Assembly: GCF_900176425.1 (NCBI RefSeq) | Contig: NZ_FWXS01000009.1 | Location: 1-64,000, forward strand | DNA: 64,000 bases | Direction of reading: 5' to 3' | Source of the DNA: Moheibacter sediminis | Lineage (GTDB): Bacteria > Bacteroidota > Bacteroidia > Flavobacteriales > Weeksellaceae | Shown here: piece after piece, positions 1-64,000 of the stretch | Layout of the letters: each line of letters opens with the position of its first letter | Position numbering within the stretch: position 1 is the stretch's first letter | Made by a program: the position numbers and the translations under genes | The notes under the pieces: generated by a model | Told to the model about the DNA's origin: nothing | Databases searched by the model: none | The model's input: the letters and a program-made list of their open reading frames with translations, nothing else

Positions 1-1011
1 TCATACACGAAAGACCCTGTCTCAAACGAGTTGAAAATAATGGAAGAGAACCATTATTACCCATTCGGATTGAAGCACTCCACATACGCCGACCCTAAAC
101 AAAAGTATGAGCTTGTAGACAATATGGAGAACACCGCAAGGCCTACTTATGTCCTGAAAACTGACTACCAGTATAAGTACAACGGGAAAGAACTTCAAGA
201 CGAGTTGGGGCTAAATTTATATGACTACGGTGCAAGGAATTACGATCCAGCATTAGGCAGATGGATGAATATGGATCCATTAGCTGAAGATTATATCTCA
301 CATACTCCTTATGCGTATGCATTAAATAACCCTGTTTACTATATAGACCCCGATGGGATGCGTGTTGAGTCAGGAGGTCCTGAAACAAAATATACCTTGC
401 AGTCGGTTAGCTATGATAAGAAAACAGGAAATTATACTATAACAGAAAATGTAACCGTCAATAGCTCAAGTTCAAAATTTAAATTTAATAGCTTTGGAGA
501 CTCTAAACTTACTACAACTCATTCAACTACTTCTATAGATTCAAAAACAGTAGTCAACTCAAAAGGAGAAATTGTAAGTTCCTCAAATACTATAAACCAA
601 ACTACTAGTGTAGTTGAAAAAACAGTAGGAGACAATCTAGATATGGGTACTTTGGTTTCAAGTGAATCAAAAACAAGTACAGATAATAGTTTTGCCGGAC
701 CAATGGCAGCAACCTTCGGAGACTTCTCCTCTGCTTATCCTAATTCTGCTAAAGTTGCGATTAAAAATGATCAAGATTATGAAGATGATTTAAGAGGTAG
801 AGAAATGCCGGGCTGCGGAGACTGCCCTTCAAGTGGATGGGGAAAACTCGGAGATGCATTAAATAGAAAGATTTCTGGCAAGGAAAACTCGTATGTTGAT
901 GTAACAACTATATCAAGACAGGGTAGACCATTAACAGATTTTCATTTTAATTACTCAGGTAAAACAATGTTTGATAAAAATTTAAAAAAAGCAACACAAA
1001 GAAAATTATAA
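1..1011 (+). CDS. Rhs/YD-repeat protein C-terminal end. It carries the conserved core-end motif YKYNGKELQDELGL...YDPALGRWMNMDPLAE followed by a variable C-terminal toxin tip. The frame is open to the window start, so this is either the 3' end of a full-length Rhs gene or the first orphan cassette.
   Basis: The ORF track protein carries the RHS-repeat-associated core-end signature (YxYxGKExxDExGL, GRWxxxDP). Its first 87 aa are nearly identical to the ORFs at 1379 and 3008. The sequence after DPDGM is unrelated to the other copies. The frame stays open to nt 1. Confidence 0.8.
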   Translation, partial: SYTKDPVSNELKIMEENHYYPFGLKHSTYADPKQKYELVDNMENTARPTYVLKTDYQYKYNGKELQDELGLNLYDYGARNYDPALGRWMNMDPLAEDYISHTPYAYALNNPVYYIDPDGMRVESGGPETKYTLQSVSYDKKTGNYTITENVTVNSSSSKFKFNSFGDSKLTTTHSTTSIDSKTVVNSKGEIVSSSNTINQTTSVVEKTVGDNLDMGTLVSSESKTSTDNSFAGPMAATFGDFSSAYPNSAKVAIKNDQDYEDDLRGREMPGCGDCPSSGWGKLGDALNRKISGKENSYVDVTTISRQGRPLTDFHFNYSGKTMFDKNLKKATQRKL

Positions 1012-1014
1012 TAT

Positions 1015-1221
1015 ATGGCTAGAGAACCTTTTGCAGCCCGGCTGACAACAATTTGGATTGGGGCAGCATTCTTTTGGATATTTAAAGGATTTAAAGGAAG
1101 ATATAAAGAACAACTTATAGAGCGATATAACACTAGAAACATTGTTGTAGGATATATTATAACATTACTGTTTTTGATTGCTGTAGTGTACTTTCTTTTC
1201 TTCGGTGAGATAAATGGATGA
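1015..1221 (+). CDS. Small 2-TM membrane protein, candidate immunity protein for the upstream Rhs toxin tip
   Basis: 68-aa ORF starting 4 nt after the toxin stop, with two hydrophobic helices (IWIGAAFFWIF; IITLLFLIAVVYFLFF). The toxin-then-immunity gene order is typical of polymorphic toxin loci. Confidence 0.35.
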   Translation: MAREPFAARLTTIWIGAAFFWIFKGFKGRYKEQLIERYNTRNIVVGYIITLLFLIAVVYFLFFGEING

Positions 1222-1230
1222 ATTCGGTAA

Positions 1231-1378
1231 CGTATCAAACATATTGATTTACTCCTTTCATGAAAACGGAAATCTGATTATCAATAATTTAAAGTTTATA
1301 AAAACGAGACGTTCATTAAAATAAAGCCACTTAGGGAACATCAGGTTATCATACACAAAAGACCCTGTCTCAAACGAG
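1231..1378 (+). repeat. Conserved leader of the orphan Rhs-CT cassette (copy b), about 80% identical to 2851-3007
   Basis: cgtatcaaacatattgatttactcctttcatgaaaacggaaatctgattatca...aaaacgagacgttcattaaaataaa recurs at 2851-3007, and partially at 4598-4654, 5385-5400 and 6519-6565. Confidence 0.8.
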
Positions 1379-2362
1379 TTGAAAATAATGGAAGAGAACC
1401 ATTATTACCCATTCGGATTGAAGCACTCCACATACGCCGACCCAAAACAAAAGTATGAGCTTGTAGACAATATGGAAAACACCGCAAGACCTACTTATGT
1501 CCTGAAAACTGACTACCAGTATAAATATAACGGTAAGGAACTGCAAGACGAGTTAGGATTGAATTGGTATGACTATCAAGCAAGAAACTACGATCCCGCT
1601 CTAGGTAGATGGATGAATATTGATCCACTTGCAGAAATGAGCAGAAAAACATCTCCGTATGTGTATGCCTTAAATAACCCTGTTTTCTTTATAGATCCTG
1701 ATGGGATGAAAGCTGAAAGCTTTGGAAAAGATGATGTAATTATCACAGGTACAGAATCACAAGCGGCTTTTAATGAATTACAATCCTCCGTCCAATCAGA
1801 ACTAATTTTAACAATGGACTCAAGTGGACAAGTATGTTACGAAAGAGTTAATGATACCGGACCACTTAGCAAAGATGCTCAGACCCTAACTAATGCTATT
1901 GACGATTCTTCAATTACTGTAAATGTTGCTGCCGAGAACACTAAAATGACATCTTCCAATAACTTATATATTGGAGGTGCTTTTATGGGAAATACAGTAA
2001 CAACCACAGGAACTCTTCCATTAACCGAAACAACAGTTTCTGCAAATCAAGAAGTAAATCCAACAGTTTTATCTACAATGGATAGTGAAAATGGAACTCC
2101 AGGGTCTTTGACTTTACACGAAGTTACGGAAGCATATGAGGGAGCTTTAATATCTCAAAAGTCAGGGATTTCTTCTCCAAGATCTGGACAATCTGGTTCG
2201 GTTTATCCAACAGCCCATTCAAATGCTGCCCCTCAAAAAGTTGGTTATAATGAAACATATTATGACAGAAATGGAAATGTAATAACTAATTATTCAGGTC
2301 AAGGAGCAGGAAGGATAGATTTCACAACACCAGCAGGAACTTTATTATTTTCATACCCCTAA
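1379..2362 (+). CDS. Orphan Rhs C-terminal cassette: conserved Rhs core-end (87 aa) plus a distinct toxin tip
   Basis: TTG start. The first about 290 nt are near-identical to 31-320 and 3008-3260. An in-frame stop lies 19 codons upstream (1322-1324), so this copy is not part of a long Rhs body. The C-terminal 230 aa are unique. Confidence 0.75.
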   Translation: MKIMEENHYYPFGLKHSTYADPKQKYELVDNMENTARPTYVLKTDYQYKYNGKELQDELGLNWYDYQARNYDPALGRWMNIDPLAEMSRKTSPYVYALNNPVFFIDPDGMKAESFGKDDVIITGTESQAAFNELQSSVQSELILTMDSSGQVCYERVNDTGPLSKDAQTLTNAIDDSSITVNVAAENTKMTSSNNLYIGGAFMGNTVTTTGTLPLTETTVSANQEVNPTVLSTMDSENGTPGSLTLHEVTEAYEGALISQKSGISSPRSGQSGSVYPTAHSNAAPQKVGYNETYYDRNGNVITNYSGQGAGRIDFTTPAGTLLFSYP

Positions 2363-2372
2363 AATTTTAATT

Positions 2373-2789
2373 ATGAATTATTTTGTTATTTTATTTATTA
2401 TGTTTTTTGGAAATAGCTGTAATAGTCAGCAGAAATCAATTAAAAGTCAAGAAGTTACGGATAGATATAATGTCTATCAAATAGACTCGATAGATAATTA
2501 TTTCATAATCTATGCTAAAAAGGAGAATGCAATTTTTAAAATAGTTTCTAAAAAAGAGGAATCAGAAAGATGTAATATGATTAGGATTAATAGTAGTTAT
2601 ATATTTGATTTGTATTCTCATTCTTCGGTACTTCCGACTATTAACGGCGAAACCGTAACTCCTGTAAGTGTTTATGATGTAGTATGTTATACTTTTGAAA
2701 ATGGAACAAAAATCTGTACAGATAGAAAGAATGGTATATACGATTTATATTATGCAAAAAATGTAAAGGGTTTATGTTTAGAGGAGTAA
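2373..2789 (+). CDS. Lipoprotein-type small protein, candidate immunity protein
   Basis: N-terminus MNYFVILFIMFFGNSCNSQ is a signal peptide with a Cys lipobox-like site. Lies immediately downstream of the toxin tip. Confidence 0.4.
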   Translation: MNYFVILFIMFFGNSCNSQQKSIKSQEVTDRYNVYQIDSIDNYFIIYAKKENAIFKIVSKKEESERCNMIRINSSYIFDLYSHSSVLPTINGETVTPVSVYDVVCYTFENGTKICTDRKNGIYDLYYAKNVKGLCLEE

Positions 2790-2850
2790 AAAAGTAATGT
2801 AATCAAACTAATAACCAACAACAAGCTGTAAGATCCGACTTTATGTGGAA

Positions 2851-3007
2851 CGTTCCAAACATGTTGATTTACCGCTTTAATGAAAACTGAAATCTGATTA
2901 TCAGGAATTTAATTTTTATAAAAACGAGACGTTCATTAAAATAAAACCATTTAGGGAATATCCGACTCAGTTACACAAAAGACCCTGTCTCAAACGAGTT
3001 AAAAATA
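2851..3007 (+). repeat. Conserved leader of the orphan Rhs-CT cassette (copy c)
   Basis: Direct repeat of 1231-1378. Confidence 0.8.
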
Positions 3008-3808
3008 ATGGAAGAGAACCCTTATTATCCATTCGGATTGAAGCACTCCACATACGCCGACCCCAAACAAAAGTATGAGCTTGTAGACAATATGGAGAAC
3101 ACCGCAAGACCTACTTATGTCCTTAAAACCGATTACCAATATAAGTATAATGGTAAAGAATATCAGGATGAGTTAGGGTTAAACCTTTACGATTACGGGG
3201 CAAGGAATTATGATCCAGCATTAGGCAGATGGATGAATATGGATCCACTTGCGGAAGTTTATTTTGAATCATCACCATATAATTATGTGGCAAATAATCC
3301 AACGAATTCATTCAATCCGAATGGAATGTGGATTGTCAATATTACTTCTTCTACTGATAAAAATGGAAATACAAATTATGCTCTTCAATTTGCAGCTGAA
3401 GAAGGTGATGACATTGAATCATTAAGTAATCAATTAGGAATATCCGTCGAAGATTTAGGAAAAGTATCTGAACTGAAGAAAGGAATATCCGAAGGTTCTA
3501 CTTTTGGATTGTCGGAAATTAGCGAAGTGTCAATGATTAATGATGGGTTAACAACTATTTTAGGAAATTCAGTACATGAATCTTTATCTAATTGTGCTAA
3601 CGCAGCAGGTTTTTGTACAAATACTTCTGTTCCTTACCAATATGGGAATTTTTCTACAGTTGATAATGTGGAACATTTGGCAAATACACTTAAAAATTCA
3701 TTTAGTTCGGTTTCTGAGAAGAATGCGAGAATAGGTACAATTATTCATTACAGATTTGCCTCTGAACCTAAAACAAAGAATATGATTACTCAACAATTAA
3801 TTCAATAA
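3008..3808 (+). CDS. Orphan Rhs C-terminal cassette with a third, unrelated toxin tip
   Basis: ATG start. Residues 1-85 match the other two copies (YDPALGRWMNMDPLAE); the C-terminal about 180 aa are unique. Confidence 0.75.
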   Translation: MEENPYYPFGLKHSTYADPKQKYELVDNMENTARPTYVLKTDYQYKYNGKEYQDELGLNLYDYGARNYDPALGRWMNMDPLAEVYFESSPYNYVANNPTNSFNPNGMWIVNITSSTDKNGNTNYALQFAAEEGDDIESLSNQLGISVEDLGKVSELKKGISEGSTFGLSEISEVSMINDGLTTILGNSVHESLSNCANAAGFCTNTSVPYQYGNFSTVDNVEHLANTLKNSFSSVSEKNARIGTIIHYRFASEPKTKNMITQQLIQ

Positions 3809-4090
3809 TTGAAAGCTGGAGGAATGTCAAATGCTGAAATTCAAATAGTTTTAGCTAAACCTGAAACACAAAATTATATAACAAATACAACGAAAGTTTT
3901 AATGAGTAATGAAAGACATTTCTCTGTTGTTGTTTTAAAGGATAAGTCTCGAGAAAAAGTCCAAAATATTGTTCAGAAAACGGGAATGGTTCCAATGCCA
4001 AGAGAAGTACTCCCTGTTAATGTTAATGATGCGGCAGGTTATGTTCCTACACCTGTGGAAGGAACAAATAATCCATATTATAATAAATAA
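3809..4090 (+). CDS. Hypothetical small protein, possible immunity or accessory protein
   Basis: ORF abuts the toxin stop codon; an internal ATG lies at 3824. No recognisable motifs. Confidence 0.25.
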   Translation: MKAGGMSNAEIQIVLAKPETQNYITNTTKVLMSNERHFSVVVLKDKSREKVQNIVQKTGMVPMPREVLPVNVNDAAGYVPTPVEGTNNPYYNK

Positions 4091-4102
4091 CCTCTTATAA
4101 AT

Positions 4103-4564
4103 ATGAAGCATTTAATCTCTATTTCATCCTTATTTTTGTTAGTATCTTGTTCAACTAATATGATTTTGAAAAATGAAACATATAAAATAAATAATGTTGA
4201 AGGTAAATCAACCGATATACCAAAACTTTTTTACTTGTTAGATAAAAATAAAATATCCTATGACTCATTATATTTTAAATATGATAAAGAGGGTTATAAT
4301 AACTGTTTTATTTATAGTGGAAAGAAATTAGTTTCAGAGTTTAAAATTAAAGAAATTATGAAAGGAGATTTCTTAGCTGAAAATTATTTTCCATTTGAAA
4401 AAATGGGGTTTAGCTTTAAAGATTCGACGCAATTCCAGTACCACTTACTAATTGAAAAGAAGGGAAAAAATATCCGTTTAATTTTTGATAATGTAGAAAA
4501 GTATGAATGGTGGTTTGTAAGTAATCAATTAGATGAAAAGATAATCATTACCTTAGAAAATTAA
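4103..4564 (+). CDS. Lipoprotein, candidate immunity protein
   Basis: MKHLISISSLFLLVSCSTN is a lipoprotein signal peptide (LVSC lipobox). Confidence 0.4.
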   Translation: MKHLISISSLFLLVSCSTNMILKNETYKINNVEGKSTDIPKLFYLLDKNKISYDSLYFKYDKEGYNNCFIYSGKKLVSEFKIKEIMKGDFLAENYFPFEKMGFSFKDSTQFQYHLLIEKKGKNIRLIFDNVEKYEWWFVSNQLDEKIIITLEN

Positions 4565-4597
4565 TGTTAAAGTATTTAAAATCATCTTACTCATAAA

Positions 4598-4654
4598 GAT
4601 GTTGATTTACCACTTTCCTGAAAACGGAAATCTGATTATCAATAATTTAAATTA
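4598..4654 (+). repeat. Truncated copy of the cassette leader, fused directly to the start codon of the 4655 gene
   Basis: gatgttgatttaccactttcctgaaaacggaaatctgattatcaataatttaaatta matches the 5' half of the leaders at 1231 and 2851. Confidence 0.7.
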
Positions 4655-5323
4655 ATGGATATTAAAAAAATTCTACTGGTAATATTTCTTTCTATACTGA
4701 ATTATGCAATAACATTTTCGTTAGGATATTTTTTCTCCTATTTATTATATGATAGATTATCAGAAACAGCTTTTATTTATATACTTTCCATTGTCTATTT
4801 TTTCAATTTGCTCATTGTTTTAGCTGAATGGTGGATTATAAAAAAATACTTCTTAAAAGAGCAAGAATTCACAAATAAAATAAACAGTAGAGCAATAGGG
4901 AATATTTTAATTGTTTTGATTCCTACTTTTTTATTTGCCGGATATAAGTTATTTACAGGTAATCTCCTCAGTTTTAATATCAATACTGATTTTGATAAAA
5001 TAATCAATCATATCATTGTTTATATATTGCTTATGCCAGTTATTGAACAAATTATTTATGGAGACATACTATTTAAAATACTTATAAAAACAAAAATTAA
5101 AATAGCCTTAGTGGCAACGATAATTTCTTTTTTATATATGCTCACAAGCATGGATCCTTATAAAATTGATTTAATGTACTTAGTATATACTTTTATTGTG
5201 GGAATGGGATTATTCTTTGTCAGATTAAAGAATGGATTATTTTTTAGTATTGTAGCACATTCTTTAATTAATTTGGTTATACTCTTTTTCTATTTAATAA
5301 ATGGTAATGTTTCGCATTTGTAG
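4655..5323 (+). CDS. Polytopic membrane protein, CPBP/Abi-like (divergent): possible bacteriocin or toxin immunity
   Basis: Six or more predicted TM helices. Has an HxxxN motif (AHSLINLV) and a degenerate EExxxR-like motif (PVIEQIIYG), both CPBP-like. The assignment is tentative. Confidence 0.35.
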   Translation: MDIKKILLVIFLSILNYAITFSLGYFFSYLLYDRLSETAFIYILSIVYFFNLLIVLAEWWIIKKYFLKEQEFTNKINSRAIGNILIVLIPTFLFAGYKLFTGNLLSFNINTDFDKIINHIIVYILLMPVIEQIIYGDILFKILIKTKIKIALVATIISFLYMLTSMDPYKIDLMYLVYTFIVGMGLFFVRLKNGLFFSIVAHSLINLVILFFYLINGNVSHL

Positions 5324-5350
5324 ACCTGGTAAATTAAAAAGAAAAGAAGA

Positions 5351-5716
5351 TTGATTTTAAGTGAATTAGAAAATATAAGTATTGAAAAACGAGACAACCA
5401 TTTGGTTGTTTCGTTGCTTTTGATTCTTCAGACTAATGGAAATGGATTTTTCTTTATCAGATGTTTAGATGTGTTGTTGATGAAGAAAAAACCACCTGAA
5501 CCTTTCCATAGTCACCCTAGTGGTCAAGTAAAAACGATTAATTCAAATGGAAGTTTTAATCTTAGTGGTACGATTGGCTTTACAACATCTGATGATGTCT
5601 CTTGGGCTGGAGACAAAGTAAAATATCAATTTGATATGGGTGGAAAAACAGTGAATGTCTATAATTCAACAGGTGTAATTGCAATAATTCCATTTGAGAA
5701 TTTTGGTAAAAAATAA
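5351..5716 (+). CDS. Hypothetical; possibly a degenerate toxin-tip fragment
   Basis: A short leader-like fragment (gaaaaacgagacaacc) lies inside its 5' end. No motifs. Confidence 0.2.
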   Translation: MILSELENISIEKRDNHLVVSLLLILQTNGNGFFFIRCLDVLLMKKKPPEPFHSHPSGQVKTINSNGSFNLSGTIGFTTSDDVSWAGDKVKYQFDMGGKTVNVYNSTGVIAIIPFENFGKK

Positions 5717-6179
5717 TAGTTATGATGAATCCTAAAAATAGTACTTTGTTATTTATTTTTTTTGTTATTTATTAGTCTAAAAGCTCAAGATGCTTCTAAT
5801 CATGATGACTTTATTTATATAACTTTGAAAGAAGAGATAAATAATTACCAAAAAAAATCAGAAGAAATTAATGTAGTCTTAATTGATGCGCCAATATTAT
5901 TGGATGGTAATAATAATTTTTATGAAAGAAAACAATATATAGAAAATGTAAAGATAAATTACACTAACCTTAAAAAATTAAATAAAGGAAAAAGTGCTCT
6001 TTTAGTTTATCCAATTAGGGTTGAGAATAATAATCTATATATTATTATTGAAACAATTATTGTAAATAAGAAGAGAATAGAGGTAACTAGAAAGAATACT
6101 TATTATTTCTATTATAATTGTGGAGAAAAAAAGTATAAGCTTGATAATAAAATTGATTTTCAATAGAATATAGAATAAT

Positions 6180-6473
6180 ATGAGTAGAACAATAGAAGTC
6201 TCAGATTTAGAAAAATTGTTTTCTCTCCTAATAAAAAAATTAAAGGAAGAGTCAGTCTCAACAATGGAAATAAATACAGATTTGTATAGGTTCATACCTG
6301 CTGATAAATGGGACTCATTTGAAGAAAACATTAGTGAAACGGGTTCTATATTTGATGATATTGACAACTTGAAACTTATCATTTCAGAAAAAAATACACC
6401 TCTTACTTATGTGGATTTTGATAGATTAGCAACAGTACTTCACACTATAAGCCAAATAAGAAATCCTATTTAA
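6180..6473 (+). CDS. Hypothetical protein
   Basis: ORF only. Confidence 0.2.
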   Translation: MSRTIEVSDLEKLFSLLIKKLKEESVSTMEINTDLYRFIPADKWDSFEENISETGSIFDDIDNLKLIISEKNTPLTYVDFDRLATVLHTISQIRNPI

Positions 6474-6518
6474 GAATACAGAATGAAAGAGAGTCTTCGG
6501 GTTGTTTTTATAGTTAAT

Positions 6519-6565
6519 CATGAAAACGGAAGGCAATGTTCCAAACATGTTGATATGAATATTTA
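6519..6565 (+). repeat. Rearranged remnant of the cassette leader
   Basis: catgaaaacggaa...gttccaaacatgttgat shares segments with the leaders at 1231 and 2851. Confidence 0.5.
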
Positions 6566-6729
6566 AAAGAAAGATAAAAATTGATTTTCAGTAGATTATA
6601 AAATATAGAATTAGAAAAAAGAAACAACCCTAAGATTGTTTCTTCTGATTTTATTTCTTTAAATCCTCTGAAAACGTTTTTTCCTTCATCTGGTGTTTCA
6701 AATGTGTTGATATTAGATCAACCCTCATT

Positions 6730-7022
6730 TTTATAACCTTAACGTCCCTTATTCAATTCGTAACGTCCGTTCTTGCTTCCCCAACATTCGTTTTCACATT
6801 CGCAACGTCCGTTATTGGTTCCGTAACCCCCGTTGTCATAACCTTAACGTCCCTTATTCAATTCGTAACGTCCGTTTTCGTAACTGTAATCTTCGTTTTT
6901 GCAACCGTAATTCCCGTTATCACGACTGTAACATCCGTTTTTGTTATGGCTACGTCCGTTATTTCATCCACAACATCCGTTGTCATAACCGTAACACTCG
7001 TTGCCGCTTCTGTACCCACGTT
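6730..7022. repeat. Tandem array of 14 x 21-bp degenerate direct repeats. Consensus nTnnnnnnCGTAACGTCCGTT; each unit contains the mini-palindrome AACGnnCGTT.
   Basis: Units were counted by hand (6730-6750, 6751-6771, ... 7003-7022). Units 2 and 7 are identical, and units 1 and 6 nearly so. The 3' 13 nt are conserved and the 5' 8 nt variable. Frame 1 is stop-free across the array (6649-7059) but has no ATG, GTG or TTG start. Confidence 0.9.
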
Positions 7023-7104
7023 ATTATTTTACTTTTTGGAAAGTTTACATTTACAGTAAAAGGTAAATTGAATTTTCAGAAATTAAATTCATTAATTTTA
7101 GCAA

Positions 7105-7458
7105 ATGAAAAAAATCTATTACCTGCAAACATGTGATACCTGCAGAAGAATCATGAAAGAACTGAATTTGTCAGGATTTGAAAAACAAGAAATCAAAACG
7201 GAATCAATTACAGTAAAACAGTTGGACGAAATGAAAGCAATTGCTGGAAGTTACGAAGCATTGTTTTCACGTAAAGCCAAAAAATACAAGGAAATGGGAC
7301 TGAAAGATGAGGTTTTGAATGAAAAAGATTACCAGCAATATATTTTGAGCGATTATACCTTTCTCAAAAGACCCGTTGTGGTAGATGGAAATGAGATTTT
7401 CATTGGTAATGAAAAGAAAAATTTAGAACGATTAGCGTTACATTTAAACCAAAAATGA
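7105..7458 (+). CDS. ArsC/Spx-family protein (glutaredoxin-fold arsenate-reductase-like)
   Basis: The N-terminal YYLQTCDTCRR motif is CxxC-like, as in Spx/ArsC-family proteins. Length 117 aa. Confidence 0.6.
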   Translation: MKKIYYLQTCDTCRRIMKELNLSGFEKQEIKTESITVKQLDEMKAIAGSYEALFSRKAKKYKEMGLKDEVLNEKDYQQYILSDYTFLKRPVVVDGNEIFIGNEKKNLERLALHLNQK

Positions 7459-7537
7459 AACTAATTGTGAATTGATAGAAAAGACAATAGAATATAGAAA
7501 ATAGATTCCTTGAATGAATAAAATTTAATTTAGAAAA

Positions 7538-9667
7538 ATGAAGAAAATAATAATACTGTCCGCCTCGCTTTGCGGTATTTTGGCTTTTTCACAAACCAAA
7601 AAACTAACGATGGAAGAAGCCATTCTTGGGCTTGGAGCCAATCTTAGAATTGAAAGTCTTTCACAGCTGCAATGGATTCCCAATCAGAATTCATTTACTG
7701 AAAGCGTAAAAACAAATTATGGCGGTGCACTTGTTGTAAGGCAGGTTCCTGACATGAAAACCGACACTTTGGTTCGTTCCAAAGATTTTTCTGAATTCAA
7801 CCTGAAAGTTGTTCCTATGTTGAATTGGATTGATGAAAATCAAGCTTGGTTCAAACAAGGAAATGAATATATTTTGTGGAACAAAGCCACCAAAAAATCT
7901 GAAAAACTTTACACAACGCCCGTTGCAGCAGAAGTTGATGAATTTGAAACCAACACAAAATCCGTTGCTTATGTGGTAGATAACAATTTGTTTTTGATTG
8001 ATTCAAATAAAAATACACATCAAATTACCCAAGATGGAAGCTATGAAGTCGTAAACGGAAAATCCGTTCACAGAGAGGAATTCGGAATCCACAAAGGAAC
8101 TTTCTTTTCTCCAAAAGGAAATTATTTGGCATTTTACAGAATGGATCAATCGATGGTAGAAGATTATCCTATTATTGACTGGAGCACAACGCCTGCAGTA
8201 AACAAAAATATCAAATATCCTTTTGCAGGAAGAGCTTCGCATCAGGTTACATTAGGAATATTTAATCCGAAAACAAACAAAACGGTATTTTTACAAACGG
8301 GCGAACCGAAAGATCAATATCTCACTTCGATAACCTGGAATCCGGATGAAAAATCGATTTATGTTGGAATTTTGAACCGCGAACAAAATCATTTGAAATT
8401 AAATCAATACGATGCACAAACCGGAAAATTAATCAAAACTTTATTTGAAGAAACACACGATAAATACGTAGAACCTCAAAATGAACTGTATTTCCTTCCA
8501 AATGGAAAAGAATTTGTTTGGTGGAGCCAGCGCGATGGTTTCATGCATTTGTACCGTTATGATTTGAATGGAAAACTAATCAATCAAATTACGAAAGGAG
8601 ATTGGATTGTGAACGAAATCGCAGGTAAAAACGAAAAGCAAAAACAATTGCTCATCACTGCGACCAAAGATGGCGCGATGGAAAAACATTTGTATGCGGT
8701 GAATTGGGAAAATGGGAAAATAGAAAGAATTGATACGGAAAAAGGTTATCACAATTTCAATGTGAATTCTGCCGGAACTTATGCTTTGGACAATTGGTCA
8801 AATGAAACCATGCCGCGAAAAATAGACGTGATTTCAACCGATAAAAAATTCACTAAAAATCTTTTGACTGCGAAAAATTCATTGGCTGAATACCAAATGC
8901 CAAAAGTGGAAAATGTCACTTTGAAAGCCGATGACGGAACGGATTTGTATGGAAAATTGATTTATCCGACAGATTTTAATTCATCCAAAAAATATCCGGT
9001 AATCGTGTATTTGTACAATGGACCGCATGCACAAATGAACCAAAACCGTTTCCCTGCGAGCGGAAATCTTTGGTACGACTACATGGCGCAGAATGGTTAT
9101 GTGGTTTTTGTGATGGATGGTCGCGGAAGCAGCAATCGCGGACTGGCTTTTGAGCAGGCGATTTACAGAAAATCAGGACAAATCGAAATGTCCGATCAGA
9201 TGAAAGGAGTTGAATTCCTGAAATCAAAATCTTTTGTAGATGGCGAACGAATGGGAATTCACGGATGGAGTTATGGTGGGTTTATGACTACTTCGTTTAT
9301 GCTTCACAAACCTGATGTGTTCAAAGTAGGTGTTGCGGGCGGACCGGTGATGGACTGGAGTTTGTATGAAGCTATGTACACCGAACGTTACATGGACACA
9401 CCGCAAACAAACCCAGAAGGATTTGCGCAAAGCAAATTGCTTGACAAAACGAAAAACTTGCAAGGAAAACTTTTATTGATTCACGGAACTGATGACAATG
9501 TGGTAGTTTGGCAACATTCTATCGATTTCCTTCGAAATGCGGTAAGGAATGGTGTTCAGATAGATTATTTCGTTTATCCGGGTTATGAGCACAATGTACG
9601 CGGGAAAGACAGAGTGCATCTGATGCAGAAAATCAGTGATTATTTTGATTTGTATTTGAAGAAATAA
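7538..9667 (+). CDS. S9B family peptidase, dipeptidyl-peptidase IV-like
   Basis: Signal peptide. The C-terminal alpha/beta hydrolase domain has the catalytic Ser motif GWSYGG, then HGTDDNVV and YPGYEHNV (Ser-Asp-His triad context). Confidence 0.85.
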   Translation: MKKIIILSASLCGILAFSQTKKLTMEEAILGLGANLRIESLSQLQWIPNQNSFTESVKTNYGGALVVRQVPDMKTDTLVRSKDFSEFNLKVVPMLNWIDENQAWFKQGNEYILWNKATKKSEKLYTTPVAAEVDEFETNTKSVAYVVDNNLFLIDSNKNTHQITQDGSYEVVNGKSVHREEFGIHKGTFFSPKGNYLAFYRMDQSMVEDYPIIDWSTTPAVNKNIKYPFAGRASHQVTLGIFNPKTNKTVFLQTGEPKDQYLTSITWNPDEKSIYVGILNREQNHLKLNQYDAQTGKLIKTLFEETHDKYVEPQNELYFLPNGKEFVWWSQRDGFMHLYRYDLNGKLINQITKGDWIVNEIAGKNEKQKQLLITATKDGAMEKHLYAVNWENGKIERIDTEKGYHNFNVNSAGTYALDNWSNETMPRKIDVISTDKKFTKNLLTAKNSLAEYQMPKVENVTLKADDGTDLYGKLIYPTDFNSSKKYPVIVYLYNGPHAQMNQNRFPASGNLWYDYMAQNGYVVFVMDGRGSSNRGLAFEQAIYRKSGQIEMSDQMKGVEFLKSKSFVDGERMGIHGWSYGGFMTTSFMLHKPDVFKVGVAGGPVMDWSLYEAMYTERYMDTPQTNPEGFAQSKLLDKTKNLQGKLLLIHGTDDNVVVWQHSIDFLRNAVRNGVQIDYFVYPGYEHNVRGKDRVHLMQKISDYFDLYLKK

Positions 9668-9691
9668 TCAATGAATTTATAAGTTGGAGGC

Positions 9692-9729
9692 CTCATGGAT
9701 TCAAAATCCATGAGGCTTTTATTTTAATC
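9692..9729 (+). terminator. Rho-independent terminator after the DPP-IV gene
   Basis: gcctcatggattcaaaatccatgaggc hairpin followed by TTTTATTTT. Confidence 0.7.
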
Positions 9730-9804
9730 ATTAAGAAAGATAAATAAACAAAAAAGGCTTCCCGAAAAGGAAGCCTTTATACCAATAAATATGATAGAAA
9801 TTAA

Positions 9805-9996
9805 TTAAATCACTGTAACATTTACTGCGTTAAGGCCTTTTTTGCCTCTTTCCAAGTCATAAGAAACTTTGTCGTTTTCACGAACATTGCTTCTCAATCC
9901 TGAAACGTGTACAAATACATCATCACCTCCGTCTTCTGGGGTAATGAATCCGAAACCTTTGGTTTCATTGAAGAATTTTACGACTCCTTTATTCAT
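9805..9996 (-). CDS. cspA: Cold-shock protein, CspA family
   Basis: [34 protein letters not shown] matches the RNP1/RNP2 motifs of the CSD. The true start is the internal ATG (the track ORF begins 8 codons upstream). Confidence 0.9.
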
Positions 9997-10070
9997 TATT
10001 TTAATAATTAAGTGGGGCAAATGTACGGCTAATTAATGGATATAGCTCTATCCATTAATTATTTATGAAA

Positions 10071-11243
10071 TTACTTTATGTGTTCGATAAGGAAATGAAA
10101 ATCATTTTTCAATGCGGGAAGGCTTTTCCAATCAAGCAATTGCGCTTTAAATTGAAGGCTGTCTTTTCTGAAATTTAATTTTAAAATCGAGTTGTTTTGA
10201 TTAAATTGGTAATCGATTGCAAATTCGTTTTGGTGATAATCTTTCGCTATAATTTGTTTTTTATGAGCTTGAATCTCGTAATAAAAGTCACGCATTTCAT
10301 CATTGGTTTTCTGAAGAATTATGAAATTGTCTTTGTGAAAGAAAATTCTTTTGTAAGGAAAATCAGAAAGAGAAAGAGTATCATTCTTATAAATGGTTTC
10401 CGTAATTTCATAAGCACCCTGGAAGGAAGCTCTTTGATTTAATTCTTTTGAAATCACATATGGATAAAAGATTTGAACCAGAAAAATCCCAATCAGAAAA
10501 AGCTGAATCCATTGGTTGGCAAATGAATTTTTTACAAAGATAATTTCAGGATTTTTGAGTAATTCCGATTTTTCCGAAAAAAAAATATTTTTCAACGGTT
10601 TCAAATAAGGAGACAAAAGGAAAATATTTGTTGCTAAAAGAAATGCAGAAAATGATTTCACCGAAATATCGAAACTGAAATTAATGACCAGAATTTGAAT
10701 CAGAACAAAAACCGAAATTAACAATGCAATCAGTCTTGTTCTTCTGAAAAACAATAAGATTCCAGTCAAAACTTCCACAATTCCCGTGATGATACAATAA
10801 GTTCTGGAAAGTCCTGTGACGCTCCAAAACAAAATATCTTTGTCCAAATTTCCGAAATTGGAGTAGAGAATGTTTGGTTCGGGTGTGTAAAATTGCGTTC
10901 CCATCATTTTTTCGATTCCATATTTCAGCAAAATGAAAATCAAGTAAAATATAAGAATGCTTCTCGCCAATGAAATATATTTCTGATTTTTAATAAACAC
11001 AGAAATCAAAATTGAAATTAGAAAAATTAAAATCAATAATAGGTTGAATTCCAGCGAATCAGATGAAATTTCAATTCTTTCCGTTGGGTTTATTACAAAT
11101 AAATTTAGAAGAAATCCAATCGGTTTCTGAAAGACAAAATGCGAAAACCGGTACTGAAAATCATTTGATAGAGTGTTGAGCGGAATGAATATAATTCCTA
11201 AAAGAAAAAATGATGCAAAGATTTTTTCTGCTTGAAATTTCAT
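10071..11243 (-). CDS. Polytopic membrane protein (DoxX-like N-terminal region?) with a soluble C-terminal extension
   Basis: Multiple TM helices; weak DoxX-like pattern (TGIVEVLTGILLFF). Low specificity. Confidence 0.3.
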   Translation of the reverse strand: MKFQAEKIFASFFLLGIIFIPLNTLSNDFQYRFSHFVFQKPIGFLLNLFVINPTERIEISSDSLEFNLLLILIFLISILISVFIKNQKYISLARSILIFYLIFILLKYGIEKMMGTQFYTPEPNILYSNFGNLDKDILFWSVTGLSRTYCIITGIVEVLTGILLFFRRTRLIALLISVFVLIQILVINFSFDISVKSFSAFLLATNIFLLSPYLKPLKNIFFSEKSELLKNPEIIFVKNSFANQWIQLFLIGIFLVQIFYPYVISKELNQRASFQGAYEITETIYKNDTLSLSDFPYKRIFFHKDNFIILQKTNDEMRDFYYEIQAHKKQIIAKDYHQNEFAIDYQFNQNNSILKLNFRKDSLQFKAQLLDWKSLPALKNDFHFLIEHIK

Positions 11244-11863
11244 TCTGAAAGACGAAAATTTCCTGAAAATCTATAAACCACCCAAGTCACCAAAAACGAA
11301 AATAACCCCATGCCTAAAATCATCAAACCTTTGTTAGGTGTCTCATTGTTTTGCAGGCCAACAGGAATTATGGATTTTTCTTTTTTCTTTTCTCGTTTTC
11401 TTTTCTGCTTGGCTTCTTTTTTATAGAGCTTTGTATGATTGTCATAGCCCACAAAAACAATGCTGTCTATATTGTAAATGGTGGGCGTTTTTTTCATTTC
11501 GGATTTGATGCTGTCAAGTGAATGTTTTTTGGAAAATAATTCATCATTTTTCAACGTATCTTTTTTTGTACGCCAAACATGACCATTTTCAAACCTCTCA
11601 GAGGAGATTGTGACCACTTTTTCTTCTGAAATATAAATAACCGAATCCAAAGAAGGAATGGTTGTAGGCAATCCTAAATTTGACTCACTGATGTTGAATA
11701 AATTCCCCTTTAATGCAAGCGCGAAATTAGCATCAGATCCGCTGTGGCTTTTGTGAGAGATCAGTTTCGTTTGTGCAGAAATGACCGAAAGAGAGAAAAT
11801 TGCTGCAAGGATAAATAAAATTGTTTTCATAGTTGAAACGAAGGTAAAAAAAATACGGCTCAA
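11240..11863 (-). CDS. Secreted or membrane-anchored hypothetical protein
   Basis: Internal start MKTILFILAAIFSLSVISAQ is a signal peptide. A C-terminal hydrophobic helix and a Lys-rich stretch are present. Confidence 0.4.
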   Translation of the reverse strand: MSRIFFTFVSTMKTILFILAAIFSLSVISAQTKLISHKSHSGSDANFALALKGNLFNISESNLGLPTTIPSLDSVIYISEEKVVTISSERFENGHVWRTKKDTLKNDELFSKKHSLDSIKSEMKKTPTIYNIDSIVFVGYDNHTKLYKKEAKQKRKREKKKEKSIIPVGLQNNETPNKGLMILGMGLFSFLVTWVVYRFSGNFRLSE

Positions 11864-11902
11864 AAACTGAGCCGTATTGTCCTTTAACTATTTAATTCTT
11901 AT

Positions 11903-13942
11903 TTATTGGAAATCAGCGTCGGAAACTCCTTCATTGATTTTCACTTCTTTTGCAGTAAATACCATTTCCATACCTACGTTCATGGTAATTTTGTGTGGAA
12001 ATTTCACTCCGCTCACTTCTTTGTAATCGTCAAAAGTGAAAGTCTGAACCATCGATTGTCCCTGTGCTTCTACAGTTTGAGATTCACCCAATTTCAGTCC
12101 TGAAGTTACATCATAGAAATGTTTTTTCTTCCCATCAACTAAAACATAAGCATCTTTTCCACTGAAATTTTCAATTCCACCTAATTTGATTCCTGGTTTA
12201 TTTGCCAAAGTCAACTCTGGAAAAGGTTGCGCATAATATTGGTTATTAGCGATTTCTTCCGCATCCATTTCTTTCTTTTGTCCCTGTGCGCTTTCATAAC
12301 CTGTTTTTCCGTTGAAAACTGATTTTGAAAGTTCCATCCCCATTCCTGTAACCAAGTTCAACATTTTTCCGTCTGCAGAATTGATCGTTTTTACATTCAA
12401 TTTCATTCCCTGAACTTCACCTTCGGAATTCATCAAAACCGTTTTTACAGCTTTTGTTTTCTCACCACCTACTGCAGCGATGTATTTATCTAAAACTGAT
12501 TTTACAGTAACGTTTGCATCCACTTTTTTAGCTTCAGGTTTTGCGGTTTTGTTACCAAAACGATCAAAATAATTGATGGTATAAGGTAATTTTTCTAATC
12601 CAGCCAAAATTTCACTTGCTTTTCCAACCACCAAAATGCGGGCATTTTCGGCAGAAAAATATTTCTGTGCAGCTTTCATCACATCGTCAGCAGTAACGGC
12701 ATTGATTCCTTGAATGTAGTTCTGATAGAAATCAGCAGGAAGTCCTTGCGTTTGCGTCAACAAAGCCTGACGTGCAATCATTTCCGGTTTTTCAGCATCC
12801 ATCACAAAGTTTCCGATGAAAGTTGCTTTTACGGTAGCCAAAGCTTCCGGCGTAACTTTTTCCGTACGGATTCTCTTCAATTCTTTCATGGTTTCAACCA
12901 CTGCACTATCGGTAACTTCATTTCTAACTTGTGAGTTGGCTTTGAATTTCCCAACATATTTGTTTCCTCTGATGCTTGTACGCGCACCGTAAGTCCAGCC
13001 GTGTGCTTCACGCAAATTCATGTTGAGATAACTGTTGAAATCTCCTCCGAAAATCTGGTTTGCAACCAAAGCTGCAAAATAATCTTTGTCTGTCATTTTC
13101 AAGTTAACTGAACTCAAAACAGCAATTTCAGATTGAACTGCATTTGGCATATCAACAAAATTGATTTCCGTTTTGGCAACATTTTTAGGCGCATCAAACT
13201 TAGTGGTAGGAAGCGTTCCTTTTTTCCAAGAAGAGAAATTTTTCTCAACCAATTTTTTTACTTCATCAAATTTAACATCACCCAAAACCACTAAATAAGC
13301 GTTGTTTGGAATGAAATAATTTTTATAATGCGTTTTGATGTCGTTTAAATTCAAACCTTTCAATTTATCTTCAGAAACAAATTCACCATAAGGATGATTT
13401 GCACCGAAAACCAAAACGTTTTCCACACGTTGTGCGTTTGAGGTCACACTTTTTTCTTCTGTTTTTAAGCCATCGATGTAACGTGCGATTTCTTTGTCGA
13501 AATCACCTTGCGTAAACAAAGGGTCGATTGCGCCTTGTGCCATCAATTCCAAAACTCTTGGGAAATATCTTGACAATGTACCGGCAGAAGCTCCTGAAGC
13601 ACTGAAGTCAACGTTTGCTCCCATGAAATCAACTTCTTCCTGGAAAGCATCTTTTGTGATTTTGCTGGTACCGTTTCCTAATAAACCTCCCATCATGTCA
13701 TCAATTCCTTTTTTGTTTCCTTCAGAAAAAGGAGGATTGTCAATGCTCAAAGTCATCGTTACACGTGGCAATTTGTGGTTTTCAACGACCATTACTTTCA
13801 ATCCATTGGAAAGTTCAAATGACTGCGGCTTGCCAATGTTGACTTTTGGAGCCGGTCCCGGCTTGGGCTGAGACCTGTCTGTCTGAGCTTGTGCTCCTGC
13901 AGATAATAACACCATAATAAGTATATATGCTAATTTTTTCAT
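11903..13942 (-). CDS. M16 family peptidase, non-catalytic/partner subunit (pitrilysin-like, no HxxEH motif)
   Basis: Signal peptide. A long M16-like two-domain protein lacking the zinc motif, immediately downstream of an HxxEH-containing M16 gene. This pairing is typical. Confidence 0.65.
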   Translation of the reverse strand: MKKLAYILIMVLLSAGAQAQTDRSQPKPGPAPKVNIGKPQSFELSNGLKVMVVENHKLPRVTMTLSIDNPPFSEGNKKGIDDMMGGLLGNGTSKITKDAFQEEVDFMGANVDFSASGASAGTLSRYFPRVLELMAQGAIDPLFTQGDFDKEIARYIDGLKTEEKSVTSNAQRVENVLVFGANHPYGEFVSEDKLKGLNLNDIKTHYKNYFIPNNAYLVVLGDVKFDEVKKLVEKNFSSWKKGTLPTTKFDAPKNVAKTEINFVDMPNAVQSEIAVLSSVNLKMTDKDYFAALVANQIFGGDFNSYLNMNLREAHGWTYGARTSIRGNKYVGKFKANSQVRNEVTDSAVVETMKELKRIRTEKVTPEALATVKATFIGNFVMDAEKPEMIARQALLTQTQGLPADFYQNYIQGINAVTADDVMKAAQKYFSAENARILVVGKASEILAGLEKLPYTINYFDRFGNKTAKPEAKKVDANVTVKSVLDKYIAAVGGEKTKAVKTVLMNSEGEVQGMKLNVKTINSADGKMLNLVTGMGMELSKSVFNGKTGYESAQGQKKEMDAEEIANNQYYAQPFPELTLANKPGIKLGGIENFSGKDAYVLVDGKKKHFYDVTSGLKLGESQTVEAQGQSMVQTFTFDDYKEVSGVKFPHKITMNVGMEMVFTAKEVKINEGVSDADFQ

Positions 13943-13953
13943 CTTTCTAATTC

Positions 13954-15288
13954 TTATTTAGTTGAAGTTTTCTCCGGTTCGTATTGCAACACCAATCTTT
14001 GGTTGTCATTGAGGTACTTTTTAGCAGCATCTCTGATTTCCTCTCTCGTAATTGAACGGTAAATATCAATTTCAGTATTGATAAGGTTTACATCACCATA
14101 TAACTGATAATAAGTTGCCAAACTGTGCGCAACACCTTCTACGTTTGAATTTGCGTTTACAAATTGATTTTCGAACTGGTTCAATAATTTCTGGTATTCT
14201 CTTTCAGAAATTAAATCTGTCTGCAATCTTTTGATTTCTGAAGAAATTCCATCAACCAAATCCTGAGTCGGCGTTTCTCCTACAGGAAGTGCATAAATCA
14301 AATACGTTCCGTAGTCTTCCTGACTGAAATTCAAGGCAGCAACTTCCAATGCTTTTTTCTCTGTATCAACTAATTTTTTGTACAATCTTGAACTTTTTCC
14401 TCCACTTAAAATTGAAGAAATCATATCTAAAACTCTTGCTTCTCTCGTTTTCATCGAAGGTGTTCTGTAAGCAGTGATCACCATCGGAATCTGAACGTTC
14501 GGATCCTCCCAGCTTGCGTGGATTTCTTTTGTGATAGGCGCTTCTTCGTATTGTTTTTTTACAACAGGAGCTCCTTTTTTTACTTCAGAGAAATATTCAG
14601 CAATCCATTTTTTTGCCTGGTCTGTTTGGAAATCTCCCGCAACAACCAAAACGGCATTGTTTGGAACGTAGAATTTGTCAAAGAAAGCCAAGAATTCATC
14701 CAATTTTGCAGCATCTAAATGTTCCATTTCACCAATGGTTGTCCAACGGTAAGGGTGGTTTTTGAACATATTTTGTTTTACAGCTTTCAAGATGTTTCCA
14801 TAAGGTTGATTGTCAATCCTCAAACGTTTTTCTTCTTTAACTACTTCATTTTGAGTATCTACACCAATTTGGTTGATGATTGGGTGAAGCATACGTTCTG
14901 ATTCCATCCAAAGGCCTGTCTGAAGGTTGTTTGAAGGGAAGACTTCGTAGTAATAAGTTCTGTCGTCAGAAGTATTGGCATTGTTTTTTCCACCGTTGGA
15001 AGAAACGATTTTGAACCATTCTCCTCTGTCGATATTTTTAGTTCCTTCGAACAATAAATGCTCAAAGAAGTGCGCAAATCCGGTTCTATCCGGTTGTTCA
15101 TCTTTTGCGCCTACATGGTACATTACCGACGTAACTACCACTGGAGCAGTATGATCCTGATGAAGGATTACATGAAGTCCGTTAGGCAAATCATACTCTT
15201 CAAATTTGATTTCCTGAGCGTGGGAGCTCCCTCCTACGATCCCCATGAAAGCAAATGCAAGACTAATTTTTTTCATATTTTTTCGCAT
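13954..15288 (-). CDS. M16 family zinc peptidase (insulinase/pitrilysin-like), catalytic subunit
   Basis: HFFEHLLFEG is the inverzincin HxxEH motif, with a downstream Glu. Signal peptide. Confidence 0.8.
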   Translation of the reverse strand: MRKNMKKISLAFAFMGIVGGSSHAQEIKFEEYDLPNGLHVILHQDHTAPVVVTSVMYHVGAKDEQPDRTGFAHFFEHLLFEGTKNIDRGEWFKIVSSNGGKNNANTSDDRTYYYEVFPSNNLQTGLWMESERMLHPIINQIGVDTQNEVVKEEKRLRIDNQPYGNILKAVKQNMFKNHPYRWTTIGEMEHLDAAKLDEFLAFFDKFYVPNNAVLVVAGDFQTDQAKKWIAEYFSEVKKGAPVVKKQYEEAPITKEIHASWEDPNVQIPMVITAYRTPSMKTREARVLDMISSILSGGKSSRLYKKLVDTEKKALEVAALNFSQEDYGTYLIYALPVGETPTQDLVDGISSEIKRLQTDLISEREYQKLLNQFENQFVNANSNVEGVAHSLATYYQLYGDVNLINTEIDIYRSITREEIRDAAKKYLNDNQRLVLQYEPEKTSTK

Positions 15289-15375
15289 TTTTATAAAATG
15301 TTAGTCCACGAATTTAACGATTCGTTACAGAAACAAAGTATTTTTTTATAATGAGTTAACTCAGGGAAAATGATT

Positions 15376-15933
15376 TTACCACTTTAATTTAACCTCAAAC
15401 GTGAAAGCTCCTGCCCAAGGTTTTCCCGCCATCTGGCTTTCGGAAATGATGATTTTATGAATTCCTTTTTCTTTGATTGCATATTCCAATTCGCGCCCGA
15501 ATGGTCCATCAGAATTATTTTTGGAATCGATGATTTGGTTAATTCTGAGATTGGCAACGGTATCTTTTGGTGTAATTTTCAGGGACAATTTATTGGCAGT
15601 ATCCGAGTTTAAAACAAAAACAAAACGTTGTCCGGCAGTTTTTGCGGTATCGATTTTTGCTTTTCCATTTTGGATTTTAACTTGAATAGTATCAGTTGTG
15701 ATTTTAAATTTCGGTTGATTTTGAACAATCGTTTTTGTGCTGTCAGAAACAGATTTTTTGACTGATTTCGAATCTTTATATAGATTTTTAATACTGTCAC
15801 GTTCGATTTTAATTTGCACAGCGTAAGCTTTTTGATCAAATTCTGAAGGTTTCACAACAGGTGTTTTCGGCTCCAAATTGCAGCTCATTAAAATTAAACC
15901 TAAAAAACCAAAACTTAAAATCCGGGAAATCAC
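15376..15933 (-). CDS. Lipoprotein, hypothetical
   Basis: LGLILMSCNLEP lipobox. Confidence 0.4.
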   Translation of the reverse strand: MISRILSFGFLGLILMSCNLEPKTPVVKPSEFDQKAYAVQIKIERDSIKNLYKDSKSVKKSVSDSTKTIVQNQPKFKITTDTIQVKIQNGKAKIDTAKTAGQRFVFVLNSDTANKLSLKITPKDTVANLRINQIIDSKNNSDGPFGRELEYAIKEKGIHKIIISESQMAGKPWAGAFTFEVKLKW

Positions 15934-15981
15934 TTCAAAAATCTTTTGTGTAAATTTACATGAATTTCTTAATTGTGAGCA

Positions 15982-16746
15982 ATGTTGAATTATGAAGAAA
16001 AAGGCGAGGGGAGAGCGGTGGTGTTGTTACACGGCTATTTGGAAAACCTCAGAATGTGGAAATCGATTGGAAATGAATTGTCCAAAATTTATAAAGTTGT
16101 AAAAATTGATTTGCCCGGACATGGAAAATCTAAAACTTATGGGAAAATCCACACGATGGAATTCATGGCCGAGAAAGTGAACGCGGTTTTGGATGAATTA
16201 AAAATTGAAGATCCAATTTTAATCGGGCACTCTATGGGCGGATATGTTACTCTTGCTTTTACGGAATTATTTCCTAAAAAACTGAAAGGTTTCATTTTGT
16301 TGAATTCAACTTCTCTGCCGGATTCGGAAGAAAAGAAAGAACAAAGGCTAAAAGCGGTTGAAACGGCTCAAAGGAATTTTGATGCGTTGGTCAAAATGAG
16401 CATTCCGAATTTGTTTGCAGAAAAGAAAAGAGAATTTCTAAAAGAAGAAATGGAATTTGCCAAAGAATTGGCGCGCGAAACACCTATTGAAGGCGTAACG
16501 GCTGCGCTTTTAGGAATGAGAGAAAGACCCGACAGAACAAATGTTTTACTCAGTTTCAAAGGAGCAAAAGGTTTGGTCATGGGTAAATATGACCAAGCGG
16601 TCAATCCGGAAGAACTGAAAAAAATAATTCCTGAAGAATCAAATATACTTGTAACAGAACTAGAAGCTGCCCATATGGCGCATTTGGAAGTTCCGGAACA
16701 TACGTTGAATTTTTTATTTGATTTTTTGTCGGATGTTTGGGAGTAA
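15982..16746 (+). CDS. Alpha/beta-fold hydrolase
   Basis: GHSMGG nucleophile elbow; HGYLEN and GHGKS context. Confidence 0.7.
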   Translation: MLNYEEKGEGRAVVLLHGYLENLRMWKSIGNELSKIYKVVKIDLPGHGKSKTYGKIHTMEFMAEKVNAVLDELKIEDPILIGHSMGGYVTLAFTELFPKKLKGFILLNSTSLPDSEEKKEQRLKAVETAQRNFDALVKMSIPNLFAEKKREFLKEEMEFAKELARETPIEGVTAALLGMRERPDRTNVLLSFKGAKGLVMGKYDQAVNPEELKKIIPEESNILVTELEAAHMAHLEVPEHTLNFLFDFLSDVWE

Positions 16747-16749
16747 AAT

Positions 16750-29232: not shown

Positions 29233-29380
29233 GGAAAACCCCTAAAACCTTCAAGTCAAATTGCATACGATTGACGATGCCTTTCGGCAGAAAACCGCAC
29301 AATGGCGCTGTACAGAAACGCTCAACAAGACTTGCTTGATATTTTTAATCTTTTTTAAAAGAACTTCTCATTTTAAATTC

Positions 29381-29422
29381 TTGACAAATATTTTCACTTA
29401 TCTACGCAATTATTTTGCGTGG
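29381..29422 (-). promoter_or_regulatory. Third copy of the promoter/operator element (TTGACAAA ... ACGCAATTATTTTGCGT), positioned to drive the tRNA-like ncRNA and possibly read through to SPFH-NTase-NTase-rtcB
   Basis: tcttgacaaatattttcacttatctacgcaattattttgcgtgg has the same architecture as the other two copies. Confidence 0.5.
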
Positions 29423-29479
29423 ATAAAAATTCTTTAAAATAATTTTAAATTAAAAAAAGAGCCGCCGAAACGGCCCCAT

Positions 29480-29965
29480 TCACACGGCTAAGTCGGCGCA
29501 AGATGAACTTGCGAACGCATAAGGTTTGGCTCTGAAGGTGTAGCCCATTCCCAAAATGTAACCCATCGCATCCTTCAAAGCGATATTGGATTTGAAATCA
29601 GAATCGGTATTGATGTCGGCGTGGACTTCCATTTGGATGTCGTATTTGTCCAAAATTTCATGAATTGCGTAAGCGATCTCTACGGATTTTGCGACTTCAT
29701 TCAACATCCGTTCTTTGATGCCTATTTTCTGGACAATTCTTTCTTTACGGATAAAAGCAAATGCTCCTTTTCCTTTTCTGATGACCACAATTGCGGTTGC
29801 ATAGTGAACTTCATTTCCATAAACATGGGAATCGGATCCCACACATACTTTCAATTCGTATCCGTTTTTTAATTCTCTTTGAATGGCTTCTTCCAATAAT
29901 TCTTTAAGCGGATGTGTAAATACAATTCCGCTTAAATTTCTCCAGATTTCATTTTGAGCTTTCAT
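29480..29965 (-). CDS. Small cytoplasmic protein, possibly RNase H-like (YkuK/DUF458-type fold). Assignment is tentative.
   Basis: KVCVGSDSHVYGNEVHYATAIVVIRKGKGAFAF resembles an RNase-H-like strand-Asp-strand start. No firm signature, so low confidence. Confidence 0.3.
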   Translation of the reverse strand: MKAQNEIWRNLSGIVFTHPLKELLEEAIQRELKNGYELKVCVGSDSHVYGNEVHYATAIVVIRKGKGAFAFIRKERIVQKIGIKERMLNEVAKSVEIAYAIHEILDKYDIQMEVHADINTDSDFKSNIALKDAMGYILGMGYTFRAKPYAFASSSCADLAV

Positions 29966-29978
29966 GGTAATTTTTGTT

Positions 29979-30239
29979 TTATGGTGACGATTTTTTGATA
30001 CTGTCTTTTTTTGCATCAGCAAATATTTTGTACAAATCGGATGATGTTTTCACATCACTGACAACTTTTGCTGCATTTTTTGTACTTGCATTGTTCATTT
30101 CCACATTGTCTGCGTACTTGATGTAAGCTGGACTTGCATTGTCGATTGATTTTATCGCTTTGCTTGTGTTTTTACAGCTTCGAGTAAACGAGATTAAAGT
30201 TGCAAATGCAATCAATACGATACTTAGTATATTTTTCAT
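29979..30239 (-). CDS. Small secreted/lipoprotein-like hypothetical protein (86 aa)
   Basis: MKNILSIVLIAFATLISFTRSCKN signal peptide. The track ORF 29979..30398 over-extends into the tRNA-Pro region. Confidence 0.3.
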   Translation of the reverse strand: MKNILSIVLIAFATLISFTRSCKNTSKAIKSIDNASPAYIKYADNVEMNNASTKNAAKVVSDVKTSSDLYKIFADAKKDSIKKSSP

Positions 30240-30249
30240 AATTCTAATT

Positions 30250-30321
30250 TTTAATTTGTCTGGGAAGCAGGATTCGAACCTGCGACCTCCCGCGTCCAAG
30301 GCGGGTAAACAACCACCGTTA
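30250..30321 (-). tRNA. tRNA-Pro (anticodon TGG)
   Basis: Acceptor CTGGGAA/TTCCCAG; anticodon stem CCCGC/GCGGG with loop CTTGGAC; T-arm GCAGGTTCGAATCCTGC. Confidence 0.75.
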
Positions 30322-30332
30322 TCTTCCCAGAA

Positions 30333-30403
30333 TTTATTTTGCGGTTCATACGAGAATCGAACTCGTGGCTCCCGAGAGACAGCCGGGTAGGTTGCCATTA
30401 CCT
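30333..30403 (-). tRNA. tRNA with anticodon GTC (Asp-like; unusual T at position 37)
   Basis: Acceptor GGTTCAT/ATGAACC; D-arm AGGT-AATGGCA-ACCT; anticodon loop CTGTCTC; T-arm ACGAG-TTCGATT-CTCGT. Confidence 0.55.
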
Positions 30404-30405
30404 CA

Positions 30406-30490
30406 ATGAACCTTTGGTGGGAATGAAAGGATTCGAACCTTTTCAGCTATTGCATTGGTTTTACAGACCAACTCAACTCTCCAGCTTTGA
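30406..30490 (-). tRNA. tRNA-Tyr (GTA), type II with long variable arm and encoded CCA
   Basis: Acceptor GGGAATG/CATTCCC plus ACCA; anticodon stem TTGGT/ACCAA with loop CTGTAAA; T-arm AAAGG-TTCGAAT-CCTTT. Confidence 0.8.
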
Positions 30491-30497
30491 CGCATTC

Positions 30498-30569
30498 CCA
30501 ATTTTGTACTCCGTAGGGGAGTCGAACCCCTGATTGCTGATAGAAAGTCAACCGTCTTTACCGCTTGAC
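30498..30569 (-). tRNA. tRNA-Glu (TTC)
   Basis: Acceptor GCTCCGT/ACGGAGT; anticodon stem GTTGA/TCAGC with loop CTTTCTA; T-arm AGGGG-TTCGACT-CCCCT. Confidence 0.75.
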
Positions 30570-30574
30570 CAACG

Positions 30575-30647
30575 GAGCAGTTGTGATACCGGCAAGGTTC
30601 GAACCTGCGACTTGAAAGTTAAAAGCTTCCAGCTCTACCAACTGAGC
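30575..30647 (-). tRNA. tRNA-Lys (TTT)
   Basis: D-arm TAGCTCAGTTGGTAGAGC; anticodon stem GGAAG/CTTTC with loop CTTTTAA; T-arm GCAGG-TTCGAAC-CTTGC. The acceptor stem has one A·G mismatch, so the boundary is approximate. Confidence 0.65.
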
Positions 30648-31425
30648 TACTATATCTAAATTTATTGCATAAAAAAAGCGTCTCTTTTTGGGAGACGCTC
30701 AGTTATCGTAAATGAAATATATCTATTTCACCTGATTCTGGTTTTCTCCCACACAAATGGATTTTCTCCATTACAATCAATTCCAAAGGGTTTTACCCAA
30801 CTCGGCTGATATGTTTTATGTTCTAGTGATAATCTCATCTTGTTATTTTTTAATCTTGATAAATTAATTTTTGTTTTCTACTTATGACAATTTGATTTGT
30901 CATTTTTGACGGTGCAAAGATTAAATGAGTTTTTGAATTATGCAAATAAAATTTTGAATTAAATTATTGAAAATCAATAATTTACATTAATTTTTAAACA
31001 ATAAAACTCCTGTCCGCCTGCTGCAGATTGTCTTGAATTTTGCAACTGTCTGTCTCACATTTGCTTGGTAACTCACGCTACGTTTTTATATTTTTTCAAA
31101 TTCACTTAAAAAATTTCTCATATTTTTTTCATTTAAAACAAAAAGCGCCCGATATATACAATCGGACGCTTCAGAATTCAACTTATTTTTAGATATTTTA
31201 CATCAAAATTTTATATAAACTGAGTACATAACGTCCGTTTTCGTTCCAGAATCCTTTCGGTTCTAAACGGTAATCACACTGACTTATCAGTGATTGCATG
31301 GCATTATGTATTCTAATTTTTGTCATTTTTTCTGATGCAAAGATGCGGGATTTAGTTTAATTTGGAACTAATTAGATTTCAATTTAGAATAAAAACAAAG
31401 ATTTCTGCTTCACTACACATTTTTA

Positions 31426-32487
31426 TTGCGGAAAAATTATTTCCTTATTTTTAATTCAAATTTAAACAAAATGGCCATCAACAAAAATGCATTGATTCGA
31501 TACAAAACGATTGACAAATGTCTGCAAAACCATTATCGGAAGTGGACTTTGGAAGATTTTATCGAAGCTTGTTCCGATGCGCTTTACGAATATGAAGGTC
31601 GTGATGTAAACGTAAGCAAACGAACAATTCAGCTTGACATTCAGATGATGCGCAGTGACAAATTGGGCTACAATGCGCCGATTGAAGTTTATGAAAAAAA
31701 GTTCTATCGATATGCGGACGAGACATTTTGCATCACCGACATTCCGCTCACAGAAAATGATATGAATGTGCTTTCAGAAACGGTTGAAATGCTTAAACAG
31801 TTCAAAGATTTTTCTTTATTTGATGAGTTAGGCGACATCATTCACCGGTTGGAAGATAAAATATATACCGAAAAAACACATCGGCAGCCCATCATTCATT
31901 TGGACAAAAATGAACAATTGAAAGGTTTGGAACATTTGGAAGTTTTGTACCAGGCGATTTTGAAAAAATGTGTTTTGAATATCCAGTATCAATCTTACAA
32001 AGCGCGTGCGGCTTCAAAGATAACCGTTCACCCGTTTTTGTTGAAAGAATATAACAACCGATGGTTTCTGGTGGGTAAGACAAATGCAAATTCCGAGGTA
32101 AAAACCTTTGCGCTGGACAGAATTCAAAATGTAGATTTTGATTTGAAATCAGAACATCTCAATGAAAATTTCAACGGAGATGAATATTACAAAAACACAA
32201 TAGGAGTTACCGTTTTGGACGAAAAATATGTAAAAGAAATTATTCTGAAAATTGATTCGAGCAATGCGCCGTATGTGCTGACCAAACCATTTCACCATTC
32301 GCAGGAAATTATGGAAAAACATGAAGATGGAAGCATTACTTTTAAGATTTGCGTCGGCATTAATTTTGAACTGGAAAGATTGGTTCTAGGATTTGGAGCG
32401 TCAATTGAAGTGCTTGCACCTCGCGAACTCAGAAAACGTGTGGCTAAAATTTTAAGGAATGCTTCGGGGATTTATGAAACTAATTAA
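31426..32487 (+). CDS. WYL-domain transcriptional regulator (HTH-WYL-WCX architecture, YafY/PafBC/BrxR-like)
   Basis: The probable start is the internal MAINKNALIRYKTIDKCL (HTH-like). HPFLLKEYNNRWFLVGK is the WYL-motif region. Length is about 340 aa. Confidence 0.65.
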   Translation: MRKNYFLIFNSNLNKMAINKNALIRYKTIDKCLQNHYRKWTLEDFIEACSDALYEYEGRDVNVSKRTIQLDIQMMRSDKLGYNAPIEVYEKKFYRYADETFCITDIPLTENDMNVLSETVEMLKQFKDFSLFDELGDIIHRLEDKIYTEKTHRQPIIHLDKNEQLKGLEHLEVLYQAILKKCVLNIQYQSYKARAASKITVHPFLLKEYNNRWFLVGKTNANSEVKTFALDRIQNVDFDLKSEHLNENFNGDEYYKNTIGVTVLDEKYVKEIILKIDSSNAPYVLTKPFHHSQEIMEKHEDGSITFKICVGINFELERLVLGFGASIEVLAPRELRKRVAKILRNASGIYETN

Positions 32488-32490
32488 AAC

Positions 32491-32538
32491 AAAAAAAGCA
32501 CCTCATTTCTGAAGTGCTTTCTGCGATCCGGACGGGAC
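32491..32538 (+). repeat. attL: a 48-bp direct repeat of the tRNA-Asp 3' end plus its terminator hairpin
   Basis: aaaaaaagcacctcatttctgaagtgctttctgcgatccggacgggac matches 45966-46013 at 47 of 48 positions. Confidence 0.85.
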
Positions 32539-32629
32539 TTTTGATTTTATTTTATATGACTAATATGCAGATATTTATGGTCTTAAATCTTAGTGATTAT
32601 ATCTATAAGTCCACCTTGTAGTAAAACCC

Positions 32630-33043
32630 CTAACATAATAGAGTAGATAATACCAATGAAATCACATCAGGGTTTCCATACACTATAGCTCTAGATTCCT
32701 TAAGAGTGTATAATTGTATTTCCTCATTTTGATAAGTGCTGAGGTTATCAGTTTCCTCTACCAATTCAAAATATTTTAGTAATTCCTGCTTTAGATTTGG
32801 ATCAATTTCATCTAAGAAGATAACTACAGCCTGTAGGAATTCATCACAATAAAATATCAGTTCAATTTTATCTGTAGAATGATTCAGAAATTTCTTTACT
32901 TCTTTTCCAACATAAATGTAACTGTCATATCCTTTTATCCTGTCAGGTAGAATTTCTAAGTCAAATTCCAGGTTTTCATATTCCATTCCTATAGGAAAGG
33001 GTAAAATATCTGTTTTCATAGTTTTAGGGTATAAAAAAACCAC
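32630..33043 (-). CDS. Hypothetical protein (island)
   Basis: ORF only. Confidence 0.3.
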   Translation of the reverse strand: MVFLYPKTMKTDILPFPIGMEYENLEFDLEILPDRIKGYDSYIYVGKEVKKFLNHSTDKIELIFYCDEFLQAVVIFLDEIDPNLKQELLKYFELVEETDNLSTYQNEEIQLYTLKESRAIVYGNPDVISLVLSTLLC

Positions 33044-33081
33044 TCAAGTAGAGTGGTTGAATTCTTTTTTAAGCAAACCAA

Positions 33082-33537
33082 TCAATATATAGAAATTGTA
33101 AGGACTCCCAAATCATTTTTCATTTCAAACAAAATTAACATCTTCCCATCTTTCCAAGCTTGATTACTTGTTATGATATTTGCTTTTTTATTTAAATGGT
33201 TTAAGATAAATTGAATTGTTTCTGTACTAATTATATTTCCTTTAATGTCAGGTGTAATAATAAAAATAATCTTCTCTATTGCCTTATACTTTAGATTATT
33301 AATAACCATTAACTTATCCTGATCAATTAATTTATATTGGGTTGTGAAATAATTCCCATCATCGGAATAATCTCCCCTTTCCAAACCATTGTGATAGGGA
33401 GGTTCTGTGTATGCTTCTAAATTATTACCAGCACACGTAAAGTCAATTAAATTTTCATATAGAAAAGTCCTTTCCATTTTGGATTGTCCAAAAGATAAAG
33501 TAGCAAATAGTATTGGTATTATAAATATTGTCTTCAT
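33082..33537 (-). CDS. Secreted hypothetical protein (island)
   Basis: MKTIFIIPILFATLSFGQS signal peptide. Confidence 0.35.
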   Translation of the reverse strand: MKTIFIIPILFATLSFGQSKMERTFLYENLIDFTCAGNNLEAYTEPPYHNGLERGDYSDDGNYFTTQYKLIDQDKLMVINNLKYKAIEKIIFIITPDIKGNIISTETIQFILNHLNKKANIITSNQAWKDGKMLILFEMKNDLGVLTISIY

Positions 33538-33544
33538 AATGTAC

Positions 33545-33970
33545 TTATTTTAGATTTACGAAAAAGGATAAAATTCTTTTTTCTGAATTCACTCCAACTC
33601 TACAATTTCCATTTTCATAATATTTGATGTCTTTGTAAGAGTAAGAATACACAAAATCTAGAGTAAGAATTATTTGTGTAAGTGAATTAAAAGCTTCTTT
33701 AGTAGGTTGATATACAAGACTGAACATTTCATCATTTCTAACTATTGAAATGTTTTCTTTGCCTTCTATACTTGTTTTGGAGTAACCTTTTTGATAATAA
33801 TTAGGTTCATCAGTGGTTTTTACATATTTGAACCCTTTAGAATTTAAATCTACTTCGATGTAGTTATAATCCTGCTTAGCTAAATAATCATTTAATTTTG
33901 AATAACTTAGGGATTGAGCATTTAAAAATACTGGAAGAAATAGAAGAAAAGAGTAAATTAATATTCTCAT
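33545..33970 (-). CDS. Secreted hypothetical protein (island)
   Basis: MRILIYSFLLFLPVFLNAQS signal peptide. Confidence 0.35.
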   Translation of the reverse strand: MRILIYSFLLFLPVFLNAQSLSYSKLNDYLAKQDYNYIEVDLNSKGFKYVKTTDEPNYYQKGYSKTSIEGKENISIVRNDEMFSLVYQPTKEAFNSLTQIILTLDFVYSYSYKDIKYYENGNCRVGVNSEKRILSFFVNLK

Positions 33971-33985
33971 ATTTTTGATTTTTAG

Positions 33986-34462
33986 TTAAAATTTTGTGCA
34001 GGTTTTAAACAATAAAAGACCTACTGCCATAGGAAGTAAGATTTTTATAAATGAATAAACTGTATAATTAAAAGCTTCAGTAGAAGCCCCCTTAAATTCA
34101 TCAATAACTTCTCTCACAGAATTTTTAGCCTGCTTCTTTGCATTTTCCATCCATTTTTTTAAAATTTCATCTTGAAATTGATATTCTGAATATTCATAAC
34201 CTTGTTTGGTCTTACTTGAAGCAGCTTCTTCAGATTGATGTGTATGGTAAAAATTGTCATACTCAACATCATATCTTTGTTTGGCTTCTTCATCTTTGAG
34301 AACTAAATAAGCCTCAACAATGTCCTGCATTTTTTGGGTTGTGTCTTTATTTGGGTTTTTGTCAGGATGCCATTTTTTACATTCTGTCCTATATCCATTT
34401 TTTATTTCATCAATTGTAGCATTTCTCCCTATACACAGAATAGAGTAATAATCTTTAAACAT
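33986..34462 (-). CDS. J-domain (DnaJ-like) protein with a C-terminal transmembrane helix
   Basis: DYYSILCIGRNATIDEIKNGYRTECKKWHPDKNP contains the HPD tripeptide of J-domains. The C-terminal IKILLPMAVGLLLF is hydrophobic. Confidence 0.6.
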   Translation of the reverse strand: MFKDYYSILCIGRNATIDEIKNGYRTECKKWHPDKNPNKDTTQKMQDIVEAYLVLKDEEAKQRYDVEYDNFYHTHQSEEAASSKTKQGYEYSEYQFQDEILKKWMENAKKQAKNSVREVIDEFKGASTEAFNYTVYSFIKILLPMAVGLLLFKTCTKF

Positions 34463-34661
34463 TTTTGTCTAAATTTCTATTATCTGTATCTTTCTTTGGC
34501 AAGTACTTCCAGACACCAATAATTCCAAAAATTATAATTGCACCAGGTAAAAGTCTTATAAGCCCAGTAGAGTCATTTCCAGATTCAGAAATGACAGCTT
34601 GGATAATTACTCCTATAATAACAACTGCAATGCTTAAAAGTATTTTCACTAATATTCTCAT
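34455..34661 (-). CDS. Small 2-TM membrane protein
   Basis: 68 aa, two hydrophobic helices; overlaps the J-domain gene by 8 nt. Confidence 0.3.
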   Translation of the reverse strand: MRILVKILLSIAVVIIGVIIQAVISESGNDSTGLIRLLPGAIIIFGIIGVWKYLPKKDTDNRNLDKNV

Positions 34662-34726
34662 AGTATCTAAATTTTAAAATTGCCATATATGGCATTTAAT
34701 TCAACAAATATAAAACATTACTTGAC

Positions 34727-34960
34727 TTGCCAAATATGTCAAGTATGGAAAAATCTGAAATTCTTAAAGCTGTAGGTAAGAAAATCAAGGAATTAAGGGA
34801 GTCTAAAGGCTTATCTCAGGTTGATTTGGTTGGTAAAATAGAGGGTAAAATTGATACTACTAATATCTCAAGAATTGAATCAGGAAGAACCAATCCTACC
34901 CTTTATACTTTACACAGAATAGCTACAGCTTTAGAGATTGACCTAAAAGAATTCTTTTAA
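34727..34960 (+). CDS. XRE-family helix-turn-helix transcriptional regulator
   Basis: KELRESKGLSQVDLVGKIEG...ISRIESGRTNPTLYTLHRIATALEI is a Cro/C1-type HTH. Confidence 0.75.
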   Translation: MPNMSSMEKSEILKAVGKKIKELRESKGLSQVDLVGKIEGKIDTTNISRIESGRTNPTLYTLHRIATALEIDLKEFF

Positions 34961-35286
34961 TTTCTTTTGGGAACATAAGTTTTGTTTCCATTACTATTAA
35001 TGTAATATTGCCCACCTTTAGGACCCGTATGGATAGTTTTTCCTGAACCATAATTTTTAGCTTCTACTGAGTAATCTTTTGGTTTTGTACCCACTTCACC
35101 AGTATAAAGGTTTATATTTCCTTTAGTGGAATAGTTGTCATGGTTGGTTTTATTGGTTTGAGTTTTGTAATACCCATCAATATAAGTTCCTGTGCTTGGT
35201 TTGTAATAACCAGTCTGATACCTAACCTGAGAAAATACTAAAGATGAAAAGAGAAAGAATGCTGTGATTAAAAGTGAATTTTTCAT
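34957..35286 (-). CDS. Small secreted protein, hypothetical
   Basis: Signal peptide MKNSLLITAFFLFSSLVFSQ. Confidence 0.3.
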   Translation of the reverse strand: MKNSLLITAFFLFSSLVFSQVRYQTGYYKPSTGTYIDGYYKTQTNKTNHDNYSTKGNINLYTGEVGTKPKDYSVEAKNYGSGKTIHTGPKGGQYYINSNGNKTYVPKRN

Positions 35287-35367
35287 ATTGCTATATTTTA
35301 ATTGTTATTTTTATAGCAAAAGTAAAATGAAGTTAATCTCTTCTATGAAAGTTGCAAATTTGCAACT

Positions 35368-36552
35368 CTAAATAAATGGGGGCTCATACACATCATCTGG
35401 GTCTATTTCATCATTTGAGCTATTATTATATATAAGAGGAATGTATTTTAAATCACTGCCAAAAACAGCTCCATCAATTATATAGTTTTTCGCATATGAT
35501 TCTTCCATAGCATTATAAAATGCTGATTTAATCCTTGAAATGTGAGTGAAAATGGTTTTATTACCCAATTCAGTTATATCTCTAACACTTTGATTCATCC
35601 TATCCAAATCATTTTGGTTAGATATATTAAGATAAAAGCTCATTAACTCCTTTTCGTGTTTCCAAAGCTCACTGATTCTTATACCTTCAGGATGATTGTA
35701 GAAGAGTGCATAGACTGCTTTTGAAAGAGAATTAAGTTTAATTTCCAAATTATTAAAGTATGGAATATAAATTTTGTAGTCATCATCAAATTTAACTCCA
35801 CCAATAAGGTTCAAATCAACCTCATCTGACAAATCTTCTAAGGTCTTTTTCAGCAAGGGTAAAATATATAACCATTTACCAGATGCTTTTAACGCATCAA
35901 TTTCTTTGTTTATAGAATTAATTTTATTTAAAGTCTCCTCATCCAGACTTTCATCAATAGCTCTTGCAAATTCCGGATTTACTCTTCTACGAGAATTGAA
36001 TAAATTCTCATCATTTATTAACTTACTTTTTGTCCCATAGTCAATTATAAATTGTTTAGGGCTTTCAACTCTATTTATTATATCTTCATTGGTGTATTGA
36101 ATTACGTGAATGAGAGAGTCATAACAAATTATAAATCCAGATTTTATATTGCCTTTATATCCTAAATATTCAAGGAGTAATTTATTGTCTTTAGCACAAG
36201 AAGAGAAGTATTTAAAATTATCTTTTTCCTTTGCCATTATAAGGTGGAAAAGTTGATGGCTACTGAAATGGATCTTTTCATTCAGATGTGGAATGAAATA
36301 AGAAATCAAATCTTCTGTATTATCAGGAAAATCTGTTCCTGGAAGAAAGGTAAAATTATAACCAGCTTCATTAAATTCTTTTACTATGGTATCATGATGT
36401 TCTTTATAATAAAGGTTTAACTGAAAGTTCCCAATCAGGTCAAACACTATTACTGTTTTATCTAATGATTCAATTTTTGAAAGAGATTGGTCAATCTGAT
36501 TTCTTCTGAAACTATCTACATAATACCCCAAGAATTTGAGTTCTTCTATCAT
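35368..36552 (-). CDS. Hypothetical protein (394 aa), island cargo
   Basis: ORF with no recognisable motifs. Confidence 0.3.
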   Translation of the reverse strand: MIEELKFLGYYVDSFRRNQIDQSLSKIESLDKTVIVFDLIGNFQLNLYYKEHHDTIVKEFNEAGYNFTFLPGTDFPDNTEDLISYFIPHLNEKIHFSSHQLFHLIMAKEKDNFKYFSSCAKDNKLLLEYLGYKGNIKSGFIICYDSLIHVIQYTNEDIINRVESPKQFIIDYGTKSKLINDENLFNSRRRVNPEFARAIDESLDEETLNKINSINKEIDALKASGKWLYILPLLKKTLEDLSDEVDLNLIGGVKFDDDYKIYIPYFNNLEIKLNSLSKAVYALFYNHPEGIRISELWKHEKELMSFYLNISNQNDLDRMNQSVRDITELGNKTIFTHISRIKSAFYNAMEESYAKNYIIDGAVFGSDLKYIPLIYNNSSNDEIDPDDVYEPPFI

Positions 36553-36974
36553 ACCTGATTTTATTCCAAATTTAAATTATTTGAACAAAAAAAACATTAT
36601 ATCCTAATACGTAACTACTCCATTGAATTAATCCGTTTTTAGATCTAAATCCGTATAAGTATTGGATTTAAACCCTGCAATCATTATAATGCAGATTAAA
36701 AAAAGGCTATAATATTATGTAGATGTATATTTTATATAGGTCTATTTAAGTATGATTTTCAGGGATTTTGTAATCTTTCACACACCTTAATCAAAACTGC
36801 AAGAATTGTAAACTTTGTAGTTTTTGCTAGTTTCATTTGAATTAAAAAGTGACAAAGTGACTTTTTTTGTCAAAACTTTTTTCTGTAGATGAAAAAATGA
36901 TTTATTTTAAGTAAAATCACATTCGTAGAAAAATACTTTTCGAAAAAAAGGTCACTTCGTCACTGGGTTAAGAA

Positions 36975-37397
36975 TTATACAAAAGCTTCATCATACACTC
37001 CATTTTCAGAAAAAACTGAAGCATCAGCTTTAATAGGTTTAGATTCACTTTGGTTTGTTTCTTCTGGTAAATAAACCCACCTGTGAGATAAGATAATTTC
37101 TTCTCCTGTTTCCTGCACTACATACTCATAAGGCTCACATTCCTGTTTCTCAATAGAGCCTGGAATTTGTGTTCCAATTAACCCTTTACAAGTTACCTCA
37201 TCAAATGTTGATGGTATAATAGCTTTTTTAGCTGTGGCATAAAACATTCCTGTAGCTTTTGATTGGGTCATTTCAATGCCACCCTGTAGCTCCAGTACGA
37301 AAAATGAAGTTTCATCATCCTTTAATCTTTCTTTGTAGTTAACAATTGTTACCATTGGTTTTAAAAATTTTGAGTTAAACATTTGTTCCAAACACAA
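36975..37397 (-). CDS. Hypothetical small acidic protein (island cargo)
   Basis: ORF only. Confidence 0.3.
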   Translation of the reverse strand: MCLEQMFNSKFLKPMVTIVNYKERLKDDETSFFVLELQGGIEMTQSKATGMFYATAKKAIIPSTFDEVTCKGLIGTQIPGSIEKQECEPYEYVVQETGEEIILSHRWVYLPEETNQSESKPIKADASVFSENGVYDEAFV

Positions 37398-37707
37398 TAG
37401 AATTTCTGAAGAAATAAATATTCAGCTATCACCTTGAAGTTTTATATTCCTGCCTGAAAAAATCTTTCTATATAATTTGGGTACGGGGAGTTCCCCATTC
37501 CTACATAAGTGCGGGTGTTTGTTGGAGGAAGAGAGCAAATGCACAACCCCTTCAAAAAATTTTATAAAAATTTCAGATTATGGTTTTCCGTAATGTTATA
37601 TCTTAAATAATTTTTACTTTTGGAAAGCAGCGCTATGTAATCCTCTCTTTTTAAGATGAAAACTATATTTATATTTTTAAATTCAACACCTATTAAGATA
37701 ATATTTT

Positions 37708-38739
37708 ATGATAATAAAGAACTTTTTTTTACATCATGTTGATGTAAGCAACAATAATGTTACACCAATTAATTTACAATTAAACCCTCAAAACTTGCAG
37801 GATTATGTTGAAGAGTTATTAAGTGAAATTATAGCAAACCCAAACAGGAGGATATATTCTTTCAAAGATGGTAATACTGAAGTGAAATCTTCATTACGCA
37901 AGATTTTAGAGGATAATACTGATGTGGAAAATATAACTGAATTAAATGCCAAAAGATTACTTGAAAAAGAGATAAATACTCAAGCGTGGATGACAAGCAG
38001 AAATATGTCTGTTGAAATTCAGAAAGGTAGTTTATTACATCTAAATTTTGACATTAATGGTACTAAACAAATAATTATATGTAAGGTTGAACATGATGAG
38101 ATTTTAAATGAGCTTAACTTTGAGAAAGTCAGAGGGCTAAATACAAAGAAAAAGGTTTTCAAAGCAATATTGATAATTTTTAATAATCGTGGTAAAATAT
38201 CAGAAAATTATGTTTTTGACAAACACAACAGCAAATATTGGTGGGATGATTTTCTTGAGTTACAACAGCAATATACTGATGATGACAATACTGAAAAATC
38301 ATTAAATGCCATAGATGCTACTCTTACACCTTTGAGAAATAAATTTTATGCTGACTACGTTATATTAAGAAATACTATCATTGGTTATTATAAAAACAAT
38401 GACAGCCTTAATTATTCAGACGTTATTTCCAATGTAGTCCAAAATTATGATCCAGTAAATGTTGACTTTCCTAAAGATGCACTAATAAATAAATTAAATG
38501 AGCTTCCTGCAAAAAAGGGATTTGATACACAGTTTTCCATTGTAAAAAAGAAAATAAATAAAAAAGTGAAGCATAGAATTAAACTAGCAAATAATCTATA
38601 TTTAAGTATGGATGATTTTGTAGACAATTTAAGAAATATTCTAAAGCCCTGGAAGGATGAACAAGGAAACAAATATGTGCAAATATTATCTTCTGAAGGT
38701 TTTGATAAAATTGAAGATTTAATGAGAGAAAATGGTTAG
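37708..38739 (+). CDS. Hypothetical protein (343 aa), first gene of an overlapping two-gene cargo module
   Basis: Its stop overlaps the start of the next gene (ATGgttag), suggesting translational coupling. Confidence 0.35.
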   Translation: MIIKNFFLHHVDVSNNNVTPINLQLNPQNLQDYVEELLSEIIANPNRRIYSFKDGNTEVKSSLRKILEDNTDVENITELNAKRLLEKEINTQAWMTSRNMSVEIQKGSLLHLNFDINGTKQIIICKVEHDEILNELNFEKVRGLNTKKKVFKAILIIFNNRGKISENYVFDKHNSKYWWDDFLELQQQYTDDDNTEKSLNAIDATLTPLRNKFYADYVILRNTIIGYYKNNDSLNYSDVISNVVQNYDPVNVDFPKDALINKLNELPAKKGFDTQFSIVKKKINKKVKHRIKLANNLYLSMDDFVDNLRNILKPWKDEQGNKYVQILSSEGFDKIEDLMRENG

Positions 38740-40144
38740 TTCTTTAATACAATTATTCACACCAAATCAGATTCTAAGCAATATTGATAATTTTAAGCAA
38801 TATGAATACATTGCTTATGTAGGTGTAAATGATAAAACAAATTCACTAAACAAATCTTTTTATGATGATGTAAATGTTTATTTTAATTCTATACAATATG
38901 ATTGGTCATTAGAAATAGAAGAAACAGGTTATTCAATATCTCAAAACAGTTTTGTTGATATAGAATTTGAAGAATATATTGATACTTCAAATCTCAAACT
39001 AACTATCAGAGTATTCAAATCAACTAACAATAGTATTGTAATATTTAATGAGAGTGTATTTTTTGAAACGTTGAATAAAATGACTTTAAAGAGTATTTTA
39101 TTGACTTTTCAACAAATTTCAAAGCCCATATTAATTACTAATGAATTTTCAGAAAATTCTCAAAAATCAAACTTAATAGGTTATAATACAGGTGTTAATA
39201 ATTCAAAAAATCAAGAAATAAGTTTTCAGTGCCTTTTTTATAATTATTCAGAATTTAAATTTGCTCCTGAAAATTTTTCATTCAGTGATTATGAAAAGCA
39301 AGATGATTTTTGCAAAGTGATTAAAAAATTACATTATGTCTATTTGTTGATTTATTTATTTGATGTTTCAGAAATTAGAGAGGATAAAATTTTCTTGAAG
39401 CTCAAAGGACATAAAACCTATGAATATGAATTGGAATTTTCAACCCTAAAAACTGAAAGCATTAATGAATACAAAAAAATATATGAGTGGGTTTATTCTG
39501 ATAAAGGCAAAATTGAAGATAAGTTAGGAATAGCAAGAAATATAATTGGATTTTACTTAAAAAAGGATGATGTAAGAATTGACAACAGGACATTTCCTTC
39601 TATCCTATCAGCTAATCAGCTTTATATAAAAGGGAATTTGACAAAATATTTGGATTCTCGAAATAAAATATATGAGCAGGTTGACCAAGTAACAAGTAAA
39701 ATAAATACCTCTCTGGATACATTCTTAGGAAATTTTCAAAAATCTGTCTTTGTTTTTGTGAGTTTTTATTTAACCGCATTTGTAGTAAAAATATTTAACA
39801 AATTAGATGTTTCAACAGCAATTAGTAAAGAGGCTACCTTATTTGGTCTAGGCTTATTGCTACTTTCGCTTTTTTTTATGATTTTTTCATTAATTATTTT
39901 AAACTCAGATTTAAATAGAGTGAAGGAAAAATATTTTTTGGTGAAAACAAGGTTTGAAGATATTCTAAACAAAGATGACGTAAATAAAATTCTAAATAAT
40001 GATTCAGAGTTTAATAAAGACATTATGTTTTATGAGAAAAAAAGATGCAACCTTCTGTTTTTATGGATAATCACAATAATTATTCTTACTTGCATATTAT
40101 TTAGTACTTCAGAATATATAAATTTCAAATATCTTTCTCTGTAA
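38732..40144 (+). CDS. Hypothetical protein (470 aa) with three C-terminal TM helices: candidate membrane effector
   Basis: A soluble N-terminal region of about 330 aa, then VFVFVSFYLTAFVVKIF, LFGLGLLLLSLFFMIFSLIIL and LLFLWIITIIILTCILF. Confidence 0.35.
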   Translation: MVSSLIQLFTPNQILSNIDNFKQYEYIAYVGVNDKTNSLNKSFYDDVNVYFNSIQYDWSLEIEETGYSISQNSFVDIEFEEYIDTSNLKLTIRVFKSTNNSIVIFNESVFFETLNKMTLKSILLTFQQISKPILITNEFSENSQKSNLIGYNTGVNNSKNQEISFQCLFYNYSEFKFAPENFSFSDYEKQDDFCKVIKKLHYVYLLIYLFDVSEIREDKIFLKLKGHKTYEYELEFSTLKTESINEYKKIYEWVYSDKGKIEDKLGIARNIIGFYLKKDDVRIDNRTFPSILSANQLYIKGNLTKYLDSRNKIYEQVDQVTSKINTSLDTFLGNFQKSVFVFVSFYLTAFVVKIFNKLDVSTAISKEATLFGLGLLLLSLFFMIFSLIILNSDLNRVKEKYFLVKTRFEDILNKDDVNKILNNDSEFNKDIMFYEKKRCNLLFLWIITIIILTCILFSTSEYINFKYLSL

Positions 40145-40174
40145 ATCCACCCCACTTTAGCAGGGTGGATTAAC

Positions 40175-41212
40175 TCAACTCAAAAACCAATGATAACCAG
40201 AATTACCACTGATAGCTTTACAAATACTCTGATTAAACTCAAAAGCATTTAAGTTTCTCTCTAAAAAGGTATCAATGTAGCTGGATTTATTGGCTTGAGT
40301 GAATAGATTGTACACATTCCACAGATTGATATTACTATTATCATCCTTACAGAAACTATCATCCTGATAATAATCTTTAGCAATGGTATTGAAGTGCCCA
40401 TCTGTAAACATCAATTCAGGAATTTCAGATTTCAGTTTTTTAGGTAAATGCTGATATAACCTAGCTCTACCAACTAAAGTAGCAAACTGGTGTTCTGTAA
40501 GAAATTGCTCTGATAGACCTTTCATCTGGTTTAGGTGGGTTTCTGCTTGGTAGTTTTGGATAATTTCCAAAATTTTAGCTTGTAACTCCTGATAGGATGT
40601 AACCCTTAAATCTTCCACAAAACCATCACTTGAAACACATAGATTGCAACATACCATATTCTGAAACCCAATGAAGAACTTGAATTTTTCAAATGATTTC
40701 CTGTTGTACAGATTTTCCTGATTATATGCTCTTACCCCTCCTATAGTCAAGGATAATTCATTCCCATTGATATTTTCAGAAATACTTGGAATTCTGATGA
40801 TAAAAGCCATTCTTTCATAATAAATGGTTTTCTCATGTTCCAACAAGTCTTTAGCCTGCTTATGAATTGCATCTGGAATCCTGCCTTTAATCTGATGAGA
40901 AACCCTAATTTCAGGTAATTCTATACTGTGATGAGGAAATGCTTTTGAAATGGAATTTTGAGCAATTTCAATAAATTCCTGATGTGCCAGAGTCTTTTCA
41001 TTATCCTTGCTGAAAACAGGAATGATACAATCTTTCTTTAAGTGCAACAAATCCACTTCTTCTGTATTGGCTTCAATGAAAGGTTTTGAATTTTGAGCTT
41101 TTAATCCTTCTACAACCACAGGGCTACTATCTCTAGAACCCACAGGGAGCAGCTCCAAGGTATCTTGCTTCTTCATTATGTTGGGAGTTTTTTCAAATGT
41201 GATGCTGTCCAT
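40175..41212 (-). CDS. Hypothetical protein (345 aa), first gene of the island replication-type module
   Basis: Overlaps the upstream ATPase gene by 20 nt. Confidence 0.3.
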   Translation of the reverse strand: MDSITFEKTPNIMKKQDTLELLPVGSRDSSPVVVEGLKAQNSKPFIEANTEEVDLLHLKKDCIIPVFSKDNEKTLAHQEFIEIAQNSISKAFPHHSIELPEIRVSHQIKGRIPDAIHKQAKDLLEHEKTIYYERMAFIIRIPSISENINGNELSLTIGGVRAYNQENLYNRKSFEKFKFFIGFQNMVCCNLCVSSDGFVEDLRVTSYQELQAKILEIIQNYQAETHLNQMKGLSEQFLTEHQFATLVGRARLYQHLPKKLKSEIPELMFTDGHFNTIAKDYYQDDSFCKDDNSNINLWNVYNLFTQANKSSYIDTFLERNLNAFEFNQSICKAISGNSGYHWFLS

Positions 41213-42182
41213 TTTGAGAAATGTTTTTAGGGTTAGTTAACTGAATCAAAAGTGATTTCTTGGCTTCAAAACCGGGTCTTAAAGTATCCTGAAAATCAGG
41301 ATATTTCTTATACAGTTTCAGAAGCTCTGCCATAGAGTTACATTGCTGAATTTCTTCATAAACCTGCTCAGAAGTAACTTCTGCTACATTAGAGCCTGTA
41401 TTACACCAATCCAAAATCCTTTTCCCTGTACCTTGATTAATCACAAATTCAGGTTTACCCATAAATAATCCTGTCCTGTCTTTGGATGAGGTAGCAAAGT
41501 GCTTAATATCCACATCAAATACAAGGGTAAACTCATAATCCAAGCCATCTTTCTGAACTGCTTTCAATCCAACTTTTTCAGGAATAAACTTTCCATCCTT
41601 TTGATTCAGCACATAATCCTGCTTTGTCCTCATTGTAGCTATGATATGAGCATTGGATTGAAGGATTTTATCAGTAAAGGCTTTTTGTCTTGGAGTAACT
41701 TTAGCCCAATTGGTAAATGAATTACCTGCCAGTTTAGAATGAAAATCCAATAGCTCATCCCAACAATGAGAAATAGAATCAATGATAATCACTTCCATAG
41801 CAGCCTTTTCACACACCTCTAGAGCTTCAATGTATTTTTCAGGTGTAAAAGGTGGTGTCATTGAAAGCACATTGTAATTACCCAAATGGGCATAAAGGTC
41901 AGCACTTCCATTCTCTGTGTCTATAATAGCTACTTTCGATAAGTTACCATTTGTAAGTCCTTGTGCAAGGAGCAGGCTTGAATAAGTCTTGCCCGAGCCT
42001 GCACTTCCTTGAAGAGCCATTTTAATTTTAGCTCTTTTTCTTTCTGATTGTCTTAGTTGCATAATTTTACATTTAAAGTTCGTATAAATAAAATGGGGCT
42101 TTCGTTTAGAAGGCCCCATTGTGTTATGAAAAAACAGAAATATTAAACATTGCAGAACTTGCAGGTTTTGCAGTTTCTGCAA
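41193..42182 (-). CDS. RecA-like P-loop ATPase (AAA_24/Sak4-like)
   Basis: MALQGSAGSGKTYSSLLLAQG is a Walker A motif; AIIDTENG follows. The true start is probably the internal MQLRQSE or MALQG. Confidence 0.5.
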   Translation of the reverse strand: MQKLQNLQVLQCLIFLFFHNTMGPSKRKPHFIYTNFKCKIMQLRQSERKRAKIKMALQGSAGSGKTYSSLLLAQGLTNGNLSKVAIIDTENGSADLYAHLGNYNVLSMTPPFTPEKYIEALEVCEKAAMEVIIIDSISHCWDELLDFHSKLAGNSFTNWAKVTPRQKAFTDKILQSNAHIIATMRTKQDYVLNQKDGKFIPEKVGLKAVQKDGLDYEFTLVFDVDIKHFATSSKDRTGLFMGKPEFVINQGTGKRILDWCNTGSNVAEVTSEQVYEEIQQCNSMAELLKLYKKYPDFQDTLRPGFEAKKSLLIQLTNPKNISQNGQHHI

Positions 42183-42190
42183 ATTAAAAA

Positions 42191-43546
42191 TTATTTTCTT
42201 TTTACTTTTTTATAAGTTCCATGACTTATTTTTTCTAAAATTTTATCATTCCACTTTTTTAAAATTTCGTCAAAAGTCCTTTCTGGAATTCCAACTTTTT
42301 GTGCTATCTCAAGTCCTCTGCTTCTCTTGAATTCGTCTGGGAGCTTACTTAATAAATCCCTTTCTTGCATTGTCATTGAAACAGCATTTTTTTCAAACTG
42401 ATCGAAAACGGATAATGAATGATCTAATAAGATTTTTATAATTCTCATTGCTGCTTTGACAGTTTTATCTTCAGCATAAAAAATAACATCTCCTTCAACT
42501 AGTTCTTCTTGTTTTTCCAAAACAGTAAACAGACAAATTAATCTAAAAGCGATCAATCCTAATCTTTTGACTACAGGAATGAAATCGTCTTTTCCTGTCT
42601 CTTGGATAATGCTATTTGCCAATGACATTCTTTCTTGGAAGTAATCCCATTGCTTTTTAGTCATTCTGACTTCTACGCTATTTTGTTTTTTCAGCTTTTC
42701 ATACAATTCTTTAATTTCTTTGGACTTTTCATCCATTAATTTATCATAACTTATCCTACTAGCAGTTGGACTGACATCTTTCCAACCGCCGGCTTCTTCA
42801 AAGGAATAATAAATGAACCTACTGAATAATCCGTTTTCTTTAGACTCGATCAAAGGTCTGACTTGATTAGGTGTTCCTGATAAAATCATTGAAATTTTAG
42901 GTTTCTTGATTTCAAAAAATCTATCCTCAGTAGATCTGCTGATTGATACAGTCTCATGATGGAAGGCTTTTCTGAGCAAATCAGAGAAGTTTCCCCAATC
43001 TTGCTTTAACATATTAGAAAGCGAATCTGCCTCGCTCTCAAATATGATTAAATCATCCTCAGCATTCTCCAAATGAGTATATAATTTGGACGCACTTGTA
43101 TTTCCAGGTACAACCTTTATTTGAAATTTGGGTTCATTTACTCCCTCATTATTTTCAGAATTCCTGTATTCCGCTATTTTTCTTTTGCTCTCCTCTTTGA
43201 TTTTCTCATGGATTGGTTCAACCAATATTTTTGACCATTCCATCACACCCTTTCCTGAAGCTGGAGGAGCAATAATAAATACATATAAATTAGGACTATA
43301 ATTTCTGGAATCATAAATTCCATATACATTTGACATACATCCACTTATAACTCCAACACACGATAATAAAATAATATCTCTCTCCCTTCCTTGAAATTCA
43401 AGGCAAATCTCTTTTAATAGTTCTGGCAAGTCTTCATATACCTCTTCTGGTATTAGATTTTTATGACTTGCAGTCATGGCAAGATCTGGCGAACTCCCAA
43501 ACCTTGCTTTTTTACTTTCTTCTATTTCTTTAATCATATTTTTCAA
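42191..43546 (-). CDS. DUF3987/VirE-like P-loop protein (primase-associated C-terminal-domain-like), typical of Bacteroidota mobilisable elements
   Basis: IIAPPASGKGV is P-loop-like. Size and context next to the AAA_24 ATPase and the integrase support the call. Confidence 0.4.
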   Translation of the reverse strand: MKNMIKEIEESKKARFGSSPDLAMTASHKNLIPEEVYEDLPELLKEICLEFQGRERDIILLSCVGVISGCMSNVYGIYDSRNYSPNLYVFIIAPPASGKGVMEWSKILVEPIHEKIKEESKRKIAEYRNSENNEGVNEPKFQIKVVPGNTSASKLYTHLENAEDDLIIFESEADSLSNMLKQDWGNFSDLLRKAFHHETVSISRSTEDRFFEIKKPKISMILSGTPNQVRPLIESKENGLFSRFIYYSFEEAGGWKDVSPTASRISYDKLMDEKSKEIKELYEKLKKQNSVEVRMTKKQWDYFQERMSLANSIIQETGKDDFIPVVKRLGLIAFRLICLFTVLEKQEELVEGDVIFYAEDKTVKAAMRIIKILLDHSLSVFDQFEKNAVSMTMQERDLLSKLPDEFKRSRGLEIAQKVGIPERTFDEILKKWNDKILEKISHGTYKKVKRK

Positions 43547-43696
43547 ATAATTAATTTCTGTTTCTCCATAAAAAAGTTTAAGAGATTGGGCTTTCCAATC
43601 TTCTTCTGCAAATTTCCGAACGAAACATGCCTGAAAAAGAATTGAAACAGAAAACCTTAAAAAATGGCAGATTTCTGTTTCAAAATCATAAAAACT

Positions 43697-44560
43697 TTAC
43701 TTTATTTCGATTGAGGGAGGGCGTTCTATATAATGTTTGAGATTCTTAATATCAACATTATCATAGATTTGAGAAATGTTTCCTATAGAGGGGTTATTGA
43801 CAAATGGAGCTGAATTATTTATTGGAACTTCAAACAAAGCAAAAAATGCTGCTATAAATTCTAAAGTAGATTTTTTCAGGGCTTTATCAATTCTAGGTCT
43901 ATTGGGATTATTTTCAGAATAGATAAAATTATAGATTGCATTAATAAATTCTACTTTAACATTTTCTGAAAATTTATCTGGTTTTATTTGAAGCGTCTTG
44001 GATAAGATGCCTTCTTTTTGTTGAACATAATTTTCTCTAGTCAACAGGAATTTATCACAAAGCGCTCCGTAAATGGTTTTCAATACCAATGGATTTTTAA
44101 TATTGATATTATCTCCTGTATCTATCTTGATTGTAATTGAAGGTAATTCTTCACTATGGCTAGTAGAAAAAAGATATTTTCTTAAAGCTCTAAACAGACC
44201 TTTTATATCTTCTTTTTCTAGAGCAAGGGTTTTTAAATCCTCATCATTTTCACTCCCTATATTGTTACAGTAGGCGTATTGTAATGCGCAACCCAAAGTA
44301 ATAAATTCTTCACGAAGTGAAACAAGATCAATATCTTCCAAAGCTTCATCCAATAATTTTGCTGTCTGAGTTGGAATCTGTAGGGAAGAATAAGTGCCTC
44401 TGAAAAAATTGGTTAATTCTTTAAAAGACTCTATTGAACCTATATCCTCCAAAGAAGAAACTTCGTACATATCAAATTCAATAGAGCCCTCGGGTAGATT
44501 GATGTATAGACTATCTTGATATGTTTTCCATTGATACATTATAAAGAAATAATACTGCAA
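43697..44560 (-). CDS. Hypothetical protein (island)
   Basis: ORF only. Confidence 0.3.
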   Translation of the reverse strand: MQYYFFIMYQWKTYQDSLYINLPEGSIEFDMYEVSSLEDIGSIESFKELTNFFRGTYSSLQIPTQTAKLLDEALEDIDLVSLREEFITLGCALQYAYCNNIGSENDEDLKTLALEKEDIKGLFRALRKYLFSTSHSEELPSITIKIDTGDNINIKNPLVLKTIYGALCDKFLLTRENYVQQKEGILSKTLQIKPDKFSENVKVEFINAIYNFIYSENNPNRPRIDKALKKSTLEFIAAFFALFEVPINNSAPFVNNPSIGNISQIYDNVDIKNLKHYIERPPSIEIK

Positions 44561-44601
44561 TTAATGCAAATTCTGCAAAACTTGCAAGGCAATGATATAT
44601 T

Positions 44602-45816
44602 TTACTTTTTATCCAACTTTTTACTCAAGTTACGGATATGTTCACTAACCTTTTTCTGAACCACCTTTCCATAATGCTCCTGCGTGATGGTGATTTTAGA
44701 ATGTCCAAGTAATTCTGACACAATCTCCATAGGCACATCATTATACAGTAATACTGTAGTAGCAAAGGTTTTCCTTGCAATATGATGAGTCAAATTTTTT
44801 TCAATCCCAACTATTCCTGCTATCTCTTTCAGATAAGAATTGAACTTAGAATTACTAGCTTTTGGTAACACACGTACATCATCATATTCTTGGTATTTCT
44901 CTATGATAGATAGAGCTTTAGGAAGAAGAGGAATTGAAATTTGCTTTTGAGTCTTTTTTCTCTGCATTTGAATCCATTGATTTCCATCAAACCCAGTTAC
45001 AATGTGTTTCTTCTCAAGATTGTACATTTCAGTAAATGCTAATCCTGTATAACAGCAGAAAACAAAGAAATCCCTGATTTGTTCAACTCTTGTGATAGGG
45101 AAATTGTGATTTTCAAGCCTTTCCAATTCCTCAGCAGTCAGATATACAACTTCTTTTTTAGGTCTTGCTAATCTGTGGAGTAGGAAAGGGTCTTTGTCTA
45201 AGAATCCCATAGATACAGCCATTTTGACTACTTTCTTGGTTCTTTGTAAACTTTTGAAAGTTGTACTTGCCTGAAACTTCTTCTCTGTCTTGAGGAAATA
45301 TTCAAACTCCTGAAGGAAGTTTTCATTCAAATCCTTTAGCAGGTAATCATTCTTTTTCAACTGTAATTTCAGGAACTCAGCAATATGGTTCTTGGTAAGG
45401 TTGTACCTGCTCCAACTTAATTGAGCATACTCAATTCCTATAAGTTTCTCCATTTTGTTGTTATGTATTTCAAATGCTTCTAACAAGGTCTTTTCAGCTT
45501 TTATGTTCTCTCCTTTGTACTTCAGGTAAATATCATTTACATCAAAGTTTAAAGAGTTCACTTGCAGATACAAAAAAGCCTGACTAATTTCATTCTTAAT
45601 CAGGCTTAACTGTGTATTGATATAATTGTTCTCATCATTGGGTGGATGAGCTTTCTGCTGTCCATTTTTCCAATGGTTAGGATTTACAAATAATCCAGTA
45701 GAAAATATCTTTCTCACCCCACTTAATGTAATTCTACATCTGATAGGGGCTTTGCCTTGTCTGTTAAGTTTGGTTCTATTTATTAAGAAAAGTATTTTTA
45801 AATCTATTGCATTCAT
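44602..45816 (-). CDS. int: Tyrosine-type site-specific integrase
   Basis: The C-terminal LTHHIARKTFATTVLL...LLGHSKITITQEHYGKV (R, HxxR, catalytic Y) is the phage-integrase catalytic-domain pattern. It is adjacent to attR and the tRNA. Confidence 0.85.
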   Translation of the reverse strand: MNAIDLKILFLINRTKLNRQGKAPIRCRITLSGVRKIFSTGLFVNPNHWKNGQQKAHPPNDENNYINTQLSLIKNEISQAFLYLQVNSLNFDVNDIYLKYKGENIKAEKTLLEAFEIHNNKMEKLIGIEYAQLSWSRYNLTKNHIAEFLKLQLKKNDYLLKDLNENFLQEFEYFLKTEKKFQASTTFKSLQRTKKVVKMAVSMGFLDKDPFLLHRLARPKKEVVYLTAEELERLENHNFPITRVEQIRDFFVFCCYTGLAFTEMYNLEKKHIVTGFDGNQWIQMQRKKTQKQISIPLLPKALSIIEKYQEYDDVRVLPKASNSKFNSYLKEIAGIVGIEKNLTHHIARKTFATTVLLYNDVPMEIVSELLGHSKITITQEHYGKVVQKKVSEHIRNLSKKLDKK

Positions 45817-45836
45817 AATATTAAAGAGATTAAAAA

Positions 45837-45890
45837 GGGGGGTGTACCCGAGTTAAAAAATGGTGTACCCGCAGGTGTACCTGAGAAGTA
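45837..45890 (+). promoter_or_regulatory. Three direct GGTGTACC repeats between the integrase gene and attR: candidate arm-type recombinase or RDF binding sites
   Basis: ggtgtacccgag...ggtgtacccgcaggtgtacctgag. Confidence 0.35.
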
Positions 45891-45965
45891 AGAAATGGGA
45901 GGAAAAATAAGGAAGTATGATTTAAGAGCTAAATCTCTGTAACGCCTTTGTTATAGTATAAAAAC

Positions 45966-46013
45966 AAAAAAAGCACCTCATCTCTGAAGTGCTTTCTGCG
46001 ATCCGGACGGGAC
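45966..46013 (+). repeat. attR: a 48-bp direct repeat overlapping the 3' end of the intact tRNA-Asp
   Basis: See attL. Confidence 0.85.
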
Positions 46014-46072
46014 TCGAACCCGCGACCACCTGCGTGACAGGCAGGTATTCTAACCAGCTGAACTACCGGATC
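45999..46072 (-). tRNA. tRNA-Asp (GTC), the integration target
   Basis: GATCCGGTAGTTCAGCTGGTTAGAATACCTGCCTGTCACGCAGGTGGTCGCGGGTTCGAGTCCCGTCCGGATCG closely resembles canonical bacterial tRNA-Asp. It is followed by the hairpin GCACTTCAGAGATGAGGTGC plus a T-run. Confidence 0.85.
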
Positions 46073-46178
46073 ATTGAATTTTGAGACTGCAAATATACAC
46101 CAATTTCTATACTCTGCAAATAAAAATGAAAAAACCCGAAAAATATTTTCGGGTTTGTGTTTTTTACTCAGACAAATC

Positions 46179-46499
46179 TTAGTTCATCAAAGCCTTTAAT
46201 TTCTGTTCCAATTGCGCTTTAGGAACCACTCCTACAACTTTATCAACCACCTGACCATCTTTGAAAAACAAGATAGTAGGTATATTTCTGATTCCGTATT
46301 CCGCAGCGATTTGTTGGTTCGAATCCACATCAACTTTAGCTACAACTGCCTGACCTTCAAATTCTTTAGCCAACTCTTCTACAGTCGGGCCTACCATTCT
46401 GCAGGGACCGCACCAAGTTGCCCAAAAGTCAACCATTGCCGGTTTTCCTGATTCCAAAACGTCTTTTGCAAACGATGTATCTGTTACTTCAAGTGCCAT
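46179..46499 (-). CDS. trxA: Thioredoxin
   Basis: WCGPC active site; 106 aa. Confidence 0.9.
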   Translation of the reverse strand: MALEVTDTSFAKDVLESGKPAMVDFWATWCGPCRMVGPTVEELAKEFEGQAVVAKVDVDSNQQIAAEYGIRNIPTILFFKDGQVVDKVVGVVPKAQLEQKLKALMN

Positions 46500-46611
46500 T
46501 TTTTTTCTCTTTATAATTAATAATTCAAAATTAAATCAAATTTAATGATTCTCAACCTAATCCTTATAGGAAATATCGATATGACGATAAAACCATTGAA
46601 AGTCCAAATTC

Positions 46612-46740
46612 TCATTTCTAAATTTATTTGGGCGTCCGGGCGGGCTGCTTCGGGCTTCGCATCGCTTCGGCCTTCCGTTTCACTCCACGCCGCTCCCCAT
46701 GGTCGCGCCACTTCGTCTCCCTGACGCATATCCGTTATTC
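46612..46740. repeat. GC-rich about 130-bp intergenic repeat element (family copy E2)
   Basis: Shares ATAACGGATnTGCG ... CCATGG ... CAGCCCG ... ACGCCCAAA blocks with 52428-52570 and (in reverse complement) 54700-54821. About 60% GC in an AT-rich context. Confidence 0.6.
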
Positions 46741-46803
46741 ATTAAACAAAGTAAGTAAAAAAAATATTTACGAAAACCTTTCGTTTTCTCTTTCTTTATA
46801 AAA

Positions 46804-47781
46804 TCAATGTACATTAAACAAAATGATGATTAGATAAATGGTCATCACAATCAGAATGCAAAACATATTAATAATAAATAAACAAAAACCTTTTAGCCTA
46901 GAAATCCATTTATTTTCACCGTAAACTTTACTGTGTGCCCTGAAAAAGTAGAAGAATGTGTAAAAACCACAAATAAGTACAAACATCATTGTTGTAAGAT
47001 CAACAAAATCATTATCTCCAAGCAATCCTAAAAGAAATCCGAATATTGCTACAATTGTATTGGAAATTAACAAAAAAGAAAAATAATGAAGCGTAAATAT
47101 CCCGTGATCAAAGTAATACCATCTCTTTTTACCATGAAACAGCCAGAGCCAAAACGCAAAAATTGGTAGGTAAATGAACAATACTTTGGAAAAATTCCGC
47201 GAAATCATATCATATGCTTTCTCCTGAAATTCTTTGTCGGTACCATTCTTTTTTAATTCAACAATCTTTTTTATCATCTTGTATTCCAACCTATTCAGCC
47301 TTTCGCCCTCTGGCTTAACCCTCTGTAATGAATCAAGCTGTGCAACCGATTTGACATCTTTAAAATCTTTCAAACCGTATGTAACACCCGAATTATTGAT
47401 TTCTCTTGCTAATTCAGATTCATTTTCAGATGTTTCAATAAATTCATTAGGGGGCTGATTTTCGAAAAAAGAAATAACTCCCGGAACGAAAACAGCAATA
47501 AAAAGTAGAAATATATATAGCTTAACCGGCGCAACATAACTTGCACGCTTGCCTTTTAAATATTCATTGGTCAATTTTCCCGGCTTGAACAACAACGTTT
47601 TTACCGTTTTCCAAAAGCTGCCGTCATAGTGTACAAAATCTTCCAGAAAATGTCTAAACAGATAATGAAACGAATGTCTCGTTTCCGTATTCTCCTGTCC
47701 GCAATATGAACAAAACCTGTCATGAACTTCGTTTCCGCAGTTCAGACAGGTTTTATCTTCTCTTAATTTATGGTGTCCCAC
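46804..47781 (-). CDS. Membrane protein with an N-terminal zinc-ribbon (DUF3667-like)
   Basis: CLNCGNEV...CSYCGQEN double CxxC, then several TM helices. Confidence 0.5.
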   Translation of the reverse strand: MGHHKLREDKTCLNCGNEVHDRFCSYCGQENTETRHSFHYLFRHFLEDFVHYDGSFWKTVKTLLFKPGKLTNEYLKGKRASYVAPVKLYIFLLFIAVFVPGVISFFENQPPNEFIETSENESELAREINNSGVTYGLKDFKDVKSVAQLDSLQRVKPEGERLNRLEYKMIKKIVELKKNGTDKEFQEKAYDMISRNFSKVLFIYLPIFAFWLWLFHGKKRWYYFDHGIFTLHYFSFLLISNTIVAIFGFLLGLLGDNDFVDLTTMMFVLICGFYTFFYFFRAHSKVYGENKWISRLKGFCLFIINMFCILIVMTIYLIIILFNVH

Positions 47782-47787
47782 CTGAAA

Positions 47788-49890
47788 TTATTTCAAAGTT
47801 TTTACACCCATGTTCCACAAAGTAAATGCGTATTTGTCAGCCGCTTCGTTGATGATCACTTCAGTCGAACGTCCTGCGCCGTGTCCTGCCTTGGTTTCAA
47901 TTCTTATCAAAACAGGGTTGTCACATTTTTGTTTTGCCTGCAATTCAGAAGCGAATTTATAACTGTGCGCCGGAACAACTCTATCATCATGGTCACCCGT
48001 TGTAACCATCGTTGCCGGGTAACAAATGCCTTCTTTTACATTATGAACCGGTGAGTATGCTTTCAAATAATCAAACATTTCTTTATTATCATTCGCCGTT
48101 CCGTAATCATACGCCCAACCTGCACCAGCAGTGAAAGTGTGGTAACGTAACATGTCCAAAACACCTACCGCAGGCAAAGCAACTTTTACCAGATCCGGAC
48201 GCATTGTCATTGTCGCTCCCACCAAAAGTCCTCCGTTAGAACCTCCTGAAAGAGCTAAATAATCAGTTGATGTGTATTTTTCTTTTTTCAAAAATTCTGC
48301 TGCTGCAATGAAATCGTTGAATACATTTAATTTGTTCAATTGTCTTCCACCATCGTGCCATTTTTTTCCATATTCACCGCCACCGCGTAAGTTGGCAACA
48401 GCGTAAATTCCTCCATTTTCCATCCAAATAGCATTGGCAACGCTGAATGAAGGTGTCAAGCTGATGTTGAACCCACCGTACCCATAGAGTATTGTAGGGT
48501 TTTTCCCATCCAATTTGATTCCTTTTTTGTACGAAATCATCATCGGAACTTTCGTTCCGTCCGCAGAAGTATAAAATACTTGTTTGGATTCGTAATTTTC
48601 CGGTATGAATTTAATTGCAGGTTTTTTGTATAAGTTTGATTTTCCGCTTTCTACATCGAAATCATAAGTAGTTCCCGGCATCACATAATTACTGAAAGAA
48701 TAATAAATTTTCTTTTCTTCTTTTTTTCCTGAGAATCCGCCTGCACTTCCATTTCCTGGCAATTTGATATCTCTTACCTTTTTTCCGTCATGTTTGTATT
48801 GCTGTACAACATCTAATGCATCGATCATATAATGTGCAAAAATGTAACCGCCGGCAGTTGAAATGTTCAACACATCTTCTGTTTCAGGAATCACATCCAC
48901 CCAATTTTCAGGCTTCGGATTTTTCACATTTACTTTAACCAAACGGTTATTCGGCGCATTGAAATTTGTCAACAAATAAAGCTCATCTCCAACATTATCT
49001 ACTAGACTTGTAGAAGTATCAAAATTATCTAAAATAGTAATTATCGGCGCACCTTTTTTGGTCAAATCTTGGATGTACAATTCATTTCCACTTGTCGAGA
49101 CCGCTGTTGAAATCACTAAAAATTTCTGGTCTTCCGTCACGCCGCCACTGATATATCTTCTTTGTAATTTTTCACCACCAAAAACCAATTCATCATTTTT
49201 CTGAGAAGATTTTAATTTGTGGTAAAAGAATTTATGCTGATCCGTCATCGTTGAAAGTTCGCTTCCTTCGGGTTTGTCGTAACTTGAATAATAAAATCCT
49301 TCATTCCCTTTCCATGAAACACCACTGAATTTTACATTCACCAAAGTATCTTCAATAATTTTATTTTGAATTGCATCTAAAACGATAATTTTCGTCCAGT
49401 CAGAACCACCTTCAGAAATCTGGTAAGCGCAAAGTGAACCGTCTTTAGAAAAGCTCATTCCGGCCAATGAAGTAGAACCGTCTTTTGAGAATTTATTTGG
49501 ATCCAAGAAAACTTCTTCTTTCCCGCCTTCCGCTTGTCTGTAAATCACATAATGCTGCTGAAGTCCGTTATTTTTGTAGAAATAAGTAAATTTTCCTTCT
49601 TTAAATGGGGCAGAAATTTTCTCATAATTCCAGATTTCTGTCAGTTGTTTTTTCAATTGATCACGAAGTGGAATTTGATCCAAATAACCAAAAGTCACTT
49701 TATTTTCGGCATCCACCCAAGACTTGGTTTCCGCAGACAAATCGTCTTCGAGCCAGCGGTATGGATCTTCGATTTTCGCACCGAAGTATTCGTCGGTGTG
49801 TTTGATTTTTTTGGTTTCGGGATATTTTAATTGAGCATTGAGGTTCATAGCAATCGCTGCGGTTAATAAAGTGAAAAGATGTTTTTTCAT
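47788..49890 (-). CDS. S9A prolyl oligopeptidase (prolyl endopeptidase)
   Basis: Signal peptide; catalytic GGSNGGLLVG (Ser); DHDDRVVPAHS (Asp/His region). 700 aa beta-propeller plus hydrolase. Confidence 0.85.
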   Translation of the reverse strand: MKKHLFTLLTAAIAMNLNAQLKYPETKKIKHTDEYFGAKIEDPYRWLEDDLSAETKSWVDAENKVTFGYLDQIPLRDQLKKQLTEIWNYEKISAPFKEGKFTYFYKNNGLQQHYVIYRQAEGGKEEVFLDPNKFSKDGSTSLAGMSFSKDGSLCAYQISEGGSDWTKIIVLDAIQNKIIEDTLVNVKFSGVSWKGNEGFYYSSYDKPEGSELSTMTDQHKFFYHKLKSSQKNDELVFGGEKLQRRYISGGVTEDQKFLVISTAVSTSGNELYIQDLTKKGAPIITILDNFDTSTSLVDNVGDELYLLTNFNAPNNRLVKVNVKNPKPENWVDVIPETEDVLNISTAGGYIFAHYMIDALDVVQQYKHDGKKVRDIKLPGNGSAGGFSGKKEEKKIYYSFSNYVMPGTTYDFDVESGKSNLYKKPAIKFIPENYESKQVFYTSADGTKVPMMISYKKGIKLDGKNPTILYGYGGFNISLTPSFSVANAIWMENGGIYAVANLRGGGEYGKKWHDGGRQLNKLNVFNDFIAAAEFLKKEKYTSTDYLALSGGSNGGLLVGATMTMRPDLVKVALPAVGVLDMLRYHTFTAGAGWAYDYGTANDNKEMFDYLKAYSPVHNVKEGICYPATMVTTGDHDDRVVPAHSYKFASELQAKQKCDNPVLIRIETKAGHGAGRSTEVIINEAADKYAFTLWNMGVKTLK

Positions 49891-49908
49891 ATTTTGTGTG
49901 TATTTATT

Positions 49909-51231
49909 TTATTGTTGAAATGAATAATAGCGTGCGCCGAGTAAATTCGGATTTTCATTTTCTATTTTTTCCAATTTGAAACCATGAATCTTTCCTGCCG
50001 AATGCTTCAGTTTTTTTCGATGCAAATTTTCATAAGTTTCATAATCGATTGATTCTCTTTTTTCTAATTCTGCTTTCAAATTTAATTTTTCTATGACAGA
50101 TTTCCAACCGCTTTCGATTGTACCTTCAAAAACTTTTGATTTGGAACCGCTTCCATAAGATAAAAATCCGACTTTTTTTCCTTCCAGATTTTCATCAGAT
50201 AAAGTCAAAGCAGAAAGCAAAGCAGTGAAAATAGAAGCCGTGTACATGTTTCCGATTTCAGCAGAAGCCCATTGTGTCGGATTGATTTTTTCATGGATTA
50301 AATTTGCGTAATCATCTGATTTTGAAATAATTTTTTGATTTTCATTTGAATTGTCTAATTCATTTTCCAAAGCAAAAATATCTGTAAACATCCGTTTTCC
50401 TTGAAAGGCGTAAGGCAAATGAAACGCTAAATATTTCCAATTTTCGTATAATTTATCTGAATTTAATTGCTTTTTCAAGTCAAAATAAGCGTCGCGCAAA
50501 CGGTCTTTGTAACATTCGTTTGAATATTGCCCATCGAAAATCGGTTCATCTGTAAAAATTTCAATCTGATCTGAACCTGAATTCACAGCGGAAACCACCG
50601 GTTCGTCTTCGCGGTATCTTCTTGGTTTGAAAAAATCGAAAACACTTTCAGTAGAAATTCCCCAATTATTTTCGAAAGAAATCAATTCCGGATTAGACGA
50701 AATCAACATCGCAACTGCACCTGCCCCTTGCGTATATTCGCCTGAAGAATCCAATGCATATTTTGCATAATCAGCAGAAATTACAATTGCTTTTTTGTTG
50801 GGATTTACCCTTACAAAATCCAAACAATTGTGCAAAGCATCCACACCGCCTACACATGCAAAAGTCATGTCCAAAACATCAATATGTCGGAATGAATTTT
50901 CTCCAAAATTTGTTTTTAAAACTTCCTGAACCAATTGTACAGCATAAGTTGCTGTCGGTTTGGCCGCATCCAAAGCACTTTCTGTACCGAGATAAATTCT
51001 CGAAATGTCTTTGGGATTTAAATTAAAATATTTGAATAATTTAAACAAAACATTAGCGGATAATGTGGCTGTATCTTCGTGTGCATCGAGCACTGCCATT
51101 TTTTTCAATCCTAAACCAAATTCAAGTTTTTCGGGTTCTATATTTCGTTTGATTGCGAGGTCTTTAACAGATAAGTAAATTTTAGGGAGATAAATTGCCG
51201 CAGCTTCGATTCCAACTTTCATTATTTTCAA
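49909..51231 (-). CDS. mvaS: Hydroxymethylglutaryl-CoA synthase (mevalonate pathway)
   Basis: VGIEAAAIYLPKIYLSVKDLA...; GEYTQGAGAVAMLISSNPELI and GFLSYGSGSKSKVFEG align with MvaS conserved blocks. Confidence 0.8.
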   Translation of the reverse strand: MKIMKVGIEAAAIYLPKIYLSVKDLAIKRNIEPEKLEFGLGLKKMAVLDAHEDTATLSANVLFKLFKYFNLNPKDISRIYLGTESALDAAKPTATYAVQLVQEVLKTNFGENSFRHIDVLDMTFACVGGVDALHNCLDFVRVNPNKKAIVISADYAKYALDSSGEYTQGAGAVAMLISSNPELISFENNWGISTESVFDFFKPRRYREDEPVVSAVNSGSDQIEIFTDEPIFDGQYSNECYKDRLRDAYFDLKKQLNSDKLYENWKYLAFHLPYAFQGKRMFTDIFALENELDNSNENQKIISKSDDYANLIHEKINPTQWASAEIGNMYTASIFTALLSALTLSDENLEGKKVGFLSYGSGSKSKVFEGTIESGWKSVIEKLNLKAELEKRESIDYETYENLHRKKLKHSAGKIHGFKLEKIENENPNLLGARYYSFQQ

Positions 51232-51260
51232 CTTTCAATAAAATTCAAATTTATAAATTA

Positions 51261-52403
51261 ATGCCTTACTTTTGGGTTATGAATTGGGATAAAATTGCCG
51301 GGCAGCACGAAATTAAACAAAAATTAAAAGAATCGGTTGCGGAAGGACGTATCAGTCATGCACAGCTTTTCGTAGGAAAAGAAGGTTCGGGCGCGTTGGC
51401 GATGGCAATTGCTTATGCAGGAGAAATTTTATCACAGGAAAAAGGAGAAACAGCGCTTACAAAAGTAAATTCTCTGCAACACCCCGATTTGCATTTTGCT
51501 TATCCGGTAGCTTCGACCGATTCCGTAAAAGACAAACCGACAAGTGCCCAGTTTGTAAGAGAATGGAGAGAATTCTTTTTGGAAAATCCTTACGGGAATA
51601 TATTTGACTGGCTTCAGTTTTTGGGGATTGAAAAGAAACAAGGAAACATCAACGTACATGAAGCGCAGGAAATCGTAAAAACGCTTTCACTCAACAGTTA
51701 CGAGGGTGGATACAAAATTATGATCATCTGGCTGCCGGAATTGATGAACAATGCTGCTGCCAATAAACTCCTGAAAATCATCGAAGAACCACCGCAGAAA
51801 ACTTTGTTTTTGTTGGTTTCGGAGCGTGAAGATTTATTGTTGCCGACAATTACTTCGCGTTGTCAGTTGGTTAAATTGGATCGTTTGTCAGATCATGAAA
51901 TTGCAGAATATTTAAAACAAAATAAAGATTTGTCAGAAATTGAAGCTTTGCGTTTGGCGATTTCTGCGAATGGGAGTCTGCATGAAGCTTTGTCGAATTT
52001 AGGAGCCGGAAATTCAGAGTTTGAAGCTTATTTTGTGCAGTGGGTGCGAAATGCTTTCATGGCGGCGAAGAATCCAAATGTTTTGAAAAATCTGGTAGAA
52101 TGGGCAAATGAACTCAGCGGTTGGTCGCGCGAGCAGCAGAAACAGTTTCTGAGTTATTGTTCCGAGGTTTTCCGTCAGGCATTACTTCAGAATTATCAGG
52201 CTGAGAATTTGGTTTTTATGCGATTGGAAAATGACGGATTTAATTGGGGAAAGTTTTCGCCATACATTCATGGTGCCAATATCGAAGATATTCTGAACGA
52301 AATCAATGAGTCTTCTTACCACATAGAGAGAAATGCAAATGCCAAAATCGTTTTGCTGGATTTGTCAATCAAATTGACGAGGTATTTGCATAAGAAAGGT
52401 TAA
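51261..52403 (+). CDS. holB: DNA polymerase III delta-prime subunit
   Basis: NWDKIAGQHEIKQKLKESVAEGRISHAQLFVGKEGSGA (Walker-A-like); clamp-loader AAA+ pattern. Start chosen at an internal Met to avoid overlap with mvaS. Confidence 0.75.
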   Translation: MPYFWVMNWDKIAGQHEIKQKLKESVAEGRISHAQLFVGKEGSGALAMAIAYAGEILSQEKGETALTKVNSLQHPDLHFAYPVASTDSVKDKPTSAQFVREWREFFLENPYGNIFDWLQFLGIEKKQGNINVHEAQEIVKTLSLNSYEGGYKIMIIWLPELMNNAAANKLLKIIEEPPQKTLFLLVSEREDLLLPTITSRCQLVKLDRLSDHEIAEYLKQNKDLSEIEALRLAISANGSLHEALSNLGAGNSEFEAYFVQWVRNAFMAAKNPNVLKNLVEWANELSGWSREQQKQFLSYCSEVFRQALLQNYQAENLVFMRLENDGFNWGKFSPYIHGANIEDILNEINESSYHIERNANAKIVLLDLSIKLTRYLHKKG

Positions 52404-52427
52404 ATCAATTTGAAAATTCAAATTATT

Positions 52428-52570
52428 TCGGAATTGCACCCGGGATGAAGGCATTTCCTTCGGTAGTTCGCTTCACTCGTGTGTCTGAGTTCTTTTTGTG
52501 AATTCGCCACAGCGAAGTTTACAAAAAAGAGAGTGCCGCCAGCCCGAAAAAACGCCCAAACCTAATGAAG
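52428..52570. repeat. GC-rich intergenic repeat element (family copy E3)
   Basis: cccgggatgaaggcatttcc...gagagtgccgccagcccgaaaaaacgcccaaacc; homologous to 54700-54821 (reverse complement) and 46612-46740. Confidence 0.6.
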
Positions 52571-52625
52571 CGGTTCGACGAAGTCAAATAAAATGTCAAA
52601 TATCTATAAATAAAAAAACCGCCCT

Positions 52626-52652
52626 TTTACAAGGACGGTTTCTATCATTTAA
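52626..52652 (-). terminator. Rho-independent terminator of rpsA
   Basis: Minus-strand hairpin ACCGTCCTTGTAAAAGGGCGGT followed by TTTTTTTATTT. Confidence 0.6.
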
Positions 52653-52664
52653 GGAAATTTGGGA

Positions 52665-54476
52665 TTAGTTTCCTTCTCCTTCCATTCTCTTTTTCAATTC
52701 TGCTAATCCGTCAAGGTCACCCAAAGTCGAAGTTTCGATGTTTTGGTTTTCCATTGCTTTTTTCGCTTGTTTTTCTTCCTCTTCACGGAAAGTTGCCGTG
52801 TGAGAAACTACTACGCGACGGAATTCTTTGTTGAACTCAATCACTACGAATTCTAATTCGTCACCTTTCTTCACACGTGAACCGTCTTCTTTCTCCAAAG
52901 TTCTTGCAGGAGCGAAAGCTTCTACGTCAGCATCTTCGAATTGGATAGTTGCACCTTTGTCAAATGCGTCAACAGCTTTACCTGTGTGGCGTGAACCTAC
53001 AGCGTACTTGCTTTCGTATTTGTCCCAAGGGTTTTCTGTCAATTGTTTGTGGCCTAAGCTCAAACGACGTGCTTCTACGTCTAATTCAAGAACTACTACG
53101 TCTAACACGTCATCCACATTTGTGAATTCAGATGGGTGTTTGATTTTTTTAGTCCAAGAAAGATCAGAAATGTAGATCAATCCATCAACACCTTCTTCTA
53201 ATTCTACAAACACACCGAAGTTAGTAAAGTTTCTTACTTTTCCTTTGTGCTCAGAACCGATTGGGTATTTAGTTGTGATGTCAGTCCAAGGATCAGCAGC
53301 CAATTGCTTGATACCTAAAGACATTTTGCGTTCGTCTCTGTCCAAAGTCAAGATTTGAGCTTCAACCTCATCACCAACTTTTACGAAATCTTGTGCAGAA
53401 CGCAAGTGCGTTGACCAAGACATCTCAGAAACGTGTACCAAACCTTCAACTCCCGGAGCCACTTCGATGAATGCGCCGTAATCAGCCAATACAACAACTT
53501 TTCCTTTTACTGTATCACCAACTTGTAAGTTTTGGTCTAAAGCTTCCCAAGGGTGTTTTTCTAATTGTTTGATACCCAATTGAATTCTTGTTTTGTCTTC
53601 GTCAAAATCAAGGATAACAACGTTGATTTTCTGACCATCTTCCAAGATTTCTGATGGATGGTTGATTCTTGACCAAGAAAGGTCTGTAATGTGGATCAAA
53701 CCATCAACACCTCCTAAGTCAACAAACACACCGTAAGAAGTAATGTTTTTCACTTCTCCTTCCAATACTTGTCCTTTCTCTAATTGAGCAACGATTTCTT
53801 TTTTCTGTTCTTCGATATCTGCTTCGATCAAAGCTTTGTGTGATACAACAACGTTTTTGAATTCAGGGTTGATTTTAACCACTTTGAATTCCATTGTTTT
53901 ACCAACATATTGTTCGTAATCACGGATTGGTTTCACGTCGATTTGTGAACCTGGCAAGAACGCTTCGATTCCGAATACGTCCACAATCATACCACCTTTC
54001 GTACGAGCTTTGATGTAACCGTTTACAATTTCTTGTGTATCGTGAGCTTTGTTCACAGCATCCCAAGCGTTCAATGAACGTGCTTTTCTGTGTGACAATA
54101 CCAACTGACCGTTTTTGTCTTCACGTGTGTCAACCATTACTTCAACCTCATCGCCTACAGCTAAATTTGGGTTGTAACGGAATTCGTTCAATGAAATAAC
54201 ACCCTCAGATTTGAAGTTGATGTCAACAATCGCCTCTTTGTCTGTCAAACGGATAACTTTTCCTTTGAATACAGCGTTTTCGTCAAGGCTGTCCAAAGTT
54301 TCGTCATACATTTTTTCCAACTGCGCTTTTTCTTTGCGATCCTCAGCATTCAGTCCGCTTTCAAATGATTCCCAGTCGAATTCTTCTAATGAAATGTTTG
54401 AATTTGATTCGTCAGAATTTGTACTTAAGTCCAATACTTGTTCTTCTAACTCTTCGTGATTTGTCTCTTTTGACAT
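52665..54476 (-). CDS. rpsA: 30S ribosomal protein S1
   Basis: Six S1-domain repeats (GxV.GxVxxI..FGAFV pattern); 603 aa. Confidence 0.9.
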   Translation of the reverse strand: MSKETNHEELEEQVLDLSTNSDESNSNISLEEFDWESFESGLNAEDRKEKAQLEKMYDETLDSLDENAVFKGKVIRLTDKEAIVDINFKSEGVISLNEFRYNPNLAVGDEVEVMVDTREDKNGQLVLSHRKARSLNAWDAVNKAHDTQEIVNGYIKARTKGGMIVDVFGIEAFLPGSQIDVKPIRDYEQYVGKTMEFKVVKINPEFKNVVVSHKALIEADIEEQKKEIVAQLEKGQVLEGEVKNITSYGVFVDLGGVDGLIHITDLSWSRINHPSEILEDGQKINVVILDFDEDKTRIQLGIKQLEKHPWEALDQNLQVGDTVKGKVVVLADYGAFIEVAPGVEGLVHVSEMSWSTHLRSAQDFVKVGDEVEAQILTLDRDERKMSLGIKQLAADPWTDITTKYPIGSEHKGKVRNFTNFGVFVELEEGVDGLIYISDLSWTKKIKHPSEFTNVDDVLDVVVLELDVEARRLSLGHKQLTENPWDKYESKYAVGSRHTGKAVDAFDKGATIQFEDADVEAFAPARTLEKEDGSRVKKGDELEFVVIEFNKEFRRVVVSHTATFREEEEKQAKKAMENQNIETSTLGDLDGLAELKKRMEGEGN

Positions 54477-54699
54477 AATTTAAAATTTGTATCTCAAAAA
54501 TAATCATCGAAAGCAGCGCGGAAATGGTTTTTGAGAGTGGTTAAACTTGTGAAATTCAATACTTTGTTTCTAAATCCGCCAAAGTGGGTGCAAATTTATA
54601 AATTTTTCTTGAATTAATTATATAAATGATTGGAAATCTGAATAGTTAAAATTTTTCAAAAATGTTTTGGGCAGCTTCCGATGGCAGAAAATTCAACTA

Positions 54700-54821
54700 A
54701 CATAGAAAATCCCGGAAGCCATCGGAACCGGGCTGTCGGCACTCGCTCTCCGTCCGCCATGGCAGACGGAGGAGCTCAAACAGATGCCTTCATCCCTTCC
54801 GCAAATCCGTTATAATTTTCA
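54700..54821. repeat. GC-rich intergenic repeat element (family copy E4, opposite orientation)
   Basis: Its reverse complement reads ataacggatttgcggaagggatgaaggcatc...ccatgg...gagtgccgacagcccgg. Confidence 0.6.
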
Positions 54822-54851
54822 AAACAATGGAAATAAAATTATTTTTACAAA

Positions 54852-55367
54852 ATGAATCAAGAAAATCTCAATTTCCGCAAAGGCTCGGAAAAAGACATCC
54901 CCGAAATCTGGAAAATCCTTCAACAATCCATCGAACGAAGGAAAAATGACGGCAGCAAGCAATGGCAGGACGGTTATCCCAATATTTCAACCGTTGAAAG
55001 TGACATCGAAAAAGGCTACAATTATATATTGACTTTAGATGATAAAATTATCGCCACCGCAGCTTTGATTTTCAATGACGAACCAACTTATGATGTGATT
55101 GACGGTGCTTGGATGACCCATGAAGATTTTTTGGTTGTTCATCGTGTCGGTGTTTCAAATGAAGTTGCCGGAAAAGGTTTTGCCACAAAATTCTTTCAGA
55201 TTTTTGAAGATTTCGCCAAAAAAAATGAAGTGTTCAGCATCAAAGTCGATACAAACTTTGACAACCTTGCCATGCTGAAAATCTTAGAAAAATTAGGTTA
55301 TTCCTATTGCGGTGAAATCCAAGTCAGAGATGGTGCACGGAAAGCGTTTGAGAAGATTTTAAGGTAA
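54852..55367 (+). CDS. GNAT-family N-acetyltransferase
   Basis: HRVGVSNEVAGKGFATKFF is an acetyl-CoA-binding motif A-like region; 171 aa. Confidence 0.6.
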   Translation: MNQENLNFRKGSEKDIPEIWKILQQSIERRKNDGSKQWQDGYPNISTVESDIEKGYNYILTLDDKIIATAALIFNDEPTYDVIDGAWMTHEDFLVVHRVGVSNEVAGKGFATKFFQIFEDFAKKNEVFSIKVDTNFDNLAMLKILEKLGYSYCGEIQVRDGARKAFEKILR

Positions 55368-55460
55368 GAAACAATTAATAAAATTGAGACAAAGTTCTAA
55401 ACTTTGTTAAAGTTGACTAAAAAATACCTAATTTCATTCTACGAAATCTTATTTACACAC

Positions 55461-57155
55461 ATGAAAAACAATCTATTCCGTAAAAAATCTATTGAACAAT
55501 TGCTCAATGAAGAAAAAGGAAGAAGCAATGGTTTGCGGAAAATATTGTCGGTCAGGGATTTAACTTTCATGGGAATAGCCGCAGTTGTCGGTGCAGGAAT
55601 ATTTTCAACCATCGGTTCAGCAGCATACAATGGCGGGCCCGGCATTTCATTTTTGTTCATCATTACAGCTGTAACTTGCGGATTTTCGGCCTTGTGTTAT
55701 GCGGAATTTGCCAGTAGAATTCCAGTTTCAGGAAGTGCTTATACTTATTCGTATGTAGCTTTCGGAGAAATCATCGCATGGATAATCGGTTGGGCTTTGA
55801 TTTTAGAATATGCAATTGGAAATATCGTTGTCGCTATTTCCTGGAGCGGATACTTCAATAATTTATTGGTTCATGTTTTCAACATTCATCTTCCGAGCTG
55901 GATGCTCATTGATCCGCTGACGGCCAAAAACGCTTTTATTGAATCCACTTCCGCGCTCGCTTCCGGAGCGGAATTGACTGCCAAACAAATCAAAAATTAC
56001 GAATTTGCGATTCAGGCTTACAATACCGCACCAATGATTGGTGACGTAAAAATATTTTTCAACCTTCCTGCATTTATAATCGTGGCTTTGATCACATGGC
56101 TGGCATATATCGGCATCAAGGAAAGTAAGAAATCAGCAAATTTCATGGTGATTTTCAAAGTGGCGGTTATCATTTTTGTGATAGTTGCCGGTGCATTTTT
56201 TGTAGACGTAAACAATTGGACACCGTTTTTACCGAATGGATTTGAAGGTGTTTTGAAAGGTGTTTCCTCCGTCTTTTATGCTTATATCGGTTTTGATGCA
56301 ATTTCTACGATGTCGGAGGAATGTAAAAATCCACAGCGCGACATGCCGCGAGGAATGATTTATTCGCTCCTGATTTGCACCGGATTGTACATTTTGATTG
56401 CATTGACCTTGACGGGAATTGAACATTATTCCAATTTCTTAAACGTCAATGATCCGCTTGCATTTGTGTTTGAAGACCGAGCACCTTGGATTGAGAAAAT
56501 TGTCTCCATAAGTGCCGTCGTAGCGACGGCTTCCGTTTTATTGGTTTTCCAAATCGGACAACCGAGGATCTGGATGTCGATGAGCCGTGACGGACTTTTG
56601 CCGAAACAGTTTCAGAAAATTCATCCGAAATACCAAACGCCTTCTTTCGCCACAATTGTAACCGGAGTTATTGTCGGAATTGGCGCATTATTCATTGAAA
56701 GTGATCTGGTTACCGACTTGACGAGCATCGGAACTTTGTTTGCATTTATTTTGGTTTCAGGTGGTGTTTTGTTCTTGCCACCGAAAATCAAAGAACCTGG
56801 AAAATTTAAATTGCCTTACATCAACGGGAAATTTATTGTCCCAATTTTATTGGCCGGATTTATTTATTTGTTTAGAACGAGAATTGAACTTGCCATTACA
56901 GAATTCAGTTTTTCCAACCACCAGGAAATTTTGTTTTTGGTCTTTTTAATTTTGGCGATTGTAATTACAGTTTTGACGATCATTCGAAATTATTCATTGA
57001 TTCCAATTATGGGTGTTTTGACTTGCTCTTACCTGATGATTGAAATCCCGATTGTAAGCTGGCAATGGTTTTTGATTTGGATGGCTTTGGGATTGCTTAT
57101 TTATTTCCTTTATGGTTATCGAAACAGTAAATTAAATTTAGAAAATAGGATATAG
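55461..57155 (+). CDS. APC-superfamily amino-acid permease (cationic amino acid transporter-like)
   Basis: 12 or more TM helices. The N-terminal SVRDLTFMGIAAVVGAGIFS is an APC signature. Start chosen at an internal Met. Confidence 0.75.
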   Translation: MKNNLFRKKSIEQLLNEEKGRSNGLRKILSVRDLTFMGIAAVVGAGIFSTIGSAAYNGGPGISFLFIITAVTCGFSALCYAEFASRIPVSGSAYTYSYVAFGEIIAWIIGWALILEYAIGNIVVAISWSGYFNNLLVHVFNIHLPSWMLIDPLTAKNAFIESTSALASGAELTAKQIKNYEFAIQAYNTAPMIGDVKIFFNLPAFIIVALITWLAYIGIKESKKSANFMVIFKVAVIIFVIVAGAFFVDVNNWTPFLPNGFEGVLKGVSSVFYAYIGFDAISTMSEECKNPQRDMPRGMIYSLLICTGLYILIALTLTGIEHYSNFLNVNDPLAFVFEDRAPWIEKIVSISAVVATASVLLVFQIGQPRIWMSMSRDGLLPKQFQKIHPKYQTPSFATIVTGVIVGIGALFIESDLVTDLTSIGTLFAFILVSGGVLFLPPKIKEPGKFKLPYINGKFIVPILLAGFIYLFRTRIELAITEFSFSNHQEILFLVFLILAIVITVLTIIRNYSLIPIMGVLTCSYLMIEIPIVSWQWFLIWMALGLLIYFLYGYRNSKLNLENRI

Positions 57156-57197
57156 CATAATATACATTAACAACAATTTTAGAATACTAAAAATACC

Positions 57198-64000: not shown

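Follow-up and report, generated by a model that had tools for sequence, protein, structure and literature searches.

Positions 32483–46014 of the 64-kb window (the whole stretch of Moheibacter sediminis DNA that was analysed) hold an intact integrative element inserted at the 3′ end of a tRNA-Asp gene. Judging from its gene content and order, this island belongs to a large Flavobacteriales family of compact islands, with relatives in gut Bacteroidota, in which a fixed phage-like backbone appears to be accompanied by anti-phage defence genes exchanged at one slot. In the M. sediminis island the slot holds a two-gene cassette resembling the PANGU type II system. We consider this reading probable as regards the island and its family, the hotspot for defence genes and the PANGU-like cargo taken together; the route of transfer is weighed separately below. 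We found no name for this DUF3871/AAA_24 island family in the literature searched.

Island boundaries and integration machinery

The following features define the ends of the island:

32483..32539 (−): attL, a displaced tRNA-Asp 3′ end (its last 17 nt) together with the terminator that originally stood downstream of the gene in the host
45958..46014 (−): attR, the tRNA-Asp 3′ end and terminator brought by the island, which complete the functional tRNA
45998..46072 (−): tRNA-Asp(GTC), intact, the integration target (ARAGORN; Rfam tRNA, 68.5 bits)
44602..45816 (−): tyrosine integrase (Pfam Arm-DNA-bind_5, Phage_int_SAM_5 and Phage_integrase; phrog_1 integrase)
45841..45881 (+): GGTGTACC three times as direct repeats, between attR and the start codon of the integrase gene

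In agreement with the initial annotation, which had described an element bounded by 48-bp repeats carrying the tRNA-Asp 3′ end and its terminator, the sequences at 32491–32538 and 45966–46013 are identical at 47 of 48 positions, and they can be extended to 57 nt (32483–32539 and 45958–46014, 55/57 identical), giving an island of 13,532 bp from attL through attR. The right copy covers the final 17 nt of tRNA-Asp(GTC) and a 13-bp-stem terminator downstream of the tRNA, and the same terminator hairpin was detected at the left copy. Because the island brings its own tRNA 3′ end and terminator, the tRNA remains whole after insertion. Both mismatches between attL and attR lie on the terminator side, which would place the crossover within 45983–46014. 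attL adjoins the stop codon of the flanking WYL gene, and its assignment is also backed by alignment to the tRNA-Asp loci of relatives.

The island differs from its flanks in G+C content (0.304 vs 0.356 and 0.375), and when the source run was assembled independently from short reads, the contigs broke exactly at both repeats and the island came out as a separate 13,503-bp contig. In relatives the tRNA-Asp locus, compared as initially suggested, holds either another variant of the island or none (L004, L006 and L002); L002, the second-closest genome fragment, has no island of the DUF3871/AAA_24 family. With a single M. sediminis assembly, no excised circle, same-species empty attB or transfer event was seen.

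The integrase sits beside the tRNA that attR overlaps, with the three direct repeats in between, just as first noted. It is of the IntN1 type, with the arm-binding N-terminal architecture of Bacteroidota enzymes, and no excisionase was recognised among the island ORFs with Pfam or PHROGs. GGTGTACC occurs exactly three times in the window, all at 45841–45881, against a chance expectation of ~0.32 copies (three were reached in 1 of 100 shuffles), and seven related islands carry analogous sets of two or three short repeats at the equivalent place. The repeats are thus candidate arm-type integrase binding sites.

A conserved backbone across Flavobacteriales

Next to the integrase come the helicase slot and two backbone genes:

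43697..44560 (−): o287 (gene call of 280 aa), neighbour of DUF3987 in the helicase slot
42191..43546 (−): DUF3987 P-loop helicase/primase-associated protein (Pfam DUF3987, E 1.5e-56; PHROG DNA helicase and primase families)
41193..42182 (−): AAA_24 RecA-fold ATPase, phage Sak4/RecA-like (Pfam AAA_24, E 2.5e-18; phrog_1366, E 8e-76)
40175..41212 (−): DUF3871 protein, the signature backbone gene, with a DUF932/TIGR03299-like fold

Pfam supports the ATPase and DUF3987 assignments made at the outset, which had passed over the adjacent DUF3871 gene. The AAA_24 protein is ~40% identical to RecA-like proteins of Erwinia, Acinetobacter and Pseudomonas phages, and by homology it is a backbone replication/recombination gene. 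The structure model of the DUF3871 protein is of moderate confidence (pLDDT 63). The helicase slot holds DUF3987 here and a DEAD/ResIII helicase or uncharacterised proteins in other islands, so that DUF3987 is only one of several alternative occupants. For o287 we found one weak homologue, adjoining a DUF3987 gene in another locus (L093), and no family match in Pfam, PADLOC or PHROGs. AAA_24 and DUF3871 genes also occur on human-faecal fragments deposited as 'Bacteriophage sp.'.

The same gene order (tRNA, integrase, helicase slot, AAA_24, DUF3871, variable slot, o140, XRE regulator, small proteins) recurs in 80 Flavobacteriales genome loci. Of 69 related loci, 66 have an integrase and 62 a tRNA immediately upstream. 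The 18 related islands that are delimited by repeats span 11.1–16.1 kb, although the 10-kb flanks taken per locus censor the upper end of the family's size range. Seven different tRNA species are occupied across genera; Riemerella and Epilithonimonas islands, for example, sit at tRNA-Met and tRNA-Asn. Polaribacter also carries a family island, one genome has two family islands that differ in slot content, and multiple copies and tandem arrays exist. In the M. stercoris island, which targets tRNA-Asn, AAA_24 and DUF3871 are 86–88% identical to ours and the integrase only 52%, pointing to an integrase module that is swapped independently of the replication module.

The distal part of the island contains mostly small genes and two non-coding features:

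37365..37534 (−): o140 leader, 170 nt, conserved and non-coding, with two hairpins
36975..37355 (−): o140, small acidic backbone protein called as 126 aa, marking the far edge of the cargo slot
36848..36964 (unstranded): inverted repeat with 35-nt arms and four GTGAC motifs, in the o394/o140 gap
35368..36552 (−): o394, 394 aa, present in only a few related islands
34957..35286 (−): 109-aa protein with a signal-peptide-like N-terminus (phrog_29674, function not annotated, E 7e-13)
34727..34960 (+): XRE/Cro-C1-type HTH regulator (Pfam HTH_3, E 3e-11; PHROG transcriptional repressor families)
34455..34661 (−): 68-aa two-helix membrane protein, its ORF overlapping the J-domain gene by 8 nt
33986..34462 (−): J-domain protein (Pfam DnaJ, E 1.6e-19) with a C-terminal membrane helix (hydrophobic segment 133–151)
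33545..33970 (−): o141, small protein with an N-terminal hydrophobic segment (residues 3–21)
33082..33537 (−): o151, small protein with a signal-peptide-like N-terminus
32630..33043 (−): o137, small acidic protein, a recurrent distal backbone gene

Most related islands also have three of these: o140, the XRE regulator and o137. Homologues of o140 (50–67% identical) were found in 51 of the 80 loci, always downstream of the variable slot, with no Pfam, PHROG or PDB sequence match. Copies of the XRE regulator (41–78% identical) occupy the equivalent position in most related islands, making it a candidate island repressor, and homologues of o137 lie at the distal end of many (30–59% identity), with no match in Pfam, PHROGs or PADLOC. 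By contrast, o394 and o141 recur in only a few: o394 has positionally equivalent counterparts of 31–34% identity in islands of Epilithonimonas, Myroides and Riemerella but no family match in Pfam, PADLOC or PHROGs, and o141 shows 38% identity to ORFs of Epilithonimonas islands. The single homologue of o151 is weak (L098), and no family match was found in Pfam, PADLOC or PHROGs. The 68-aa protein has hydrophobic segments and weakly matches a PHROG 'membrane protein' moron family (E 0.0016). Both the XRE regulator and the J-domain membrane protein had been called initially, and HTH_3, DnaJ and the membrane helix bear out those calls. The J-domain protein gave no tblastn match in related loci and, being absent from related islands, is probably accessory.

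The structured leader upstream of o140 was a side finding of the island analysis. It is 71–89% conserved at the nucleotide level across genera, with shared motifs in the alignment, hairpins in individual sequences, a strand bias in the folding z-score and covariation in hairpin 2. No Rfam family matched it, and we regard it as a candidate structured RNA or cis element. The arms of the inverted repeat at 36848–36964 are 80% complementary, with no conservation among relatives; it is a candidate operator or origin.

The variable slot and its two-gene cassette

Between DUF3871 and o140 lies a hypervariable region whose length ranges from 0.28 to at least 9.7 kb across loci, and whose 313 ORFs fall into 224 clusters. 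In other islands, slot ORFs match PADLOC models for DruE (E = 0), AriA (1e-62), PtuA, GajA/GajB, Old, PbeA and AbiLi, as well as type I restriction and specificity subunits and type II and IIG enzymes; Druantia, restriction-modification, PARIS, Septu and Gabija proteins are thus all represented. At the family level these matches strongly support the early suggestion of defence cargo on such islands. The ~6 kb that had been set down as unannotatable is not all cargo: only 37708–40144 lies in the variable slot, which contains nothing but the following pair:

37708..38739 (+): cargo gene 1, YejK/NdpA-like nucleoid-associated protein (NAP), Pag2A-like
38732..40144 (+): cargo gene 2, 470-aa membrane (TM) partner, Pag2B-like, overlapping gene 1 by 8 nt

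The only significant PDB match of the AF2 model of the first protein is E. coli YejK (9be2, E 1.5e-5), and an identical protein is named 'nucleoid-associated protein [Moheibacter sediminis]' at NCBI. The second has three C-terminal membrane helices (hydrophobic segments 337–355, 364–382 and 437–455), and its family comprises 1010 representative clusters. The NAP+TM pair is conserved in three phyla (Bacteroidota, Bacillota and Gammaproteobacteria). For both proteins hhalign gave 100% probability against the Providencia and E. coli pairs, although identity to the enterobacterial pair is only 25–30%. In Providencia the pair is carried by a P4-like satellite, with the Toprim primase gene on one side and Psu/Ogr-Delta on the other, and a related cassette is found in Agathobacter on a relaxase-bearing element. 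None of the island's proteins matched the PADLOC 2023 models.

The architecture of the cassette matches that of PANGU type II (Pag2A/Pag2B), an abortive-infection system described in a preprint (bioRxiv 10.64898/2026.04.06.716658): both are two-gene operons in which a YejK-like NAP is paired with a protein that has a soluble domain at its N-terminus and a membrane domain at its C-terminus, and both are spread across phyla and neighbour other defence genes. PANGU has only sporadic representation in Bacteroidota (same preprint). The E. coli homologue is presumably PANGU-Ecu, and the cassette is likened to PANGU by description rather than by PANGU-Ecu sequence. The N-terminal domain of our partner is only mildly acidic (pI 5.1), so that a DNA-mimic role is no more than a candidate. 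Homology, slot position and the preprint together suggest that the cassette serves in defence.

Comparison with known mobile elements

A close parallel is offered by the P4-like phage satellites of Enterobacterales, which at roughly 10–15 kb also place a slot for exchanged defence genes after a replication module; the Providencia element even shares the cassette. P4 integrates at a tRNA, with its integrase beside it. Rousset and colleagues are said to have described, in 2022, a defence-gene hotspot in P4. Unlike these satellites, the island has no homologue of the alpha primase (Toprim), Psu, Sid, Delta/Ogr, Cox or epsilon in Pfam searches; its backbone consists instead of a helicase, AAA_24 and DUF3871, its host phylum is Bacteroidota, and it has no known helper phage.

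The NBU1/NBU2 mobilisable transposons of Bacteroides share the Bacteroidota integrase with its arm-binding N-terminal domain. NBU elements, of ~10–12 kb, integrate into tRNA 3′ ends with the same integrase type; a Mob relaxase and an oriT are their defining features, and conjugative transposons mobilise them. No island ORF matched a relaxase family, and to our knowledge the AAA_24 and DUF3871 module is not part of NBU elements.

PICIs carry packaging or redirection genes. PICMI/PICI satellites and marine virion-encapsidated elements (VEIMEs) resemble the island in being small, integrase-bearing and devoid of capsid genes, with a DUF3987-type primase/helicase, whereas PICMIs need AlpA and sit next to fis, neither of which applies to the M. 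sediminis island. Protection of the host against competing phages is a further property of PICMIs (PMC10803314), and some of the marine elements, likened to the island by description, are integrated in Flavobacteria genomes (PMC9618062). Within the same bacterial family, the 10K genomic island of Riemerella anatipestifer has an IntN1_C-like integrase and a 53-bp att repeat that lies by a tRNA (Arg) and has a hairpin-like terminator sequence at its end; its integrase and attP suffice for integration and excision, and spontaneous circles were detected (PMC6764341). It differs in content, with Fic, AntA/AntB antirepressor domains and hypothetical proteins, and its ORF table lists neither DUF3871 nor an AAA-type ATPase (PMC6764341).

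Mobility and proposed mode of action

As the initial annotation had it, capsid, terminase and conjugation genes are missing: no ORF of at least 60 aa matched capsid, terminase, portal, tail, relaxase or coupling-protein families in Pfam or PHROGs, nor was a packaging or capsid-redirection gene recognised with either. Because excisionase, packaging, capsid-redirection and relaxase genes all went unrecognised, we infer both the mobility of the island and its route. Carriage in helper phage particles is our leading candidate for transfer between cells, held tentatively and for this step alone.

A more specific version, in which the island is a phage satellite induced by a helper, replicated and packaged in helper capsids, with DUF3871, o140 and the leader as a helper-sensing or hijacking module, seems possible, though short of probable. 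It would account for the phage-type replication genes (AAA_24, a DUF3987 or DEAD helicase and a DUF932-like protein), the absence of structural genes in Pfam and PHROGs, the multiple copies and tandem arrays, the hotspot downstream of the replication module as in P4-like satellites, the same cassette in one such satellite, and DUF3987 being the marker primase of the PICMI model (PMC10803314). The narrow size range (11–16 kb) also fits, but is censored by the 10-kb flanks; the 'Bacteriophage sp.' fragments bearing AAA_24 and DUF3871 likewise speak for it, but are 4 kb, unverified and unannotated; and membership in IMG/VR is a software prediction only. No small terminase, capsid-size redirection gene, AlpA, Psu/Sid/Delta or pac/cos was recognised in the island, and no helper phage is known.

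We think it unlikely that the island is instead an integrative mobilisable element moved, like NBU, by conjugative-transposon machinery through an unrecognised relaxase or oriT alone. The arm-binding architecture of the integrase, the size of 10–15 kb and the related cassette on the Agathobacter element would suit such an origin, and o394, o287 or o140 could conceal a novel relaxase. DUF932-like proteins, whose fold DUF3871 shares, are common on conjugative elements and plasmids. However, no island ORF matched relaxase, MobC, coupling-protein or type IV secretion families, the gene calls of four related island loci list none, and AAA_24 is typical of phages rather than conjugative elements.

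Less likely by far is a fixed or decaying prophage or island remnant whose family resemblance reflects vertical inheritance. The missing excisionase, the lack of direct evidence of excision and the L002 fragment without a family island could be taken that way, but every backbone ORF is intact, the att repeats still agree at 55/57 positions, seven tRNA species serve as insertion sites for related islands across genera, the M. stercoris comparison argues for independent integrase swapping, and two different members share one genome while others form tandem arrays. Finally, although the repeat contains a terminator hairpin, a sequence type that can recur, a harmless duplication of the tRNA terminator around ordinary chromosome, which the initial annotation had named as the outcome that would overturn its reading if content did not vary between strains, is refuted by the variable content of the locus in relatives and by the same architecture at other tRNAs in at least 60 genomes, besides the adjoining integrase and the fall in G+C from ~0.36 to 0.30.

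For the integrative island with defence cargo that we favour, we propose that the three GGTGTACC repeats serve the integrase as arm sites and that it carries out recombination inside the perfectly identical 32-bp stretch, which includes the tRNA end. Excision would probably proceed without a separate excisionase, for which the Riemerella 10K island, excised by its integrase alone at a tRNA-plus-terminator att site, offers a precedent (PMC6764341). The XRE protein would hold the island silent, and on induction the DUF3987 helicase, the AAA_24 ATPase and DUF3871 would replicate the circle. The cassette, if it acts as reported for PANGU type II, would respond to degradation of the chromosome by a phage: the DNA-bound sensor would be released and would activate the membrane effector, and the infection would be aborted.

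Boundaries of the island and its integrase

The island is bounded by a 57-nt direct repeat (32483-32539 and 45958-46014) that was located by a repeat finder and whose two copies are identical at 55 of 57 positions by direct count; direct counting also reproduced the 47 of 48 matches of the shorter repeat reported in the initial annotation (32491-32538 versus 45966-46013). The features at the right-hand end are:

45998-46072, minus strand: intact tRNA-Asp(GTC) (ARAGORN; Rfam, 68.5 bits)
44602-45816: tyrosine integrase, 404 aa, with Arm-DNA-bind_5, Phage_int_SAM_5 and Phage_integrase domains

The right copy of the repeat consists of the final 17 nt of tRNA-Asp plus the 40 nt downstream, which form a 13-pair terminator hairpin that is also present in the left copy, in agreement with the earlier description of the repeats as the tRNA-Asp 3′ end and its terminator. 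The 17-nt tRNA 3′ fragment displaced to the far end of the island within this repeat is a hallmark of Islander-type elements, as is the position of the integrase, which had been correctly recognized beside attR and starts 181 bp from the intact tRNA-Asp. Both mismatches between the repeat copies fall on the terminator side, which under the standard attB × attP model would confine strand exchange to the 32 perfectly identical bp that include the tRNA end. The G+C content of the island is 0.304, versus 0.356 and 0.375 for its flanks, and a short-read assembly of SRR5851933, which matches the window at 100%, is broken at both repeats, with the island as a contig of 13,503 bp. The initial observation of an integrated island is thereby confirmed in full, and its general reading was right.

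The sequence GGTGTACC occurs three times in the 64-kb window, and all three copies lie in a single 41-bp stretch in the gap that separates the start of the integrase from the repeat, where three direct repeats had been noted; about 0.32 copies would be expected by chance, and three were reached in 1 of 100 shuffles. A set of two or three short, AGGTnnCC-like direct repeats lies immediately upstream of the integrase in seven related islands too, with a different sequence in each. Such island-specific sequences at a recurrent position fit candidate arm-type sites whose sequence changes along with the arm-binding domain of the integrase. Our search for similar arm-type sites near attL found none, and no excisionase-like HTH protein was found in the island. 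A precedent is the Riemerella 10K island: its att site is of the same style, and its integrase acts alone in integration as well as in excision (PMC6764341), which makes integrase-only excision plausible for our island by analogy.

The tRNA-Asp locus in relatives and the host flank

The thioredoxin gene that adjoins tRNA-Asp is identical in several metagenomic relatives, and the DNA on the other side of the tRNA varies among the related genomes (relatives other than M. sediminis) that we compared, as expected for an Islander-type site. One related locus (L004, 82% nucleotide identity) carries a different island variant, in which an 85%-identical integrase is followed by a DEAD-box helicase rather than by the island protein o287 and DUF3987. 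Two others are without an island of this family: in L006 (89%) the tRNA and a single terminator copy are followed by unrelated DNA, and in L002 (97%) the similarity ends exactly at the tRNA 3′ end. Because the content at tRNA-Asp differs among these three loci, the repeat is tied to variable content, the opposite of the common tRNA-terminator duplication that the initial annotation had considered as a counter-explanation.

At the other end, a gene for a WYL/WCX-domain regulator (31471-32487, plus strand) ends exactly at attL and separates the island from a cluster of five tRNAs, one of which is a second tRNA-Asp (30341-30412). WYL/WCX is the domain pair of BrxR/CapW-type regulators of defense systems. 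A WYL gene beside tRNA-Asp was not seen in the relatives sampled, and an exact-sequence look-up of the protein matched only the source run, SRR5851933. The same observation takes in 30258-30656 on the minus strand. Elsewhere in the host flank (24183-26665, minus strand), the gene for an RtcB RNA ligase adjoins that for an RlaP nucleotidyltransferase, an RNA-repair pair, and is followed by the gene for a Band_7 protein, all of which resemble ordinary genes of the host.

A family of DUF3871 islands with a conserved backbone

Homologues of the YejK-like nucleoid-associated protein (NAP) encoded in the island led us to islands with the same gene order, at tRNA-Met in Riemerella anatipestifer and at tRNA-Asn in Epilithonimonas vandammei. 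The M. sediminis genome itself contains, at another place, a second such island (L057; SRR5851933 contig 62, 1-15755), with identities to the first of 80% for AAA_24, 78% for DUF3871, 74% for the XRE protein, 60% for o140 (a 126-aa protein) and 58% for the integrase. The genes between its DUF3871 and o140 are entirely different from those in the window. They encode a 1135-aa PF27260 (Y4jQ) protein, a response-regulator-like protein and others.

A DUF3871 profile scan of one genome per species gave 487 loci, of which we analyzed the best 80, all from Flavobacteriales. Most of these share with the window the order tRNA, integrase, helicase slot, AAA_24, DUF3871, variable slot, o140, XRE. For the 69 loci with enough upstream DNA, an integrase lies within 6 kb of DUF3871 in 66, and a tRNA lies just upstream in 62 (Met 29, Asn 13, Val 10, Asp 4, Ser 3, Ala 2 and Arg 1). 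The distance from DUF3871 to o140 among the best 80 of the 487 loci has a median of 7.5 kb, with extremes of 283 bp and more than 9.6 kb, and the 18 islands that could be delimited by a tRNA-end repeat are 11.1-16.1 kb long, the upper bound being censored by the 10-kb flanks. In the window and about ten further loci, the helicase slot is occupied by a DUF3987 protein; its two other kinds of occupant are a DEAD/ResIII helicase of 700-830 aa and 460-500-aa proteins that match no family. For the closest related island (L064, from Moheibacter stercoris, 4785-15996), AAA_24 and DUF3871 are 86-88% identical to the window's, while the integrase is 52% identical and targets tRNA-Asn; judging by these sequences, the integrase/att module appears to be swapped separately from the replication module.

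The DUF3871 family as a whole is larger still, with more than 7256 clusters at E ≤ 1e-10, and DUF3871 is accompanied by AAA_24 and integrases in 40 IMG/VR contigs, many of them from human gut samples. Two family members stand in tandem in L067 and in L016/L017 (IMG/VR contig 2847593706_000001); in the latter, the same partial 3′ end of a tRNA, with its terminator, stands in front of each member, a pattern indicative of repeated integration at one att site. Three human gut IMG/VR loci (L044, L045 and L054, about 1-5900) have three to four integrase-like genes in a row a few kb upstream of DUF3871, resembling the invertible shufflon loci of Bacteroides restriction systems. As far as the literature could be searched, it holds no name for this island family; the sole paper there that mentions DUF3871 is unrelated, and a transductome preprint has no bearing on the islands either.

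The domain assignments made initially for AAA_24, DUF3987, the XRE regulator and the J-domain protein all agree with our family matches. AAA_24 is ~40% identical to RecA-like/Sak4-like proteins of cultured Erwinia, Acinetobacter and Pseudomonas phages; DUF3987, one marker primase family in the model for PICMI satellites (PMC10803314), matches PHROG helicase and primase families; and the XRE protein matches phage repressor families. From family membership, we infer backbone roles in replication, repression and excision. The predicted structure of DUF3871 (pLDDT 63, pTM 0.66) has no convincing structural neighbor in the PDB; its sequence matches viral DUF932, DUF945 and “phage/plasmid-like protein TIGR03299” proteins over ~300 columns (E 1e-5 to 1e-3), which links it to a fold common on mobile elements. 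Sequence searches of the PDB with DUF3871, the NAP profile and o140 gave no match, and an NCBIfam scan of the island proteins gave weak integrase-type matches only. At 33986-34661 (minus strand), the gene for the membrane-anchored J-domain protein overlaps that for a 68-aa two-helix membrane protein by 8 nt. This pair has no counterpart in related islands and is possibly a second accessory cassette.

The island is therefore a member of a large, sharply defined family, and most of its “unknown cargo” is backbone: of the 6 kb initially described as unannotatable cargo, the cassette in the variable slot is true cargo, and the remainder is mostly backbone that recurs in related islands. The known kind to which it belongs is the tRNA-integrated defense island; what is new is this backbone and the host phylum.

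The variable slot as a defense hotspot

The slot ORFs of at least 120 aa from the 80 loci (313 in all) form 224 clusters at 30% identity, and 180 cluster representatives were scanned against PADLOC. Among the matches listed are a full-length Druantia DruE (E = 0), PARIS AriA (1e-62), type I restriction and specificity subunits, type II and IIG enzymes, Septu PtuA, Gabija GajA and GajB, and Old, PbeA, AbiLi and mad genes. That such islands ferry defense cargo, as had been supposed from the single example, thus holds across the family, and judged from these matches the DUF3871–o140 interval is the true cargo slot and a defense hotspot.

A PANGU-like cassette in the slot

In the window, the slot is occupied by two genes with a G+C content of 0.258:

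37708-38739, strand opposite to DUF3871: cargo gene 1, YejK-like NAP, 343 aa
38732-40144, strand opposite to DUF3871: cargo gene 2, 470-aa partner, overlapping gene 1 by 8 nt

The sole significant PDB match (Foldseek) to the NAP model (pLDDT 78) is E. coli YejK (9be2; E 1.5e-5, probability 1.0), and a 100% identical M. sediminis entry bears the NCBI name “nucleoid-associated protein”. The partner has a mildly acidic N-terminal domain of ~330 aa (pI 5.1, net charge -8) and three C-terminal hydrophobic segments within residues 337-455. Homologues of the pair are found in 30 of 5426 complete E. coli genomes, where they are annotated “nucleoid-associated protein” and “hypothetical protein”; in strain NCTC86 (L147, 6787-9554) they lie beside recombinase and integrase remnants. 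Both window proteins align to an E. coli pair, a NAP and a 572-aa protein, with an hhalign probability of 100% (E 7e-43 to 5e-39).

PANGU systems are two-gene operons that encode a YejK-like protein and an effector, and in type II, from an E. coli strain, the partner of the NAP joins an acidic, DNA-mimicking N-terminal domain, reported to bind the NAP, to a membrane domain at its C-terminus; type II is reported to act by abortive infection, protection requires both genes, and the PANGU NAP departs the nucleoid once phage T4 degrades the chromosome (bioRxiv 10.64898/2026.04.06.716658, April 2026). Our cassette shares with type II both the YejK-like NAP and the bicistronic arrangement, here with overlapping ORFs, with a C-terminally membrane-anchored partner. 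Given this architecture, which we compared with the published description, and the homologous E. coli pair, the window cassette is very likely a member of PANGU type II. The 2023 PADLOC models gave nothing significant for ten island proteins (one match, at 0.005), as expected since PANGU was described later; the PADLOC run that had been proposed as a check drew a blank on these ten proteins and gave many defense matches in the slots of related islands. A Kiwa-like reading of the pair, as a membrane sensor plus a DNA binder, was dropped because there was no PADLOC match and YejK was the only significant fold match in the PDB.

The pair occurs together in the same slot in islands of Polaribacter, Pseudofulvibacter and a Flavobacterium, and also in Agathobacter, on an integrase- and relaxase-bearing element beside a DNA methylase and an HNH protein. 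In Providencia (L145/L146, 4965-7590), the homologues (hhalign probability 100% for both, E 1e-43 and 2e-41) belong to a P4-like satellite, in which they are bordered by the Toprim primase on one side and Psu/Ogr-Delta on the other, the position of the P4 defense hotspot. A profile of the 470-aa protein matched 1010 representative clusters among 1.84 billion proteins. Nothing was found by tblastn with the NAP against phage records or with the partner against plasmids, and the NAP profile matched a single distant locus in IMG/VR. These findings place a PANGU-like NAP–membrane cassette in Flavobacteriales and show it to be common to very different carriers: a P4-like satellite, a Firmicutes mobilizable element and the DUF3871 islands.

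A conserved leader upstream of o140

The 170-nt leader of o140 (37365-37534, minus strand) is 71-89% identical in nucleotide sequence across genera; the neighboring proteins are 50-65% identical. The alignment contains the fixed motifs ACCCCCAC and UUUCAGGCAG, a loop G(G/U)UGAUAG and, directly before the start codon, AACUCAAAAA. RNAalifold predicted no pairs from the raw MAFFT alignment, in which the hairpins are misaligned, and we used per-sequence folds and a hand-specified helix in its place. Hairpin 1 folds in all 31 sequences where it was located (-4 to -12 kcal/mol), with at least four unrelated stem sequences. Hairpin 2, specified by hand as a 7-pair helix, has 81.8% paired cells versus 67.2% in shuffles and 28 cells changed on both sides versus 9.1 expected, values that were each reached by none of 500 shuffles; its covariation score is 0.366 versus at most 0.14 for slid controls, and ten sequences contain U:G pairs that work only on the o140 strand. 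The folding z-score of the whole leader is -2.05 for the sense and -0.99 for the antisense strand, and Rfam gave no match. Given the blank RNAalifold result, we regard the case for a structured leader as suggestive rather than conclusive. It could be a regulatory leader RNA, an origin, a packaging signal or a cis element of the island family. Nearby, between o394 (another island protein) and o140, lies an inverted repeat with 35-nt arms and four GTGAC motifs (36848-36964), which has no conserved counterpart in related islands and is a candidate operator or origin.

Possible routes of transfer

Neither Pfam nor PHROG matched capsid, terminase, portal, tail, lysis, relaxase or coupling proteins among the island ORFs, in agreement with the absence of capsid, terminase and conjugation genes claimed initially. 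Lacking virion structural, terminase and lysis genes in its 13.5 kb, the island does not have the makeup of a prophage. It could instead be a phage satellite moved by a helper phage, a reading to which we give substantial but less than even weight: the phage-type replication genes, the narrow size range of the islands, their tandem and multiple copies and the parallel with the P4 hotspot all point this way, whereas the island fits none of the satellite types with which we compared it. P4-like satellites are characterized by alpha primase (Toprim), Psu, Sid, Delta/Ogr and Cox/epsilon genes, and the Toprim, Psu, Ogr_Delta and Derepression families, all present in the Providencia P4-like element, have no match in any island ORF; the integrase and DUF3987 of PICMI are present but AlpA (PF05930 or PF12728) and fis are not; and the small terminase, redirection and capsid families of PICIs and capsid-forming PICIs are not matched in Pfam or PHROG. 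Conjugative mobilization would call for an unrecognized relaxase or a bare oriT and seems unlikely; unlike NBU-type elements, the island has no match to a relaxase or mobilization family. That it is an immobile remnant is very improbable. The rest of the probability falls to an active island with some other route.

The Riemerella 10K island was checked as a member of the same family and rejected. A 4.2-kb unverified “Bacteriophage sp.” record from human feces in Mexico (MT839478.1; L063, 1836-3765) also has AAA_24 and DUF3871 side by side, with 59% and 50% identity to the genes in the window; if particles had been enriched in that sample, this would be a hint that a related element is encapsidated.

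We know of no helper–satellite system described in Bacteroidota. It is possible, and we put this forward tentatively, that the DUF3871 islands, which are present in hundreds of Flavobacteriales genomes as well as in gut Bacteroidota, are the first phage-satellite family to be recognized in this phylum, with DUF3871, o140 and the leader RNA as a helper-sensing and hijacking module and the slot as a main point of exchange for anti-phage systems.

Implications

How defense genes are exchanged in Bacteroidota is poorly charted, in gut species as well as in pathogens of fish and poultry (Flavobacterium, Riemerella, Chryseobacterium, Elizabethkingia). In islands whose backbone is fixed and whose variation is concentrated in a single slot, the interval from DUF3871 to o140 can be read as a list of candidate defense systems, and the ~224 slot protein clusters, many without a name, come from only 80 genomes. 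The pairs of integrases and att sites cover seven tRNA species and might be turned into integration tools for Flavobacteriales, a use already made of the Riemerella 10K island. Should the islands turn out to be satellites, helper–satellite biology would be opened up in Bacteroidota.

Follow-up and report, generated by a model that had tools for sequence, protein, structure and literature searches.

The window, by which we mean the whole 64-kb stretch of DNA that was analysed, carries GC-rich intergenic elements in the vicinity of trxA and rpsA, and these raise the question of whether they form a single family and, if so, whether that family is kept as RNA or as DNA. The initial annotation had described three of them as a dispersed non-coding family found in both orientations. 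Relatives were seen in 16 metagenome contigs, three Bacteroidota genomes, 34 viral contigs and two Bacteroides plasmids, which bears out this description. The two readings proposed at that time, a MITE/REP-like family or a family of small structured RNAs, are the same two that still stand.

Four Flavo-1-type elements in the window

An Rfam scan of the window gave one match to the Flavo-1 RNA motif, the element F28 (28672-28781, minus strand), at 48.5 bits (gathering cut-off 42). Flavo-1 (RF01705) is multi-copy and intergenic in Bacteroidota (Weinberg et al. 2010, PMC2864571), properties shared by the elements studied here, and F28 belongs to this already described family, which the initial annotation had not named. 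F28 is an intact classical element with the closing stem P0 GCGUGA/UCACGC, an arm A that corresponds to the Rfam motif, the arm B CCGCaCCGCA...UGCGGcGCGG and the tail CAAAA, and its MFE fold consists of P0 and the two arms (z=-2.76). A weaker relative had been suspected at 28681-28745 in the RtcB leader. This segment is the middle of the full F28 element, which lies not in the RtcB leader but 12 nt 5' of an SPFH/Band-7 gene (27503-28660) on the same strand, within an RtcB/RlaP RNA-repair cluster.

The other three elements, E1, E2 and E3, gave no Flavo-1 match in the Rfam scan even at E<=10. Two covariance models were used in addition: R1, built from variant copies only (E3 in the training set, E2 not), and R2, a full-length model built from classical copies (F28 in the training set, E3 not), both with E-values that are rough because calibration was shortened. 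R1 scored 34.3 bits on E2 (E=7.7e-7), 28.0 bits on F28, the locus called by Rfam (E=3.9e-5), and 87.2 bits on its own training member E3. R2 matched E1 at 21.0 bits (E=0.012), exactly at the predicted 46627-46727 on the minus strand, and aligned to E3 end to end (54666-54802), again as predicted, at 13.8 bits (E=0.46), the third-best match in the window, with 64.2 bits for its training member F28. Elsewhere, R2 gave 66-70 bits on the Weinberg seed members of plasmids p5482 and pBF9343, 57-69 bits on GenBank microviruses and 24-43 bits on eight variant copies. One original Flavo-1 seed member scored 69.9 bits with R2 and now only 24.5 bits with the current Rfam model, so the gathering cut-off reflects a narrow Rfam model. 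This reciprocal search linked the variant and classical forms through the basal helix, the covarying P2 and the GA-rich internal loops, and showed that all four window elements are members of a Flavo-1 superfamily.

E1 (46627-46727, minus strand) is a degenerate element of the classical type. Its P0 pairs GCGUC (46727-46723) with GACGC (46636-46632), P1 is GGG/CCC, arm B has shrunk to the linker GCCCG and the tail CCAAA occupies 46631-46627; the fold was not better than that of shuffled sequence (z=+0.31). A strain variant of E1 (L008) scored 25.5 bits with R2, and relatives with an identical TrxA have classical elements at the orthologous site (57-68 bits with R2) between the same flanks, GCGTCAGGGA...AGCCCGCCCGGACGCCC. 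Nine of 10 relatives keep the element beside the trxA promoter. E1 is located 73 nt past the stop of a DUF3667 gene and 119 nt 5' of trxA, on the strand of both genes, and because the trxA promoter boxes are 3' of E1, the element is outside the trxA 5' UTR. One public assembly has a spurious 70-aa gene annotated across E1, and this gene should be removed.

E2 (52436-52560, plus strand) is a partly decayed element of the variant type. Its P0 is degenerate (GCACC against AACGC, 2/5 pairs), arm A contains a 26-nt insertion past GGCAUU, arm B is absent and the tail is CGCCCAAA; the fold gave z=-2.42 against shuffled sequence. The DNA polymerase III delta' gene, which has the same orientation, stops 33 nt before E2 begins, and E2 in turn is 5' of a bidirectional intrinsic terminator, predicted from its canonical sequence, at 52610-52640 between E2 and rpsA. 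Weak terminator-like Rfam matches fall at this putative terminator, which is outside the family and shows that the terminator is not E2 itself.

E3 (54665-54802, minus strand) is an intact variant-type element that shares its strand with rpsA, which begins 189 nt further 3', and is oriented divergently to a GNAT gene. Its P0 pairs GCGG (54802-54799) with CUGC (54674-54671). Arm A (54796-54730) comprises P1 GGG/CCC, P2 UG/CA, P3 GGCAU/GUGCC, a bulge, UGUUUGA, that contains tandem G.A pairs, and an apical hairpin of 9 bp; arm B reads UUCCGAUGGC...GCCAUCGGAA, and the tail CCAAAA is at 54670-54665. The MFE structure, at -60.2 kcal/mol (z=-3.67), is a three-way junction. The extent first given for this element, 54700-54821, located a real element but omitted its end, which runs to 54665 and includes a second hairpin, the 3' half of P0 and the CCCAAA tail.

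The three elements had been described as intergenic, about 60% GC and built from ordered blocks common to all of them. All three are intergenic and richer in GC (0.68, 0.50 and 0.56 for E1, E2 and E3, respectively) than the window (0.35), but E2 is at 50%. Core blocks are shared by E2 and E3: GGGATGAAGGCAT is exact at 52442-52454(+) and 54784-54796(-), and AGTGCCGNCAGCCCG at 52532-52546(+) and 54729-54743(-). An exact 13-mer occurring twice in a 64-kb window is far beyond chance. No block, however, is present in all three elements; all that E1 has in common with E3 is the 5' extension, and with E2 the 3' ACGCCCAAA, and CCATGG, which had been listed as a shared block, is most likely coincidental. 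The 5' extension, AUAACGGAUAU, abuts E1 at 46728-46738 on the minus strand and is found again by E3 at 54803-54813, with a weaker form at E2 and F28; ATAACGGATWTGCG is exact at 46725-46738(-) and 54800-54813(-). This extension is specific to this genome and is without conservation in other taxa.

Architecture of the full unit and its variant form

The full unit has arm A and an arm B of variable form inside the 5-bp closing stem P0, and it ends in a CCCAAA tail. Arm A, a conserved bulged hairpin, is the part covered by the Rfam motif, whose model is limited to this arm and leaves the 5' GCGUG without a pairing partner; P0, arm B and the tail are added here. Among 32 full-length copies, which were picked by the arm-A pattern only, P0 was paired in 100% of cells with covariation at 4/5 pairs, and at the P2 pair 17 copies had AU and 15 had UA. 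The covariation score of the full unit was 0.354 vs 0.094 for shuffles, with 0/500 shuffles as high, and that of variant arm A was 0.279 vs 0.110. Unconstrained MFE folds recovered the three-way junction. Units are 80-330 nt long, arm A measures ~60-105 nt and arm B anything between 0 and >240 nt, with one arm B (L012) consisting of tandem 30-nt hairpins. All four window copies have the basal signature GGG-A-(UA/UU/UG)-GA-rich loop ... (UA/AA/CA)-G-CCC, with a covarying P2.

Orthologous copies show compensatory changes in arm B (CCUCGUUGUG/CACAACGAGG in one, CCCGUUGCG/CGCAACGGGG in another), as do the apical stems of phage copies (AUUCGC/GCGAAU, AUCGGC/GCCGAU, AUGCCC/GGGCAU). Such changes suggest selection on structure at the resident site, though gene conversion could give the same pattern. 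The unpaired nucleotides GAUAGNAG, GNAUAGCCCGAC, UUGUUUGAGC and GCGAGUGCC are invariant across Bacteroidota orders, a conservation beyond that of ordinary REPs or MITEs, which points to a conserved trans-acting partner.

E2 and E3 belong to a variant that occurs throughout the phylum and whose apical module is K-turn-like. In place of the GNA/GNA loop and short P3 of the classical form, the variant has AA/GN, GGCAU/GUGCC and a K-turn-like UUGUUUGA/GA module. Together with its 13- and 15-nt invariant blocks, it was found in unrelated contexts in Flammeovirgaceae, Cyclobacteriaceae, other Bacteroidota and 16 metagenome contigs. Eighteen variant copies from elsewhere are also missed by the Rfam scan, and because the variant is invisible to Rfam, copy numbers are underestimated. 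Of the pairs next to the GA/GA module, 31-68 occurs 14 times as UA and four times as CG, and 33-67 takes four pair types with none unpaired, the GA/GA itself being invariant. The variant resembles a kink-turn in its canonical stem (GGCAU/GUGCC), 5'-strand bulge, tandem G.A/A.G and second helix with covarying first pairs, but its bulge is 6 nt and conserved in sequence (UUGUUU) rather than 3 nt, and the modelled likeness would be structural only. We know of no L7Ae-type partner for the module.

Repeat behaviour and proposed upkeep of the family

The family is distributed over Bacteroidota chromosomes, conjugative plasmids, dsDNA phages and Microviridae. The F. psychrophilum genome, which contributes 96 Flavo-1 seed members, has 128 Rfam hits in 2.8 Mb, compared with 4 copies in the 64-kb window; its copies are spaced roughly at random (median 20 kb), and six of them are 100% identical. 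Units end sharply, exactly at P0, between unrelated flanks (paralogues L134, L135 and L142). Paralogues at different loci of one metagenome have their apical hairpin and arm B in common, whereas orthologous loci elsewhere differ (L142 vs L136 and L141). The initial annotation had directed attention to target-site duplications and terminal inverted repeats; no target-site duplication was seen at the boundaries of L134, L135 and L142, and the sole terminal inverted repeat is the 5-bp P0. No Y1 (RAYT) transposase was present among the 10 window ORFs scanned, and no mobilising enzyme was found. The relatives gave no clean pair of empty and filled sites, L004, the sole one without an element by trxA, being too diverged to align.

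Copies are found sense or antisense to both of their neighbouring genes, and their orientation follows no rule. Flavo-1 hits were previously reported as sense or antisense to transcripts, with many untranscribed, and a copy within the mrcA-atoD transcript had its own strand at background (Guerin 2021). Reading of the copies' flanks revealed no promoter at a fixed upstream distance. With origin positions assumed or scanned, 47/86 F. psychrophilum copies fit a simple origin/terminus split (best split over all origins 51/86, permutation p=0.59), as did 19/33 copies in F. johnsoniae, and local GC skew gave no orientation signal. This lack of replichore bias argues against a lagging-strand-template mechanism such as IS200/IS605-type transposition.

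Our best explanation, in which we place about even confidence, is a structured DNA repeat that spreads non-autonomously by copy-and-paste or gene conversion and is only passively transcribed. The family would be kept up at the DNA level: a copy-and-paste step acting on one folded strand would create new copies, and gene conversion would homogenise existing ones. Any replicon, whether chromosome, plasmid, dsDNA phage or microvirus, would then offer permissive intergenic DNA in which copies could come to rest, to be transcribed passively, in either orientation, as parts of UTRs. We infer this mode of mobility, and likewise the absence of a host-level function. Counted against the DNA-repeat reading are the missing mobilising enzyme and target-site duplication, the invariant unpaired nucleotides, the compensatory changes in orthologues, and retention by the trxA promoter and, in at least two lineages, 5' of dnaK.

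Comparison with known repeat systems showed partial likenesses. The family has in common with the REP/BIME/REPIN-RAYT systems of Proteobacteria hundreds of intergenic copies, often just past stop codons, hairpins, both orientations, no target-site duplication, passive co-transcription and similarity within a genome. Its units, however, are three-way junctions of 80-330 nt rather than 20-40-nt palindromes, without a GTAG tag or inverted-dimer organisation, and the core is conserved phylum-wide instead of genus-wide. Di Nocera et al. (2013, PMC3733652) reported CGTC-tagged REPs with a CCA tail in Spirochaetes and in G. forsetii, a member of the Bacteroidetes; Flavo-1 shows the same uncommon pairing of taxa. 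Our family resembles them in its CGTC-like 5' tag (here GCGTC/GCGTG), unpaired CCA-type 3' tail and lack of a dedicated transposase. As described, those REPs (PMC3733652) are single hairpins with 8-9-bp stems, 4-5-nt loops and an unpaired tag, whereas CGTC, where present in our units, is base-paired as a strand of P0. Pneumococcal BOX, Neisseria Correia and ERIC elements are likewise modular, with a variable middle module and transcription within UTRs, but the present family is without terminal inverted repeats >5 bp, target-site duplication or a cognate IS. The earlier MITE/REP-like label thus holds for a dispersed repeat but not in its strict senses, in which a MITE has target-site duplications and long terminal inverted repeats and a REP has a palindrome, GTAG and a RAYT. 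MITE membership was rejected for lack of the former two features. IS200/IS605-type peel-and-paste is likewise not supported, as orientation is not tied to replication direction.

Alternative readings and meaning for the family

We consider it unlikely that the family is a structured RNA module, i.e. a sense three-way junction bound by a conserved protein and acting in cis, on the stability, processing or translation of UTR-bearing transcripts, or in trans, as an sRNA, as Flavo-1 was first annotated. The sense strand folded better than the antisense strand in 21/21 variant arm A copies (mean gain 4.9 kcal/mol) and had more G.U pairs (70/529 vs 43/467), but the same invariant G.U pairs account for most of this asymmetry, which makes it nearly a single observation. 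Covariation and the strand asymmetry are compatible with a fold of one strand. The RNA module is further favored by the K-turn-like layout with its covariation, by loop nucleotides that are invariant across the phylum, and by copies that are sense-upstream of genes, namely dnaK (L131, L132 and L134), a CsbD-like gene (L140), rpsA and the SPFH gene. It is opposed by the position of E1 outside the trxA 5' UTR, the absence of a fixed-distance promoter and of a terminator, and terminal loops that show no enrichment of GNRA or UUCG. Moreover, neither hosts nor plasmids nor microviruses keep a constant orientation to transcription. The p5482 and pBF9343 copies are each antisense to both neighbouring genes. 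Microviridae carriers, identified via their capsid F, pilot and Rep proteins, have the element on the gene strand in one clade (L150, where it is sense and directly 5' of Rep, in favor of the RNA reading) and in OM869667. At least three further clades have it on the opposite strand, as seen in L152, L168, mar49 and MG945248; the antisense-arranged microviruses should make no sense RNA at all.

It is distinctly improbable, in our judgment, that the element is a shared single-stranded DNA signal of Bacteroidota replicons, with the folded strand recognised by the replication machinery of host or phage either as a complementary-strand priming or single-strand-initiation site (read by primase, RNA polymerase or PriA) or as a substrate of HUH Rep/Y1. 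Such a signal would explain the presence of the element in ssDNA phages and conjugative plasmids, and the chromosomal copies would be targets or relics. In every microvirus examined, the element was in the main non-coding region beside the HUH Rep gene, and one clade kept it in ~23/26 members, with compensatory changes. The pBF9343 copy lies just 5' of a gene for an ArdC-like ssDNA-binding protein. GNA triloops of the GCGAAGC type, which are unusually stable in DNA, are common among the apical loops, and the structure is strand-asymmetric yet oriented independently of transcription. Against this signal, orientation to the packaged (+) strand differs among microvirus clades, the microvirus minus strand is never free, and the element is internally deleted in two otherwise intact phage genomes (L189 and L197); the hosts, moreover, show neither replichore bias nor a GC-skew signal. 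Single-strand origins (G4, phiX174, the Ff intergenic region, ssi/Frpo) are likewise multi-hairpin and non-coding, and the family's positions by the microvirus Rep and the plasmid ArdC-like gene recall them, but its orientation to the packaged strand is not fixed, it is dispensable in some phages and it has hundreds of chromosomal copies. No sequence similarity to known single-strand origins was found. A complementary-strand origin or ssi would call for a fixed orientation, and the microviruses use both strands. If the signal were real, microviruses and conjugative plasmids would use the element to convert or recombine the incoming single strand, and the chromosomal copies, in their hundreds, would serve either as sites of the host itself or as landing pads for microviruses that lack an integrase.

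By analogy with BIMEs, which bind gyrase and IHF, the element might be a double-stranded or cruciform site to which a nucleoid, topoisomerase or recombination protein binds regardless of orientation. High copy number, roughly random spacing and the lack of an orientation rule would fit, but we regard this as very doubtful: the length ranges of arms A and B are hard to square with a fixed dsDNA site, and a conserved asymmetry of the G.U type and unpaired conserved loops are unexpected in a symmetric cruciform. Chance similarity or a local duplication limited to the trxA-rpsA region, as the initial annotation had allowed for and as three of the four window copies within 8 kb might suggest, is practically negligible, refuted by the fourth copy 18 kb away, R2 matches elsewhere and the same variant blocks in unrelated contexts of other Bacteroidota and metagenomes.

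Flavo-1 is among the most abundant orphan Rfam entries, with >100 copies per flavobacterial genome, and has been without a function since 2010. New here are the finding that the annotated motif is one arm of a larger, strongly covarying unit with a closing stem, a second arm and a tail; the existence of at least one phylum-wide variant, including E2 and E3, that Rfam does not see; carriage by Microviridae next to Rep, by other phages (Mu-like and HK97-like dsDNA phage contigs) and by conjugative plasmids; and an orientation that tracks neither transcription nor replication. Altogether, these four points shift the family from candidate sRNA towards a structured genomic repeat with a putative trans-acting partner.

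Elements of one superfamily in the window

All four elements considered here lie between genes, as had been proposed from the sequence: E1 (46627-46727, minus strand), E2 (52436-52560, plus strand) and E3 (54665-54802, minus strand; truncated in the initial annotation), which sit near trxA and rpsA, and a fourth copy, F28 (28672-28781, minus strand). None codes for protein; a 70-aa ORF across E1 is annotated as a gene in one public assembly, with no family match and no conservation in relatives. GC contents of 0.68, 0.50 and 0.56 for E1, E2 and E3, compared with 0.35 for the window, bear out their GC-richness, although the proposed value of about 60% does not hold for E2. The sequence blocks thought to define the family are real, but they are shared only pairwise and none is common to E1, E2 and E3. 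E2 and E3 share exact copies of GGGATGAAGGCAT (52442-52454, plus; 54784-54796, minus) and AGTGCCGNCAGCCCG (52532-52546, plus; 54729-54743, minus), E1 and E3 share an exact ATAACGGATWTGCG, and E1 and E2 share ACGCCCAAA. The copies of CCATGG in E1 and E3 sit in non-homologous apical sequence, and the match is most likely coincidental. A four-way alignment revealed a basal signature common to all four elements, ...UGCG..A-GGG-A-U.-...-AGCCCG.

An Rfam scan of the window at curated thresholds gave one relevant match, to the multi-copy hairpin family Flavo-1 (RF01705), at 28708-28786 on the minus strand (48.5 bits, cut-off 42). This is the "weaker relative" suspected at 28681-28745 in the RtcB leader; it is a genuine family member, but its position is 5' of an SPFH/Band-7 gene within the RtcB/RlaP cluster. 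E1, E2 and E3 had no match to any Rfam family, even at E<=10.

The four window elements are nevertheless all members of a single superfamily, of which Rfam Flavo-1 is part. We built two covariance models, R1 from variant (E2/E3-type) copies only, leaving out E2 and all classical (Rfam-like) copies, and R2 from full-length classical copies. With E-values that are rough, the calibration having been shortened, R1 recovered E2 at 34.3 bits (E=7.7e-7) and F28, the copy that Rfam calls, at 28.0 bits (E=3.9e-5), while R2 placed E1 at exactly 46627-46727 as its second-best match in the window (21.0 bits, E=0.012) and E3 at 54666-54802 as its third (13.8 bits, E=0.46). Outside its training set, R2 scored 69.9 and 66.2 bits on the Weinberg seed members of plasmids p5482 (24.5 bits with the Rfam model) and pBF9343, 57-69 bits on three GenBank microviruses and 24-43 bits on eight variant copies.

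Other features of the window were recorded alongside. F28 is part of an RNA-repair-type cluster on the minus strand (24183-32487) that contains RtcB, two RlaP nucleotidyltransferases, SPFH/Band-7, an RNaseH-like PF04308 protein and five tRNA genes (Pro, Asp, Tyr, Glu, Lys), followed by a divergent WYL/WCX regulator. A 40-67-nt repeat, TTGACAAAGATTTGTGATTAACTGCGCAATTATTTTGCGT, occurs there four times (25572, 27421, 29381, 31392) near gene boundaries or in intergenic gaps, and may serve the WYL regulator as a set of operators or promoters. Two 57-nt direct repeats (96% identical; 32483-32539 and 45958-46014) that include the 3' end of tRNA-Asp (45998-46072, minus) flank a segment of about 13.5 kb, one end of which carries a tyrosine integrase (44602-45816, minus); the segment looks like an island integrated into tRNA-Asp, and in the relative L004 an integrase directly follows trxA and tRNA-Asp. 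Three to four 300-nt repeats in 4-5000 (86-90% identical, spaced by 1348 and 1620 nt) encode what reads, by eye only, as an LYDYGARNYD-type motif, suggestive of Rhs/YD-like C-terminal cassettes in an array. A run of 21-nt-period repeats at 6720-7013 (seven overlapping 105-nt copies, 61-73% identical) is probably a repetitive coding segment.

Architecture of the unit and its structural support

The unit forms a three-way junction whose pairs covary and whose ends are sharp. Its order is a 5-bp closing stem (P0), arm A (the Rfam motif, with helices P1-P3), the variable second hairpin arm B, the 3' half of P0 and C(C)CAAA. Paralogues with unrelated flanks (L134, L135, L142) set its limits at exactly GCGUG on the 5' side and CACGCCC on the 3' side, and unconstrained folding gave the three-way junction in most copies. 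Arm B ranges from nothing or a 4-nt linker through a CCC-GNA-GGG mini-hairpin and a hairpin with a 10-bp stem to more than 240 nt in L012. In the window, F28 is a full unit, E3 has arm B UUCCGAUGGC/GCCAUCGGAA, arm B of E1 has shrunk to GCCCG, and E2 has a decayed P0 and a 26-nt insertion within arm A. Two contigs have an arm B lengthened by six to seven tandem units of CCCTCCTTCACTGACGCTRCGGAGGGTAAA, each a 30-nt hairpin: in L145 the units lie downstream of 10743-10807, and in L012 they follow arm A at 6011-6075 on the minus strand. They are a second repeat family nested within the first.

The classical structure was assessed in 32 distinct full-length copies sampled by their arm-A pattern alone. 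P0, whose 3' strand was picked by complementarity within 45 nt, was paired in all sequences and covaried at four of five pairs (GCGUG/CACGC, GCGUU/AACGC, GCGUC/GACGC, GCGAG/CUCGC, GGCUU/AAGCC, GCAUA/UAUGC, GUGUU/AACAC). At the P2 pair, 17 copies had AU and 15 had UA, and the base of arm B likewise covaried. Total covariation was 0.354 versus 0.094 in shuffles, none of 500 of which scored as high, and 96% of cells were paired in the true structure versus 29-49% in slid controls. The way in which the 3' strand of P0 was picked is a caveat, but the P0 partner lay directly 5' of the conserved CCCAAA in all 34 viral loci, a placement with a chance expectation of about 2% by our own estimate.

The variant structure was assessed in 18 arm A sequences. 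Their pairing consists of a 5' bulge UUGUUU, tandem G.A/A.G, a helix of G-C, C-G, U-A, [C] and U-A, and then the variable hairpin. Pairs 31-68 (UA 14, CG 4) and 33-67 (four pair types) had no unpaired cells. Covariation was 0.279 for this K-turn-like pairing versus 0.224 for an alternative extension of P3 (UUUGUUU/AAAGCGA, with three G.U pairs), which was rejected and in which two pairs each had three unpaired sequences. The layout of the variant is similar to that of a K-turn whose bulge is oversized.

Copies in genomes, plasmids and phages

Copies inhabit every Bacteroidota replicon type. The Flavo-1 seed alignment (Weinberg 2010) has the pattern GCGU(G/U)AGGGAU(A/U)G.AGC...GCG.A(A/U)AGCCCGAC with long variable inserts. 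A scan of the genome collection with TGCNNNNGGGATGAAGGCAT was too loose, so that among the matches listed only 3 of 119 stretches were real, the rest being chance: L012 (Flammeovirgaceae), L014 (a Bacteroidetes MAG) and L080 (Cyclobacteriaceae). A two-block pattern applied to metagenome contigs gave 16 real loci, which show that E2 and E3 are members of a distinct phylum-wide variant with consensus GCG...GGGAUGAAGGCAU(U)UGUYUGAGC-[variable hairpin]-GCGAGUGCCGNCAGCCCG. The Rfam model recognized none of the variant copies, and the variant pattern had no match in viral contigs. BLASTN of E3 and F28 against plasmids also returned no match, because the conserved blocks are too short; an exact-protein look-up of rpsA gave none.

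At the trxA site, 10 contigs encode a TrxA identical to that of the window, and all keep a conserved block upstream of trxA, close to its promoter. Directly upstream of this block, L001 and L008 have E1 itself, L005, L007 and L009 have classical copies in the same flanks (GCGUCAGGGA...AGCCCGCCCGGACGCCC; R2 57-68 bits), L002/L003, L006 and L010 have a CGUGAUG-type form, and L004 has no element. E1 is therefore the diverged occupant of a long-standing site. The interior of E1 folds no better than shuffles (z=+0.31), and we read E1 as lying outside the trxA 5' UTR because the Bacteroidota-type -7 boxes of trxA are downstream of it.

In viral contigs, the classical two-block pattern had 34 matches, all with the full architecture, and many of these contigs were Microviridae (capsid F protein, DNA pilot protein, HUH replication initiator). 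In a clade of 26 microvirus genomes (Rep 78-100% identical), about 23 carry a single copy immediately 5' of Rep, on the gene strand. One form combines P0 GCGUU/AACGC with arm B CCCC-UUUA-GGGG, and the other combines P0 GCGUC/GACGC with the linker GCCCG, flanks identical to those of E1. Around a GNA triloop, apical stems in these genomes vary through compensatory substitutions (AUUCGC-GAA-GCGAAU, AUCGGC-GAA-GCCGAU, AUGCCC-GUA-GGGCAU), and two genomes have internal deletions that left both P0 halves. The copy in OM869667 is on the gene strand, while copies on the opposite strand precede Rep in L168 and lie just after it in L152, Microvirus mar49 and MG945248. The Rfam cut-off caught 5 of 20 tested viral loci and no microvirus copy.

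In L150 (1780-1880) and related microviruses, mini-hairpins of the GCGNAGC type (GCGTAGC, GCGAAGC, GTCATC-TTG-GATGAC) crowd the non-coding region upstream of the element, which may be the phage origin region. The element is also found in Mu-like and HK97-like phage contigs. One 9.2-kb Mu-like contig (L163, with MuA- and MuB-like proteins and a repressor) has three copies (443-540, plus; 6250-6367, minus; 9039-9138, minus), two of them inverted at the contig ends. On the conjugative plasmids pBF9343 and p5482, the element is antisense to both neighbors, and the pBF9343 copy precedes a gene for an ArdC-like ssDNA-binding protein.

The orientation of the copies tracks neither transcription nor replication. 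In a survey of 23 copies, many adjoined stop codons in either orientation; L014, L134, E1 and F28 were co-oriented with both neighboring genes, and the L136/L141/L142 locus and L143 were antisense to both. Guerin et al. 2021 found matches sense or antisense to transcribed regions and many untranscribed; in their array data, flavo-1_0001 is within the mrcA-atoD transcript with its own strand at background, and in the structured 5' UTRs of ftsY and alaS, Flavo-1 is on the opposite strand. Coordinates and strands taken from the seed alignment for F. psychrophilum (86 copies) and F. johnsoniae (33 copies) gave no replichore bias (47/86 and 19/33); the best split over all possible origins in F. psychrophilum was 51/86 (permutation p=0.59). 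A GC-skew proxy for replication direction at fetched loci gave 12 versus 6, which is not significant and is confounded by gene orientation. Between the element and the dnaK start codon in L131, L132 and L134 (two lineages), we noted by eye TGGCAT-N5-TTG, a candidate resembling a sigma-54 -24/-12 promoter.

Rfam matches in F. psychrophilum number 128 in 2.8 Mb, and this species supplies 96 of 239 seed sequences. Six of its copies (NC_009613: 570785, 1039046, 1244341, 1590815, 1726586, 2504159) are 100% identical, with identity extending into short flanks in the 2010 seed alignment, and are probably carried within a larger repeat or insertion sequence. Paralogues within one metagenome (L134, L138, L140, L142) have their apical hairpin and arm B in common, whereas orthologous loci from other samples differ in both through compensatory changes and indels (L142 versus L136 and L141), a pattern that looks like concerted evolution or recent copying.

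Interpretation of the family

The simplest account, which we infer and consider about evenly poised between right and wrong, is a non-autonomous structured repeat. Such a repeat would be propagated or homogenized at the DNA level via an intermediate folded in one strand, which would explain the strand asymmetry, and copies would be tolerated in intergenic DNA and passively transcribed. Our literature search on RAYT, REP or MITE in Flavobacteria found no specific report. A purely selfish repeat is harder to reconcile with unpaired nucleotides conserved phylum-wide and compensatory changes in resident copies, which together imply a putative conserved trans-acting partner.

We consider it unlikely that the family acts as RNA, given the orientation data and above all the antisense microvirus copies. 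Function as single-stranded DNA, either as a priming signal or as a Rep substrate, is an attractive idea in view of the GNA triloops and of the element's place beside Rep in ssDNA phages, but orientation varies among microviruses, deletion derivatives occur and replichore bias is absent; we regard it as quite improbable.

Narrower candidates were rejected individually: an independent sRNA gene (no Bacteroidota -7/-33 promoter boxes at a fixed upstream distance), a terminator (no U-tract after P0, and a separate canonical terminator follows E2), a tRNA-like or RNase P substrate of stem plus CCA (the tail is CCAAA in about one quarter of copies, with no consistent discriminator plus CCA) and a pseudoknot joining the tail to the UUUG bulge (absent from classical copies).

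Flavo-1 itself has been known since 2010 as an annotated candidate sRNA of unknown function. What is new is the full architecture, the widespread and unannotated variant subfamily to which E2 and E3 belong, the occurrence in phages and plasmids and the negative outcome of both orientation tests. The family would be of high interest only if the link to single-stranded DNA or to Rep is functional.
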